This document shows positions 1-64,000 of a stretch of DNA of 64,000 bases, piece by piece. This DNA is from Patescibacteria group bacterium. Its GTDB lineage: Bacteria; Patescibacteriota; Microgenomatia; UBA8517. The notes below the pieces were generated by a model. The model made no database searches and had not been told where the DNA came from. It saw nothing but the letters and a program-made list of their open reading frames with translations. The translations under genes were made by a program, and so were the position numbers. Location of the stretch: contig DATDRP010000006.1 in assembly GCA_035291665.1 (NCBI GenBank), positions 9,786 through 73,785 of the forward strand, read 5' to 3'. How positions within the stretch are numbered: the first letter of the stretch is position 1; each line of letters starts with the position of its first letter.

Positions 1-9154: not shown

Positions 9155-10012
9155 ATGAATAAAACCAGAATTATACTCATAGTAGTTTTGGTTCTTTTGG
9201 TTTTAGCAGGAGTGGCTTTGGGAATATTTACTTTTTTTCTTCCTAAAAAAGCAGGTCTTACGGTTGAAACAAATCCCGTTTCTACAGTTTTCGTCAATGG
9301 GGAAGAGATGGGAAGGACTCCATATAAAATTACACTCAGTCAAGGCGAAATTACGTTAAAACTCGTACCGGATTCGTTCGGGTCACCGCTTATTCCATAC
9401 GAAACAAAGGTTGAGCTTGTTGCCGGCGTCGATACAGTTGTAAGAAGGATATTTGACAGCACTGATGAATATTCCCAAGGTGAGATAATATCATTTAATA
9501 AGACCTATAAAAATGAGACCGGAATCCTTGTGGTTAGCGATCCGGAAGGTGGTCAGGTGGTTATTGACAGACAGGTGAAAGGATTTGCACCATACACCTC
9601 AACAGACATCACTCCCGACACGCACTCGATTACTGTTGAAGCAAAAGGCTACCTTTCAAGAACAATATCTGTAAAGTCTGAACTTGGTTATAAATTAATA
9701 CTTTCGGTTAAACTTTCAAAAGACTCAACTGCATCAACTGAAAAAGCAAAAGATCCGGTGGTCAAAGCAAAGGAGAAGAAAGAAGTTGAGATATTGAATA
9801 CCCCAACCGGTTTTTTAAGGGTCAGAAAGGAAGCGACAGCCTCTTCAGAAGTGGTGGGACAAGTCAATCCGGGGAAGCAATATGAATTGGTTGAGGAAAA
9901 CGATGACGGATTGTGGTATAAAATCAGTTTTGATGAAGATAAGGTTGGATGGATTTCATCTCTGTATGCAAAAAAAACAACTACTGCAACATCTTCAGGT
10001 GGCGTGAGGTAA
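9155..10012 (+). CDS. PEGA-domain protein with C-terminal SH3b-like domain, membrane-anchored
   Basis: An N-terminal TM, two PEGA-like segments (VFVNGEEMGRTPYKITLSQGEITLKL; VVIDRQVKGFAPYTSTDITPDTHSITVEAKGY), and a C-terminal GFLRVRKEATASSEVVGQVNPGKQYELVEENDDGLWYKI typical of bacterial SH3. Confidence 0.55.
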   Translation: MNKTRIILIVVLVLLVLAGVALGIFTFFLPKKAGLTVETNPVSTVFVNGEEMGRTPYKITLSQGEITLKLVPDSFGSPLIPYETKVELVAGVDTVVRRIFDSTDEYSQGEIISFNKTYKNETGILVVSDPEGGQVVIDRQVKGFAPYTSTDITPDTHSITVEAKGYLSRTISVKSELGYKLILSVKLSKDSTASTEKAKDPVVKAKEKKEVEILNTPTGFLRVRKEATASSEVVGQVNPGKQYELVEENDDGLWYKISFDEDKVGWISSLYAKKTTTATSSGGVR

Positions 10013-10019
10013 TGGGAGT

Positions 10020-10940
10020 TTAGGTTGCTGCGTAAAATACCCAAAGGACCACCATCAACCATAACCCGACAGAAGCAAGAAGTCCTTTATCCGAAAGCAG
10101 AAGCTTTTCCGGCGCTTCGCTTTTATCTTCAAAAATCAGGCTTTCATATCGCATTATGCCGAATATGGTTAGGGGAATTGTTGCCATCAATAGCTTGTCG
10201 ATTGTTGTTGTTCTTGAAATTTCAGCGAGTAATAACCAGAGGTTTAGTGATGCTCTGGGGGATTCAAAAAACGCAAACAATGACCAGCTCATCCAGGCGG
10301 CGTTCCCAAACATCGTAACGTAAGAATTCAAAAGCTCACGGCTATATTTCGATAAACTTTTTCTGGTCGTTCCGTTTTCCTTGATCGTATTAAGCTCGCT
10401 TCTTCTTTTACCGGCAGCCAGGAATAGTGCCACCGATATCACACAGAGTAAAAACCAGACAGATAAATGAGCATCGATCACGAATGCTCCGGCATAAATT
10501 CGTATGACAAAACCGATAGCGATAACCAGGATGTCGATTGTTGTTTGGTTTTTCAAAACCAAACTGTAAAGAACTTGGAGAATGAGGTATGTCAGTATCG
10601 ATATCTGAAACAAGTGATTCAATCTGGTGGCAAACAGTACTGACAAAAGTGCCAAACCAACAGCCTCTATGAATGCCACATTCACCGGCAATTTACCCGA
10701 TGCGATCGGACGATTCTTTTTGATTGGATGAAGCCGGTCCTGTTTTTGATCAACAATATCGTTGAAAATGTACGTCGCTGAGGTTGCAAAGTTAAAGGCT
10801 ATAAATGCCCAAATTACTTTAATGAAAAGGGAAGAGTCGGTAAGTCTGGAAGTGAAGATTAACGCGGCAAAAATAGATAGATTTTTGATCCAGTGAACTG
10901 GTCTGGCCACCTTCAGTGCTTCGAACGATAAGTTAACCAT
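10020..10940 (-). CDS. UbiA-family prenyltransferase (decaprenyl-phosphate phosphoribosyltransferase-like)
   Basis: The Asp-rich motif NDIVDQKQDRLHPIKKNRPIASGKL (NDxxDxxxD...RP) is present in a polytopic membrane protein. The start is set at the Met at 10940 (MVNLSFEALK); the track ORF extends to 11045 and would overlap the upstream gene. Confidence 0.65.
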   Translation of the reverse strand: MVNLSFEALKVARPVHWIKNLSIFAALIFTSRLTDSSLFIKVIWAFIAFNFATSATYIFNDIVDQKQDRLHPIKKNRPIASGKLPVNVAFIEAVGLALLSVLFATRLNHLFQISILTYLILQVLYSLVLKNQTTIDILVIAIGFVIRIYAGAFVIDAHLSVWFLLCVISVALFLAAGKRRSELNTIKENGTTRKSLSKYSRELLNSYVTMFGNAAWMSWSLFAFFESPRASLNLWLLLAEISRTTTIDKLLMATIPLTIFGIMRYESLIFEDKSEAPEKLLLSDKGLLASVGLWLMVVLWVFYAAT

Positions 10941-11986
10941 AGTAAAAATCCTCCAAGCAAAATGATCAATCCAATAATAGCATACAATTTGTAAGAAGAG
11001 TTGAGATTTATCGCTATTAATCCGAGAGTAGCTGTTGCCACCCAATAGAAATAGCTTACTTGTTTTTTGGAAAATCCCTGATCCAAAAGTTTATGGTGCA
11101 AATGTCCCCTGTCTCCCCAAACAGGCGACTTTCCCGATAAAACCCTCCTTATTATTGTGTATGAAGTGTCAATTAATGGAACTCCCAAAACAACTATTAA
11201 TGTCCCGACCTTAGTTGTTGAAAGAATCGAAAGAATTGCGAGGAAATATCCGGCCAAAAGCGATCCGGAGAACGAAGGCATAATTTTTTGAGGGAAAATG
11301 TTGAATGGTAAAAAGCCTAAGAAGGCTCCGGCAACAATTGCTGCAAGTATGATTACCGACCATTGCGCGATGTCGGCGGAATATCTTAAAGACAAAACGG
11401 CAATAGTAAGGGCTGCAATCGCCGTCACTCCGGGAAGCTGGCCGTCGACGCCCTTTGCTCCCATGTTGAGAAAATTCATCAAGGCCACGATCCAAAAGAG
11501 CGTAAATAAACTAAAAACCGGTCGCAAGATATAAAGATTACCGAACAAATTTAATGCATAAGACGGGGTTGTCAGATCAATTGTTCCCGATGCAAAAGGA
11601 TTGGTAAGAAAAGCAACACCGACTCCCGAAAGAGTCGGAATTAAGGCAATGAGTATTTGAAGAAAAATTCTGTGGTAAGGGTTAAGGTTAAATTTATCAT
11701 CAACAACTCCGAGAATAGTAAGAAGTGTCGCACCGATTAGTATAGAAATAATATATTTATCAGCAGGTAAGAAAATAATTGTTGAAATTAAAAGTGCGAA
11801 AAAAATTGAAAGCCCTCCGCCCCTTGGAGTTGGGTAGGTATGGATAACTTTAGGGTGAATATTTCTCTTCGGATCGTCAATAATCCCAATTTTGTAGGCA
11901 AATTTAATTGCATATGGAGTTGCCAAATAAGAAATCACGGATGATACCAAAAAGGGTGCGATGAAAAGGCTGAGTATATTTTGCAT
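10913..11986 (-). CDS. MraY/WecA-family polyprenyl-phosphate N-acetylhexosamine-1-phosphate transferase (GT4 superfamily)
   Basis: A polytopic membrane protein with GVVDDKFNLNP, LNMGAKGVDGQLPG (NxxNxxDGxDG-like) and HLHHKLL motifs. Confidence 0.7.
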   Translation of the reverse strand: MQNILSLFIAPFLVSSVISYLATPYAIKFAYKIGIIDDPKRNIHPKVIHTYPTPRGGGLSIFFALLISTIIFLPADKYIISILIGATLLTILGVVDDKFNLNPYHRIFLQILIALIPTLSGVGVAFLTNPFASGTIDLTTPSYALNLFGNLYILRPVFSLFTLFWIVALMNFLNMGAKGVDGQLPGVTAIAALTIAVLSLRYSADIAQWSVIILAAIVAGAFLGFLPFNIFPQKIMPSFSGSLLAGYFLAILSILSTTKVGTLIVVLGVPLIDTSYTIIRRVLSGKSPVWGDRGHLHHKLLDQGFSKKQVSYFYWVATATLGLIAINLNSSYKLYAIIGLIILLGGFLLWLTYRSKH

Positions 11987-12372
11987 TAAAATATTCCGAT
12001 CAAAAATACGATTTTCACTACTGTAATAATTGACATAATGGTAGTGAAGTAAGATGCGATGATTAAAACTCTTTTTAAATAATTATTTTCTGTGATCATC
12101 GCCAATATATTGTTAATAATGATGATTAAAAGAGAAATAATTAAAGGGATAATAATTTCCAAGGGCATAGCTAGTTGTTTTGTGCTTCTCGGCAGTCCGT
12201 AGTTTAGAGGTATTTCAGGGGGGAGATTTTTTTGAAAAAGAAGTACTCCGATAATGACAATAATATTAGCTAATAGAAATGAAAAAGTTAGAGTAATAAA
12301 GGGGAGTTTAGAAAGTTTTACGGTTTTAATTTCCTTTTTTTTCCCTCGAGCAATCGGTAACTTTTTTCTCAT
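11986..12372 (-). CDS. small membrane protein (128 aa), hypothetical
   Basis: 3-4 predicted TM helices with no motif recognised; its end abuts the start of the downstream gene. Confidence 0.35.
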   Translation of the reverse strand: MRKKLPIARGKKKEIKTVKLSKLPFITLTFSFLLANIIVIIGVLLFQKNLPPEIPLNYGLPRSTKQLAMPLEIIIPLIISLLIIIINNILAMITENNYLKRVLIIASYFTTIMSIITVVKIVFLIGIF

Positions 12373-12444
12373 GGGATTTTCATTGATTTCTCATTAAAAT
12401 TCTTGAGCGTAACAAGTTTAGTTAAAAAGGTTTTAATAATCAAA

Positions 12445-13926
12445 TTATAAAGAGACTTTCATTAGTATCCAAACTTGTGATCCGTCAATTTCTTCCACCA
12501 TAAGATACCTTGTAAGAATTAATTTCCTGACGGATTTAGGTAATTCTGAATTTTTCAAAACGACAATCGCTTTCGGTGGATGGGCTGAAAGATCCCGGTA
12601 TAAAGCCTCATCTGAATAAAAATCTTTGATGTGATAACCAGCAACATACTTCATGGGTGGAAGGCGTTTTGTTAGTGCATAAATCTGACCGCTGTCTTCC
12701 CAGACAAACACGGAATCGTCTTTTGATGTGACTTGGTTTATGATGGCTGCAATTTTGTAGTTTGTCAGTGTATTACCTCCAAAAGTTTCAAGGTATTGGT
12801 TTTTGTCATATTTTCCGCTGGCAAGTGCGAGGAAGTTGCCGTAATAGTTGGCGGAATGGTAATTCCAAAATTTAAAGTAAAAAGGGATAAAAGAAAATAA
12901 AAGCAGCGGAAATATTACTAACACCTGCTCAATTGAGTCGTAAGTAAAAAGCATCGAGAAAAGGATTGATAGCGGGACGATTGTCTCCACAAGGTAATGC
13001 GGATATGGCCTTTCCGAGAGCGTTACTCCAAACAAAGCGAAAGTTAACCAAGATACAGTAAACAAAAAAGGCCAGGAAAACTTTTTTCTCTTTATGACCA
13101 GAATAAGATTTATTATTGCAACAACAAAAGCCCTTGTCAGAAGTGGAGCATTTTTAACAAGAAAGGGTTCCTTGACATCATCCGGCCTCCAGCTGGAAAG
13201 GTAGCCAAAATTTTGTAAATAGGCCGCGACCAAATACTCTTTGAAGGCTCCATTGAGTGCATACCATATAAATGTAAGAAAGATTGGTCCGGCAACACCA
13301 GCGGAAAGAATGAGTGTTTTTTTTGCAACTGAAAACAAGTGTTTTCTTGACAGCTTATCTCTGGAAAGCCAGTAAATAACTATTGCCGGAATATCAAAAA
13401 CAGCCGGCATCTTAAAAAGTGAAGCAATGGAAAAAAGCACCCCGGCAAAAATCAGGTTTGCTGTTGAATTTTTACGGAATAATAAAATATAAAACGCGAT
13501 TATTGTCGGAACAATCATGAAGAGTTCAGCGTTTGCAATATTGCCTTCAAAAAAAGGTAAAGTTGTAAGAATCGCATATACCAAAAGTGCTGCTTTTTGT
13601 GAAATTTGATTTCTTGGGAAAAGTAGTTTTATAAATTTGTAAAAAACAATTACTCCGAAGAGTTGGACGACCGCAAGGATAGCCTTAAACCAAAAAATGT
13701 TACCGGCAATTGCAGCTGTGAGGTAAAGAAGAGGAGGCTTGTTGTCATGAACGTCCTTGTAAAGAGTCAGGCCTTTTTGAACCGCATTTCCCAGAGTGAG
13801 ATATATCGTTTCGTCTCCATAGGAGTATGGTTCAAAAAAAGTCGGAATCCGAAAAATTAAAACAGCAAAAAGAATTAAATAAACCCAAGTCGGGATGTGA
13901 ATTAGATTTTTAAGTTTTATAAACAT
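12445..13926 (-). CDS. GT-C fold glycosyltransferase, family 39/83 (PMT/ArnT)-like
   Basis: 493 aa and more than 10 TM. The first extracytoplasmic loop carries YGDETIYLTLG ... DNKPPLLY (DE motif plus KPPL), typical of PMT_2/ArnT-like enzymes. Confidence 0.6.
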   Translation of the reverse strand: MFIKLKNLIHIPTWVYLILFAVLIFRIPTFFEPYSYGDETIYLTLGNAVQKGLTLYKDVHDNKPPLLYLTAAIAGNIFWFKAILAVVQLFGVIVFYKFIKLLFPRNQISQKAALLVYAILTTLPFFEGNIANAELFMIVPTIIAFYILLFRKNSTANLIFAGVLFSIASLFKMPAVFDIPAIVIYWLSRDKLSRKHLFSVAKKTLILSAGVAGPIFLTFIWYALNGAFKEYLVAAYLQNFGYLSSWRPDDVKEPFLVKNAPLLTRAFVVAIINLILVIKRKKFSWPFLFTVSWLTFALFGVTLSERPYPHYLVETIVPLSILFSMLFTYDSIEQVLVIFPLLLFSFIPFYFKFWNYHSANYYGNFLALASGKYDKNQYLETFGGNTLTNYKIAAIINQVTSKDDSVFVWEDSGQIYALTKRLPPMKYVAGYHIKDFYSDEALYRDLSAHPPKAIVVLKNSELPKSVRKLILTRYLMVEEIDGSQVWILMKVSL

Positions 13927-14007
13927 ATTTTTTCCGGAATAAACAGATAAGTAATAAAATTACAACGGTCTGAACGAAAACCTTCAGAGAATTCTTGCGA
14001 TTCGACG

Positions 14008-15408
14008 TCATAACTTGTTACGCGTTACTTGTTTCGTATCACTTTTTTCATTTCGTATATACCATACAAACTTCAGGTTTCCCAAATCTTTAACTTCCTG
14101 CTCCCGGAATTCGGGAAGCGTGATTTCACTTAATGGACCGCTTGTCGTAACTCCCACCCGGTTAACATCAGGAGGAATATTCCTGACAATATCTTTTTCT
14201 TCCATTAACGCCGTCCCGACATAAAAAGGAAGTTCTACATTTCCCGGAACATAAATTGGCGAATCAAAACCATAGAACTTTGTTTCCCAAAGGTGGTGAG
14301 CCGATCCGTTCCAGTTTATTAAAAAATCATTTACTTTTCTGGTTTGAGAAACATAAACTCCCAGCTCCTTAAACGGAAGCTTTGCAGGATGAAAAAAGTA
14401 GTTAAGGTCAATAACAATAAACAGAAGCAGTGTTGCAAGGAAGGGGAATATAGAAAGCTTACTTCTGGATGAAGCTAAAATAATTCCTACTGCAGGAATG
14501 GTATACAAAAGATACCGGTTATAAAAAATTGAAGTAAATTTTTGTGAAATCAGCCAAGCCAGAATAATCGGTCCCAAAAACCACATCAGAAGGAGTATTG
14601 TTTTTTCTATTGACTTCCACCAACGCCTCACCAGAAGCGTGGCAAAAACAGTATAAAGGGCAATCTGAAAGAGTGGATATTCAGTCAAAGGCAATTTAAG
14701 CTTGTCGTTTCGGATTCCCTGTGCAAGATAATCGTAAATTATTGTTCGAAGGTCTCCCGGAGTTGGCGTGCCGAGCCAGAAACCGCCTTTTACCATGGTT
14801 ACTTGTCTATAAAGAGGCATCAGCCAGGGGATATAAAGTAAAGCAATAATAATAAACGCCTTAAAAACCATCTTCGAGGTTTTTCTTTTCCCGAAAAAAA
14901 ATTCCTTAAGAAACCACAGTCCTTGGATAATTACTGCAAAAAATGCAAAGTGGTGCGAATAGATCGCCCAAAGGGTGAAGAAAACGTAACCAAGAAAATT
15001 TACCCAAGGTTTTCCTTTCAGGGAGTATATTCGTATGAAAAAATACATGGAAGCGGTAACCCCGAGTGCCATGATTGAGTACATTCGCCCCTCAAAGGCA
15101 TAAATGAAAAAGAAGGGGTTGAAGAATGTGATAAGCGCAGCAAATAAACCTGTTTTTTTACTCCAAATTAATGACCCAATGAGATATACAAATAGTATAG
15201 CCAAAAGGTAATACAAAAACACCAACCCGCGAATTACTATTTCACTAGTACCAAAATATTGAAATGCCAAGTGTTCCGTAATGTTAAAAAGTGGGGGCGA
15301 GGTATCCCGGGAAATTATTTCAATAATCTCAAGGATAGGCTTCATCGAAAGAACCGCCGAAAACCCTTCATCACCCCAAATGGATTGTGTAAAGACAGTA
15401 TCTATCAT
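14008..15408 (-). CDS. GT-C fold glycosyltransferase, family 39/83 (PMT/ArnT)-like, paralog
   Basis: 466 aa, polytopic, with IWGDEGFSAV...DTSPPLF in the N-terminal loop. Confidence 0.55.
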   Translation of the reverse strand: MIDTVFTQSIWGDEGFSAVLSMKPILEIIEIISRDTSPPLFNITEHLAFQYFGTSEIVIRGLVFLYYLLAILFVYLIGSLIWSKKTGLFAALITFFNPFFFIYAFEGRMYSIMALGVTASMYFFIRIYSLKGKPWVNFLGYVFFTLWAIYSHHFAFFAVIIQGLWFLKEFFFGKRKTSKMVFKAFIIIALLYIPWLMPLYRQVTMVKGGFWLGTPTPGDLRTIIYDYLAQGIRNDKLKLPLTEYPLFQIALYTVFATLLVRRWWKSIEKTILLLMWFLGPIILAWLISQKFTSIFYNRYLLYTIPAVGIILASSRSKLSIFPFLATLLLFIVIDLNYFFHPAKLPFKELGVYVSQTRKVNDFLINWNGSAHHLWETKFYGFDSPIYVPGNVELPFYVGTALMEEKDIVRNIPPDVNRVGVTTSGPLSEITLPEFREQEVKDLGNLKFVWYIRNEKSDTKQVTRNKL

Positions 15409-15831
15409 ATTAGATTAAATCCTTCATTTACCCTTCCGTAGTCCCGCAAGACGCGACGAAGGAGGGTCTCCCCAGATGCTTTGTGTGAACACATTATTTA
15501 ACATAAATTAGCTTATACTCATTCAGTTTACCATGCCTGAGTGATTAGAAGCTATTTCAAAACCCACGGGTTTTTTAAACGCTTTGCGAGCTTATAGCAT
15601 CTCAATTCAAAACTTCTGCCGAATTTGTGTCAAATTCTTGCAGGTTTTGAAATGAGTTGTAGAAAGAAGTCTGATTTTTCATGAGATTAGAGCAATGTTA
15701 GCAAACAGACTTCATTTGAAACTTTCAATATTGCTTAAATATACCTGAGAAAACTGAAGATAATTATTGGCGTTTTAATCAGATAATTTCGCAGATTGTA
15801 ATATTCATTTCGCTTTTGTATATTATTTAAC

Positions 15832-16965
15832 ATGCTGGAAAATCTGCCTGAAAGCGATAAGCCACAAATCTTTGGATTTACGTCACTCGTTATTTTACCG
15901 ATCATAGTTATTCTGTTGCTGGTTGGAATATTTTTTTGGAAGTTTTATGGTTTTGGAAACTTAACAAATATTACCAATTCAGGAAAAAGGTTGCTTAATT
16001 GGAATCAGGAAAATTCGACCACAGCACTCTCTTCGGGTCAGGCAGTAAATAATCCGAAGACATTCGAATTTCAGGAAATTACAATTCCGGACTTGAGAGC
16101 ACGTACCTATCAAAGTAAATTGGGGGGACTGGAAATATTTTCCGAGGGTCCAAACTACACAAGTTATTTGACGAGCTACGATTCGGATGGGTATAGGATT
16201 AACGGTTTTTTGACAATTCCAAAAGGCGGTTCCGCAGGTGAAAAATTTCCGGCTATTGTTTTTGTCCATGGATATATTCCGCCAACTTTGTATAAAACGA
16301 CAGTTAACTATATTTCTTACGTTGATTATTTGGCGAAAAACGGATTTGTTGTTTTTAAGATCGACCTTCGGGGTCATGACGAATCAGAGGGTGGTGCAGG
16401 AGGGGCTTATTATTCGGATGATTATGTTGTCGACACGCTTAATGCGGTCGATGCACTGAAAAAAAGCGATTTTGTTGATCCTGGAGCGGTTGGACTTTGG
16501 GGTCATAGCATGGCAGGAAATGTTACATTCCGAAGTTTTGTTGTAGCAAAAAACATTCCGGCAATTGTGATCTGGGCTGGAGCAGGGTATACATATACCG
16601 ACCTTCAAGATTACATGATTAATGATAATAGCTACCAGCCTCAACCAACCGGTACACAAAGAGCTCGCGACAGACAAAGATTAAGAGATGCTTATGGCGA
16701 TTTTGATCCGGAAAATTGGTTTTGGAAACAGGTTCCTGCGACAAATTATCTTGATGGAGTGACGGGAGCGATTCAACTCAATCATGCTGTTGATGACAAT
16801 GTTGTGAGCATTGATTACAGCCGGAATTTGATGAAAGTCTTAGACGATTCTCAAATAAAGCATGAGCTTAATGAATATCCGATCGGAGGGCACAATCTCA
16901 CAGGGTCAAGTTTTAACCAAGCAATGCAGAAGACGGTTGAATTTTTCAAAACAAACTTACCTTAG
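15832..16965 (+). CDS. alpha/beta-hydrolase fold protein (dienelactone hydrolase/S9-like), membrane-anchored
   Basis: An N-terminal TM, an oxyanion region VFVHGYIP, and a nucleophile elbow GLWGHSMAG (GxSxG). Confidence 0.6.
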   Translation: MLENLPESDKPQIFGFTSLVILPIIVILLLVGIFFWKFYGFGNLTNITNSGKRLLNWNQENSTTALSSGQAVNNPKTFEFQEITIPDLRARTYQSKLGGLEIFSEGPNYTSYLTSYDSDGYRINGFLTIPKGGSAGEKFPAIVFVHGYIPPTLYKTTVNYISYVDYLAKNGFVVFKIDLRGHDESEGGAGGAYYSDDYVVDTLNAVDALKKSDFVDPGAVGLWGHSMAGNVTFRSFVVAKNIPAIVIWAGAGYTYTDLQDYMINDNSYQPQPTGTQRARDRQRLRDAYGDFDPENWFWKQVPATNYLDGVTGAIQLNHAVDDNVVSIDYSRNLMKVLDDSQIKHELNEYPIGGHNLTGSSFNQAMQKTVEFFKTNLP

Positions 16966-17294
16966 GTGTGTTTGACGTTATTCAAATTGGAATTACTCAA
17001 ATATGCTTGAAGTTTTTTAGTAAATTCAGAATCAGGTAGTTCCTGTTTGGCCAGATTCAGTAGTTTTTCAGCCTCTTCCCGCGAGGCGGGTCGATTAACA
17101 GATTTTATAATATCGGTAACCTCATGAACGAAAAGTGATTCTTTATCATCTCTAACCCAGCCGGTTTTGCCGGGTACTAAACTTCGGCCGAAATTAATTG
17201 ATGAGTAAGTAAGCCGGGACTTTAGCGGCAAGTCTTTAATTAAACAAATTCCCATACCGTTTCCCCATAAATTCAAACGATTAGCCTCAATCAT
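16962..17294 (-). CDS. hypothetical protein (110 aa)
   Basis: Intact ORF with no motif recognised. Confidence 0.3.
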   Translation of the reverse strand: MIEANRLNLWGNGMGICLIKDLPLKSRLTYSSINFGRSLVPGKTGWVRDDKESLFVHEVTDIIKSVNRPASREEAEKLLNLAKQELPDSEFTKKLQAYLSNSNLNNVKHT

Positions 17295-17384
17295 ACTTGG
17301 GATTATACACCGATTGAATGATTATTTTATTGTTTGATATGTATTCATTTTGGCCTCGTAAATATTTGATATAATTCACATCGT

Positions 17385-18851
17385 ATGATTAAAGTCGAAA
17401 ACTTAAGTTTTTCTTATGGTGAAACACCTTTGTATGAAGGGGTGAGCTTTATTGTCAGTAATGGCCAAAAGACCGGCTTGGTGGGTCCCAACGGATCCGG
17501 AAAATCGACCCTCCTTAACATATTGACCGGGAAGGAAGAAGGGCACGTCGGGAAAGTAATGGTTCAGGGGACAGTAGCATCCGTTCCCCAGGAAATAAAA
17601 TACGATCCCGTAATGGAAAGCTCTGAAACAGTGAAAGTGTATGTTGACCCGAATAATAACTATGAGGAATTTGAGCTTTTGAAACTTTTTGCCGGTCTTG
17701 AACTTGAAACAAAACTTCTGGATAAACCGCAAACTCTAAGCGGCGGGCAAAAAACAAAACTTTCCCTAGCCCGGGCACTTCTTTCCAATCCGGATATCCT
17801 ATTGTTAGACGAACCGACAAATTTTATGGACACCGCCGGTAAACATTTTGTGATGAATTTCTTAAGCGAATATCAAGGAACCGTTATTGTTATTTCGCAT
17901 GATTTGGATTTAATGGACAATGCGATTGACAAAGTGTTGGCGGTTAATCCAGCTCAAAGAAAAATTGAAGAATACAAAGGCAATTATTCAAGCTATATCA
18001 GGTTGAAAAAAGAGAAAGAGGAACTTCTGAAACGCCAGGTCCTTATTAAGAAAAAACACATAGAACAGATGGTGTCAGGATTAAGCAGGATGAAAAAAAT
18101 GAGTGCAAAACAGAAAACAAAACAAAGAAGAAGAATTGAAAAAGAAAAAAGAGAACTTCCAGAACTACCACCGGAGGTGAGAGCAATAAAAATCAAACTT
18201 CCTGAACCGGCGAGAGTTGGTGAAATACCAATAAGATCAATCGGAATTTCGAAATCTTACGATGGGGAGAAAGTTTTGGGAGACATTAATTTTTCAATAA
18301 AGCGCGGAGAAAGAATTGCACTTTTGGGACCGAACGGATCGGGGAAAAGCACTTTCATCAAGATTCTAATGGGGATAATAAAACCGGATGGGGGAGAAGT
18401 GATAAAAAATGAAAGTGCAAAAATAGGTTATTACTCCCAGGAGTTCGAAACATTTGATTTCCAGAAATCAGTATTAGAATCTTTTTGTGATGGAACAAAA
18501 AAAGATGAATGGTTTGCCAGATCTTTTTTGGGTAGATATATGTTTTTGCAGGATAAGGTTTTCCAAAATGTCGGTAGTTTGTCGGGAGGAGAGAAAACCC
18601 GCCTTTCAATTGCTATCCTGACAGGTTCAGACAATAATCTTTTAGTTCTTGACGAACCGACAACTTATTTGGATGTTATCTCCCAAAGGGTAATTCTGGA
18701 TGCTTTGAAGGATTATACCGGAACCATGATCGTCGTATCCCATACACCGGATTTTGTAAAAGAGTTGGAGCCCGTTAAAGCATATCTTTTCCCGGAAGAA
18801 AAGATGATTTACTGGGAAGATGGGCTTTTAGATAAAGTATTAGAAGTATAA
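17385..18851 (+). CDS. ABC-F family ATPase (tandem ABC domains, EttA/Uup-like; no TMD)
   Basis: Two Walker A motifs (GPNGSGKST twice), two signature motifs (LSGGQKTKLSLA, LSGGEKTRLSIA), and a charged linker between the domains. Confidence 0.85.
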   Translation: MIKVENLSFSYGETPLYEGVSFIVSNGQKTGLVGPNGSGKSTLLNILTGKEEGHVGKVMVQGTVASVPQEIKYDPVMESSETVKVYVDPNNNYEEFELLKLFAGLELETKLLDKPQTLSGGQKTKLSLARALLSNPDILLLDEPTNFMDTAGKHFVMNFLSEYQGTVIVISHDLDLMDNAIDKVLAVNPAQRKIEEYKGNYSSYIRLKKEKEELLKRQVLIKKKHIEQMVSGLSRMKKMSAKQKTKQRRRIEKEKRELPELPPEVRAIKIKLPEPARVGEIPIRSIGISKSYDGEKVLGDINFSIKRGERIALLGPNGSGKSTFIKILMGIIKPDGGEVIKNESAKIGYYSQEFETFDFQKSVLESFCDGTKKDEWFARSFLGRYMFLQDKVFQNVGSLSGGEKTRLSIAILTGSDNNLLVLDEPTTYLDVISQRVILDALKDYTGTMIVVSHTPDFVKELEPVKAYLFPEEKMIYWEDGLLDKVLEV

Positions 18852-18877
18852 TATAATCTATAAATTAATTATTAATT

Positions 18878-19423
18878 GTGTCTGTAAATATTACATATTT
18901 TGTTCACGGAACCACCATAGATAACGAGAAGGATATATCCTCGGGTTGGTCGGATGCCGAACTTTCAAAATTAGGCAAAAAACAATCAAGAGAGTTGGTT
19001 GAAAAAATAACGAATATTAAATTTAATGTTATATTTTGTTCAGACCTCAAAAGAGCCGTTGACTCTGCAAATATCACCTTCGGTAGGAACGTTGAAATTA
19101 TTAGTGACGCGAGATTACGGGAATGTAATTATGGAGATCTTAACGGCATGCTTTCGAATGTAGTCGAACCGCTTCAGGAAGAAAATATTACAAAAAGATT
19201 TCCCAATGGTGAGAGTTATGAAGATGTTAAAGAAAGGATTCAGCATTTTTTGGAATTCTTAAAAAAGAATTATGATGGTAAACATATTGGGATTGTCGTC
19301 CACAAAGCACCTCAATTAGCTCTTGACGTTTTGCTAAAAGGAAAAACTTGGGAGCAAGCATTTGCAGAGGATTGGAGAAAGAATAAAGCCTGGCAACCAG
19401 GTTGGGATTATCTTCTCGAATAA
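18878..19423 (+). CDS. histidine phosphatase superfamily (PGAM/SixA-like) protein
   Basis: GTG start. YFVHGTTIDNE...GWSDAELSKLGKKQSREL resembles the RHGxT...G...QA motif. Moderate similarity only. Confidence 0.5.
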   Translation: MSVNITYFVHGTTIDNEKDISSGWSDAELSKLGKKQSRELVEKITNIKFNVIFCSDLKRAVDSANITFGRNVEIISDARLRECNYGDLNGMLSNVVEPLQEENITKRFPNGESYEDVKERIQHFLEFLKKNYDGKHIGIVVHKAPQLALDVLLKGKTWEQAFAEDWRKNKAWQPGWDYLLE

Positions 19424-19488
19424 TTTGCTATGGAACGTCTGACGTTCTCTGAGGAAGGTTTGACGTTCTTCAAACTAACTTTGAAGAG
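19424..19488. repeat. intergenic repeat A (tttgctatggaacgtctgacgttctctgaggaaggTTTGACGTTCTTCAAACTAActttgaagag)
   Basis: Begins immediately after the stop at 19423. The 5' 45 nt recur at 20719-20763 and the GTTCTTCAAA(T/C)TA(G/A) core recurs at 20806-20836, 21469-21490, 22078-22097 and 22747-22778. Confidence 0.7.
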
Positions 19489-19501
19489 TATTTAAAGATT
19501 T

Positions 19502-20359
19502 TCAAGTTTTAAGCAATTTTCTTTTGGCGTCTTCAGCAAGTTGGTGGTACTCGTCAACGATTGGTGTAACCAATTCCAGTCCTGTATCGAGATCTATACT
19601 CGTGATTACACCTATTATTCCACCATCTTCTGTAACAACAGCGGCACCACTTGAACCACCCCCCGAATTCATTGTTGTCTTATAACACAAATTACCATCA
19701 TAATCTTTTGCATAAATATTTTCTGATAAATTAAACTTAAGCGGATTGATTCTGTCGTGTTTTTCAGCACTTCCTGCGAATGCGAGCGAGTACAATAGAT
19801 CATGTGAATTAGGTGTCCAATTATCTTTTATTGGAATTACAGGTAATTTGGTATCTTGAAGTATATTATTTAAACGAAAAGCTAACACTCCGATATCTTT
19901 TTTGTTGTGTGATGCGGTAACAAATTCATTTTTAGGAATTTCAATCAGTTTGCGATTTAGATGTGGTTGGAAAATATTAATATGTTCCGCATGTTTAAGT
20001 TCCTTTATAACATGCTTAGCCGATAAACACATTCCTATATTTGTTATCTTGTCCACTTCCATCAATGTGGTTGATCCAAATCCAATTAGAGTGTCATTTG
20101 TTATTAAATCCAGAACTCCTGCTGTTTCTATTATTTTTTCAGGTATCAGTAACATTTCTGGGATAGTGCCTACGGGGCGTGTAATGTCAGTTGCTTTTAC
20201 TGATGCTTCCGCTACATTTCTAAAATTGATCACATTCACCATATCAATAAATTTATTGACCATGTCACTAACCACATATGTAATAGCACCCCCATAGAGA
20301 ATTATTTTAATTGCGTTTTTTCTACCTATTGGATTGGTTTCTTTAGACATATCGGTCAT
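19502..20359 (-). CDS. trypsin-like (S1/HtrA-type) serine peptidase-like protein
   Basis: Possible catalytic triad context SAKHV...NKKDIGVLAF...MNSGGGSSGAAV (GNSGG-like, as in HtrA). Divergent, so the assignment is tentative. Confidence 0.4.
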   Translation of the reverse strand: MTDMSKETNPIGRKNAIKIILYGGAITYVVSDMVNKFIDMVNVINFRNVAEASVKATDITRPVGTIPEMLLIPEKIIETAGVLDLITNDTLIGFGSTTLMEVDKITNIGMCLSAKHVIKELKHAEHINIFQPHLNRKLIEIPKNEFVTASHNKKDIGVLAFRLNNILQDTKLPVIPIKDNWTPNSHDLLYSLAFAGSAEKHDRINPLKFNLSENIYAKDYDGNLCYKTTMNSGGGSSGAAVVTEDGGIIGVITSIDLDTGLELVTPIVDEYHQLAEDAKRKLLKT

Positions 20360-20388
20360 TATATCCTATAAGATCTTTTTATTGAAGT

Positions 20389-20718
20389 TTGTCTTCAGAT
20401 AAGCCTCTGAATCCTTCGACAAAACTTAAGCTCGTGATAAAATCATGTCTCATGAAAGAGCAATTATTAATATGTTCAGGAGAACATTGGGAAGGAAATG
20501 ATTTGATGGGGATAAGCATTCATATTAATAAGCTTGATGGGGATAATTTGGGAAACTTTGTGGGGTATATGAGTATAAAACCAATGGGTATAAATACGGC
20601 TGTTGAGATTGCTATGCGATCCTTAGAACAATGTGGTTATAAGACGCTAGCGATTAAGGATGGTAAATTAATTGATAGTGACGGACAAAAAATAAATGCA
20701 CCTTTTATAAAAAAATAA
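20389..20718 (+). CDS. hypothetical small protein (109 aa)
   Basis: Intact ORF immediately followed by repeat B. Confidence 0.3.
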   Translation: MSSDKPLNPSTKLKLVIKSCLMKEQLLICSGEHWEGNDLMGISIHINKLDGDNLGNFVGYMSIKPMGINTAVEIAMRSLEQCGYKTLAIKDGKLIDSDGQKINAPFIKK

Positions 20719-20836
20719 TTTGCTATGGAACGTCTGAAGTTCTCCGAGGGAAGTTTGACTGAGCCCAGTCAAACTGGGTTGTCGAGCTAGACTCGATCTG
20801 ACTTGGTTTGACGTTCTTCGAATTAACTCAAAGTCG
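20719..20836. repeat. intergenic repeat B (copy of A carrying a 46-nt insertion with hairpins cccagtcaaactggg and tcgagctagactcga)
   Basis: tttgctatggaacgtctgaagttctccgagggaagtttgac + insertion + ggtttgacgttcttcgaattaactcaaagtcg, compared directly with repeat A. Confidence 0.7.
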
Positions 20837-20839
20837 GTG

Positions 20840-21433
20840 TTATTTATGCATTTCTTTCTGCAAAACTTTGATTTCTGATATTAGTTTTTTAGAAAACGAT
20901 TTGGGGTATTTTTTTAGTAGCTCCAACTCGCCTGCATTCCTATTTGTTTTGGACATACCCCTTTTGTGTTTATCCTGAAACGCTTGCCATTTTTTGTATC
21001 CGCTTTCAGTTAAGTGCATTGACCCTGTACACTTTTTGCTTTTGCAGAAACATCGATGAGGGCAGGGATTGCAATTCATTTTTGGGGGAAGCAGATAGGA
21101 AATGGTTAACTCACTACCTTTCCTGATATTTTTTAAAGCAAAAACAACGGTGTGGTTTTTGTATTTTATAATCCAGCAGTTTGGGGAGCAGGAGTGGTTA
21201 AGAAGGTGTACTCCGGATATTTTTAAGTCGGGGTAAATACCCAACTCATCGTTGTAATACATTAAATAAAGTTCTCTCTTTTCTTTGTCAAAATCGAAAT
21301 CTAATAGCTGCACTAATTTACCCACATAATCACCGATGAGTGCTCCCTGTCTAATTGGTTTTCTGGCAAAAACACCCCTTCCTTTATTCTTAGTCTTTCT
21401 GATTTTCCAGAAACTAGCAGGTATTAAAAACAT
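20840..21433 (-). CDS. SET-domain protein-lysine methyltransferase-like protein with Cys-rich post-SET
   Basis: GRGVFARKPIRQGALIGDYVGKL...NHSCSPNCWI...LKNIRKGSELTISY, then CNPCPHRCFCKSKKC. These are the canonical SET motifs (NHSC, ELTxxY). Confidence 0.75.
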   Translation of the reverse strand: MFLIPASFWKIRKTKNKGRGVFARKPIRQGALIGDYVGKLVQLLDFDFDKEKRELYLMYYNDELGIYPDLKISGVHLLNHSCSPNCWIIKYKNHTVVFALKNIRKGSELTISYLLPPKMNCNPCPHRCFCKSKKCTGSMHLTESGYKKWQAFQDKHKRGMSKTNRNAGELELLKKYPKSFSKKLISEIKVLQKEMHK

Positions 21434-21468
21434 AAGTCAATTTAGCATACATTTTCAATTTTAGTTCT

Positions 21469-21506
21469 TGTTTGTCTTCAAATTAGCTCCGAAACCTTGT
21501 TATAAT
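21469..21506 (+). promoter_or_regulatory. repeat D (TGTCTTCAAATTAGCTCC) plus an extended -10 element TTGtTATAAT, 4 nt upstream of ATG (leaderless-type promoter)
   Basis: TGnTATAAT at 21497-21506 and ATG at 21510. The repeat core is shared with A, B, C and E. Confidence 0.45.
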
Positions 21507-21509
21507 TCC

Positions 21510-22076
21510 ATGATGAATACTAAAGAGATTTTTATTAAAGCAGGCGCTTTTCATAAAGGGCATGTTGAATTTAAAAACGGAATGCACGGTGATGGGTGGT
21601 TGCAAAAGGATTTGGTTGTAAAAAACCCTATATTCCTTGACGACGTAGCAAAACTTCAGGCAGAGAAAATACTGGAGAGTTATCCTAACGTAGATTTATT
21701 AATGGGACCGATAACTGGAGGGGCAATTATTGCAAGCCACGTCGCAAAATACATTCATAAAGAATTTGGTGTTATCTTGGGTAAACAAGACCCTGTACTA
21801 TTTCACGACATGAATATTCCAACCCCAGGAGATAAGGTTGTAATAGTTGAAGATATTATTTCTAGTGGCACTGATATGAAAAGGTATCTCAACTTTTTCA
21901 AAGAAAAGAATGTGGAAGTTGTCGGGGTAAGTACATGGCTTAATAGACAAGAAAATATATTTAATGGAGTGAAAGTAATCAGTTTGCTGGGAAATAATTT
22001 TAATCTTTTCCCAAAAGAGGAATGCCCTTTTTGTGCCAAAGGAGAAAAAATTGAATTTGTAAATGTTAGAGAATAA
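21510..22076 (+). CDS. type I phosphoribosyltransferase, orotate PRTase (PyrE)-like
   Basis: The PRPP-binding motif VVIVEDIISSGTDM and an N-terminal GAFHKGHVEFKNGMHGDGWL-like region are present. The track ORF starts at 21468, but its first 14 codons are the repeat and promoter, so the start is set at 21510. Confidence 0.6.
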   Translation: MMNTKEIFIKAGAFHKGHVEFKNGMHGDGWLQKDLVVKNPIFLDDVAKLQAEKILESYPNVDLLMGPITGGAIIASHVAKYIHKEFGVILGKQDPVLFHDMNIPTPGDKVVIVEDIISSGTDMKRYLNFFKEKNVEVVGVSTWLNRQENIFNGVKVISLLGNNFNLFPKEECPFCAKGEKIEFVNVRE

Positions 22077-22077
22077 T

Positions 22078-22117
22078 GTGTCTTCAAATTATCTCCAAAA
22101 TGAATTCATGATAAAAT
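22078..22117 (+). promoter_or_regulatory. repeat E (GTGTCTTCAAATTATCTCC) followed by an extended -10-like element TGaTAAAAT
   Basis: Shares the core with repeats A-D and lies upstream of the 22134 gene. Confidence 0.4.
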
Positions 22118-22133
22118 ACGCCTTACTATTCGG

Positions 22134-22727
22134 ATGAGTATGACTGTAGAAACTGAGACAGTAAGACAAATATCGTCAGTTGGCAGGGTTCTAACGTCTT
22201 ACAAAGATTTAGACGGAAAATTAATATCTTTGTTACTTGCTCCGGATGAAGCCAATAAAATTTCAATAGTTGGTTTTAAACTATTTTTCCCAAAGGATAA
22301 TGACGAAGTATACTACGGGTTCTTGTGCTCTCCCTACATCGCAAAGAATGTTGCCTTTTCTTTTGATGAATCAGAAAACTTATTAGTTACACACCCATTG
22401 GGGAAAAACATTAGCTTAGGAAACCCCAGTCTTGGAGGATTGAGTCCGAATGGAGACTATAAAGTAAAGGATATCGAGGGTGGAAAGTTGGGATCAGGAC
22501 TGAGGGCTTTTTCGGGAAGAAAAAGACGGGAATTAGGTTTGGAATACAGAAGTTTATTTGCCGATCCGATTGTTGACAATGGAAATAGATCTGTTGTACT
22601 TAGCGGTCTTTATTATGATAGTGGTAAGAGATTAAGAGTTTTAAAACTGGTTAAAACATCGCGCACTGGTTCTTATAATTTTTTAGCAGAAGAAGTGATG
22701 GAGATCATCAATAATGGGAAGACTTGA
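22134..22727 (+). CDS. hypothetical protein (197 aa)
   Basis: Intact ORF with no motif recognised. Confidence 0.35.
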   Translation: MSMTVETETVRQISSVGRVLTSYKDLDGKLISLLLAPDEANKISIVGFKLFFPKDNDEVYYGFLCSPYIAKNVAFSFDESENLLVTHPLGKNISLGNPSLGGLSPNGDYKVKDIEGGKLGSGLRAFSGRKRRELGLEYRSLFADPIVDNGNRSVVLSGLYYDSGKRLRVLKLVKTSRTGSYNFLAEEVMEIINNGKT

Positions 22728-22746
22728 GGAGGGTGATTTGTCCTGG

Positions 22747-22778
22747 GGACGTTTGATGTTCTTCAAATTAGATTTTTT
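22747..22778. repeat. intergenic repeat C (ggacgTTTGATGTTCTTCAAATTAGatttttt)
   Basis: The same core as A, B, D and E, located after the stop at 22727 and followed by TATAAT at 22775-22780. Confidence 0.6.
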
Positions 22779-22884
22779 CATATAATTATGTAAATGGGAT
22801 GTAAGGAAGAACCAATTTCCTTTTCAGAATTCAGATGTGACGGACACACGCGTTTTTTCTACCATCTCTTGATATAATTTATAA

Positions 22885-23550
22885 ATGGCTTACGAATTAT
22901 CAGATGATTTTAAAAGCCTTAATAAAAATATTTGGTCGTCGAAACGTTTAACGAAATCAAATTGGAAAATTTCAAAGTACCAGGGGAAATCTGCAATTCA
23001 AATTACAGTGCACAAAGGTGATTATCAAATGGATGGTGGGGATGGTCATTTAACAGATAGAGCAGAATTAACAGAAGAAAAGTCTTTATGGGTACCGACC
23101 GGAACACCAATTTGGTATTCATTTTACTTTGTTTTTCCGAAAGATTTTTTAATTCAGGATAACAGACTTGTGTTTGCACAATGGAAGCAGTCAACCCAAG
23201 AACCGGAATCTCCATTTTTATCGTTCAGATATGTGGATGGTAAACTATATTTTCAGATTGTATACAATGATGAAAGAGAGAAATTTTATTGTACGGAAAA
23301 AGAGTGGCGTGGGAATTGGCACAACGCACTTGTTTATTACAAACTAGACTCAAATTTTCGGGGAGAAGTAAAAGCATGGGTGGATGAAAAAATAATTTCA
23401 GATTATTCAGGTAGATTGGGTTCCTCTCAATCTATATCCGATCCTTACTTCAAGATGGGATTATATAGAGATCAAATTGAGGAACATCAGACAATTTATC
23501 TTGCAGATTTTAAACGTAGCACTTCAAAAGAATTTTGTGAAAAAATATAA
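22885..23550 (+). CDS. concanavalin-like jelly-roll protein, polysaccharide lyase family 7 (alginate lyase)-like
   Basis: RAELTE ... FAQWKQ ... YFKMGLYRDQ echo the PL7 signature blocks R(S/T)EL(R), QIH and YFKAG(V/I)Y(N)Q. No signal peptide. Tentative. Confidence 0.4.
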   Translation: MAYELSDDFKSLNKNIWSSKRLTKSNWKISKYQGKSAIQITVHKGDYQMDGGDGHLTDRAELTEEKSLWVPTGTPIWYSFYFVFPKDFLIQDNRLVFAQWKQSTQEPESPFLSFRYVDGKLYFQIVYNDEREKFYCTEKEWRGNWHNALVYYKLDSNFRGEVKAWVDEKIISDYSGRLGSSQSISDPYFKMGLYRDQIEEHQTIYLADFKRSTSKEFCEKI

Positions 23551-23571
23551 AAACTCTTAACTTTTTAATCT

Positions 23572-23613
23572 GCGTTCAAGAAAACCCCGCCCTTTAGGGG
23601 TGGGGGATGTCAT
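23572..23613. repeat. partial palindromic element (gcgttcaagaaaaccccgccctttaggggtggggGATGTCAT)
   Basis: Shares gcgttcaagaaaac with 5322-5335, the aaccccgccc...gggg hairpin with 27852-27875, and ends in the GGATGTCAT half-site. It sits in a convergent intergenic gap. Confidence 0.55.
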
Positions 23614-23618
23614 AAATG

Positions 23619-24329
23619 TTAGTATTTCTGTGCCCTGACGATTAATGTTGCTCCGAGTGTGGGGAATAAACCTGTCAACAGTTTTGAAAACAGATGCATC
23701 CTCCGATTGCCAAACTCGATTGTGATTGCTTGCGTACGAAGTTTTATATTATTAAACCCGCACAAAATTAACGCATTTTTTAAAGAATCAAATGTGAACG
23801 GTCGTATATGTAGATATAAAAACGGATGAATCGGGGTGGTGTGGCGAGGTGACTTTCCGAATAAAAACTTTATTCTATCATCGACCCTTGCAAGATTTGG
23901 AGTTGTAAGTATTAAATATCCTTTCGATTTAAGAACACGATTTATTTCGTTGAGAAACTTTTTTGTATCGATTAGATGCTCAATTATTTCTCCTGCAAAA
24001 ACAAAATCGAAACTTGCGTCATGATATGGAAGAGTTTTGGAAACATCGCCAAATTTTGTGATTACTCCTCGTTTTTCGGCTTCTTTTAAGGCATCTTTTG
24101 CGCCGTCAATACCATAAACTTTAAGTCCGAGTTTTTTTATTATTTTTTCTTCGTATAATCCAATTGAACAGGCAATGCTTAAAAGCCTTTGCGGTTTTTT
24201 GTTGTTTACAACTTCTTTTATTAAATCAATTGCGATGTCTCCTCGTTTTTGATGAGTCTCACTAAAGAGATATTCTGTCTCTTCCTTTTTGTTATATTCG
24301 TGGGTGTTGTAATCAAAAAGAGTATCCAC
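23619..24329 (-). CDS. class I SAM-dependent methyltransferase (type 11-like)
   Basis: LLSIACSIGLYEEKI (motif I region), FDFVFAGEIIEHL, VLKSKGYLILTTPN. Confidence 0.75.
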   Translation of the reverse strand: MDTLFDYNTHEYNKKEETEYLFSETHQKRGDIAIDLIKEVVNNKKPQRLLSIACSIGLYEEKIIKKLGLKVYGIDGAKDALKEAEKRGVITKFGDVSKTLPYHDASFDFVFAGEIIEHLIDTKKFLNEINRVLKSKGYLILTTPNLARVDDRIKFLFGKSPRHTTPIHPFLYLHIRPFTFDSLKNALILCGFNNIKLRTQAITIEFGNRRMHLFSKLLTGLFPTLGATLIVRAQKY

Positions 24330-24692
24330 TGAGTGAAGTATAACATTGTAAAAAAGAATCCACTTACTTTTCGGCGATGATAGTTAATAAGAGAAGATAT
24401 TATGAATCCCATGTTAAAATATATTCATGACATGTCCGAAATGTGGAAAGAAAATGTTTCTGAAAGGTAAAGACTTTAGTTATGACTATAAAGTTAAACC
24501 AAAGAAGAAATACAAAAGGAGTATTTACTGGTGTAAGACAGATGATGTTTGGGTAAATTTGGAAACCCCTTATAAAAAATAGATTTTCATTTCCTCCGCA
24601 CTTTTTCTGTAGGACTGAGAAATTAACTGTTATATTTTAAATTAAAACTTGTATAGTAAATAAAAGTTGACAAAGAAAGTACGTTCAATTTG

Positions 24693-25505
24693 ATGAATCA
24701 AACAGTTCTAATTAATCATCCAATAGTTGCTGCGCTTTTTGCCGGCCTTTTTGCTTGGGGAATAACGGCGCTAGGCGCGGCGGGTGTATTTATCTTTAGA
24801 GCGGTGACACAAAAATTATTGGATGCGATGCTTGGGTTTGCCGCTGGAGTCATGATCGCGGCCAGTTTTTGGTCTCTACTTGCTCCTTCTATAGAACTCA
24901 GTGAACAGTTAGGTGTGACAAAATGGGTACCCCCTGCGGTAGGTTTCCTTGTCGGTGGAGGTTTTTTATGGCTTGTGGACAAAATTCTGCCGCATTTGAA
25001 CGTCGTTCAATCGCGGTCGCGCCCCGAGGGATTACCTACAGAATGGCATACTACGGTTCTTCTATTTTTGGCTATCACTTTTCATAATTTTCCCGAAGGA
25101 TTAGCTGTTGGCGTTGCTTTTGGGGCGGCTTCTGCAGGTATTCCCGGAGCAACTATTGCCGGTGCTATAGCCCTTGCCATCGGAATCGGAATTCAAAATT
25201 TCCCTGAAGGATTTGCGGTTTCGATGCCCTTTAGACGTGTGGGATTAGGGAAGTTAAAGAGCTTCCTGTTTGGCCAGGGATCGGCAATTATTGAGCCCAT
25301 CGCCGCGGTTATCGGAGCAGTCGGTGTTTTGGCTATGCGTCCACTACTTCCTTATGCGCTAGCGTTTGCGGCGGGGGCAATGATTTACGTGTCAGTCGAA
25401 GAAATAATTCCCGAATCGCAGAAGAGCTCTACCGATGTCGCAACAATTGGCGCAATGCTGGGTTTTACAATAATGATGATTCTTGATGTTGCGCTGGGTC
25501 AGTAA
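24693..25505 (+). CDS. ZIP family metal (zinc) transporter, ZupT-like
   Basis: HNFPEGLAVGVAFG and QNFPEGFAVSMPF are the ZIP signature helices. TTGACA at 24666-24671 lies upstream. The track ORF starts at TTG 24690; ATG 24693 is used. Confidence 0.8.
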   Translation: MNQTVLINHPIVAALFAGLFAWGITALGAAGVFIFRAVTQKLLDAMLGFAAGVMIAASFWSLLAPSIELSEQLGVTKWVPPAVGFLVGGGFLWLVDKILPHLNVVQSRSRPEGLPTEWHTTVLLFLAITFHNFPEGLAVGVAFGAASAGIPGATIAGAIALAIGIGIQNFPEGFAVSMPFRRVGLGKLKSFLFGQGSAIIEPIAAVIGAVGVLAMRPLLPYALAFAAGAMIYVSVEEIIPESQKSSTDVATIGAMLGFTIMMILDVALGQ

Positions 25506-25573
25506 TCGAGAACTCATTACCTCCGCGTCTTCTGGCTTAAATTCCTCAGCTACTTTATTGATATACTTTCTTT

Positions 25574-26206
25574 ATGAAAAAAAGTATTATTCCAATTCTT
25601 TTCATTGTTGTGATATCACTAACTCTGTATTTAGTAAGTAGAAGATTTTCAGAGGACGAAATAATTGTTTTTGTAAATAATGCCGGATTATTAGCTCCCG
25701 CTGTTTATATTTTACTTGTCTTATTAACAATGGTTATAGCCCCTTTTAGCGGAACCCCCATAATCTTTGCCGGTTATTATGCCTTCGGACAACGGGTAAT
25801 TTTATATTCGACAATCGCAGCATGGATAAGCTTCGTGATTAATTTTTGGATTGCGAGAAAATGGGGTAGAGCAATGGTCATAAGACTTGCAGGAAAAGAT
25901 GCTATGAAAAAAATTGATGATCTGACACTAAGCTATGGAACTGTAACCTTGGTTTTGTTAAGGATGTTTCAGGGATCAATAAGTGATTTCGTTTCTTTTG
26001 CTATGGGTTTAACAAATATTAATTTTAAAATCTACCTTTTTATATCTCTGACCGCATCCATTCCGGGGACAATTCTTTGGTATTTCCTGTCATTGAATGC
26101 CAATACTCCTGCACAATTTACGATTATAATGCTGGTATTTACTTTAACTCTCTCTTTTATATTTGTTGCAGGGAGTATATTTTGGAAGAAATTTTTAAAA
26201 AAATAA
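25574..26206 (+). CDS. DedA/VTT-domain (TVP38/TMEM64-like) membrane protein
   Basis: About 6 TM with FSGTPIIFAGYYAFGQRVILYSTIAAWISFVINFWIARKWGR, typical of the SNARE-associated/DedA core. Confidence 0.55.
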   Translation: MKKSIIPILFIVVISLTLYLVSRRFSEDEIIVFVNNAGLLAPAVYILLVLLTMVIAPFSGTPIIFAGYYAFGQRVILYSTIAAWISFVINFWIARKWGRAMVIRLAGKDAMKKIDDLTLSYGTVTLVLLRMFQGSISDFVSFAMGLTNINFKIYLFISLTASIPGTILWYFLSLNANTPAQFTIIMLVFTLTLSFIFVAGSIFWKKFLKK

Positions 26207-26288
26207 CTTTAGAAACCATTTCCTCCTTGCTTGCGCAGGCAAGCGCGGCTTCTGAACTTTTACGATTGAAACTTGATATAATTCGGTT

Positions 26289-26984
26289 ATGAAAACTCTT
26301 TACTCCGGTGAACAGGCAAATAAGTATACTAAATTTGCAGATAAATCTTACAGCTGGAAGTTTTTGGAAAAACCTACTATAACAAGAAATTTGAAGTCGA
26401 TAATTAATGGTAACATACACACCTTGGATGCCGGTTGCGGAACAGGGCGATCCATTAGAGTCCTCCTTGAACTGGGAGCAAATCCAATAAAAACCATTGG
26501 AACTGATATAAGCCCACATATGTTAAAGATTGCACGAAAATCTTTTCCTGAAGTGAAGTTTGTCAAGGGAAATTTACCCGATTTAAAATTGAACAAAAAT
26601 AGTTTGGAGCTTGTTTCGAGCAATATGGCTTTTCATTATTTAAATCTTAGTGATTTTAAAACAACAGTAGAACATATCCATACTTGGTTACTAAAGGGTG
26701 GCTATTTATTTTATATAGTTGTACATCCATTAAGGTTTATTCACAACCATTCGCAATATTTTAGTGATAAATCAAAAGTAGAAAAGACACCCTGGGGTAC
26801 AGAAATAAAATACTATCCAAAGAGAATTTCTGATTACGTGAATACGACATTAGATTCAGGTTTTGATGTAATAAAAGTTGAAGAGCCGATACCTGTTGGC
26901 GGGGTTGCAAAAAAAGATATTGCCCAATATAAAAAATATTTGAGTAACCCCACCCGTTTGGCAATATTGGCCGTAAAAAAGTGA
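26289..26984 (+). CDS. class I SAM-dependent methyltransferase
   Basis: LDAGCGTGRSIRVLLELGA (motif I), FVKGNLPDLKL, LLKGGYLFYIV. Confidence 0.75.
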   Translation: MKTLYSGEQANKYTKFADKSYSWKFLEKPTITRNLKSIINGNIHTLDAGCGTGRSIRVLLELGANPIKTIGTDISPHMLKIARKSFPEVKFVKGNLPDLKLNKNSLELVSSNMAFHYLNLSDFKTTVEHIHTWLLKGGYLFYIVVHPLRFIHNHSQYFSDKSKVEKTPWGTEIKYYPKRISDYVNTTLDSGFDVIKVEEPIPVGGVAKKDIAQYKKYLSNPTRLAILAVKK

Positions 26985-26998
26985 AAAAACACTCCCCG

Positions 26999-28588
26999 CT
27001 AAACAGGATTAGTTAGGGTGTATTTATCTCTTATTGCTTGGGTGTCAACATCTTTTATATCTTTATACTGCAGATACTCCAATAAATTGAAACCACGGAT
27101 GTCGGGATTTTTGTATTTGTTTTGCAGATATTCAATTTTAAAGAGTAAGATCCATAAACCATCAGATTCGGCTTGTTTTTTCTCCGTTTCGGTTACCGGA
27201 CCGGAAGATCTGACAATCTCATTCAGATGAGTTTTATACGAAAGTGAATCGCTCGAAAGTCTTGAAAGATATTGCATGTCAACTCCTTGACCGGTTGTTG
27301 CCCGGTGGAAATGGTAAATAAGGTAATCAAAATTTGCCAAATTGATAAGAATTAAAATTAATCCCGTATAGATTACGGACTTGGTAAGAAAGTATTTTTT
27401 CTCAATATTTTTCAGGAATGTATATAAATAAATTGTGAATATCCCCAAAATCCAGGTTGCAACTGCGAATCCGTAAAGTCTTTTATAAGTAAAACCCCAG
27501 GCGCTTGAATATTCATAAACACTTTTGTATGCCATGAATGCGAGAAAAATTCCTTCAACAAGAAGGACAAGCGCCAGTTTTTGATTATACTTTTTCTTTT
27601 CTTTGTCGGCGTAGAGAAGTGCCAAAACAATTACTGCAACAATGGAGAGCTGGGTAAATACTTCATTCGCATAATTTGAATAAGTATATCCAAGAGCGCT
27701 TAGGGTTTCTTGAGATGAAAAATATAGCTGGAATTGGGTAATGAAAAAAATTAGAAGTACTGCCGAAACCGCGATTTTGGGTATTAATAAGTTTAAGCCT
27801 AGTCTATTAGTAATCTTAAAACCTTCTTTTTTATTCATAGCAATTTCAAGGAAACCCCGCCCTTGGCGGGGAGGAATTGAACTTGATATGTCATCCTCCT
27901 TCAGAGGGAACCACGGACCGTGGTCCGTGGAGGATGTCATGAAAGTTGCTACCCTGGGTATTAAGAAGGCTGAACCTATAAAAAAGATTAATCTGATAAT
28001 CCACTGAAATATAGCCTCAGTTAATTTGATATTTCCCAAACCTATTAAATCGGCAACCTCAAGTAAAAGTTTTTCAAAGAATGGATTGGCGGATGCAAGA
28101 AGCGGCAGGATTACGGCCAAAATCGCCAATGTGATAAGGGTGATGGCGATTGTGTTAATTGTGCTTTCGCGCTTTCTTTCATTAGCAACAGGTTTCTTGA
28201 ATTCCAATTGATATTCATTTCGTATGAATACACTTTGCAGGAAAAGTATTAAGGGTGCAAAAATTAATGATAATATACTTTCCGGATCCTCCTTTTTAGT
28301 CAGGACAAAAAGAATACCGAAGTAAAAAATTGCGAGGAGATTAAGCATTATTACCGACGGCTCACTTCGGATCGTTAGTGCGATCGATAATATTAATGCG
28401 ATCGCGAAAAATGCTGTGGTGTCCGGGGTTTTGTCGTTTTTTATATAGAAAGCAAGGAAGGCAAATGAGATTAACGAAATTGAGAGGCCTAGATGGGGGA
28501 AGAATCCGAATGGAATTGATAACAAAGAAAAGGCGGCGCACGCGAAAATAATTAAAGCGGATATCTTACCCTTTTGAGTCAATTGCAT
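26999..28588 (-). CDS. polytopic membrane protein (529 aa), function unknown; carries an in-frame palindromic-element insertion
   Basis: More than 12 hydrophobic helices. The hydrophilic loop FMTSSTDHGPWFPLKEDDISSSIPPRQGRGFLEIAMNKK is encoded entirely by the repeat element at 27850-27940, and the reading frame is preserved. Confidence 0.5.
   Translation of the reverse strand: MQLTQKGKISALIIFACAAFSLLSIPFGFFPHLGLSISLISFAFLAFYIKNDKTPDTTAFFAIALILSIALTIRSEPSVIMLNLLAIFYFGILFVLTKKEDPESILSLIFAPLILFLQSVFIRNEYQLEFKKPVANERKRESTINTIAITLITLAILAVILPLLASANPFFEKLLLEVADLIGLGNIKLTEAIFQWIIRLIFFIGSAFLIPRVATFMTSSTDHGPWFPLKEDDISSSIPPRQGRGFLEIAMNKKEGFKITNRLGLNLLIPKIAVSAVLLIFFITQFQLYFSSQETLSALGYTYSNYANEVFTQLSIVAVIVLALLYADKEKKKYNQKLALVLLVEGIFLAFMAYKSVYEYSSAWGFTYKRLYGFAVATWILGIFTIYLYTFLKNIEKKYFLTKSVIYTGLILILINLANFDYLIYHFHRATTGQGVDMQYLSRLSSDSLSYKTHLNEIVRSSGPVTETEKKQAESDGLWILLFKIEYLQNKYKNPDIRGFNLLEYLQYKDIKDVDTQAIRDKYTLTNPV
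27850..27940. repeat. palindromic repeat element, copy 3 (module aaccccgccc...ggcgggg plus ATGTCATCCTCC...GGAGGATGTCAT) inside a CDS
   Basis: ATGTCATCCTCC at 27888-27899, inner hairpin cacggacc/ggtccgtg, GGAGGATGTCAT at 27929-27940, and ggaaaccccgcccttggcggggagga at 27850-27875. Confidence 0.75.
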
Positions 28589-28689
28589 TTAATTTTGGTA
28601 TCTATATTATATAACAACACCTCCAATTATCGGCGGTTTGTAAATCAGTTTTCTACGTAACAATGGTAATTTTGGTATAATCTTGGTGA

Positions 28690-29373
28690 ATGAAGAAAGT
28701 AGTTTTAATATCCGGCGGTAGCGATGGACTTGGAAAGGCTATTGCGCAAAATTTAACCCATGAATATAGGGTTGTGATTTTGTCTCCGACCGAAGAAAAA
28801 TTAAAAAAAGTTGCGGGTGAAATCGGAGTTGATTATATTGTTGCCGATGTAACAGACTACGAAAGTCTGGAAAAAGCGGTAAAAAGGGTTGTCGACAAAT
28901 TTAAAAGGATAGATTGTCTAGTCAACAATGCCGGGCTTTGGATTCAGGGAGAGCTTGTTGATAACAACTCCGAAGACATACGGAAGGTTATTAATGTAAA
29001 CACGCTAGGAGCGGTTTATTTTTCAAAAGCCGTTATTCCTCAAATGAAAAAACAAAAAAACGGATTAATTATAAATATAAATTCACAAGCCGGTTTGTAT
29101 GCAAAGCAGGAAAGAGCGGTTTATAATGCGACGAAATGGGGGATGACGGGTTTCACCAAAGCCCTGCAGGAAGAAGTTGCAAAATATGGGATATCGGTTA
29201 CCGGAATTCATCCGGGGAAAATGAATACGAAAATGTTTGAGAAAATGGGAATACAAAAGGATATGGGAGATGCAATTGATCCAAAAGAGGTGGCAAGAAT
29301 TGTAAGGTTCTTATTGGAAACACCTGGGGGTATTAACTTCCCTGAAATTGGGATTAAGAGTTTGGATTATTAA
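28690..29373 (+). CDS. short-chain dehydrogenase/reductase (SDR) family oxidoreductase
   Basis: VVLISGGSDGLGKAIA (TGxxxGxG-like), NNAG, YNATKWG (YxxxK), IHPG. Confidence 0.85.
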   Translation: MKKVVLISGGSDGLGKAIAQNLTHEYRVVILSPTEEKLKKVAGEIGVDYIVADVTDYESLEKAVKRVVDKFKRIDCLVNNAGLWIQGELVDNNSEDIRKVINVNTLGAVYFSKAVIPQMKKQKNGLIININSQAGLYAKQERAVYNATKWGMTGFTKALQEEVAKYGISVTGIHPGKMNTKMFEKMGIQKDMGDAIDPKEVARIVRFLLETPGGINFPEIGIKSLDY

Positions 29374-29527
29374 GAATAATTTTTCCTCCTAAGCGGTTAC
29401 TCTCAGTATGGAACAGTTAAGTTGACTTCAATAAAAAGTTCTGTTATTTTTCACTTACAACGGGAGAGAGAATTTAGTGAAAAAAAGAAACGAAAAAATC
29501 ATTAATATATTTAGAGCATGAATCAAA

Positions 29528-30457
29528 ATGAGCGTTGATCGTTTATCTAACCAATATATAAACCTCCCCAAGTACGAGATCGAAAATTTAGATAATAAAA
29601 TTTTACCTTCATATCTGCATTTGGAAAACGGTCATTTCAGGTTTGACCAGGCACAAGTAATCGAGGGAGGAACAGGAGAGTACGATACAGTATGGGATTT
29701 TGGCAATAGCAGGAATGATTTGAGACAGGAAGTTCCCCGAGCAGAAAGGATTAGGGTAAATGTTAGATCCGATATCAGATTCTTAGGTTTTGCAGACCCT
29801 GCAATAAAATACAGAATGGATGCAATTACTCGAATTGCAAATGACCCTCAAAAATCATTTGAAAATCCGGACGATAGGGTTGAGTATCGAAGCCATTTGG
29901 GAGAAGTTTATGAAAGTCTTGCTCGGGTAGTAAGACACAAGCTTCTTGGGGGTAAAGCTTTGTTTTTCGCTCCCAAAAACGGCGGTATTTTCGTTCGGGA
30001 TGTTTTTACCAAGGAAGGGATTCCAAACGAAGATTTTTATGACTATCGCATGAGTAGAGTTCTTGTGGCAGATAATCATGGCGAACCGCACATGAATGTG
30101 GCTGCAAAATTTGGACCCACTAACCCCAATATTACTGATTACAGAAATTTTGTCTTTTCAGATGACTGCTTGGCAAGTGATACAAGTTGTTTCGCAACAC
30201 TTGATTTTATTGCAACTCAATTGAGGAGAAAGAATATAGATCCTTTTGGCACCAGGGTGATAATTTCGGTCAGCGCGGCATCACAAAGGGGATTGGAATC
30301 GCTCCTGTCAAAGGAGGTCAGGAATAAATTTGATTTCAGATCTATGGAAGTTGTTGCGGCAGTACCCGTATATAAGATGACGGACGAATTTTATTTGCAG
30401 GAACTTGACGGTAGGTATAAGGTGGGGGACATGGGAAAATGGACGATCAGACCCTAG
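29528..30457 (+). CDS. divergent type I phosphoribosyltransferase-like protein (UPRTase-family-like)
   Basis: C-terminal NFVFSDDCLASDTSCFATLDFIATQL resembles the PRPP loop (VLIVDDVLATGGT), and ...VGDMGKW resembles the Upp C-terminus GDAGDRLFG. Key residues are substituted, so it may be non-catalytic. Confidence 0.35.
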   Translation: MSVDRLSNQYINLPKYEIENLDNKILPSYLHLENGHFRFDQAQVIEGGTGEYDTVWDFGNSRNDLRQEVPRAERIRVNVRSDIRFLGFADPAIKYRMDAITRIANDPQKSFENPDDRVEYRSHLGEVYESLARVVRHKLLGGKALFFAPKNGGIFVRDVFTKEGIPNEDFYDYRMSRVLVADNHGEPHMNVAAKFGPTNPNITDYRNFVFSDDCLASDTSCFATLDFIATQLRRKNIDPFGTRVIISVSAASQRGLESLLSKEVRNKFDFRSMEVVAAVPVYKMTDEFYLQELDGRYKVGDMGKWTIRP

Positions 30458-30527
30458 ATAAAGATTTTGGCTCTAAGCAAATAAATCTCAGGTAGAGAAT
30501 TAATTAACTTCAGATAAAGCAACAACA

Positions 30528-31178
30528 TTGAGGCTTGGTATAATCATTAACATGAATAGGACAATTTTGATGGCGACTGGGAATCCTCATAAAGCAGAAA
30601 GGTTCAAACACTATTTAACTCCGCTTGGTTTTTCAGTTATAACTTTTGCCGATTTAAAAGAAAAAGTAGAAGTGGTTGAAGATGGAATTACCCCTGAAGA
30701 AAATGCCCTTAAAAAAGCAAAAGCTGGATTTGAGGCAACAGGTAAACCATGTTTTGGAGTAGATTATTGGTTTTACATAAATGGTTTATCGCCCGGGAAA
30801 CAACCCGGACCACATGTGAGAAGAATTTTTGTTGGCGAGAGTGGTGAAAGAAATGAAGCAACAGATGATGAAATGCTTGATTATTATACAAATATAATTG
30901 AAGGCTTAGGTGGAAAGATAGGGGGTTTATGGAATTCCGCAATTGCTTTGATTACCAGTGCAGGAAAATCTCATACCGATTCTTTTACAAGGGAGACCAT
31001 CTTAACGTCAAAAAGAAGTCCGAAAATGACCGATGGGGAACCTTTGAATAGTATTCAAATAGACCCCCAAACAGGAAAATATTTTACTGATCTAACGAAA
31101 AATGAATGGTTGCTTCTTCAGCAAGGAAGGGAAAGAGGATATATAGATTTCTTTAGAAGGTACATCAATGAGATTTAA
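30528..31178 (+). CDS. Ham1/RdgB-family non-canonical NTP pyrophosphatase-like protein
   Basis: TILMATGNPHKAERF (ATGNxxKxxE motif) ... EENALKKAKAGFEATGKPCFGVDYWFYINGLSPG. Confidence 0.5.
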   Translation: MRLGIIINMNRTILMATGNPHKAERFKHYLTPLGFSVITFADLKEKVEVVEDGITPEENALKKAKAGFEATGKPCFGVDYWFYINGLSPGKQPGPHVRRIFVGESGERNEATDDEMLDYYTNIIEGLGGKIGGLWNSAIALITSAGKSHTDSFTRETILTSKRSPKMTDGEPLNSIQIDPQTGKYFTDLTKNEWLLLQQGRERGYIDFFRRYINEI

Positions 31179-31334
31179 TTATTGTTGGAAAAATGTTTTG
31201 TTAAACTTTCTTTAACTTCGATGATGCTTGTTGCGGTTGGCAGCTGGTTTTTTTCAAAAATTCAGCTTTGATATGATGGAGTACGAGAAAGGTAAGTATT
31301 TCAGTACGACTTCAGCTTGTTAAAAACAAGCTCA

Positions 31335-31490
31335 TTATACTTTGGAATATCTGTCCTTACTGTAAAAGTCATCCACCATTCCACCGTTTTTCAACAGCTC
31401 ATTGTAAGCTTTAAAATCTTCGGAAAATTTCTTAAGATTTTTTTTCGACTCTTTGTATATTATTTTGATTTCGTAAATTATATTTTTCAT
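31335..31490 (-). CDS. small ORF (51 aa, MKNIIYEIKIIYKESKKNLKKFSEDFKAYNELLKNGGMVDDFYSKDRYSKV), unannotated by the track
   Basis: ATG at 31490 is preceded 9 nt upstream by AAGGAGGTGAT, a perfect Shine-Dalgarno. It is followed by the hairpin agcttgtt-ttta-acaagct. Confidence 0.35.
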   Translation of the reverse strand: MKNIIYEIKIIYKESKKNLKKFSEDFKAYNELLKNGGMVDDFYSKDRYSKV

Positions 31491-31675
31491 AATGATTTAT
31501 ATCACCTCCTTTATAATTGTTAACTTTATCTGATCCAATAAAACCGGAGGATCCCTTCCGAATGCAAATCTCAAATGCTTGTTTGATAAGATAGAGAAAA
31601 ACATTACCCCGTATAAATAATACTAAGTTAACAAAGTAACGGATTCAGTAAGTTAAATGACGCCGATATGGTTGA

Positions 31676-32398
31676 TTGACTAACAAAGAGTTTGTAATCA
31701 TACTAACACCAATAAGTACTATGGATTTCTATTTTGACAAAGATTTAGATAAGTTATTTTCCGCCGGAGTAGAAGTTAAATATAAAAAAGGTGAAATCAT
31801 ACTCCGCGCCGAAGACGAACCTCAGGGTATTTATTATCTCAAAAAAGGATATGTCAAATTATATAATCTATCAATCGAAGGCAGAGAACAGATTATAAGC
31901 ATTTTTAAACCTCGTTCATACTTTCCGATTGCCTGGATTTTGGCAGAAGTGAAAAACACCTCTTACTATGAAGCCTTAACAGGTGTAAAGGTTTTAAAAG
32001 TTCCATCAAGTAAAGTCATAAAGTTTTTGGAAGACAATCCGAAATCTACAATGCTTTTAGCAAAAAGGTTGTCGTCGGGACTCAACGGTCTCGCCAAACT
32101 GATAAACATAATATTTTTGGCGTCAGCCAAACAGAGGGTTGCCTATGTTTTAGTTCAGTTTGCAGCGAGGTTCGGGGAGCATGTAAACGGAAAAAAGATA
32201 AAAATAATTCTACCTGTTACTCATCAGCTCATTTCAAACTATGCTGGACTGGTTCGGGAAACGGTCAGTCTCGAGATGGAGAGACTTAGAAAACAGAAAG
32301 TGATTGATTACTCTCGAAGTTCGGTAACAGTTATGGATTTATCCAAACTTCAGGGACTTTCACAGGCGGGTAGTGAAGCTGATGGGGTTGAAGTTTAA
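31676..32398 (+). CDS. Crp/Fnr family transcriptional regulator
   Basis: cNMP-binding beta-barrel (GEIILRAEDEPQGIYYLKKGYVKLY) and a C-terminal HTH (ISNYAGLVRETVSLEMERLRKQKVI). Confidence 0.7.
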   Translation: MTNKEFVIILTPISTMDFYFDKDLDKLFSAGVEVKYKKGEIILRAEDEPQGIYYLKKGYVKLYNLSIEGREQIISIFKPRSYFPIAWILAEVKNTSYYEALTGVKVLKVPSSKVIKFLEDNPKSTMLLAKRLSSGLNGLAKLINIIFLASAKQRVAYVLVQFAARFGEHVNGKKIKIILPVTHQLISNYAGLVRETVSLEMERLRKQKVIDYSRSSVTVMDLSKLQGLSQAGSEADGVEV

Positions 32399-32505
32399 TT
32401 CTTTTTCATAGGTTTTTTTGATTACTCCGAACGTGTGGTGGACCCGTTATTTTAAAAGTTTTACTGTATTGATTTGAACCTAAGCTGGTATAATTCCAAC
32501 TAGAA

Positions 32506-33087
32506 ATGTCGTTTAAAAAGCGGATTTTTAACAATACAGATATCCAGGCTAAGGATTTTGGCAATGAGAGGTTTGTGAACTGTAAATTCAAAAATCTGAA
32601 CTTCCGTTTCACTAATTTTACCGATTGTCAGTTTGTAAATTGTGATTTTTCAGGCAGTGTTTTTGAAATAACAACATTTACTGACTGTCGGTTTCCGGAA
32701 ACGAATGTTTCAAACATCGACTTTGGTGATATTGACCTCAAGAAATGTGATTTTACGGATTCATATGCTAAAAATTGTGTTTTCCACAAACTTAAAGGAG
32801 GTAAATTCGGTGAACGTAAGAAATGCAACCTTAAAGATTCAAATTTTGACAACACCAAACTTGACGGTTCTGTTTTTGCATGGTGTGATCTGAATTCTGT
32901 GAGTTTTAAAAAATCAAATCTGACGGAGGCTGTTTTTGAAAATTGCGATCTTGAAAATGCAAATTTCATCGGAGCCGATTTAACTTCGTGCGGATTTCGG
33001 AAATGCTATATCAAAAATACAAATTTGGACATCGAAGGCTTCATCAAAGTAGGGAATAGCAGAGGCTTCGTTCTGATGGACGAATAA
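32506..33087 (+). CDS. pentapeptide repeat protein
   Basis: Consecutive A(D/N)LxF-type repeats: FVNCKFKNLNFRFTNFTDCQFVNCDFSGSVFEITTFTDCRF ... ANFIGADLTSCGFRKCYI. Confidence 0.8.
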   Translation: MSFKKRIFNNTDIQAKDFGNERFVNCKFKNLNFRFTNFTDCQFVNCDFSGSVFEITTFTDCRFPETNVSNIDFGDIDLKKCDFTDSYAKNCVFHKLKGGKFGERKKCNLKDSNFDNTKLDGSVFAWCDLNSVSFKKSNLTEAVFENCDLENANFIGADLTSCGFRKCYIKNTNLDIEGFIKVGNSRGFVLMDE

Positions 33088-33575
33088 TTACGAGGCTAAT
33101 TTTGCAGAAAGATACGTATTTACGGGGAATTTGCTAATTTTCGAAGCATTGAAACGAAGGAGTGGGGGAGGAAGAACAAAGATTATAAGAATTAAAGAAT
33201 TAAGGATTGGAAAAGAGAAATGAGGGGTGTTACAAAATTGTGGATAACTTTTATGATGTTAACGTCGCACAATATTGTTCACAGCGTGAAACATATAAAT
33301 TCCTAGGTATTATACTATAAGATCTTTTTTTATAAATCGGTGGGGAAGAGGATAAAACATTTAATTTAAAAATTAAGAATTAGGATTAAAGAATAGAAAA
33401 ACAAACTATAAATAAATTAAAAAATTGAAAATTCTTAAATTGTCTTAAAGCCCCTACTTCTTCGCCATCTGTTTCTATTTATGCTGAGTTTCTTGTCTGT
33501 AAGTTATAAAGACTTTGTGGTGGCCACGAAAAGTGGAAAATACATTCTTAGACTTAAACTTAGACTTGAGCTGAT
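33088..33575. other. 490-bp AT-rich noncoding block with two imperfect ~55-bp direct repeats (33162-33220, 33340-33400; AAGAATTA octamer tandems) and a perfect DnaA box TGTGGATAA (33239-33247)
   Basis: There is no ORF longer than 60 codons except one overlapping the convergent gene end. The repeats GTGGGGGAGGAAGAACAAAG...AAGAATTAAAGAATTAAGGATTGG and GTGGGGAAGAGGATAAAACAT...AAGAATTAGGATTAAAGAATAG were compared by eye. Confidence 0.5.
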
Positions 33576-35063
33576 TTACACCTTTTCAGTTACTCGATAT
33601 TCCAAATATTTTCCGAGCATCAATCTCGTGTGCGCGTCTAATCCCGGGAGCGCGGAAAGGAAAAAACCGGCCACTGGCATTAGGATATATTCAAACGGGA
33701 CCAGTATCGCCCGCCAAAGAGGAAAATCTTTGGGACGTTTTGGTTTGTAGATATTATCAAAAATAATCATTACCAATAGGAAAGCCAGTGACACCGTGAG
33801 AATAAACGATGAAAGCTTGGGGACCATGTATCCCAGCGTAGTTCTTCCAAACGCAGGATTGAGAATTGTCGGAAGAGTAAGCCCGACAGTGATGACGAAC
33901 CAGTTAACAGGCCACATAAAATGAGCCCAAACAACATTCATCAATCTCATGATTTTATTTGGAAAAGACACCTTCTTGGCGAGGAAGAAGTTTTTTATTA
34001 TCCATGGAATGTCGCTTACACCCCAAGCCCAGCGTTTATACTGTTCATATTGATTTTTCAACGTCTCTCGTAAAGTGTGAGATTGAGCAGCATCAGCAAA
34101 AAGCGGCAGGTATATTGGTTCAACTTCCACGTCTCCCCCTTTAGCAAAGAATGCTTTAAAAAATATACCCCAATCTTCAGGTATTTTGTCCGGATCCCAA
34201 TATCCGGCTTCGTCGAGAAGTTTTAAAGACAAACCGTAATTTTGCTGGTTAATCAGGCGGTCTTTTCTCGGGAGCTGGGACAAGTTCCAAATTGAACCCA
34301 ACGTATTGGGAACTCTTGTAATTGCCGGTATGTCCCAGATGTTGTTGTAAAACATTATTGCCGGCTGCCAAAAGAAATTATAGCGTTTGGGGTTATCAAG
34401 AAATTTGTAAGTCAGACAGGCAAAATGCTTTGGATGGTATACATGGTCTGCATCACAGCTTGTGATTGTGATGTAGTTTATGTCATTTCCCCTTATATCA
34501 ACCAATTCCTTCTTCACCCACATTGCGGCATATCTTTCGTTTGACGCTTTTCCGACCACCTCCCCCGGAATAAGTTCATGAACAGTAACGAATAGATTTT
34601 TAAATACTTTCCCGAATTTATCTTTTAAATACTTTACTTTTTCGAGTCGTTCTTTCTCGTCCTCTTTTTTCTCCATAGCAAGAACTACAGTAATTTGATT
34701 TTTAGGTAAAGTTTGGTTTTTTAAGGAATTTAATGTTCGCTCAAGTGTATGGAGAGGCTCTTTATAGGTGGTGATAACAACAATATTATTAACTTTTTCC
34801 CAGTCAGGAAAATGCTTTAGTTCTCCCTCCCAGTCAAATATCATCGAGGCTTGGATTCTCCAGTGAGAAATTGTCGAAGTGACAGCAATAGTCAGCGATT
34901 GGTAAAACCAATAGATGTTAAAACCCAATACAAAGTAGGCAACCAAATTAGGGACTAGAAATATTCCCCAATATGGAAAAAGAATTACATTCCAGGAAAA
35001 AAATCCGGGAAGAATTTCCAGAAGTCTTTGAATAATGTGTTCTTTTTTGGATTGCGGCTGCAT
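33576..35063 (-). CDS. GT2 family processive membrane glycosyltransferase (cellulose/chitin synthase-like)
   Basis: ITSCDADHVYHP (DxD), the QxxRW motif (QYKRWAWG), and N- and C-terminal TM bundles. Confidence 0.75.
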   Translation of the reverse strand: MQPQSKKEHIIQRLLEILPGFFSWNVILFPYWGIFLVPNLVAYFVLGFNIYWFYQSLTIAVTSTISHWRIQASMIFDWEGELKHFPDWEKVNNIVVITTYKEPLHTLERTLNSLKNQTLPKNQITVVLAMEKKEDEKERLEKVKYLKDKFGKVFKNLFVTVHELIPGEVVGKASNERYAAMWVKKELVDIRGNDINYITITSCDADHVYHPKHFACLTYKFLDNPKRYNFFWQPAIMFYNNIWDIPAITRVPNTLGSIWNLSQLPRKDRLINQQNYGLSLKLLDEAGYWDPDKIPEDWGIFFKAFFAKGGDVEVEPIYLPLFADAAQSHTLRETLKNQYEQYKRWAWGVSDIPWIIKNFFLAKKVSFPNKIMRLMNVVWAHFMWPVNWFVITVGLTLPTILNPAFGRTTLGYMVPKLSSFILTVSLAFLLVMIIFDNIYKPKRPKDFPLWRAILVPFEYILMPVAGFFLSALPGLDAHTRLMLGKYLEYRVTEKV

Positions 35064-35073
35064 AAAATATTAT

Positions 35074-36615
35074 TTACCCCAGTTTTGGAAAAAGAGGTTC
35101 TCCTTTAACGATCTTGGTACCGGGTTTAATGTTTGTCCAGCTGTCTTTGTAGTTGATATCGTTCAATAACAATTTTTCTATTTGAAGTCTTTTTGCAATT
35201 TTTTGAGCTGTTTGAGGAATAAAAATGTAGGTTTGCCACGCAAGTTGATGCAGGCTGTCAATTAGTCCGTAAATTGCCCAATTGAATTTGACGACATCTT
35301 TCTCAGCAAGTTTCCATATTTCATTTTCATTAATGTACTTATCAGCTTCAGATATGTATTTCCAAATTGAATTTATTGCTTCGTTGAAACGAAATTGCGG
35401 AACACTCCTATCGATGTCTGACCAGACTTTTTTCCAATTATGAATCGCGGTGTCTACTCTCAAAGGGTGATTATCGGGTGGTTGGTTAATTTCAGGAACT
35501 TTACCGTCGCAATATTTTTCAATTAATGCAGTGACTCGTGCGAATAAATTTCCAAGACCGTTTGCCAACTCTCCATTGTAGATATTTTCAAATTTTTCAA
35601 TTGTAAAATCACTGTCTTCAAAAGGGTGGATATTTGATAAAAGATAATATCTGACCGCATCTGTGCCGTTTCGTTGGACCAACTCATAAGGATCAACAGT
35701 ATTACCCAGACTTTTGCTGATTTTTTGTCCATTAGCCGTAATAAATCCATGAATGAAAATCTGTTTTGAATTCGGAAGACCGGCCGATAAAAGCATTGCC
35801 TGCCACATCGCCGATTGTTGACGGAGGTTGTCTTTTCCGGCAACTTGAAGTCCCGGCCAGAAGTCTGAAAACTTTTTTTGATCCTCCGGCCATCCGAGAG
35901 CGGATATGTAATTAATAAGAGCGTCAAACCAGACGTACATTACATGATCAGGATCGTTTGGCACTTCTATTCCCCAAGGCATTTTGCTTTTGAGTCTTGA
36001 GACTGAAAAATCGGATAGTCCTTCGGAAACAAACGACTTTATTTCATTAAACCGAAAGTCAGGAACCACAAAATCAGGGTGGGTATTGTAAAACTCCAGA
36101 AGCGGTTTTTGGTATTTTGAGAATTTGAAGAAGTAATTTTCTTCACTTCTTATTTCCAAATTCTGAGTTGGGTGAAGCGGGCATTTTCCTTCAACAAGTT
36201 CAGACTCCGTTTTTTCAAGCTCGCAGCCGACACAATACTTGACTTCATATTTGTCTTTATAAATATCGCCGTTTTTATTGCATCGATTCCAAAACTCCTG
36301 AGCAGCTTTGATGTGATGGGGATCGGTTGTCCTAATAAAATTGTTATAGTCCAAGTTCAGAGCCGATTTAAGTTCGTCGAATTTTTTTGCATACTCGTCG
36401 CAGTAACTTTGCGGGTCTTTTCCCTGCTCAACAGCTTTTTTATAAATCTTTTGACCATGTTCATCGGTTCCGAAATTGAAAAACACATTCTCCCCCAATA
36501 GTTTACGGTACCTTGCGACCACATCAGCCTGAACAATTTCCAGTGCGAAACCGATATGCGGTTCTGCATTAACATACGGCAGAGTTGTTGTGATATAAAA
36601 ATTCTTCTTGTCCAT
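35074..36615 (-). CDS. metG: methionine--tRNA ligase
   Basis: HIGH-type motif (NAEPHIGF), the KMSKS variant KISKSLGN, and a zinc knuckle CVGCELEK...CPLHP. Confidence 0.9.
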   Translation of the reverse strand: MDKKNFYITTTLPYVNAEPHIGFALEIVQADVVARYRKLLGENVFFNFGTDEHGQKIYKKAVEQGKDPQSYCDEYAKKFDELKSALNLDYNNFIRTTDPHHIKAAQEFWNRCNKNGDIYKDKYEVKYCVGCELEKTESELVEGKCPLHPTQNLEIRSEENYFFKFSKYQKPLLEFYNTHPDFVVPDFRFNEIKSFVSEGLSDFSVSRLKSKMPWGIEVPNDPDHVMYVWFDALINYISALGWPEDQKKFSDFWPGLQVAGKDNLRQQSAMWQAMLLSAGLPNSKQIFIHGFITANGQKISKSLGNTVDPYELVQRNGTDAVRYYLLSNIHPFEDSDFTIEKFENIYNGELANGLGNLFARVTALIEKYCDGKVPEINQPPDNHPLRVDTAIHNWKKVWSDIDRSVPQFRFNEAINSIWKYISEADKYINENEIWKLAEKDVVKFNWAIYGLIDSLHQLAWQTYIFIPQTAQKIAKRLQIEKLLLNDINYKDSWTNIKPGTKIVKGEPLFPKLG

Positions 36616-36630
36616 GGACTATATTTTACT

Positions 36631-37728
36631 CTACTTCGTGGCTGAAGTGGTAATTATCTTGTGCTTACGGATCAGATAAAAAAGGATAATTACAGAAATA
36701 ATGTAGTGTGAAGATAAGATAGCGGTAAATATATTAATTTTTTCTTGATGCAAAAACGGGAATTCAATCCACCAAAAAAGATAAGCAGATATAAGAAAAA
36801 TCCTACCCGCAATAGACTTGCCAACCTTTTTGAATACTACGACAAAAACAGGAAATAGAGCAGCAAAATAGTGTTGCCATGCAATAGGCGAAAGGATTAT
36901 GGACGCCAGGATCCCCAGCAAAACATTCCCGGATTTATATATAAGAAATATGATTACCAGAAACAAGATGATATAAATTGATGTTGAGAACTCCCCCACC
37001 CCCAAAACATTTAGTCTTGCCGGAATCGATTGATTGTAATAATCCGTGCTTTCACTTTTTGAAATTTTTGGGAGCAAGTTATTCTGAATATTTCTGATGT
37101 AGTAAGAATAAAAAGAAGGTTTAACGACAGGAAACAAAATTACAATAAGAAAGACAGAAGTAATAACGGTTTTAAAAACCAATTTAATATTACTTTTTAC
37201 AAAAGATACTAAGGCGATAAGGTAATTAGTTTTTATAATTGTTGCTAAGCTAAGAATAATATTCAAATATTTATTTTTTGGATAACAGATTAATAAAGCT
37301 AGTAAGCATCCGATGACTAAATTCGGCTGTCCAATTTCGATTGAAAACCTGATTGGAAAGCTTGAGAAAAAAACCATAAACATTATTAAAAAAGCTAAAA
37401 GCCTATTTTTTGGAAATAATTTACTCGATAAGATAACCAGAGTTAATATACCGAATGATATGTTTATTATGCTAAAAACACTTCTGGCAATCGTTAGCGG
37501 TAGGAATGAAAAAGGATAAAAAAATATATATACTGATGGCGGACCGAGTGAAGTCATATAATTTACCGTATAAGGATTAACACCCAATTTGATGTCATTT
37601 GTAAGTCTAAAGTAAGTATCAAAATCCAATAGTGTATTTTTCCCTAACACAATTGGTAAAAAGTGTCTTAATTTTATAAGAAGTACGCTGTTAAGTACGA
37701 GAAGAGTCCAAAACAAAATCTTTTTCAT
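36631..37728 (-). CDS. polytopic membrane protein, possible GT-C type glycosyltransferase (DUF2029/GT87-like)
   Basis: 365 aa with about 10 TM and no soluble domain. The assignment is by topology only. Confidence 0.3.
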   Translation of the reverse strand: MKKILFWTLLVLNSVLLIKLRHFLPIVLGKNTLLDFDTYFRLTNDIKLGVNPYTVNYMTSLGPPSVYIFFYPFSFLPLTIARSVFSIINISFGILTLVILSSKLFPKNRLLAFLIMFMVFFSSFPIRFSIEIGQPNLVIGCLLALLICYPKNKYLNIILSLATIIKTNYLIALVSFVKSNIKLVFKTVITSVFLIVILFPVVKPSFYSYYIRNIQNNLLPKISKSESTDYYNQSIPARLNVLGVGEFSTSIYIILFLVIIFLIYKSGNVLLGILASIILSPIAWQHYFAALFPVFVVVFKKVGKSIAGRIFLISAYLFWWIEFPFLHQEKINIFTAILSSHYIISVIILFYLIRKHKIITTSATK

Positions 37729-37798
37729 GAATTAATTGTATTTTAAGTATATATAATCAAGCGGCTGCTTACTTGTTGTGAAGGTTCCGATATAGGGA

Positions 37799-38149
37799 TT
37801 ATTTAATAATTTTTTTTATTTTTTCAGCCCATTCTTCAGCCCATTGATCAACCCCGACTTTTAGGAGAGCGTTTCTAAAGCCTTTTTTAATCATCATCCC
37901 GGATACTGATGAGATTGTAGCACTCGACACTTTGATATTGGTCTTGATATTTTCGTATGACCGTTCATTTTTAAGATAGTATGCAATTGCCAGTCTTTTC
38001 ATGAAGGTATCATATTCAGATTCTGTAAAAAAATCGTGCAAAAATTCATCGGCTTCCTCTAAAGTTCTGATATCCGCAATTAATTGGGCAAAAGAAGAAT
38101 TCAGTTGCTTTGCCAATGTTGGATTAATTCTTTTACTGGACACTCTCAT
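37799..38149 (-). CDS. TrpR-like YerC/YecD family DNA-binding protein
   Basis: 116 aa. ...EADEFLHDFFTESEYDTFMKRLAIAYYL...SYENIKTNIKVSSATISSVS matches the YerC/YecD pattern (LxTPxExxxLxxRxxxAxxLL...ISxxTGVSxATIxR). Confidence 0.55.
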   Translation of the reverse strand: MRVSSKRINPTLAKQLNSSFAQLIADIRTLEEADEFLHDFFTESEYDTFMKRLAIAYYLKNERSYENIKTNIKVSSATISSVSGMMIKKGFRNALLKVGVDQWAEEWAEKIKKIIK

Positions 38150-38217
38150 GTTTAATTAAATGAATTATGATACTTCATTTAATTTGCAGTATAACACTGT
38201 TTTGTTGAATTACAACT

Positions 38218-38568
38218 TCAGCTGTTGCGTCTCAGGATGTATATCTCAGCGGTTATTGCTATTCCAGCAAGAAGAAAAAAATTAACCAAATGTCCAAGTT
38301 CAAAATAACGAAGTACCAAAAATATTAATAAAACAATCGCTCCCAATAGTCCTCTTCTAGTGTTGGCAAAAACGATAGATAGTGTAAAAAATATAGCAAA
38401 AAAAATATTTATAAAAAACAAAAAGATTGCCCAAGTAGCAAAAGGATCCACCCAGTAAATAATTGAAAAAACACCTAACCACAAAAGGAGGGTGACTATT
38501 AGCGTCGGGAGAAAGTTTTTCCTCAGCTTAACTTCCGTTTTACGGTGTTTGATCTTCCCGTTCATCAA
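38218..38568 (-). CDS. small membrane protein (116 aa)
   Basis: 3 TM with no motif recognised. Confidence 0.35.
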   Translation of the reverse strand: MMNGKIKHRKTEVKLRKNFLPTLIVTLLLWLGVFSIIYWVDPFATWAIFLFFINIFFAIFFTLSIVFANTRRGLLGAIVLLIFLVLRYFELGHLVNFFLLAGIAITAEIYILRRNS

Positions 38569-38677
38569 AATATACTCCTCTAACTTGAATTCACATTCTT
38601 ATGTTAGAGATTATATATACAAAATTCTATTTACAATAAGCAAATTGAAGTATTTTGAACGCTGTATAATATATCTA

Positions 38678-39634
38678 ATGGAAAATTACCTTTTAATAGC
38701 AATATTAATTGTGGGTTTTGGACTGGTTATTTATTTTATTAATAAAAAACTTACCGAACTTGCTGAAAAACAAAAACCCTCGAGTGACCTACTGGAGTAT
38801 CTGAGAAGTACAAATACACGTCTTGACCAGCAGGGTCAGGCATTCAACCAGAGGCTTGATAACGCTGCGAAAGTGATCGGCGATGTGCAGAAAAACATAG
38901 GCGAGATGAGTGAAATCGGCCGTGGCATGAAGGAGCTGCAGGAATTTTTGAAAAGCCCAAAACTTAGGGGAAATATCGGGGAGCAGGTTCTCAACGAACT
39001 ATTAACGCAAATGCTACCCAAAGCTTCGTTCAATCTTCAATACACTTTCAGGTCAGGTGATAAAGTTGACGCAGCAATAAAAACATCGGCAGGCATCATC
39101 CCAGTTGACTCTAAATTTCCAATGGAGAACTACAGAAAACAGGCGGCCAGTAAGAGTGACGAGGAACGATTACATGCACTACGGGATTTTGAAAGCGATG
39201 TCAAAAAACACGTTGACGATATTAGCAGGAAATATATCCTAACCAACGAGGGGACAATCGATTATGCTCTTATGTATGTCCCAAGCGAAGCGGTTTATTA
39301 TGAAATAGTAAACAATCCCAAGCTTTTTGAATATGCAGGAGGCAAACGCGTACTCCCCGTCTCCCCCACTACTTTTTATGCATATCTGAAAGCAATTTTA
39401 ATGAGCTTTGAAGGTCAAAAAATTGAAAGTCAGGCAAAAGAAATTTTGGCGAGTCTCCGGGCAGTCCAGAAAGACTATGAAAAAGTAAGCGGAAGTTTGG
39501 ATGTTTTACAAAAACATATGACGAATGCTTATAACATGATGGGAAATGTTGTGAATGTTTTTTCGCAACTGGGACAAAAAATATCTTCAGCCAGATCGCT
39601 TTCTCCTAGCAAAAAAGATGAGATAGAGGTTTGA
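38678..39634 (+). CDS. rmuC: DNA recombination protein RmuC
   Basis: N-terminal TM, long coiled coil, and the RmuC core (NIGEQVLNELLTQMLP...VDAAIKTSAGIIPVDSKFPMENY...LMYVPSEAVYYE). The start is set at Met 38678 (MENYLLIAIL) because the track ORF start at 38492 overlaps the upstream minus-strand gene. Confidence 0.8.
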   Translation: MENYLLIAILIVGFGLVIYFINKKLTELAEKQKPSSDLLEYLRSTNTRLDQQGQAFNQRLDNAAKVIGDVQKNIGEMSEIGRGMKELQEFLKSPKLRGNIGEQVLNELLTQMLPKASFNLQYTFRSGDKVDAAIKTSAGIIPVDSKFPMENYRKQAASKSDEERLHALRDFESDVKKHVDDISRKYILTNEGTIDYALMYVPSEAVYYEIVNNPKLFEYAGGKRVLPVSPTTFYAYLKAILMSFEGQKIESQAKEILASLRAVQKDYEKVSGSLDVLQKHMTNAYNMMGNVVNVFSQLGQKISSARSLSPSKKDEIEV

Positions 39635-39783
39635 GACCCATTGGATTTGACGTGTTCAACATTCTTCTTTAATCTATTAGATAGATTCAATATAGAATGT
39701 TTGGAATTATACTAATTGGGAATAGGAGTTTGTTTAGAAATTAGTAATTAGATATTAGAAATTTTCCGAAAGGAGGTGAGATT

Positions 39784-40350
39784 ATGCTATCAAAAGTAGT
39801 TGAAGAGATTTCAGATACAATTACGGCAGCAATTAAGGGAGCTGATGACATTTTAACTTCGCTTCGAACAGCAGTCAAAAATCAAGTTGGCGGTTCTTTG
39901 AAAGATGTTGGAGAACTAACAGGTACAACAATGGGTGTTGTTTCCGATACCGTTGCGGCGGCTCTTAAAAGCGCATCAACGATGGGAACTTCGGTTGTAG
40001 ACGCAACGAAACAGGCAGTAATGGGAGCGGTTAGTGCAGTTGCAGATGCGGGAGGAAGTGTTGTTGATGCTGTTAATACCTCAGTATCAGGAGCTGTAAA
40101 AGCTGCAGGTGATGTCGGAGGTGATGTTGGTAAAATAGCTGTATCAGCTGTAGAAGGAGCGATTGATTCTGTTGGAAAGCTTGGAAAAGACACATCTGAA
40201 GCAGCTGGAGCTGCAGTTATGTCTGCACTTAAAGCTGCGGAAGGAATCGGGGATGAATCAGCAAGGACTGTTCGTCAAGCATTAATGTCTGCAGCATCTC
40301 TTCCAAGGGATGTTGTTGAAAGAGTATTGAAGGGAAGCAAAGACGCGTAA
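39784..40350 (+). CDS. Ala/Gly/Val-rich tandem-repeat protein (about 22-residue VVDAxxxxVxGAVxAxxDxGGx units), unknown function
   Basis: 188 aa with AAGGAGGTGAG 5 nt upstream of ATG. Repeats read directly: VVSDTVAAALKSASTMGTS / VVDATKQAVMGAVSAVADAGGS / VVDAVNTSVSGAVKAAGDVGGD / VGKIAVSAVEGAIDSVGKLGKD. Confidence 0.55.
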   Translation: MLSKVVEEISDTITAAIKGADDILTSLRTAVKNQVGGSLKDVGELTGTTMGVVSDTVAAALKSASTMGTSVVDATKQAVMGAVSAVADAGGSVVDAVNTSVSGAVKAAGDVGGDVGKIAVSAVEGAIDSVGKLGKDTSEAAGAAVMSALKAAEGIGDESARTVRQALMSAASLPRDVVERVLKGSKDA

Positions 40351-40357
40351 ATTTAGA

Positions 40358-40771
40358 TTATATTTTAATCGTTTGGATTTGTTTAACGCTGATCCAGGCT
40401 GACATAGCGCCATATCCTTTTTTATTTATATTGAAAGGTTTAGTTTTTTGCGGAGACTTAAGATATATTAGTAAACAATATTTTGCGTTTCTTACCCTAT
40501 TGTAAACACTCTCATAATCAGTTATTGCAATTCCGTCAGAATGGCCGAACTTTGTCAGAATATTTTTGATTTCAATTGCGTTCAGGTTTTCAATTTCAAT
40601 AACTTTGGAAACTTTTGCTTTTGCTGAAATAGAACCTCCTGAATTTTTAAAGTAAATAGTGTCGCCCTTTTTTACTCTTCCCCAGGGAATTGATTTTCGT
40701 ACACTCCAGCGCGATTCGATTTTTTTCTCTCCGGAGATAATCTTGGGAATCATTCCCCATGATTTTTTCAT
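40358..40771 (-). CDS. ASCH-domain protein (RNA-binding PUA-like fold)
   Basis: MKKSWGMIPKIISGEKKIESRWS...KGDTIYF is the ASCH N-terminal signature. The start is set at Met 40771; the longer track N-terminus would be encoded by repeat-derived DNA. Confidence 0.5.
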   Translation of the reverse strand: MKKSWGMIPKIISGEKKIESRWSVRKSIPWGRVKKGDTIYFKNSGGSISAKAKVSKVIEIENLNAIEIKNILTKFGHSDGIAITDYESVYNRVRNAKYCLLIYLKSPQKTKPFNINKKGYGAMSAWISVKQIQTIKI

Positions 40772-40789
40772 AATTGCGACATGTGTAGT

Positions 40790-40980
40790 CATGAAGCAAT
40801 TATATGAAGCTCCACTGGCTGACGCCACTGGTAACATCTGCTCTAGCTTCGCCTGCCTACCGGCAAGGCAGGTTCATCCACTAGCTTATGGTTCGACAAC
40901 GCTTACCATCCTGAGTATGTCGAAGGATGCTCATGGTTTTATGCGAAGGAGGATGGAGGAGTGCTAAGTTAGAATGTAGT
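40790..40980. repeat. degenerate member of the palindromic element family in a divergent intergenic gap
   Basis: ccactgg...ccactgg, gcctgcctaccggcaaggcagg (compare gcctgccggcaggc at 39-52), catcctgagtatgtcgaaggatg (compare catcctcc...ggaggatg), and gaaggaggatggaggag. Confidence 0.45.
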
Positions 40981-41067
40981 AGGAAATGCTGAATGGGTTC
41001 TTTTTATTAAACTCACTCAGAGAAAGTGATAAGCTTATTATAGGAGTGATAACGCCTATAACTAAGT

Positions 41068-44000
41068 ATGGTTTGTTTAAAGCAATTGTATATAAATTAC
41101 CGACTCGATTCTAGAGAAAATAAAGTTGTCCAGCAAAAATTCCGTGTGAATTTACTTCTTTCTTTTATTTTCGCTTTTTTTATGTTCTTAGTTTACCCAA
41201 CTTCAACTTTAGCAACAAACTACTATGTGGATGCTACAAATGGTGATGACAATGATAACGGTACTTCAACCGATACTCCCTGGCAGACGATCAATAAAGT
41301 AAACATTTCGAGTTTCAGTGCAGGGGACCAGATTCTGTTTAAGAAAGGCGAAATATGGAGAGAACAATTGACGGTTCCTTCAAGCGGTACTGCCGGAAAT
41401 CCAATTGTCTTTGGGGCTTACAGTAGCGGGGTAAACCCGATTATTAATGGTTCAGACGTTGTATCTTCATGGACTGCAGACATTGCCAGTTATCAAACAA
41501 CTTTTGATATGGATGGATGGGGTTGCTGGGGTAACTACAGTACGGCTTCAGATGCAAGTGGGGTGACTTATAGGACTTCATTTCTTCAATCTGCTTTTTC
41601 CGGTTCTTCTATAAGAATTACTGTTAAAGCGGCAGCGGGTGGAAGCGTAACAATTGATAATTCTTCAGTGTGCATAGCAAATGGTGGGTGGAATGATTGC
41701 GACTCTACACCTACGAGAATTACATGGGATGGGGGAAATAATAGTGCGACAATTTCAGCAGGAGCTTCCAAAACGAGCGACCCAATTACTTTCTCTTGGA
41801 GCACCTCTAATATTAATGCTGTCAGTGTTTATGTTTCCTCTGGCAGTTTAGTTGGATATTATAGTACCGTTCCTGCTTATCTATATAGATATACCTACAC
41901 TGGGGATGTCGCTTTGAATCAGAATATGTTGGGTGATGAAAATCAGATAAATGATAGCGAGATTTTGAAAGTTGAAACATCTACAGGTTTAGCTAATGTT
42001 TGGAATGCGACGGTTGCAGATACACCAAATCAGGTTTTCAAAGACGGAGTGCTTGCCACAAAAGGAGCCTCCAAGGCCGCTTTAACACAAAGTCAATGGT
42101 ATGCTTCAGGGACAACTCTTTCTTATTATGAAAGTGCCGGTAATCCCGGCAGTCAGGCTTACGCGATAGAAGCTTCTACAAGAGATTATGGAATTTATTT
42201 CAACGGTCAAAATAAGATTACGGTAGATGGATTGACAGTAACAAAAGCCAATTTGTACGGGATAAATATTGGACACGATTCAAGCCACACCTTAGACAAC
42301 GCAATTGTTCAAAATTCACTCGTCCAATACAGTTATGACGCCGGTATTTTTTCTTGGGTCCCAACATCTTTAAACGGGTCTTTGGCAGCAACAATCCTGA
42401 ATAATGAAGTATCTTATAATGCGATCCAAGATGGAATAGACGGCGGAAACGCGCCTACTGGTATAGAAATACTCGGCTCTAACTCAACCGGACCTACGCT
42501 AGTTCAGGGAAATAATATCCACCACAACTATTGGGGAATGGAATTTGACCAGAATTCCGATCATTCGACTGCGCAATACAACAGTATTCACGATAATAAT
42601 AAGATGGGGATGAATATCGACAATTCGGATAACAACACGTTCCAATATAATCTGGTCTATAATCACCCTGTCAGTTGGGGGTTGAGAATATGGGATGCCG
42701 CTGCGAATGGGATGACGGGCAATGTTGTCTATAATAATGTCTTTTATGGCAATTCTATCGGCATCATTGTTGAGAACGAACAAACAAACCTGAAAATAAA
42801 AAATAATATTCTCCTTGCTAACACCGCCAACACAAGTACCAGCGAGATAACCCTTGAAAGTGGCCATACATATACCGGACTTGATATTGACTACAATTCT
42901 TATTATCGTGAATCCGGAACAACTTACTGGAAGTATGGGGCTACAAATTATTCTTTTACGGACTGGAAAACTAATTCAGGTCAAGATGCTAATTCCGTAA
43001 ATTCTGACCCGTTATTTACCGACGCTACCGGATATGATTTTACATTACAATCCGTTTCTCCCGTCATTAATAGTGGAACTGATGTCAGTTTAACAACTGA
43101 TTATGCAGGAACAATCGTACCACAGGGTACTACACCTGACATTGGAGCATATGAATTTTCACTGCCCTCTAGCGCTTCTTCTTTGTTACAGTATCAGTCT
43201 GATGGAACAAGTTCGATTTCCACCGGTGGAAAACTCGGGAGTGGCTCAACCGTTGTCCTTAAATCTAGCATGTCATCTGCCAATAGTTCAGACTCGTTAA
43301 CACCGCAGTTTGAGGTCAGACCGGTTGGAACTGCTTTTTCCAATAGTGCTACCCATTTAGGCAATGCAATTTCATATTCAGGAACTTCTGTTATAGGAAA
43401 CGTCACTGTTTCCGGACTTGGAGCAGGAAATTATCATTGGCAAGCTAGAGTAGATAATCCCGCCGGCCAATCTTCCTGGGTATCATACGGAGGAAATTCG
43501 GAAGATGCAACCGATTTTTCGATTGATTATTCAATTGCTTCTCCAGCACCTTGTAACGATTCTGCTCCCACATCTGCACCCTGGCTTTACGCGGCTACTG
43601 TAAAAGGAAAGGATGCTATTTTACTTCAGTTTACTCAGGCTAAAGACCCAGTTAGTGAATATGTTGTGGAATACGGGGAAGAGTCAGGAAAATATGTATA
43701 CGCCATGGCAGACATAGGCGGAAAAGGCACTACTTCATACACTGTAGGTTATTTACAACCTAACAAAATTTTTTATTTCAGAGTTCGAGCAGGGAACGGG
43801 TGTGCAACAGGTCTTTGGTCAAACGAGATATCAGCTAAAACTCTTTCCGGTTCTTCCACTGCATCTAATGATGAAGGATTAGAAACTGAAATTATTGAAA
43901 CTGAAATTAGGGAAAGAGAAGTAGAGGAAAGTAACGAAGAAATTAAAAAAGAAGAGCAACCGGAAGTTTTGGGGGTTGATGTGAGATTAAAAGTTGTTAA

Positions 44001-44337
44001 CGAAGAAAAAGAACCTATAAAAGGAGCGAAAGTAACACTATATTCAGAACCTAGGGAAGTAACAACAAACAAAGACGGCATTTCATTATTTGAAAATGTA
44101 GAACCAGGAGACCATAAAGTTGTCATTGCCTACAACGGTCAAACCGGAGAACAGAATATAAACATCCAAGATGATTCAGGTATCGAGGAAGTAGATTTTA
44201 CAATTCAGCTTAACACAACCTCCCCTTTTAAAGATTCTAAGGTAATTGCGGTGGTATCTTTCTTGGTTCTGGTGGTAATAGTATTGGTGATACTGTTTGC
44301 AAAAAAATCTTCAAATAAAAAACCTGCCAAGTTATAA
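41068..44337 (+). CDS. large cell-surface protein: signal peptide, right-handed parallel beta-helix (PbH1) repeats, FN3-like domain, acidic linker, CarboxypepD_reg-like domain, C-terminal TM anchor
   Basis: 1089 aa. PbH1-type repeats (NNIHHNYWGMEFDQNSDHSTAQYNSIHDNNKMGMNIDNSDNNTFQYNLVYNH), an FN3-like domain (YVVEYGEESGKYVYAMADIGGKGTTSYTVGYLQPNKIFYFRVRAGN), VTLYSEPREVTTNKDGISLFENVEPGDHKVV, and terminal VIAVVSFLVLVVIVLVILFAKK. Confidence 0.6.
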   Translation: MVCLKQLYINYRLDSRENKVVQQKFRVNLLLSFIFAFFMFLVYPTSTLATNYYVDATNGDDNDNGTSTDTPWQTINKVNISSFSAGDQILFKKGEIWREQLTVPSSGTAGNPIVFGAYSSGVNPIINGSDVVSSWTADIASYQTTFDMDGWGCWGNYSTASDASGVTYRTSFLQSAFSGSSIRITVKAAAGGSVTIDNSSVCIANGGWNDCDSTPTRITWDGGNNSATISAGASKTSDPITFSWSTSNINAVSVYVSSGSLVGYYSTVPAYLYRYTYTGDVALNQNMLGDENQINDSEILKVETSTGLANVWNATVADTPNQVFKDGVLATKGASKAALTQSQWYASGTTLSYYESAGNPGSQAYAIEASTRDYGIYFNGQNKITVDGLTVTKANLYGINIGHDSSHTLDNAIVQNSLVQYSYDAGIFSWVPTSLNGSLAATILNNEVSYNAIQDGIDGGNAPTGIEILGSNSTGPTLVQGNNIHHNYWGMEFDQNSDHSTAQYNSIHDNNKMGMNIDNSDNNTFQYNLVYNHPVSWGLRIWDAAANGMTGNVVYNNVFYGNSIGIIVENEQTNLKIKNNILLANTANTSTSEITLESGHTYTGLDIDYNSYYRESGTTYWKYGATNYSFTDWKTNSGQDANSVNSDPLFTDATGYDFTLQSVSPVINSGTDVSLTTDYAGTIVPQGTTPDIGAYEFSLPSSASSLLQYQSDGTSSISTGGKLGSGSTVVLKSSMSSANSSDSLTPQFEVRPVGTAFSNSATHLGNAISYSGTSVIGNVTVSGLGAGNYHWQARVDNPAGQSSWVSYGGNSEDATDFSIDYSIASPAPCNDSAPTSAPWLYAATVKGKDAILLQFTQAKDPVSEYVVEYGEESGKYVYAMADIGGKGTTSYTVGYLQPNKIFYFRVRAGNGCATGLWSNEISAKTLSGSSTASNDEGLETEIIETEIREREVEESNEEIKKEEQPEVLGVDVRLKVVNEEKEPIKGAKVTLYSEPREVTTNKDGISLFENVEPGDHKVVIAYNGQTGEQNINIQDDSGIEEVDFTIQLNTTSPFKDSKVIAVVSFLVLVVIVLVILFAKKSSNKKPAKL

Positions 44338-44404
44338 GATATAAGGGGATATTCCCCCAACAGGAGAATACTCTAACACGATCCATAAATATATTATATC
44401 TTTA

Positions 44405-47400
44405 ATGTTAGAATTGGTGACGATGGATGGTGAGAAAAAATTAAACAAAGAACAACTTGAAGCAATAAAGTATAATCCGCCGGCCGGCGGTGGACCTCTT
44501 CTTATAATTGCAGGAGCAGGGACAGGAAAGACCACTGTTGTTACTGAACGAATAAAATACCTTATCCAAAAAAAGCTGGCAAAATCTTCGGAAATCTTAG
44601 CTCTCACCTTTACTGAAAAAGCAAGCGCCGAAATGCAGGAAAGGGTTGATGTTGCTCTCCCCTATGGATATATACAAATGTGGATTTCAACTTTCCATTC
44701 TTTTTGCGACCGGATACTTCGAAGAGAAGCTCTCCATATCGGACTTAATCCCGCATACAAATTGAATACCCAAGCCGAGTCAATAGCGTTTGTCAGAAAA
44801 AATTTATTTAACCCGCCTGCCGGACGGAATAGGTTTGAGCTTAATTATTTCCGCCCATTGGGGAATCCAAACAAATTTGTTGAAGGGATGTTAACCCATT
44901 TTTCAAGACTCCAAGATGAAGACATAAACCCAAGCGAATATCTCGCTTGGGTAAAAGCACAAAGTAAAAAGAGATCCCAAAAAAAGGTTCATGCCTCACA
45001 AGGCATGAAGTCTTTACGGGATGACTCAGCTGGTTTTGAAAGTTTACCATCTGAGTCAAAAGAGATTGAAAAATGGGAAGAGTTGGCAAATGCTTATAAG
45101 GTTTATGAGAAATTAAAAGCTGAAGAAGGCGTGATGGATTTTGGTGATTTGATTACCAATACATTGAAACTTTTTCGTTCCCGACCTAACGTTTTGGCGG
45201 AATACAAAAAGCAATTTAAATATATTCTTGTTGATGAGTTCCAGGATACTAATATTGCTCAATACGAACTTCTGAAACTTCTTGCTCCACCGTCAAAAAC
45301 CGCAAATCTCAATGTTGTGGGAGATGACTCACAATCAATTTACAAGTTCAGAGGTGCTGCAATTTCAAATATTTTATATTTTCAAAAGGACTATAAGAAT
45401 GCCAAAACTATAGTTCTTACGCAAAATTACCGTTCGACGCAAAAGATCCTTGATGCCTCATACAAGCTTATTCAATTTAATAACCCCGACACTCTGGAAG
45501 CGAGACTTGGGATCGATAAAAACTTAAAAAGCGCCAAAAAAAGTATAGGGGAAGATGTGATTTTTATTCATAAAGACAGGGTTGAAGACGAAGCGGAAGG
45601 CGTGGTGAGGGAAATTCAGAAGCTTACTACCCACAACCCACCACCCACAACTTATAACTATAAGGATGTTGCCATTCTTGTTCGGGCCAACAACCATTCT
45701 GATCCGTTTATTCGTGCGCTTCAAAGATATGGGATCCCCTATCAATTTTTGGGTCCGGGAAAGCTTTTCAAACAACCGGAGATAGTTGATCTTATTGCTT
45801 ACTTAAAAATTCTTTACGATTTTGAAGATAGTGTTTCGATGTATCGAATTTTATCAAATGATTATTTTGAGATAAGCGACCGGGATCTGATTAAATTAGC
45901 AAATTATGCAAGAAAGAAAAATATATCGCTTTTTGAAGCATCGGAACAGATTGCAGATGTCTATGTATCGGAAGCTTCAAAAGAGAAAATACAAGGACTT
46001 ATAGACCTTATTAGTAGAAGCCAGAAGCAAATTAAGAAATCGTCCGCCGGACAACTGCTTTACGATTTTTTAGAAAAAACCGGCATGCTGCAGGGGCTTT
46101 TGTTACCGGACGATGTCGAAGCGGATAAAAAGGCAAAAAATATTTCCAAGTTATTTGATAAGTTGAAAACCTATGAGGTTGAACACGAAGATGCATCCGT
46201 TAAGGCTATTGTTGATTGGATCGATCTTGCAAGTGAATTAGGGGAATCTCCTTTGGCAGCAGATTCCGATTGGACAGAAATTAATGCTGTCAACATCTTA
46301 ACCATTCATTCAGCAAAAGGTCTTGAGTTTCCGGTTGTTTTTTTGGTGAATCTTGTATCACAGAGATTCCCGACAATTGAAAGAAGAGAGCAGATCCCGA
46401 TTCCGGAAGGTTTGATAAAGGAATTTTTGCCGGTTGGAGATTACCATACCCAGGAAGAAAGGAGACTTTTTTATGTCGGGATGACGCGGGCAAAAGAAAA
46501 ACTGTATTTGACGGCCTCCAATTATTACGGGGAGGGAAAGCGTGAGAAAAAAATATCGCCTTTTGTTTTTGAAGCGCTTGGAGACAGCGTTCTGAAAAGC
46601 GAGCGGTCCAAAGATGATAGTCAGCAGCTAACTTTTTTGGACTACAAACCACAAGAATCAAGCTCACTACCCACTACCCACTACCCACAACCCATTCATA
46701 TCGACTATCTTTCATATTCTCAGATCGAAACTTTCCGTATTTGCCCCCTCCATTTCAAATTAAGTTATATTTACAGACTTCCAACTCCCCCCACCTCATC
46801 ACAAAGCTTCGGCAACACATTTCATCAAACTATGAAAAGTTTTTACGAAAAAATTAAAGAAGGAGCAAAACCTTCGAAGTCTTTGATGGAAAAAACTCTG
46901 ACTGAGCACTGGATTAATGAGGGCTATTTGAGTAAGTCTCACGAAAAAAAATCGTACGAAAAAGCCGTATCTTTCTTACATTTTTATCTTTCGAATTATT
47001 TCAATCCGAAAAATCTTCCGGAAGCCCTGGAACAGCCGTTCTTGATACAGCTTAAAGACCAATTCGAAGGTAAATATCAATTCATAAAAATTGGCGGCAA
47101 AATCGACAGGGTAAATGTTGCTGGCGATTCATTGGAAATAATTGATTATAAAACGGGCGCAAATCCAATTACTCAAAAAGAAGCCGATACGAATTTACAG
47201 CTTTCAATCTATGCTCTTGCTGCGTCACAAATTCCGGAACTTCCTTTCGGAAAGAACCCGAAAGATGTAAAACTATCGTTAATGTATTTTGATACTCCGC
47301 AGATTGTGTCAACAACAAGATCAAGTGCTCAGTTACAGGATGCAATCAGGCAGATCTTTAGTTACAAAAAGCAGATCGAAGAGTCCGATTTCAAATGCTC

Positions 47401-47458
47401 AGGAAACATTCTTTGCGGGAACTGCGAATACAAACTCTTCTGTAAAACCGATGAGTGA
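44405..47458 (+). CDS. UvrD/PcrA-type SF1 helicase fused to a C-terminal PD-(D/E)XK nuclease with a Cys cluster (Cas4/AddB-like)
   Basis: Helicase motifs: GAGTGKT (I), LVDEFQDTN (II), GDDSQSIYKFRGA (III), TIHSAKGLEFPVVFLV (V/VI). C-terminus: ETFRICPLHF..., GKIDRVNVAGDSLEIIDYKTG (D...E.K core) and CSGNILCGNCEYKLFC (Fe-S type Cys cluster). Confidence 0.8.
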   Translation: MLELVTMDGEKKLNKEQLEAIKYNPPAGGGPLLIIAGAGTGKTTVVTERIKYLIQKKLAKSSEILALTFTEKASAEMQERVDVALPYGYIQMWISTFHSFCDRILRREALHIGLNPAYKLNTQAESIAFVRKNLFNPPAGRNRFELNYFRPLGNPNKFVEGMLTHFSRLQDEDINPSEYLAWVKAQSKKRSQKKVHASQGMKSLRDDSAGFESLPSESKEIEKWEELANAYKVYEKLKAEEGVMDFGDLITNTLKLFRSRPNVLAEYKKQFKYILVDEFQDTNIAQYELLKLLAPPSKTANLNVVGDDSQSIYKFRGAAISNILYFQKDYKNAKTIVLTQNYRSTQKILDASYKLIQFNNPDTLEARLGIDKNLKSAKKSIGEDVIFIHKDRVEDEAEGVVREIQKLTTHNPPPTTYNYKDVAILVRANNHSDPFIRALQRYGIPYQFLGPGKLFKQPEIVDLIAYLKILYDFEDSVSMYRILSNDYFEISDRDLIKLANYARKKNISLFEASEQIADVYVSEASKEKIQGLIDLISRSQKQIKKSSAGQLLYDFLEKTGMLQGLLLPDDVEADKKAKNISKLFDKLKTYEVEHEDASVKAIVDWIDLASELGESPLAADSDWTEINAVNILTIHSAKGLEFPVVFLVNLVSQRFPTIERREQIPIPEGLIKEFLPVGDYHTQEERRLFYVGMTRAKEKLYLTASNYYGEGKREKKISPFVFEALGDSVLKSERSKDDSQQLTFLDYKPQESSSLPTTHYPQPIHIDYLSYSQIETFRICPLHFKLSYIYRLPTPPTSSQSFGNTFHQTMKSFYEKIKEGAKPSKSLMEKTLTEHWINEGYLSKSHEKKSYEKAVSFLHFYLSNYFNPKNLPEALEQPFLIQLKDQFEGKYQFIKIGGKIDRVNVAGDSLEIIDYKTGANPITQKEADTNLQLSIYALAASQIPELPFGKNPKDVKLSLMYFDTPQIVSTTRSSAQLQDAIRQIFSYKKQIEESDFKCSGNILCGNCEYKLFCKTDE

Positions 47459-47473
47459 TTTTGTAACTATGAA

Positions 47474-48007
47474 TTAAGGAGTAGGAGTCGGTGTGGGAAT
47501 ATTGTACCAATCACCGGGATCTATATTTTCAGCTGTTTGGCCGGAAGAAACCGAAACAACGATTGGTTCATGAGACTTGCAGGTAGCTTTTAGTCCGCAA
47601 GTTACAAATTCGGAAAAGTATGCTTTGTAGGAATCTCCCGGTCTTTTGGAAAAAACAAGATAACTGCCGACCGGAACTTCGAGCTTGTAACCAACCCGGT
47701 AAGTATATTCCGGTGAGTTTATTCTTTCCTGCGTACAATATTCGTTTTCGGTTAAGGCATTTTGAGCACACACTTCCACGTCCTCGGGAATTACTTCTGA
47801 AGGAAAACTCATTGATCCGGTTATAAAACCCGTAGTTGGGGAAATGCTTTGTGTCGGTGTCGCTTTAACGCCTTCGGTTGGCGTTACTTCGGATGTATCA
47901 ATTACTTCGGAAACGCTCCTTTTGGAATTTTTACCAAGCAAGTATGCACCAATCCCGGTTCCGATCATTATCAGTACTAACAAGATGACAACAAGAAACT
48001 TTTTCAT
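47474..48007 (-). CDS. secreted/anchored Pro-Thr-rich protein, hypothetical
   Basis: An N-terminal signal anchor MKKFLVVILLVLIMIGTGIGAYLL, a PT-rich linker, and the C-terminus ...NIPTPTPTP. Confidence 0.4.
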   Translation of the reverse strand: MKKFLVVILLVLIMIGTGIGAYLLGKNSKRSVSEVIDTSEVTPTEGVKATPTQSISPTTGFITGSMSFPSEVIPEDVEVCAQNALTENEYCTQERINSPEYTYRVGYKLEVPVGSYLVFSKRPGDSYKAYFSEFVTCGLKATCKSHEPIVVSVSSGQTAENIDPGDWYNIPTPTPTP

Positions 48008-48112
48008 TTTCGTATTAACTATTTACATTAATTAGTGGCGGCTTGTCAAATATTTTTCTTTGCGACGAATATTGAAAGAATATATTTGTAATCAATGAAG
48101 ACCTCTAATTTT

Positions 48113-49177
48113 TTAAAATTTAGATTTAGAGAAGCTGAGTTTTGTTATTCCGCGAAGGATTATCCAACGGAGCTTTTCGGCAGAACGGTAAATTTTATAG
48201 ATTGGTTTATTTACAACAAAATCCCAAGTCCCTAAAAATTCTATAACTTGGGGATTATAGCCTTCTTTGAATTTTGTGAAACCCTTGCCCTCTTCCCTTC
48301 CCCATAGGTCAAAGATATTCAGTTTTAGATTTCGTCCCAAGCGGATTGCCTCCCACATTATCAGGTTATTTGCCATAAGAGATTTGAATTTGGGATTGGA
48401 AGTACTTGCACCGTATGGGTAATAAAGGAAATCTTTGTAAACAAACAGTATCCATGTGGTGATTATTTCACCTTTATATACGGCTTTTATGAGCCTTGCT
48501 ATCGGCTTTTCTCTTTTTTCTATTTTCTTTTCTCTAAGTTCTTTCCACATCAAACGGTGGTATTTTTCAGTGTGGGCAAAAAAACCCTGACGTTCAACGG
48601 TTTCCCGGGTTAATTCAAGATATTTTTCAAATGCTTCATCGGAGTTATCCTCGGAAACTTTAACTCCTTTTTTCTGTGCAAGCCGGATATTATATCTGGT
48701 TTTACCGGAGAAACTTTTTAGAAGTTCCTCTTCCGATTTGGCTAAATCAATCCAAAAAGTGGTGGGTGTAAAAAGTGTCTTTCCCCGTACACATCCGTTT
48801 TTCTCCAGGAGTTTGATTAATTTACTTTTTTGCTTACTGCTTACAGCATACTGCATACCGCTGTCGCTGAAAGCGATATTAGGTTCGAGTTTGATAAAAA
48901 TAAGATTATATATTGTGGCAATTTTCTTAAGTTCATCGAGCATTTCTTGGCTGGGCACTGGTCCTTTGATGAACATTCCGATTTTATTTGGAAATGGCCA
49001 CCGGCTCGCCAGAGCCTTTGGCTCGGGGAGAATTTTATGAAGGGTGAGATAGCCGAATTTGGTTTTTACAACTTCATTACCCCATGCTTTTCTAAAACTT
49101 GCCCATTCTGGTGATTGAAGAGGATGGGGAATGCCCAAAGCTTTTTTAGGTGTATTCATGAATATATAATACAACAA
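48113..49177 (-). CDS. FemAB-family aminoacyltransferase (peptidoglycan interpeptide bridge formation, FemX-like)
   Basis: N-terminal HPLQSPEWASFRKAWG (compare FLQSWEWG of FemX), two GNAT-like halves, ...MWEAIRLGRNLKLNIFDLWG. Confidence 0.65.
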   Translation of the reverse strand: MLYYIFMNTPKKALGIPHPLQSPEWASFRKAWGNEVVKTKFGYLTLHKILPEPKALASRWPFPNKIGMFIKGPVPSQEMLDELKKIATIYNLIFIKLEPNIAFSDSGMQYAVSSKQKSKLIKLLEKNGCVRGKTLFTPTTFWIDLAKSEEELLKSFSGKTRYNIRLAQKKGVKVSEDNSDEAFEKYLELTRETVERQGFFAHTEKYHRLMWKELREKKIEKREKPIARLIKAVYKGEIITTWILFVYKDFLYYPYGASTSNPKFKSLMANNLIMWEAIRLGRNLKLNIFDLWGREEGKGFTKFKEGYNPQVIEFLGTWDFVVNKPIYKIYRSAEKLRWIILRGITKLSFSKSKF

Positions 49178-49186
49178 CAGAGGCTG

Positions 49187-51157
49187 TCAGAAGTTCAGAT
49201 CATTAAAACCGTCGTCATCCAGAATGTTTTTATCCAAAAAATCCTCATCCTCATTGTCACCATCAGAATAAGAATTCAAATATCCATTAATTGATTCCAG
49301 CAGTTCCTCCGGGATATCGATGATAAATCGGCTTGGAGGATTTGATGATTTTTGTCCGAAATACAGCCTTTTTCCGGCGTAGGTCAGATACAAAAGCTCT
49401 TTTGCCCGGGTGATTCCGACGTAGCAAAGCCTTCGTTCTTCTTCAAGCTGGGTGATGTCGAACAAAGACCGGGAATGGGGAAAAAGTCCTTCTTCCATTC
49501 CGATGATAAACACGATCTTAAATTCCAATCCCTTAGCAGCATGAAGAGTCATTAGGGTTACTTTATTATTGGGCGGTGGGTTGTTTAAGGATTGTGGCTT
49601 ACCGTTTTCATCCTGCTTGCCCCCCTTGATATTATCGAAGGTGGGTCCGGCTTCAACTAAGGCAACATTTTCCAAAAATTCATTTATTTCCGGAAACTCC
49701 ATAGCAACAGAACGAAGTTCCTTGATGTTCTCCAGCCGGGCAAGATTCTCTTCCGTCTCGTTTTCGTATTTTTGCAAGTAATTCACTTTTTGCAAAACCG
49801 AGTCCATCATCTCGAGAGTCGTTGTTGAGTCAAGAAAATTCTTAGGAAGACTTTCCGAAAATTCCTTAAACTTTTCCAGTCTTCGGATTCCGAGTTTGAG
49901 GAGTCTGTTTTTTGAAACTTTGTCTTTCGGATTAACAAGTAGCCTAAGATATGCAAGGACGTCCTTAATTTCAGCTCTGGAGTAAAATCTTACCCCCCCC
50001 ACCAAAACGTACGGAATTCCGGCGTGAAGGAGTGCTTCTTCTACAACACGGGATTGAGCGTTAGTGCGGTATAAGACAGCCACATCGCTGTAGTCAACAG
50101 TATTTTGACTACGATCTACGGCAGTAGTCTGTAGACTGTTAGCTGTAAGCTGTTCTATTTGTTCAACTACATAATTTGCCTCATCGAGTTCACTTGATGC
50201 CCTGTAAATCCGGATCTTGTTGCCATAACCTTTGTCAGTCCAAAGTGATAGTACCGGGTGCGAAGTGTTTTTTTTGATGACGGCATTCGCAGCGTCAAGT
50301 ATAGTTTGGGTTGAACGGTAGTTTTGTTCAAGATTAATAACTTTGATTTTGGGGAAATCCTTCATCAGGTAATTAATATTCCGGTAATCAGCACCTCTCC
50401 AGCTATAAATTGATTGTGACGCGTCGCCAACAGCGGTCAGATTATCCCTTCCTCCAACAAGAAGCTTGGTCAAGAGGTATTGAATTTTGTTTGTATCCTG
50501 CCACTCATCAACAAAAATATAGGAAAGAATATTCTGCCATTTACGAAGAGTTGGCTCGTCCGATTCCAAAAGTCTTACTCCCTTTAGAAGAAGATCGTCA
50601 AAATCCAGAGCATTGGCATCATTGAGGGCTTTTTCGTATTCCAAATAAATTTTGAAAATCTTATCTGCATGCTCTCCTTTGGCAACTTCTGAATACTGGA
50701 GGGGGCTCATCATCATGGTTTTAGCATCCGATATTTGTGATGCAATTGCTCCGGGGGAAAAATATTCCTTGGGAAGGTTCAGTTCATCAAGGATGTCTTT
50801 TATAACATCTTTTTGGTCCGTGTCGTCGTAGATTAAGAAATCTCTCCCGATTCCGATTTTTGCTCCGTCAATTCGAAGGAGCCTTGCACAGAAAGAGTGG
50901 AAAGTACCGGCAAATGTCGGGCTTTCGGATATCAGTTTCGTGACGCGCTCTTTCATTTCACCTGCAGCTTTGTTTGTGAATGTCAGAAGAAGTACGTTTT
51001 CCGGGCGGGCTTTCTTTTGAGCTATTGTATAGGCAACTTTGTGGGTGAGAACTTTTGTTTTTCCCGATCCGGCTCCAGCCAGTACCAGAAGAGAACCACC
51101 CTCATATGTGACTGCTTCTTTTTGGTCTTTGTTCAGATCTTTTAGAATGTCCGTCAT
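49187..51157 (-). CDS. ATP-dependent DNA helicase UvrD/PcrA family
   Basis: LNKDQKEAVTYEGGSLLVLAGAGSGKTKVLTHKVAY, FVDEWQDTN, GDASQSIYSWRGA, LMTLHAAKGLEFKIVFIIG, VGITRAKELLYLT. Confidence 0.85.
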   Translation of the reverse strand: MTDILKDLNKDQKEAVTYEGGSLLVLAGAGSGKTKVLTHKVAYTIAQKKARPENVLLLTFTNKAAGEMKERVTKLISESPTFAGTFHSFCARLLRIDGAKIGIGRDFLIYDDTDQKDVIKDILDELNLPKEYFSPGAIASQISDAKTMMMSPLQYSEVAKGEHADKIFKIYLEYEKALNDANALDFDDLLLKGVRLLESDEPTLRKWQNILSYIFVDEWQDTNKIQYLLTKLLVGGRDNLTAVGDASQSIYSWRGADYRNINYLMKDFPKIKVINLEQNYRSTQTILDAANAVIKKNTSHPVLSLWTDKGYGNKIRIYRASSELDEANYVVEQIEQLTANSLQTTAVDRSQNTVDYSDVAVLYRTNAQSRVVEEALLHAGIPYVLVGGVRFYSRAEIKDVLAYLRLLVNPKDKVSKNRLLKLGIRRLEKFKEFSESLPKNFLDSTTTLEMMDSVLQKVNYLQKYENETEENLARLENIKELRSVAMEFPEINEFLENVALVEAGPTFDNIKGGKQDENGKPQSLNNPPPNNKVTLMTLHAAKGLEFKIVFIIGMEEGLFPHSRSLFDITQLEEERRLCYVGITRAKELLYLTYAGKRLYFGQKSSNPPSRFIIDIPEELLESINGYLNSYSDGDNEDEDFLDKNILDDDGFNDLNF

Positions 51158-51286
51158 AATTGATCGTGAAATATGCGTACGAAAATCATTTTAGGACAAT
51201 AGGCAATCAATTACTAGCGAAGTAAAATTGGGGATAAAGTCAGGATGAAAATTCGTAATTATAACCAAAACGGCAGGAATGAAGAG

Positions 51287-53314
51287 TTAGCGTACTTTGT
51301 ACACCTTCGTTTGGTTTGATTCAAATTCCAAAGTTGCAATCGGCAGGAACTTTTGTTCATCCAGATTCGGGAATTTTTCTCTTTCGAAAGATCCAACAAT
51401 AACATACCCGACCTTATATTTTTTCAGAAGTGCTTGGGCAATCTTCGGATCATTTGTTGTATAGATGAGAGTGATATCTCCGACTCTTTTTTGAGGGAAC
51501 TCGGAAGACCCCCGCCATAGCCATTCGTGGACAAACCATCCGGAAATTGTCGGATTTCCAGTATATGAAGAAATAACATTATAGTCCGTATAGCTGTCGC
51601 CCGGCGCTTCCAGGATATTTGCTTTGATATTATTATTTTTGAAATAATTTACGGCGTCATATACCCCGGGAAATTGATTTTTCAGCCAAAGGGTTCCGTC
51701 CAATCCCTGGTAGAATTTCAGACCGTTATAGTATGACTTTATTGCGACTTGTGCGTATGAAACGATTGAATAAAGAACGATAACCCAAAAGATTAGAAAA
51801 AACTTTTTTATGTATGATTCTTTCGCCAAAGATAGTTGTCTGGCAATAATAAATCCTGCTGATAGGTAAAACATAACATACGCCTGATAAGTAAGCTTAA
51901 ACATCGTATTGGCACGGTAATGGGTGGCGGCGTAAATATCTTTTAGATAAATTATTTCCGGAAGGGCAATCAGAGTCCACGATGAGAGCAGCAAACCCAA
52001 AATAAATATATCTGTTACGGTTACTTTTTCCCGCAGCTTCAAAATAACAGTTACGAAAATTGTTGTGAGAATTGCAGGAAAACCCCAAAGAATGATTAAT
52101 TGCCAGAAGGGAGTATGGGAATGGACAAGATTAATCCCCTGAGCAATCGATTCAAAATTAATGATAAAAAGGAGTGCGCTGAAAAATAGTATTGAACCGA
52201 TAATTACAAAATCCCTTATTATAAAAAATACAGCTTTAAGTTTAAATTTATTTTTAATGAAATGGATCAGCATCAGGACAAATCCTGTTGTTAACAAATA
52301 GTTACCCACATCCCAAGTACTGGTCATAAACATTATCCCGAGTAAGAATCCCAGACAGGCAAGTTTTTTGAAGTGATTCTTCCTGTTAAGGATTTGATCT
52401 GCAACCAAAAACAAAATTGATAGATACAAAAGTACGTTAGGTAAGTTCATTAAATGTCCGTGAAGGTCTGAAACGACAAATGAATAAATAGGAAACTCAT
52501 GGATTGTTTTATCGTTGGTGTCGGGATTATACCCTATGAATCGCGTTGCATCCGGGTACCAATATTTATCAGCACCGTTTTTCAAAACATAAAAAGGTGT
52601 ATGGAAATTTCCGGCAAAAGTCACAAGAATGGCAGACAGCAGTCCTGCAACAATAAACGTTCGTGTTCTTCCGGCGGGTAGAGAAAATTTAGTAATTGTT
52701 GAAACGAGTGAGAAAACTCCCGAAAGGGAAAGACCCATGATGGTTGCAAGCATCAGGTTGTATGTAATGGCCGAAGGGATTTGCGTAAGCATGGTAAGAA
52801 GTGCAGTGGTGAAATGTCCGAACCAGTAATAATTAATAACCTCTCCGACTGCCCACATATCCGTAGGTGGAAGGAATTTTGTCGTTAACGCAGAGTTAAC
52901 AAATCCGAAATCCATGAACTTTTCCAAACCTCTTATATCCGGTTGATGGGCGCGGACGTATGCCAAAAAAAACAATCCGGCAGTAAAAAGCGCTTCACTA
53001 ATTAACACATATTTTGAGGATTTTCGAACTGTTTTAATTAATTGTTTTTGGTCCTTGGTAAGTATGTAAAGATTTAAAGCTATTGCAACAACCAAAAAAC
53101 CCAAAAGTGAAACTCTTGAAAAACTTAAGACCTTCAATGTCGAAGTTACAAATGTCAGATATGAAAGAAAAAGTATAGAAACCGTTCTTGAAAAAGCCCA
53201 TCCGTAATCCGTAAATTTCTTAAATATCCGGTATGTCAGAGGAAAAAAAATAAGACCAATAATAAGGGTGTATAACCACCAATTAAATGTAATAATAAGG
53301 TCTTGTATGTACAT
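51287..53314 (-). CDS. large polytopic membrane protein (675 aa) with a C-terminal extracytoplasmic domain; possible GT-C/DUF2298-like glycosyltransferase
   Basis: More than 14 TM helices with no catalytic motif recognised. The C-terminal soluble region is about 150 aa. Confidence 0.35.
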   Translation of the reverse strand: MYIQDLIITFNWWLYTLIIGLIFFPLTYRIFKKFTDYGWAFSRTVSILFLSYLTFVTSTLKVLSFSRVSLLGFLVVAIALNLYILTKDQKQLIKTVRKSSKYVLISEALFTAGLFFLAYVRAHQPDIRGLEKFMDFGFVNSALTTKFLPPTDMWAVGEVINYYWFGHFTTALLTMLTQIPSAITYNLMLATIMGLSLSGVFSLVSTITKFSLPAGRTRTFIVAGLLSAILVTFAGNFHTPFYVLKNGADKYWYPDATRFIGYNPDTNDKTIHEFPIYSFVVSDLHGHLMNLPNVLLYLSILFLVADQILNRKNHFKKLACLGFLLGIMFMTSTWDVGNYLLTTGFVLMLIHFIKNKFKLKAVFFIIRDFVIIGSILFFSALLFIINFESIAQGINLVHSHTPFWQLIILWGFPAILTTIFVTVILKLREKVTVTDIFILGLLLSSWTLIALPEIIYLKDIYAATHYRANTMFKLTYQAYVMFYLSAGFIIARQLSLAKESYIKKFFLIFWVIVLYSIVSYAQVAIKSYYNGLKFYQGLDGTLWLKNQFPGVYDAVNYFKNNNIKANILEAPGDSYTDYNVISSYTGNPTISGWFVHEWLWRGSSEFPQKRVGDITLIYTTNDPKIAQALLKKYKVGYVIVGSFEREKFPNLDEQKFLPIATLEFESNQTKVYKVR

Positions 53315-53373
53315 AAACGATACTTGTCTTTAAAATTATTCAATTTGTCAAGAGATTTTACAAGTATATAACT

Positions 53374-53889
53374 ATGAAGGCAGAAAAAATCAAAATTGGA
53401 TTTGACCTTGACGGTGTGATCATAGGGAAGCCGTTTTTCATTCCCGTCGAGCTGATGGAGGTCTTAGTCAGAGATAAAAAAAAGCGGGGACTTTCATACC
53501 GCTTTCCTGAATCACGACTGGAAATTGCAATAAGAATTCTTAGTCACGATCCCTTTTTCCGCCCCCCAATACAAAAGAATATTAAGCTGATTAAAGAACT
53601 CTATAAATCAAAAAACTATGAAATATTTGTTGTTTCAAGCAGGTATTCGTTTCTATTAAACCGCACAAAGCAGTGGTTCCGATACTATAAACTGCATAAA
53701 TTTTTCAAAGAAATCCATATTAATTTAGAGAATCAGCAGCCGCATATTTTCAAAGAAAAGATGATTAATAATCTTAAACTCAATGTCTTTATAGATGACG
53801 ACAAAATGCTTCTGGAGTATTTAAAAAAGCGTCTTCACGGTGTTGACCTTTTATATGTATCTGACAACAATTTCCAAGTTAGAAGATGA
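53374..53889 (+). CDS. HAD-superfamily hydrolase-like protein
   Basis: Motif I DxDGV at the N-terminus (IGFDLDGVIIGKP), and the C-terminal ...VFIDDDKMLLEY resembles HAD motif IV. Confidence 0.45.
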   Translation: MKAEKIKIGFDLDGVIIGKPFFIPVELMEVLVRDKKKRGLSYRFPESRLEIAIRILSHDPFFRPPIQKNIKLIKELYKSKNYEIFVVSSRYSFLLNRTKQWFRYYKLHKFFKEIHINLENQQPHIFKEKMINNLKLNVFIDDDKMLLEYLKKRLHGVDLLYVSDNNFQVRR

Positions 53890-55013
53890 GAATACTAATT
53901 GCAGTTACGTATTATAAACCGCATTGGACAGGCCTAACCCGATACGCGACCAACCTCTCGGAAAGTCTTGCAAAGAAAGGACATTTGGTAAGGGTAGTTT
54001 CAAATAAATTTTCGCAGCATCTCAGAAGTACTGAATCTATCAATCAGGTCAAAGTCTATCGGACGCCTTTTAATTTACGGGTTAGTCGAACACAAATTTC
54101 ACCCTTGTTTATTTTTTACTATCTGAAACTTCTTCTTAAGACCAATAAGGTAATAATATTTCTACCGCTTACTGAGACTTTGTTCTTAACGCTTTTGTCA
54201 AAGCTTTTGAATAAAAAGACCTATCTTGTCCACAACGGTGACTTAGTGCTTCCGAATGGAGTTATTAATTCAATTATTGAAAGGATTTATTATTTAACAA
54301 CCAATTTGTCGATTACTCTGGCCGATGGAATTGTTGTCCATACAAAAGATTATTCGCAACACTCCTTGCTTTTATCAAGGCATAGAAAGAAGTGGATTGT
54401 TATTCCAAATCCCTGCAAAATAGATAAACCGCGGAAGAAATTGATACAGAGTCTGGTTAAAAAATATAAATTATCAGGAAAAATCCTAATCGGATTTGCC
54501 GGAAGATTTGTTGAAGAAAAAGGAGTGGTACACCTACTTAAAGCCATACCGTTTGTAAAAAAGGTGCTTCCTAATGCAGTTTTTGTTTTTGCGGGTCAGA
54601 AAAAAGTTGTATATGAAAACTATTGGAAAAGTATTTCTCCATTATTTGAGAAGTACAAAGAGGATATTAAATTTATCGGGTTAATTCAAAACAGGAAAAT
54701 CATGGCGGCTTTTTATGCAATGCTTGACGTTTTTGTGCTTCCGTCGGTTACCGATTGTTTCCCAAATACTCTGATAGAATCCATGTTATGCGGTACGCCG
54801 GTTGTTTGTTCGGATATTCCGGGAGCAAGACAGATTGTTAAAATGTCCGGAATGGGTGAGCTAGCAAAAGTAAAAGCACCCCTCTTACTTGCTGAGAAAA
54901 TTATTAAAGTAGTGAAATTCAAAAGAGAGTATTTCAAAGCCCGGGAAATTATTGAGCATATATTTAACTTTGACAAAGCAATAAATGAATACCAAAAAAT
55001 TATTAATCGCTAA
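53886..55013 (+). CDS. glycosyltransferase family 4 (GT-B, RfaG-like)
   Basis: GFAGRFVEEKGVVHLLKA ... VLPSVTDCFPNTLIESMLCGTPVVCSDIPGARQIV corresponds to the EX7E-type GT4 motif region. The start overlaps the upstream stop (ATGA). Confidence 0.8.
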   Translation: MRILIAVTYYKPHWTGLTRYATNLSESLAKKGHLVRVVSNKFSQHLRSTESINQVKVYRTPFNLRVSRTQISPLFIFYYLKLLLKTNKVIIFLPLTETLFLTLLSKLLNKKTYLVHNGDLVLPNGVINSIIERIYYLTTNLSITLADGIVVHTKDYSQHSLLLSRHRKKWIVIPNPCKIDKPRKKLIQSLVKKYKLSGKILIGFAGRFVEEKGVVHLLKAIPFVKKVLPNAVFVFAGQKKVVYENYWKSISPLFEKYKEDIKFIGLIQNRKIMAAFYAMLDVFVLPSVTDCFPNTLIESMLCGTPVVCSDIPGARQIVKMSGMGELAKVKAPLLLAEKIIKVVKFKREYFKAREIIEHIFNFDKAINEYQKIINR

Positions 55014-55824
55014 AAACATTTTAGATACCGAATTAGATCCGGCTTTCAAAAGAAGAGCTTGGTTTATTCTGAACAACCTTAACCTGAAGGGGAAAGAGAA
55101 GATTCTTGATTTGGGTTGCGGACGCGGTTTCTATTTAAATTTACTGGCTGCACTTTATGAGAATGCCCAATTAACCGGTTGTGATAAGAATTCCAGGTAT
55201 CTGAAGCAGGCTAAAGTTTTATTGAGCGGGAAGCAGAATGTCAAGTTACAAGAAGCGGATGCAGCCAAATTACCATTTCCCAAAAATACTTTTGACCGGG
55301 TAATTGCAAGTGAAATTTTGGAACATGTAATGAATGACGACTTAGTAATTAAAGAAATCTACAGGATATTAAAACCCAATGGCACCCTTTTAATAACAGT
55401 TCCCAATAAAGATTACCCTTTCTTGTGGGATCCCTTAAATTGGATATTGGAAAAAACACTGAATTTGCATATACCTTCCGATATTTGGTGGCTTGCAGGT
55501 ATTTGGGCTGATCACAGGCGGCTTTATTCCAAAAAAGAACTTATTTCAAAACTGGAATTTAATAAATTTAAAATTACAAAGTCGGAATATGCCACCCATT
55601 ACAGTTTTCCGTATATACAATTTTTCTTGTACGCAATTGGAAAAAATCTCGTAGAAATGGGTTATTTTACAAACTTCTCCCGTTTTGGAAAGAAAAAAAA
55701 CAAAAATCTGCTTGTGGGAATAGTAAAAAATATTATATATTTCTTTGACGATTTCAATGAAGGCGGGGATAAAAGTATGAGATCCGTAAACATCCTATTC
55801 AGCGCCAAAAAAGAAGCGCTCTGA
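54985..55824 (+). CDS. class I SAM-dependent methyltransferase
   Basis: ILDLGCGRGFYLNLLA (motif I), FDRVIASEILEHV, ILKPNGTLLITVPN. Confidence 0.8.
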   Translation: MNTKKLLIAKNILDTELDPAFKRRAWFILNNLNLKGKEKILDLGCGRGFYLNLLAALYENAQLTGCDKNSRYLKQAKVLLSGKQNVKLQEADAAKLPFPKNTFDRVIASEILEHVMNDDLVIKEIYRILKPNGTLLITVPNKDYPFLWDPLNWILEKTLNLHIPSDIWWLAGIWADHRRLYSKKELISKLEFNKFKITKSEYATHYSFPYIQFFLYAIGKNLVEMGYFTNFSRFGKKKNKNLLVGIVKNIIYFFDDFNEGGDKSMRSVNILFSAKKEAL

Positions 55825-55827
55825 ATA

Positions 55828-57471
55828 TCAGTACTCCGAAGTCGGAATGTCCTTTTTGGCAACCAGATAGTACGCGATATCCATTCTGTTCGGATAGTAA
55901 ATTATTTTTTTAACTTCAAAATTTACCGGATATGTTTCTCCCGGAGTAACTGCAAATAAGGTATTATCTCCGAAAATAAATGTCTGAGAACTGTTAACAA
56001 AGATTGTTTTTGTCGTAGGCGGGTACTTAAAGAAACGAATATACAGATCGGGTAAATACGCAATGTAAGGGGTTACGCCAAGATGGCTATACTTACCGGG
56101 TTCGGATACAAAGTAATTATAAATTTGGCGGAATCCATATTGCCATCCGGAGTAACCGGCTGCGTTGGTATTATATTCATAAGCGAATGATATTTTGATT
56201 TCCTTAAAAGAAAAGCATGCAATGTAAACCAAGATCATTACTGGAATCAGCATCCGAATAGCAATTGTTGAATTGACAGCGTGTTTCAAAATTGAATTGA
56301 TTCCGTATATTATGATGATAAAAATTATCGGGAGAAGTACAACTGATCTGATACTGTCAAATCCCCTGATTGTCAAAGATGCCGGTATAATTCCGACAAC
56401 AAATGAAAAGATTAAAAGAAAATAAAAAGCTCTATTTTTACCCTTATTAGTGACAACCCCTTTAAGAATTGAGAGAATTCCCAGAATAATGAACGGAATG
56501 GTGTAACGCGGCAACAGTGATGTTCCCCAGATGCTATGTCTATAAACCGGAAAGTCAGGTGGTAAATAATTGTTGACAAAATAATTTCTAATCGAAAAGT
56601 GGCTGGCGATATTTTTTATAAAACAGTAGGTTATGCTTTTACATTGTGTCAGTTCGTCTGCCCGGTATAAAAAACTTCCCTCAATGAAGAGTTTTATCGA
56701 AGGCAGAAGGGTGAAGATCGCGAGAACGCTGAAAATAAGAAAATATTTAGGCAGCAAGGTTTTTAAACTACGATACTTTATAAGCGAATAAAAAAGAAAA
56801 TATATTAAGAACGCAAGCGCGAAAAGTCTTCCCGGTACATAAGCCCAATATAAAAAACTGAGTATCAGAGAAAAAACAAAACACTTGAGGTTCGACGGTT
56901 CCTTGGGATCTGAGAAAATCCTATTTATGTAAAAAACACTCAATAAAAAAATAAAGCAGACGAGGATTGTATCCATCGCAAATCTTGATACCAAAAACGC
57001 CCAAGAAGTTGACGGCCATATGAGAATACCCAAAAAAATACTATTTAATAAAACTCGTTTTTTCAGAAGTTTATATAAAAGGATGACTATTAAAAGTGAA
57101 ATACAAACACTCGCAAGTCTGACGGAAAATTCGTTTAATCCGAATATAGTCACGAAAGGTATCAGAAGATAAGTGTATATTGAATGGTTGCGCATGGTTT
57201 CTCCCGGGTTTTGAAAAGTAAAAGGTAAAAATTCATGATTTGATGAAAATCCTTTTGTCGTAATTATTGAATAAGCTTCATATCCATATATAGACTCATC
57301 GATGAAAAATCCCGGTGGGTTTTTGTCCAACCGGTAGGTCAGTATCAGGAAAAGGTAAAAGAAAATAAATCCGAGAATTATTTTGTTTGGGTGTTTGAAA
57401 AATTCAGTGAGCTTTATTTGCAGGGCGATATTATATTTCCGATGTATTGAGTCTGAAAAAAATTTTCTCAT
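55828..57471 (-). CDS. GT-C fold glycosyltransferase, family 39/83 (PMT/ArnT)-like, tandem paralog 1
   Basis: 547 aa, polytopic, with NPPGFFIDESIYGYEAYSI (DE loop motif) after TM1. Confidence 0.55.
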   Translation of the reverse strand: MRKFFSDSIHRKYNIALQIKLTEFFKHPNKIILGFIFFYLFLILTYRLDKNPPGFFIDESIYGYEAYSIITTKGFSSNHEFLPFTFQNPGETMRNHSIYTYLLIPFVTIFGLNEFSVRLASVCISLLIVILLYKLLKKRVLLNSIFLGILIWPSTSWAFLVSRFAMDTILVCFIFLLSVFYINRIFSDPKEPSNLKCFVFSLILSFLYWAYVPGRLFALAFLIYFLFYSLIKYRSLKTLLPKYFLIFSVLAIFTLLPSIKLFIEGSFLYRADELTQCKSITYCFIKNIASHFSIRNYFVNNYLPPDFPVYRHSIWGTSLLPRYTIPFIILGILSILKGVVTNKGKNRAFYFLLIFSFVVGIIPASLTIRGFDSIRSVVLLPIIFIIIIYGINSILKHAVNSTIAIRMLIPVMILVYIACFSFKEIKISFAYEYNTNAAGYSGWQYGFRQIYNYFVSEPGKYSHLGVTPYIAYLPDLYIRFFKYPPTTKTIFVNSSQTFIFGDNTLFAVTPGETYPVNFEVKKIIYYPNRMDIAYYLVAKKDIPTSEY

Positions 57472-59192
57472 TTTATTCTTTTGTAGATAATGACTTTCGG
57501 ATGGTCATAGACTGTAAATGCTTCTTCGGACCGGTCGTCAGGAATAGGTATGTTAACAAACGGAATAGTAGGATAGGAGGTAATTTCTGCCACTTTAATA
57601 AATTGAAGTTTTCCGTTAAAAAGATCATTGTAAAATTTTGAAGTGATAGGATATTTTTCCGGAACTTTCGGTATTGATCCCCACAGACGGTTTGAAGAAA
57701 GGATCAAATAATCGATACTTTTAAGCTGAGAATTTATTTTTTCCCATTTTTCCCGCGACTCCGGATTAAAAAGTTCGAGCGTCTCGGTTTTATATTTTTG
57801 AGCATAATTGGTTACGTTTAATGTTAATGGCAGGCAATCGTCCCAATATTCACAGGAAACCGTTGAACCTTCAGGAATATATTTGTAGATCCAAGCTGAT
57901 GCGGAAACCCTTGAGTGGGGGCGGCTGTAAATCTGCACGAATGACAAGGGCCAGACAAGAAGAAGTAAGTAGTAGGCAGTAAGCAGCAGGTAATTATTTT
58001 TCATTAATGGGAAAAGGTGTTTTATAGAAAAATATGCGATCACAATTGCATATAGCGGATACGCGGGGTAAAAATACCTCATACTTGGGGCGGATTGGAT
58101 ACTTTGATATCCGGTTAAAATAGTTATTGATGAAATTAAAAGAAATATCTGCAATTCCTCAATGCTTAAAGTTTTTAAATTGTTAATGGAGAATTTTCGC
58201 CTGAAAATTTTTGCTAGTTTTTTTAGAATACCCATTGATAAATACACAAACCCCCCAGTAAGCAATAGTGTTTGAGGTATTCCGATACCCCAAATAAATA
58301 TATTTTTCAGAGAGAAGAAAACAGGATTTATTTTTATCCACTGAACGTTCGGAGGAAAATATGTATCCGGATCGCTGAAATTTTGAAGCTGTTTTAAGTT
58401 GTTTAAAAAATTTAGATTAATTTTTGGAACAAATAAATTGTTTGAGAAGACGTGGGGATCAAGAAATCGGTATGCCAAATATGCAATAATCGCTGTAAGC
58501 AGTAAGCAGGACACTGTAAGTGAGAACTTCTTCTGTTTAGTTAAATGAATCAAATACCCCAATAAGACAATTGGAACAAAAAGGATTGCGGAAACCTTAC
58601 AGGCAAATGCTGCCCCCAGCGATAATCCGGTTAAAGCTGGATAAATTATATTTTTTGATTTTACGGTTTTCAATAAAAAGAAGAGTGAAAGAGTCATAAA
58701 GAAGGTTAGCGGCGGATCGACGGTGAAGAAATGAGAAAGTTGTATTGGAAGAACTAAAGTTGCATATACAAACGCGGATAGTAAAGCGGTCTTTTCATTA
58801 AAAATTAAATTTGATATCTTGTAGACGAGAAATAAAACTCCGACATCAAACAAAACGGATAAAAGCCTTCCTGTCAGGGCGATATTATTATAGCTGTAAT
58901 TATCGAGTATCAATATTTGCGACAACCGCTTATTAATAGTTGTCGGTAGGGTTCCGTATACAAAAAAATCGTACCCCTGATTATTAGGGTTTAATGTTGA
59001 AATTGAAGGATTAAGATAAGATGATAAATTATTTGGCCAATATAAAGCACCCACAACCATTGTTAAAAATCTTTCGTCAGGATGAAGATGCTGATTTTGA
59101 TCCCAGTTTAAACCAACAATCCGTAAGGTTAAGGAAAAAATTATGATTACCAACAACAGGAATTTGTTAGACAGTTTTATTAAGGATTTCAT
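57468..59192 (-). CDS. GT-C fold glycosyltransferase, family 39/83 (PMT/ArnT)-like, tandem paralog 2
   Basis: 574 aa. HLHPDERFLTMVVGALYW loop motif; the C-terminal tail EEAFTVYDHPKVIIYKR is shared with paralog 3. Confidence 0.55.
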   Translation of the reverse strand: MKSLIKLSNKFLLLVIIIFSLTLRIVGLNWDQNQHLHPDERFLTMVVGALYWPNNLSSYLNPSISTLNPNNQGYDFFVYGTLPTTINKRLSQILILDNYSYNNIALTGRLLSVLFDVGVLFLVYKISNLIFNEKTALLSAFVYATLVLPIQLSHFFTVDPPLTFFMTLSLFFLLKTVKSKNIIYPALTGLSLGAAFACKVSAILFVPIVLLGYLIHLTKQKKFSLTVSCLLLTAIIAYLAYRFLDPHVFSNNLFVPKINLNFLNNLKQLQNFSDPDTYFPPNVQWIKINPVFFSLKNIFIWGIGIPQTLLLTGGFVYLSMGILKKLAKIFRRKFSINNLKTLSIEELQIFLLISSITILTGYQSIQSAPSMRYFYPAYPLYAIVIAYFSIKHLFPLMKNNYLLLTAYYLLLLVWPLSFVQIYSRPHSRVSASAWIYKYIPEGSTVSCEYWDDCLPLTLNVTNYAQKYKTETLELFNPESREKWEKINSQLKSIDYLILSSNRLWGSIPKVPEKYPITSKFYNDLFNGKLQFIKVAEITSYPTIPFVNIPIPDDRSEEAFTVYDHPKVIIYKRIK

Positions 59193-60795
59193 ATAATTGC
59201 TGTTCAGGCATACCTACGGTCTTTTTGTATATTGTGACAACCGGATGGTCAAAAACAGTGAACGTTTCTTCCGAATTTACCTCATCATTATAGAATAGAT
59301 TAAAAGAACCGATTTTTAGTTCCGGAAATGAAGATAGACTGGCAACTTTATTAAAACCGAGTTCACCCGAGAATAATTTCTTGTAAAAATTAGCTACATG
59401 GGGGAAGTTTTCTTTATTGTGATTAAGATATACCCGCCTGCTTTGAATGATAAAATAATCAGCTTTTGACAATTCCCCAGAAAGTTTTGAGATATTAACT
59501 CCACTTTCTTCAAGGTTGTAAAAATCAAACGTGTTTTTGTAATAATTTCCTGCAAGCGGGACTTCTAAAGTATTAGCCCCTTCTGTAAGGATAGATGAAT
59601 TTTCAGGTATATTTTCGTTTATCCAAGACGTTGCCTGAACGCGGACATCACTTTTTAGATAGATTCCAAAAAACATAAATGCCCAAATGATTGTTGGGAA
59701 AAAATATAAGATAGCAAAAGGCAACAACACTCCATTTTTTAATTTGCTTCTTACAGCAAAATATGCCCAAACAGAAAAGACAACAATCAAAGGAAATGCC
59801 GGATTTATAAATCGGGTCCATTTTGCAAAAAGGAATGAATTAGGGAAAAATAAAATTGCAAAATACGAAAGAACGATAATAAGAATTCTTTCTTTTGCTG
59901 GATTTTTTAGGATCATGAATGTTGCCAAGAGAAATCCAATGATAAAAAATATAAGAACAGTAGGACCAACCGTAAATGGAAGGATTTTTGTCAGTTGAAA
60001 TAATAGTGGTTTTGTATTTTCGAAAGACCTTGTGTAAAAAACCGGTAAGCTGCCCGTTGCCACTCCGCTCTCATAAGAAATTACTCCGGAAAAATTTTGA
60101 AAATCCAAAATACTGTATGGAAAACTGATGAAAAATGTGATGAACATACTGACAAAAAAGACAACCGTATCCAGCAATTTTTTAAGTAAACCAAGTCTCT
60201 CGGAAATAATAAATACAAATATTAAAGGGAAAAGGGTGAGGCCTGTTATTTTGGTACCGGTTGCAAAACCCAAACAAGCTCCAGCCGCCGCGAGATGATA
60301 AATTGATTTTGACTCACAAAAACTCAAATAAAAGAATAAGGTTGTTAGTAAAAAAAACGTTAATGTTGACTCTGGCGTCAGAAAATGTGCTTGCTGAATT
60401 GCTCCCGGGATCGTGGCCATAACAAACGCCGTTGCCAGGGCTAACATCTTTTTTTTGAAAAGCTTTTTCGACACAAGATATACGATTGGTATGGTGAGAG
60501 TCGAAAACAAAGCACTATAAAATCTTCCTATAATAAAGGGGCTTATTTGTGATAGGTGCGGAAGCGTTAAAACGAGAATTTTTTGGGTTGCATAAATAAG
60601 ATAAACAATAAAAGATCCGTAGGAAAAAAGTTGAGGATTGAGATTTTGAGAACTTAATCGGGAAACTGCGATGACGATGTGATATTCATCAGGATGGAAG
60701 TAATACCCCTGACCCCAGTTTAATTTATAAAAGCGTAAAAATCCTCCAAGCAATATTATTGCGATTAATAAAAATATTCGGGTGATTTTTTTCAT
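59167..60795 (-). CDS. GT-C fold glycosyltransferase, family 39/83 (PMT/ArnT)-like, tandem paralog 3
   Basis: 542 aa. FHPDEYHIVIAVSRL loop motif; C-terminal EETFTVFDHPVVTIYKK. Confidence 0.55.
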   Translation of the reverse strand: MKKITRIFLLIAIILLGGFLRFYKLNWGQGYYFHPDEYHIVIAVSRLSSQNLNPQLFSYGSFIVYLIYATQKILVLTLPHLSQISPFIIGRFYSALFSTLTIPIVYLVSKKLFKKKMLALATAFVMATIPGAIQQAHFLTPESTLTFFLLTTLFFYLSFCESKSIYHLAAAGACLGFATGTKITGLTLFPLIFVFIISERLGLLKKLLDTVVFFVSMFITFFISFPYSILDFQNFSGVISYESGVATGSLPVFYTRSFENTKPLLFQLTKILPFTVGPTVLIFFIIGFLLATFMILKNPAKERILIIVLSYFAILFFPNSFLFAKWTRFINPAFPLIVVFSVWAYFAVRSKLKNGVLLPFAILYFFPTIIWAFMFFGIYLKSDVRVQATSWINENIPENSSILTEGANTLEVPLAGNYYKNTFDFYNLEESGVNISKLSGELSKADYFIIQSRRVYLNHNKENFPHVANFYKKLFSGELGFNKVASLSSFPELKIGSFNLFYNDEVNSEETFTVFDHPVVTIYKKTVGMPEQQLYEILNKTV

Positions 60796-60890
60796 AACAA
60801 TTCATTTTAATCAAAAGATTTACGTTTCGCGAGTATACATAATAATTGTTAAGTTAAACCCATTTGAGGTTTTGGGAATCCGGAATGGGA

Positions 60891-61382
60891 TTAAGATTTG
60901 AGAAGTTTTGTCGAAACGGAAAGAAGAATAACTCCTGAACCCAAAAAGATTAATGTATAACTACTGTTTCCGGCATCCGGAAGGTTTCCTTTTGAAGTTT
61001 GCGGAAGTGACGTAGGGAGCGGCTGTGTTGTCGGAACAAATGCCGATGTGGGTTTGGCAGTTGGAGTAATTGGTGCATTAGTTGGGGTTAAGGCTGGTTT
61101 AACGGTAGGAAGTAAAGTCGGCGATACGCTTGCCGTCGGAATAGCGGTTGGTACAAGGGTTACTTGGGGAATGACAATCGGAGTAGGACTTGGTGCTTGT
61201 GCCACCAATCCTGAAGTCGGGGTAATTGTGGTTGAAGAGGTAACCTGCTCTTTGTTTTTTAAAAAAAGGTTATAAGCTGCAAAACCACCGATACCGGTGA
61301 ATATTATTAAGGACAGAATAATAAGAAAAGGGATGATGCTCCTTTTTTCCTGAGGTTGGATATTTTGTATTTCATTTGGCAT
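60891..61382 (-). CDS. Pro-Thr-rich surface protein with a C-terminal sorting-signal-like tail (LPDAG + hydrophobic + KLLKS)
   Basis: An N-terminal signal anchor, about 90 aa of PT-rich linker, then LPDAGNSSYTLIFLGSGVILLSVSTKLLKS (motif, TM, basic tail architecture). Confidence 0.45.
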   Translation of the reverse strand: MPNEIQNIQPQEKRSIIPFLIILSLIIFTGIGGFAAYNLFLKNKEQVTSSTTITPTSGLVAQAPSPTPIVIPQVTLVPTAIPTASVSPTLLPTVKPALTPTNAPITPTAKPTSAFVPTTQPLPTSLPQTSKGNLPDAGNSSYTLIFLGSGVILLSVSTKLLKS

Positions 61383-61398
61383 GATGATTTTTTAATTT

Positions 61399-62205
61399 TC
61401 AGATATCAGTAAGGGGAAAAGTTTCAGATTCGGGAACATAATCATCGGTTGCGTGAGTTGCGTTTTGGCGGTAATCGTATGAATTTTTTAGGATGATAGG
61501 TGGAATCGGTTTTGCAAGTTGGGGGTAAGTTGTTACAGATGAAATATTTTTACTGTTAGTGAGGATTTCCAATTCGACGAGAGTGTTTTTCTTGTCCAGA
61601 AGGATATAGGAATTTAAATCTTTGGTGTGTGCAGAAGAAATAAGAATTGCCCAAGTTCCATCCCTATCGGTTTGAGTTGATAAAAGCGATCCTCCTCCGA
61701 CGGTTGCGTAGACAATCGCTTTTTCCTGTGGTTGTGCGTTGTCAGAAAATACCTGTCCGTAAATTACCATGCTTTCATTCAGATTGATCGTTTTTGTGGC
61801 AGTCGTGAATTGAAATGGTTGTTTTTCGTTATAATAATCAATTCCCTTTGAATTAATTACAAAAAAATATTTCTTCCCCTCGTCTAAATTATCAAGTTTG
61901 AAATAGTGGGTTGTTCCGGTGCTTTCATCTTCGGGGAGAATTGTTTTATCGATGAGGTACTGAGTTTGTCCGTATCTAATAAATCCAAAAGTTTCCGTGT
62001 CTGTTGTCCATGAGATATTTACCGAATCTTCTGTAATATTTGAAACCCTGATGTTGGCAGGAAAAGTATTTTCATTAGCCCCCAAACGGAAAAGCTGTTT
62101 ACCATTTATTATAAAAACACCCGCCGCAACACCAATTATGAGTGAAATTATTCCGACCACAGTCGGGATTTTGCTTTTTTTATAAACTGTCGGTTTGTCT
62201 TTCAT
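61399..62205 (-). CDS. membrane-anchored extracellular protein with FN3-like and CarboxypepD_reg-like beta domains
   Basis: N-terminal TM; PANIRVSNITEDSVNISWTTDTETFGFIRYGQT (FN3/PKD-like); MVIYGQVFSDNAQPQEKAIVYATVGGGSLLSTQTDRDGTWAI. Confidence 0.4.
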   Translation of the reverse strand: MKDKPTVYKKSKIPTVVGIISLIIGVAAGVFIINGKQLFRLGANENTFPANIRVSNITEDSVNISWTTDTETFGFIRYGQTQYLIDKTILPEDESTGTTHYFKLDNLDEGKKYFFVINSKGIDYYNEKQPFQFTTATKTINLNESMVIYGQVFSDNAQPQEKAIVYATVGGGSLLSTQTDRDGTWAILISSAHTKDLNSYILLDKKNTLVELEILTNSKNISSVTTYPQLAKPIPPIILKNSYDYRQNATHATDDYVPESETFPLTDI

Positions 62206-62208
62206 GTC

Positions 62209-62523
62209 TTAAATTTCCGGTTGCGAACTTGGAGAAGCCGTCGGTGTTTCAGTCACATTTATAATTTCCTCAACTTCGATAGTGGTAGGTGTGGGAGTGG
62301 GAAGAACAATACTGCTTTTTTCAAAATAAACTCCCTTTTCTATCTCGGATAATGTGTCTCTGTCTAAAGTTGGAACTATAGGTGACAGAATTGCTTCGTC
62401 AACATTTATTTGGGGAGTTTTTCTGATCGCCCGATAGACATCAAAAAAGATCCAGGCGAATATCGTAATTGTTGTCATCACGGCCAGATTTACTAGTTTT
62501 GGTACCTTTTGTCTTCTTGTCAT
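62209..62523 (-). CDS. small membrane-anchored PT-rich protein (104 aa)
   Basis: One TM, then PTPTPTTIEVEE...TPTASPSSQPEI. It overlaps its neighbours by 4 nt in an operon arrangement. Confidence 0.35.
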   Translation of the reverse strand: MTRRQKVPKLVNLAVMTTITIFAWIFFDVYRAIRKTPQINVDEAILSPIVPTLDRDTLSEIEKGVYFEKSSIVLPTPTPTTIEVEEIINVTETPTASPSSQPEI

Positions 62524-63194
62524 TTAATATTTTTATTTTCAGGTTTTCTATATGGAGATTGCAAATTTGAAAGACTGAGAATTAATTTTGTACGGTCAAT
62601 ATCCGGAACTGCATCAATTGAAATTGACTCAAATTTGATTGGCCTTCTCAGGTCTTCAATATCTTTTGTGAGTTTTATCAATTTTTCATAATCTCCTTCA
62701 GCCCCCATTGTAAAGGTTATAATGTCGGTGGTTTTAACAGTTTCCTCTTCCGATTTCGAATCAGGTTTTTCTTCCTCCCCCAAAAGACTTACATCAGACA
62801 TCGATAAGGTCGAAATTTTAACCTGGTCAAGGTACGCCAATTCCTCAATTTGAAGTAGTAGTTTTTCCGGACTTGGCCCTTCGGGAATTGCTTCATATAC
62901 CAATTTTATTTTATTTTCCTCTTCCGAGAATAGCTTTTGTGCCGTACTCAGATTATTGATTTTGGTTTTCATTGTCTCCAAAACTTTTTCTTTTTCGTCA
63001 ATTTCCCGTATCAGTATACCGATAGTTTTTAAGGTCGGGCGAATTGCAAAGACTCCGAATAAACTGATGGCGGTTAAAGTTAATAAAATTTCCAAATACG
63101 CCTTAAGTTCAGGTCTTTTGTTATATTCAACAATCGTTCTTCTTACCAATGATTTGCTTCTTATATAGCGTTCTCTCCAAGATAAGTCACTCAT
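62520..63194 (-). CDS. pilO: type IV pilus assembly protein PilO-like
   Basis: A single N-terminal TM (LEILLTLTAISLFGVFAIRP), a coiled coil, and a C-terminal beta domain. It overlaps the pilN stop (ATGA). Confidence 0.5.
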   Translation of the reverse strand: MSDLSWRERYIRSKSLVRRTIVEYNKRPELKAYLEILLTLTAISLFGVFAIRPTLKTIGILIREIDEKEKVLETMKTKINNLSTAQKLFSEEENKIKLVYEAIPEGPSPEKLLLQIEELAYLDQVKISTLSMSDVSLLGEEEKPDSKSEEETVKTTDIITFTMGAEGDYEKLIKLTKDIEDLRRPIKFESISIDAVPDIDRTKLILSLSNLQSPYRKPENKNIK

Positions 63195-63748
63195 AGTTTT
63201 TTATAGTAGGAAACAATAGAAAATCTGAAAAAAGTTTGATTTTCATCTACAGCCAAAGCATCGAGTTTCACAGATTCAAATTTATCACTAGATTTTAAAT
63301 TTGCCAGATACTGATGAATTCCGGTTTCAGAAATTGAAACCCCTTTTACAGTGACTTTTTCGGAGTTTGAATCAACAGATTCAAAAAAAACTTCATCGGG
63401 TTTATATGCCACTGCTTCGATAATTCCATCCAATAAAAATCCCTTACCCTGTTTATAAAGATCGTATATCGCCAATTTTTCCTGAGTTCCTTTGAAGTCT
63501 TTCTCGAAATCGGATAAAGATAAGATCACGGCTTTTGAGTCATTGACTTCATCAGTCAGGTCTGTATTTTTTGCGTCAAGCCAAAAACGCGACAGGAATG
63601 CAAAAATGACAACCAATTCAGTGATGATTAATACCATCCTGAATGTTGTCAGTATCCAAAGAAGGACGCGACCGGACGTTGTTGCTCCAAGTCCCTCTCT
63701 CGGTAATAGATTTATTTGTGCTATTTTGGACTTTTTCTTGGCAGGCAT
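63191..63748 (-). CDS. pilN: type IV pilus assembly protein PilN-like
   Basis: N-terminal KIAQINLLPREG (INLLP is the PilN hallmark) followed by a single TM and a periplasmic domain. Confidence 0.6.
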   Translation of the reverse strand: MPAKKKSKIAQINLLPREGLGATTSGRVLLWILTTFRMVLIITELVVIFAFLSRFWLDAKNTDLTDEVNDSKAVILSLSDFEKDFKGTQEKLAIYDLYKQGKGFLLDGIIEAVAYKPDEVFFESVDSNSEKVTVKGVSISETGIHQYLANLKSSDKFESVKLDALAVDENQTFFRFSIVSYYKKL

Positions 63749-64000
63749 ATAAAACCGAGAGCAATAGAGTATTATTATAAAATAGTTCTGACAATATCCG
63801 CCTTACTTATGTTTACTCATGTGCTCTTGCTATCAATATAGCATATATCGAAGGCTGGAAGTAAGTTTTTTTGTTGCGAAAGCGTGTTGATAAATATTGA
63901 GAGCGGGTTGGGCGTAAACTGATTTTACTGAAGCTACTTTTTAACCTTTTTCGAATTTTTACCAGCTGTTTTGGGAAGCAGTTTTGATAGGCTGGACTTA

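Follow-up and report, generated by a model that had tools for sequence, protein, structure and literature searches.

The window analysed here, a 64-kb stretch of a Woesebacteria-type (Patescibacteria/CPR) genome, carries at 44405..47458 (+ strand) a gene for a 1017-aa protein that joins a UvrD-type helicase to a Cas4/AdnA-like nuclease of the predicted Fe-S type, as read from the ORF list, its translation and Pfam matches. This fusion is a single-copy core gene of the genome, and its product commonly carries the label of ATP-dependent helicase or PcrA in annotations. The SF1A helicase core (residues 13-706; 44441..46522, + strand) consists of UvrD-helicase (PF00580, residues 13-331, E 1.2e-74) and UvrD_C (PF13361, residues 336-706, E 2.9e-60) and has all its motifs intact, namely Walker A GAGTGKT at 37, motif II DEFQD at 277, motif III GDDSQSIYKFRGA at 306, motif IV QNYRS at 340, motif V HSAKGLE at 635 and motif VI VGMTRA at 691. 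The pawl residue of motif III is Phe315, which we count as support for a competent motor, since AdnB W325F keeps 90% of its resection velocity. By sequence, the helicase half is far nearer to PcrA/UvrD (308 bits; PcrA 1pjr, E 1.3e-90) than to AdnB (135 bits), and the motor of the full-length model superposes on AdnB with a TM of 0.57 and an RMSD of 4.6 Å.

The C-terminal part is a PD-(D/E)XK nuclease domain (PDDEXK_1, PF12705; residues 769-1014; 46709..47446, + strand) that matches the profile over its full length (2-247 of 247, E 1.4e-34) and contains H807, E876, GKIDR (D901), IIDYKTG (D914, K916) and QLSIY (Q932, Y936), with D901, D914 and K916 invariant among fusion homologs. ORF, Pfam and motif inspection thus bear out the initial annotation, which had described all SF1 motifs followed by a RecB-family nuclease. 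It had also described a C-terminal Cys cluster spaced Cx4Cx2Cx5C; the cluster is present, but the spacing is C998-x5-C1004-x2-C1007-x5-C1013, with a first gap of five, and the canonical fourth ligand is not Cys998, an extra residue found only in the Woesebacteria-type clade, but Cys780, upstream of the nuclease core. The Cys780 codon (46742..46744, + strand; RICPLHF) specifies the putative N-terminal Fe-S ligand, a cysteine kept by all close (118/118) and all diverse (56/56) sequences, and the three putative C-terminal ligands, C1004-x2-C1007-x5-C1013 (47414..47443, + strand), are conserved and align with CANCPVRSSC of AdnA. Together, Cys780, Cys1004, Cys1007 and Cys1013 would make up an Fe-S module of four cysteines, the counterpart of the one in AdnA and AddB.

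Comparison across related genomes, proposed along with the initial annotation, shows the same domain order in 117 close homologs (approximately 60-70% identity, from Woesebacteria/Microgenomates). In these and in 55 diverse full-length homologs, the helicase motifs, the nuclease residues and the four cysteines are invariant or nearly so; the Cys cluster, for whose loss orthologs were to be inspected, is retained in both sets. Conservation at this level supports, as far as residues can tell, the earlier reading of a single chain with an intact motor and a RecB/Cas4-type nuclease bearing AddB/Cas4/AdnA-style Cys ligands.

Comparisons of the C-terminal part by profile and by fold, as had been suggested, together rank AdnA above AdnB, AddB, Cas4, Dna2 and RecB. 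Against the PDB, the nuclease profile hits AdnA best (2e-13), with a match that spans the CxxCx5C motif, followed by AdnB, AddB and Cas4. The AF2 model of the nuclease domain (pLDDT 95) has the AdnA nuclease as its top Foldseek match (TM 0.71) and AddB as the next, with AddA and Dna2 also matching. The metal ligands of AdnA, His833, Asp920 and Asp934, plus Lys936 (PMC8789073), correspond to H807, D901, D914 and K916 of the fusion. Its nearest relative is the Fe-S nuclease of mycobacterial AdnA, with AddB and Cas4 next. As a rigid body, the modelled placement of the nuclease against the motor matches no solved helicase-nuclease subunit (RMSD 16-33 Å), so that the choice of cut strand and an Fe-S "wedge" role stay analogies.

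Downstream, as initially described, a PT-rich protein and FemAB lie between the fusion and a second UvrD/PcrA on the opposite strand, which Pfam shows to be of the plain type. This stand-alone helicase (656 aa; 49187..51157, - strand) retains the Trp of motif III and matches both Pfam helicase domains (PF00580, 9.5e-84; PF13361, 1.3e-66); its score on TIGR01073 (pcrA), 684 bits, falls under the equivalog cut-off of 911, which is what a diverged ortholog from CPR should give, and by its domain content it is the genome's ordinary PcrA/UvrD. The PT-rich ORF (177 aa; 47474..48007, - strand), which has a hydrophobic stretch at its N-terminus and a tail of TPTPTP, matches no family and is outside the helicase-nuclease system. 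FemAB (48113..49177, - strand; PF02388, E 1.1e-31) is a peptidyltransferase-family protein, syntenic in many related loci and unrelated in function. The proximity of fusion and PcrA/UvrD to which the initial annotation drew attention is real here, but only part of the group keeps it (35 of the 56 loci with enough flank), and it looks like inherited gene order. Around the fusion runs a conserved housekeeping synteny of MetRS, rmuC, fusion, FemAB and PcrA, with glycosyltransferases also in the block.

Upstream lies rmuC (38678..39634, + strand; the mechanical ORF starts at 38492, and Met63 is likely the true start), which was overlooked in the first reading and is a more consistent neighbour of the fusion than PcrA/UvrD. 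Its product has the PF02646 domain (E 2.8e-55), an N-terminal membrane anchor and the PD-(D/E)XK residues that characterize this membrane-anchored nuclease-like family. When the RmuC of the window is taken together with 67 orthologs from the loci, a hydrophobic N-terminus or TM segment is present in 68/68 sequences, and E102, D131 and D144-x-K146 are conserved. The gene lies upstream of the fusion on the same strand in 68 of the 78 related loci drawn from the best 80 of 488 matches, and in 20 of those it overlaps the fusion or is less than 100 bp away. In relatives, rmuC directly adjoins the fusion gene or overlaps with it; in the window, a lineage-specific three-gene insertion (39784..44337) separates them, an arrangement found solely on contigs carrying the identical protein. 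Within the insertion lie a 188-aa ORF (+ strand), an ASCH-like ORF (40358..40837, - strand) and, directly upstream of the fusion, a 1089-aa ORF (41068..44337, + strand); the last is no AddB but a beta-helix/fn3/CarboxypepD_reg surface protein. In distant relatives, rmuC stands beside the fusion in other arrangements and surroundings (downstream in locus L088, overlapping in L090), and the pairing occurs in at least three different contexts in Patescibacteria. In about two thirds of the loci, unrelated genes, some on the opposite strand, intervene between the two, so the association may partly be gene order inherited among relatives. In the non-CPR loci examined, the fusion occurs without rmuC.

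A survey of ORFs and Pfam matches over the 64 kb upholds the earlier statement that no addB/recC-like partner is visible in the window, which has no ORF longer than 700 aa other than those of 1017 and 1089 aa. We then viewed 20 kb per relative for the best 80 of 488 matches: within 10 kb of the fusion, the 78 related loci contain no AddB/RecC/AdnA-like partner and no second helicase-nuclease or recurrent large ORF. Membership in the named families was rejected one after another. As AddA, the fusion scores 226 bits on TIGR02785 (cut-off 707.65) and 175 on TIGR02784 (860.75), and no addB is found in the window or the 78 loci; as AddB, it scores 22 bits on TIGR02786 (486.5), and its helicase motifs are all intact; as RecB, it scores 191 bits on TIGR00609 (696), and the 64-kb window has no recC/recD-like ORF. 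AdnAB membership fails on there being one gene per locus in the 78 loci, the likeness of the nuclease to AdnA being resemblance only. A CRISPR-associated Cas4 would be a stand-alone protein of approximately 200 aa, whereas here it is attached to a helicase and scores 17.7 bits on TIGR00372 (cut-off 65). Models for GajB of Gabija are matched, but plain PcrA outscores the fusion on these models, and a GajA-like gene is lacking.

These searches bear on the possibility that the fusion is one subunit of a two-subunit AddAB/AdnAB-type enzyme, with the gene for the other subunit in a different part of the genome. The nearest solved relatives are indeed AdnAB subunits (AdnB for the motor, AdnA for the nuclease), our view of this genome spans 64 kb, and a divergent paralog could have escaped a scan of the best 80 of 488 matches. 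However, addAB and adnAB genes are normally adjacent, and no partner lies within 10 kb in the 78 loci, the 80 best loci coming from 80 different assemblies. Moreover, the motor of the Fe-S subunit is degenerate or dispensable in AddAB and AdnAB, whereas that of the fusion is fully conserved, and the NCBIfam addA, addB and recB scores are far under their cut-offs. We regard such a distant partner gene as quite improbable.

The architecture itself is not novel. The fusion has the UvrD-like SF1 helicase, the C-terminal PF12705 nuclease and, in its sequence, the four cysteines of the UvrD-Cas4-like family, the largest PF12705 branch (Hudaiberdiev et al. 2017, PMC5704561), with thousands of members, and by its architecture it belongs to that described family. 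In common with it, members of this family are often stand-alone genes without conserved contexts. Most bacteria with such a fusion also encode RecB, and the same authors prefer to see the family as a whole in an ancillary or defence-linked function (PMC5704561). The contexts reported there are type III R-M and Dcm/Vsr, in contrast to the housekeeping genes and recurrent rmuC found here, the latter unmentioned in that paper; the frequent pairing with rmuC is the only new detail about the fusion. The proposal of a one-protein machine in a reduced genome holds for the single chain but not as a speciality of reduced genomes, since the fusion is also found in Candidatus Edwardsbacteria and a diderm.

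Other systems resemble the fusion in part. ZomB of Streptococcus pneumoniae ICESp23FST81, in which a UvrD-like helicase precedes Cas4-like nuclease domains in a single polypeptide, has an ssDNA-stimulated ATPase when purified and degrades linear duplex DNA in an ATP/Mg-dependent manner (PMC9453066); the likeness is one of architecture, and ZomB, unlike the fusion, has two Cas4-like domains, influences the transcription of ply and belongs to a mobile element. AdnAB shares a UvrD-like motor and a C-terminal RecB-like nuclease in both subunits, the Fe-S nuclease of AdnA resembling the nuclease of the fusion, but is a heterodimer of adjacent paralogs that divide the work, with the motor of AdnB in the lead and the motor-like domain of AdnA behind it, whereas here one gene pairs an intact motor with a predicted Fe-S nuclease. 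AddAB likewise has an SF1A helicase, a RecB-fold nuclease with folds matching in both AddB and AddA, and the AddB-type C...CxxCx5C iron staple; its AddA nuclease has no Fe-S cluster and its AddB helicase is inactive (AddAB literature, e.g. PMC3321194), while the fusion joins both active halves in one chain without an addB partner. Dna2/Bad (PMC7430649) also combines an Fe-S RecB-fold nuclease with an SF1 helicase in one polypeptide, but with the nuclease N-terminal and a helicase of SF1B (5'->3'), the reverse of the order found here with SF1A (3'->5').

We lean, by a modest margin of belief, towards the fusion being a catalytically competent, single-chain, ATP-dependent helicase-nuclease that needs no partner subunit and probably works with RmuC in the housekeeping of DNA ends and recombination intermediates. 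Its UvrD/PcrA-type motor would load onto a 3' single-stranded tail or DNA end and translocate 3'->5', unwinding the duplex, and the RecB-fold nuclease with its predicted Fe-S module would cut a single strand of the unwound pair. If AdnA and AddB are a guide, the target would most likely be the 5' strand that is displaced, and the Fe-S subdomain would act at the fork. The protein may work as a monomer or homo-oligomer, without a paralogous partner of the AddB, RecC or AdnA type, and in Patescibacteria probably together with membrane-anchored RmuC, as the two genes are usually neighbours or coupled in translation; its likeliest role is to process the ends of DNA and the intermediates of recombination. 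A stronger form of this proposal, that RmuC and the fusion are the only double-strand-end processing machine of CPR bacteria, replacing RecBCD, AddAB and AdnAB and tethering resection or the processing of imported DNA to the membrane, appears unlikely to us.

The same pair could instead be an anti-phage or anti-plasmid module, in which linear DNA entering the cell is broken down by the motor-nuclease and RmuC is a membrane-tethered effector as in Shield. UvrD-Cas4-like fusions are mostly found beside type III R-M or Dcm/Vsr genes and were proposed to have defence-related roles (PMC5704561), the RmuC-domain protein ShdA protects against phage and is able to degrade DNA in vitro (PMC10270631), and ZomB is carried on an ICE (PMC9453066). 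PADLOC models for an RT-associated helicase and an RT-associated RmuC are both matched, but these matches reflect generic SF1 similarity, with plain PcrA scoring higher on the same models and no GajA-like partner. The fusion is a single-copy gene in a conserved housekeeping block (MetRS, FemAB, PcrA, glycosyltransferases), is present across Microgenomates and other Patescibacteria and not patchy in variable islands, and has no adjacent methyltransferase, restriction or other defence genes in the window; moreover, the Shield authors explicitly separate housekeeping RmuC from ShdA (PMC10270631). A defence function is, in our judgement, a rather improbable explanation.

The pair might also handle DNA from the environment or a host, for salvage or transformation, with RmuC nicking or cutting incoming DNA and the helicase-nuclease degrading or trimming it. 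Many genes for nucleotide biosynthesis are missing from CPR bacteria, which are believed to depend on DNA uptake, RmuC has a membrane anchor in all 68 sequences examined and conserved nuclease residues, and the fusion is similar to exonucleases that use ATP to break down linear DNA. Such support is purely circumstantial; competence genes, such as comEC, dprA and those for pili, were not found in the window or the sampled flanks, and the same fusion family occurs in non-CPR bacteria without rmuC. We regard a role in uptake as quite improbable, and prefer the housekeeping helicase-nuclease described above.

With its architecture already in the literature, the fusion is a useful annotation and not a surprise. 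If the CPR protein resects DNA ends alone, it would provide a compact and experimentally tractable model of helicase-nuclease coupling, in one chain where AddAB, AdnAB and RecBCD have two or three subunits, and would help explain recombinational repair in bacteria with genomes of approximately 1 Mb. To our knowledge, the housekeeping function of the widespread RmuC has been undefined since its link to inversions at short inverted repeats, and the recurrent pairing of rmuC with the fusion is a concrete, testable lead on that function.

The fusion gene (44405..47458, + strand) encodes a 1017-aa protein in which a UvrD-helicase domain (residues 13-331, Pfam E 1.2e-74) and a UvrD_C domain (residues 336-706, E 2.9e-60) are followed by a PDDEXK_1 nuclease domain (PF12705, residues 769-1014, E 1.4e-34) that covers the whole profile. 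The SF1 motif set is complete in the sequence, with Walker A GAGTGKT at position 37, motif II DEFQD at 277, motif III GDDSQSIYKFRGA at 306, motif IV QNYRS at 340, motif V HSAKGLE at 635, and motif VI VGMTRA at 691. The nuclease residues are H807, E876, D901 (GKIDR), D914-Y-K916 (IIDYKTG), and Q932...Y936. Among the six Cys of the protein, Cys780, in RICPLHF N-terminal to the nuclease core, is the canonical fourth ligand, and the C-terminal Cys are arranged as C998-x5-C1004-x2-C1007-x5-C1013. The initial annotation had described the protein accurately apart from these Cys details: the cluster it reported is present, but its spacing was wrong by one residue and Cys780 was overlooked.

The best 120 database relatives are 59-71% identical to the fusion and have the same architecture, and their named members are Candidatus Woesebacteria, Microgenomates, or Patescibacteria (CPR). 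An alignment of 117 close and 55 diverse homologs, all full-length, shows no or almost no variation at Cys780, Cys1004, Cys1007, and Cys1013, at the nuclease residues, or in the helicase motifs. The Cys cluster is therefore not lost in these orthologs, a loss that the initial annotation had named as evidence against its proposal. Cys998 is kept only in the Woesebacteria-type clade, within which the C1004-C1007 spacing ranges from 2 to 4 residues. In motif III, Phe315 occupies the base-stacking “pawl” site, where UvrD, PcrA, and AdnB have Trp; Phe is found in 117/118 sequences of the close set, and both Phe (n=35) and Trp (n=20) occur in the diverse set. Since AdnB retains 90% of its wild-type resection velocity when Trp325 is changed to Phe (PMC8789073), Phe315 is compatible with a coupled motor. 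Inteins (PF14890/Hint) split some fusion orthologs (proteins P0002, P0031, and P0118, ~1340 aa), and one also lies within the neighboring PcrA of a Microgenomates genome (locus L002, 14656..17634, - strand, 992 aa).

The nuclease domain had been likened to AddB, Cas4, and Dna2, all of which were matched by sequence profile or fold, with AdnA ranking first in both comparisons. When its profile was run against all PDB sequences, the top match was the AdnA nuclease (E 2e-13, aligned across the CxxCx5C motif), followed by AdnB (8e-11), the Cas4-family PD-(D/E)XK protein 9iab (8e-8), AddB (4e-6), Cas4 SSO0001 (2e-5), type I-C Cas4, and finally Exo5. Consistent with this, a Foldseek search of the PDB with the confident AlphaFold2 model of the domain (pLDDT 95, pTM 0.90) again returned AdnA at the top (TM 0.71), then AddB, AddA, Cas4, Dna2, RecB, MGME1, and Exo5. 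The invariant residues H807, D901, and D914 of the fusion are the counterparts of the metal ligands His833, Asp920, and Asp934 of AdnA, and K916 is the counterpart of its Lys936 (PMC8789073). The helicase half scores far higher against PcrA/UvrD (1pjr, 308 bits) than against AdnB (135), AddA (114), or RecB (48). The full-length model, in which residues 747-760 form a disordered linker, is also confident (pLDDT 89, pTM 0.81), and its motor part alone fits AdnB well (TM 0.57, RMSD 4.6 A). Rigid-body superposition on both halves at once gave no match to AddA, RecB, AdnA, or AddB (RMSD 16-33 A), with whole-chain values of ~30 A (AddA, RecB) and ~16-17 A (AdnA, AddB).

AdnAB and AddAB divide between two subunits what the fusion would bring together on one chain, an active SF1A motor and an Fe-S nuclease. 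In AdnAB, the AdnB motor runs 3'->5', and AdnA contributes both the Fe-S subdomain located at the fork and the nuclease that cuts the 5' strand (PMC8789073). For the fusion itself, enzymatic activity, strand choice, and oligomeric state are inferred. ZomB, in which Cas4-like domains follow a UvrD-like helicase, has, when purified as a single polypeptide, an ATPase stimulated by ssDNA, and it breaks down linear duplex DNA only if ATP and Mg are supplied (PMC9453066).

Alternatively, the fusion could be one subunit of a conventional heterodimer whose partner gene is unlinked, a reading that we disfavor. The fusion gene is preceded, at a distance of 68 bp, by a 1089-aa ORF located where addB or adnA would be expected; its identity as AddB was rejected, as it encodes a beta-helix/fn3/CarboxypepD_reg surface protein anchored in the membrane at its C terminus. 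No other ORF of >700 aa besides these two is present within the 64-kb window, in agreement with the earlier statement that it holds no addB/recC-like partner, and neither a second helicase-nuclease nor a recurrent large unassigned ORF was found nearby in 78 loci carrying a full-length fusion. The second helicase reported nearby is confirmed as a plain UvrD/PcrA (49187..51157, - strand, 656 aa), and between the two helicases lie FemAB (48113..49177, -) and the PT-rich protein, a 177-aa ORF with a hydrophobic N terminus and a TPTPTP tail (47474..48007, -). The remainder of the window encodes the usual housekeeping functions of small genomes, including GroEL, MetRS, glycosyl-/mannosyltransferases, an ABC-F ATPase, and an HhH-GPD glycosylase. 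It also encodes a pentapeptide-repeat protein (32506..33087, +) and a SET-domain protein (PF00856, E 1e-18; 20840..21433, -), a domain uncommon among bacteria. A promoter/terminator scan of 38300..51400 gave signals at or near shuffle background, which are no guide to operon structure.

The 78 loci come from a genome scan that used one genome per species and a 10-sequence subset of a 21-sequence nuclease alignment as query. The scan confirmed 488 loci, the best 80 of which represent 80 different assemblies and, wherever their records are informatively named, are all Patescibacteria; the groups named are Woese-, Gottesman-, Levy-, Roizman-, and Shapirobacteria, Saccharimonadales, Nomura-, and Parcubacteria. 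A number of MAG records (e.g., L006, L009, L015, and L062) bear the title “uncultured Gammaproteobacteria bacterium” and show the Patescibacteria-type synteny MetRS, rmuC, fusion, FemAB, PcrA; they are probably mislabeled in public records. ORFs were called in each locus and matched to the window proteins, giving 78 loci with a full-length fusion. In these, rmuC is the most consistently kept neighbor of the fusion gene in Patescibacteria, lying upstream on the same strand in 68/78, with a median gap of 630 bp, and overlapping the fusion or within 100 bp of it in 20 of the 68. Downstream, 35 of the 56 loci whose flank is long enough have a PcrA-like gene. Clustering of the ORFs between rmuC and the fusion in search of a third component yielded only unrelated recurrent insertions, namely an FNR-like gene in the opposite orientation and a gene for a small secreted protein resembling cupredoxins. 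In one Microgenomates genome (L002/L003, 1906..3238), a bAvd accessory protein and an RVT_1 reverse transcriptase form a diversity-generating-retroelement-like pair ~7 kb upstream of the fusion.

In the window, rmuC (38492..39634, +; PF02646, E 2.8e-55) probably starts at Met63 (38678), from which it encodes a transmembrane helix, a coiled coil, and the RmuC domain, and it is separated from the fusion by a lineage-specific inserted block (39784..44337) of a 188-aa ORF, an ASCH-like ORF (-), and the 1089-aa surface-protein gene, found only on contigs with an identical fusion protein. RmuC is a membrane-anchored PD-(D/E)XK protein, and all 68 sequences compared (67 locus orthologs and that of the window) keep an N-terminal hydrophobic segment as well as E102, D131, and D144-x-K146. 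The rmuC-fusion linkage is more than inherited gene order within one class, since rmuC lies downstream of the fusion, amid S1-protein, IF-2, RuvB, and ClpB genes, in a distant relative (L088/L089, nuclease 32% identical), and, in a further neighborhood (L090), shares 4 bp with the start of the fusion gene. Outside CPR, the fusion occurs without a neighboring rmuC in Candidatus Edwardsbacteria (L086/L087) and in a diderm encoding Omp85 (L091).

ShdA, a co-opted RmuC homolog, acts in phage defense and DNA degradation (PMC10270631), and the fusion together with rmuC could be a defense module. We disfavor this explanation, however, since the context of the fusion is core, syntenic, and single-copy, and a PADLOC scan gave only generic SF1 matches. 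The case for a role in DNA uptake or nucleotide salvage is circumstantial. A housekeeping, single-chain, ATP-dependent helicase-nuclease is the best-supported interpretation of the fusion, which in CPR probably works with RmuC.

This architecture is already known. It is exactly that of the UvrD-Cas4-like fusion, the largest PF12705 branch (Hudaiberdiev et al. 2017, PMC5704561). The helicase domains of that branch are monophyletic, and its members, known from many bacteria and from mesophilic archaea, either stand alone or adjoin type III R-M or Dcm/Vsr genes; an ancillary unwinding-and-cleavage role was predicted for them, and most bacteria with the fusion also encode RecB (PMC5704561). The interpretation in the initial annotation was right in part, its “minimal machine” for a reduced genome being unsupported as stated, since the family extends beyond reduced genomes. 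Also noted were four metagenomic proteins of unusual architecture (P0128, P0172, P0138, and P0186; 814-1297 aa), built solely from 3-5 tandem PF12705 Cas4-like nuclease domains, without a helicase. Literature searches gave nothing usable on the RecBCD/AddAB content of CPR/Patescibacteria genomes, and rmuC is not mentioned in the Cas4 phylogenomics paper (PMC5704561). Of the features described here, only the pairing of the fusion with rmuC in Patescibacteria was not encountered in the literature searched. It is a modest, testable lead.
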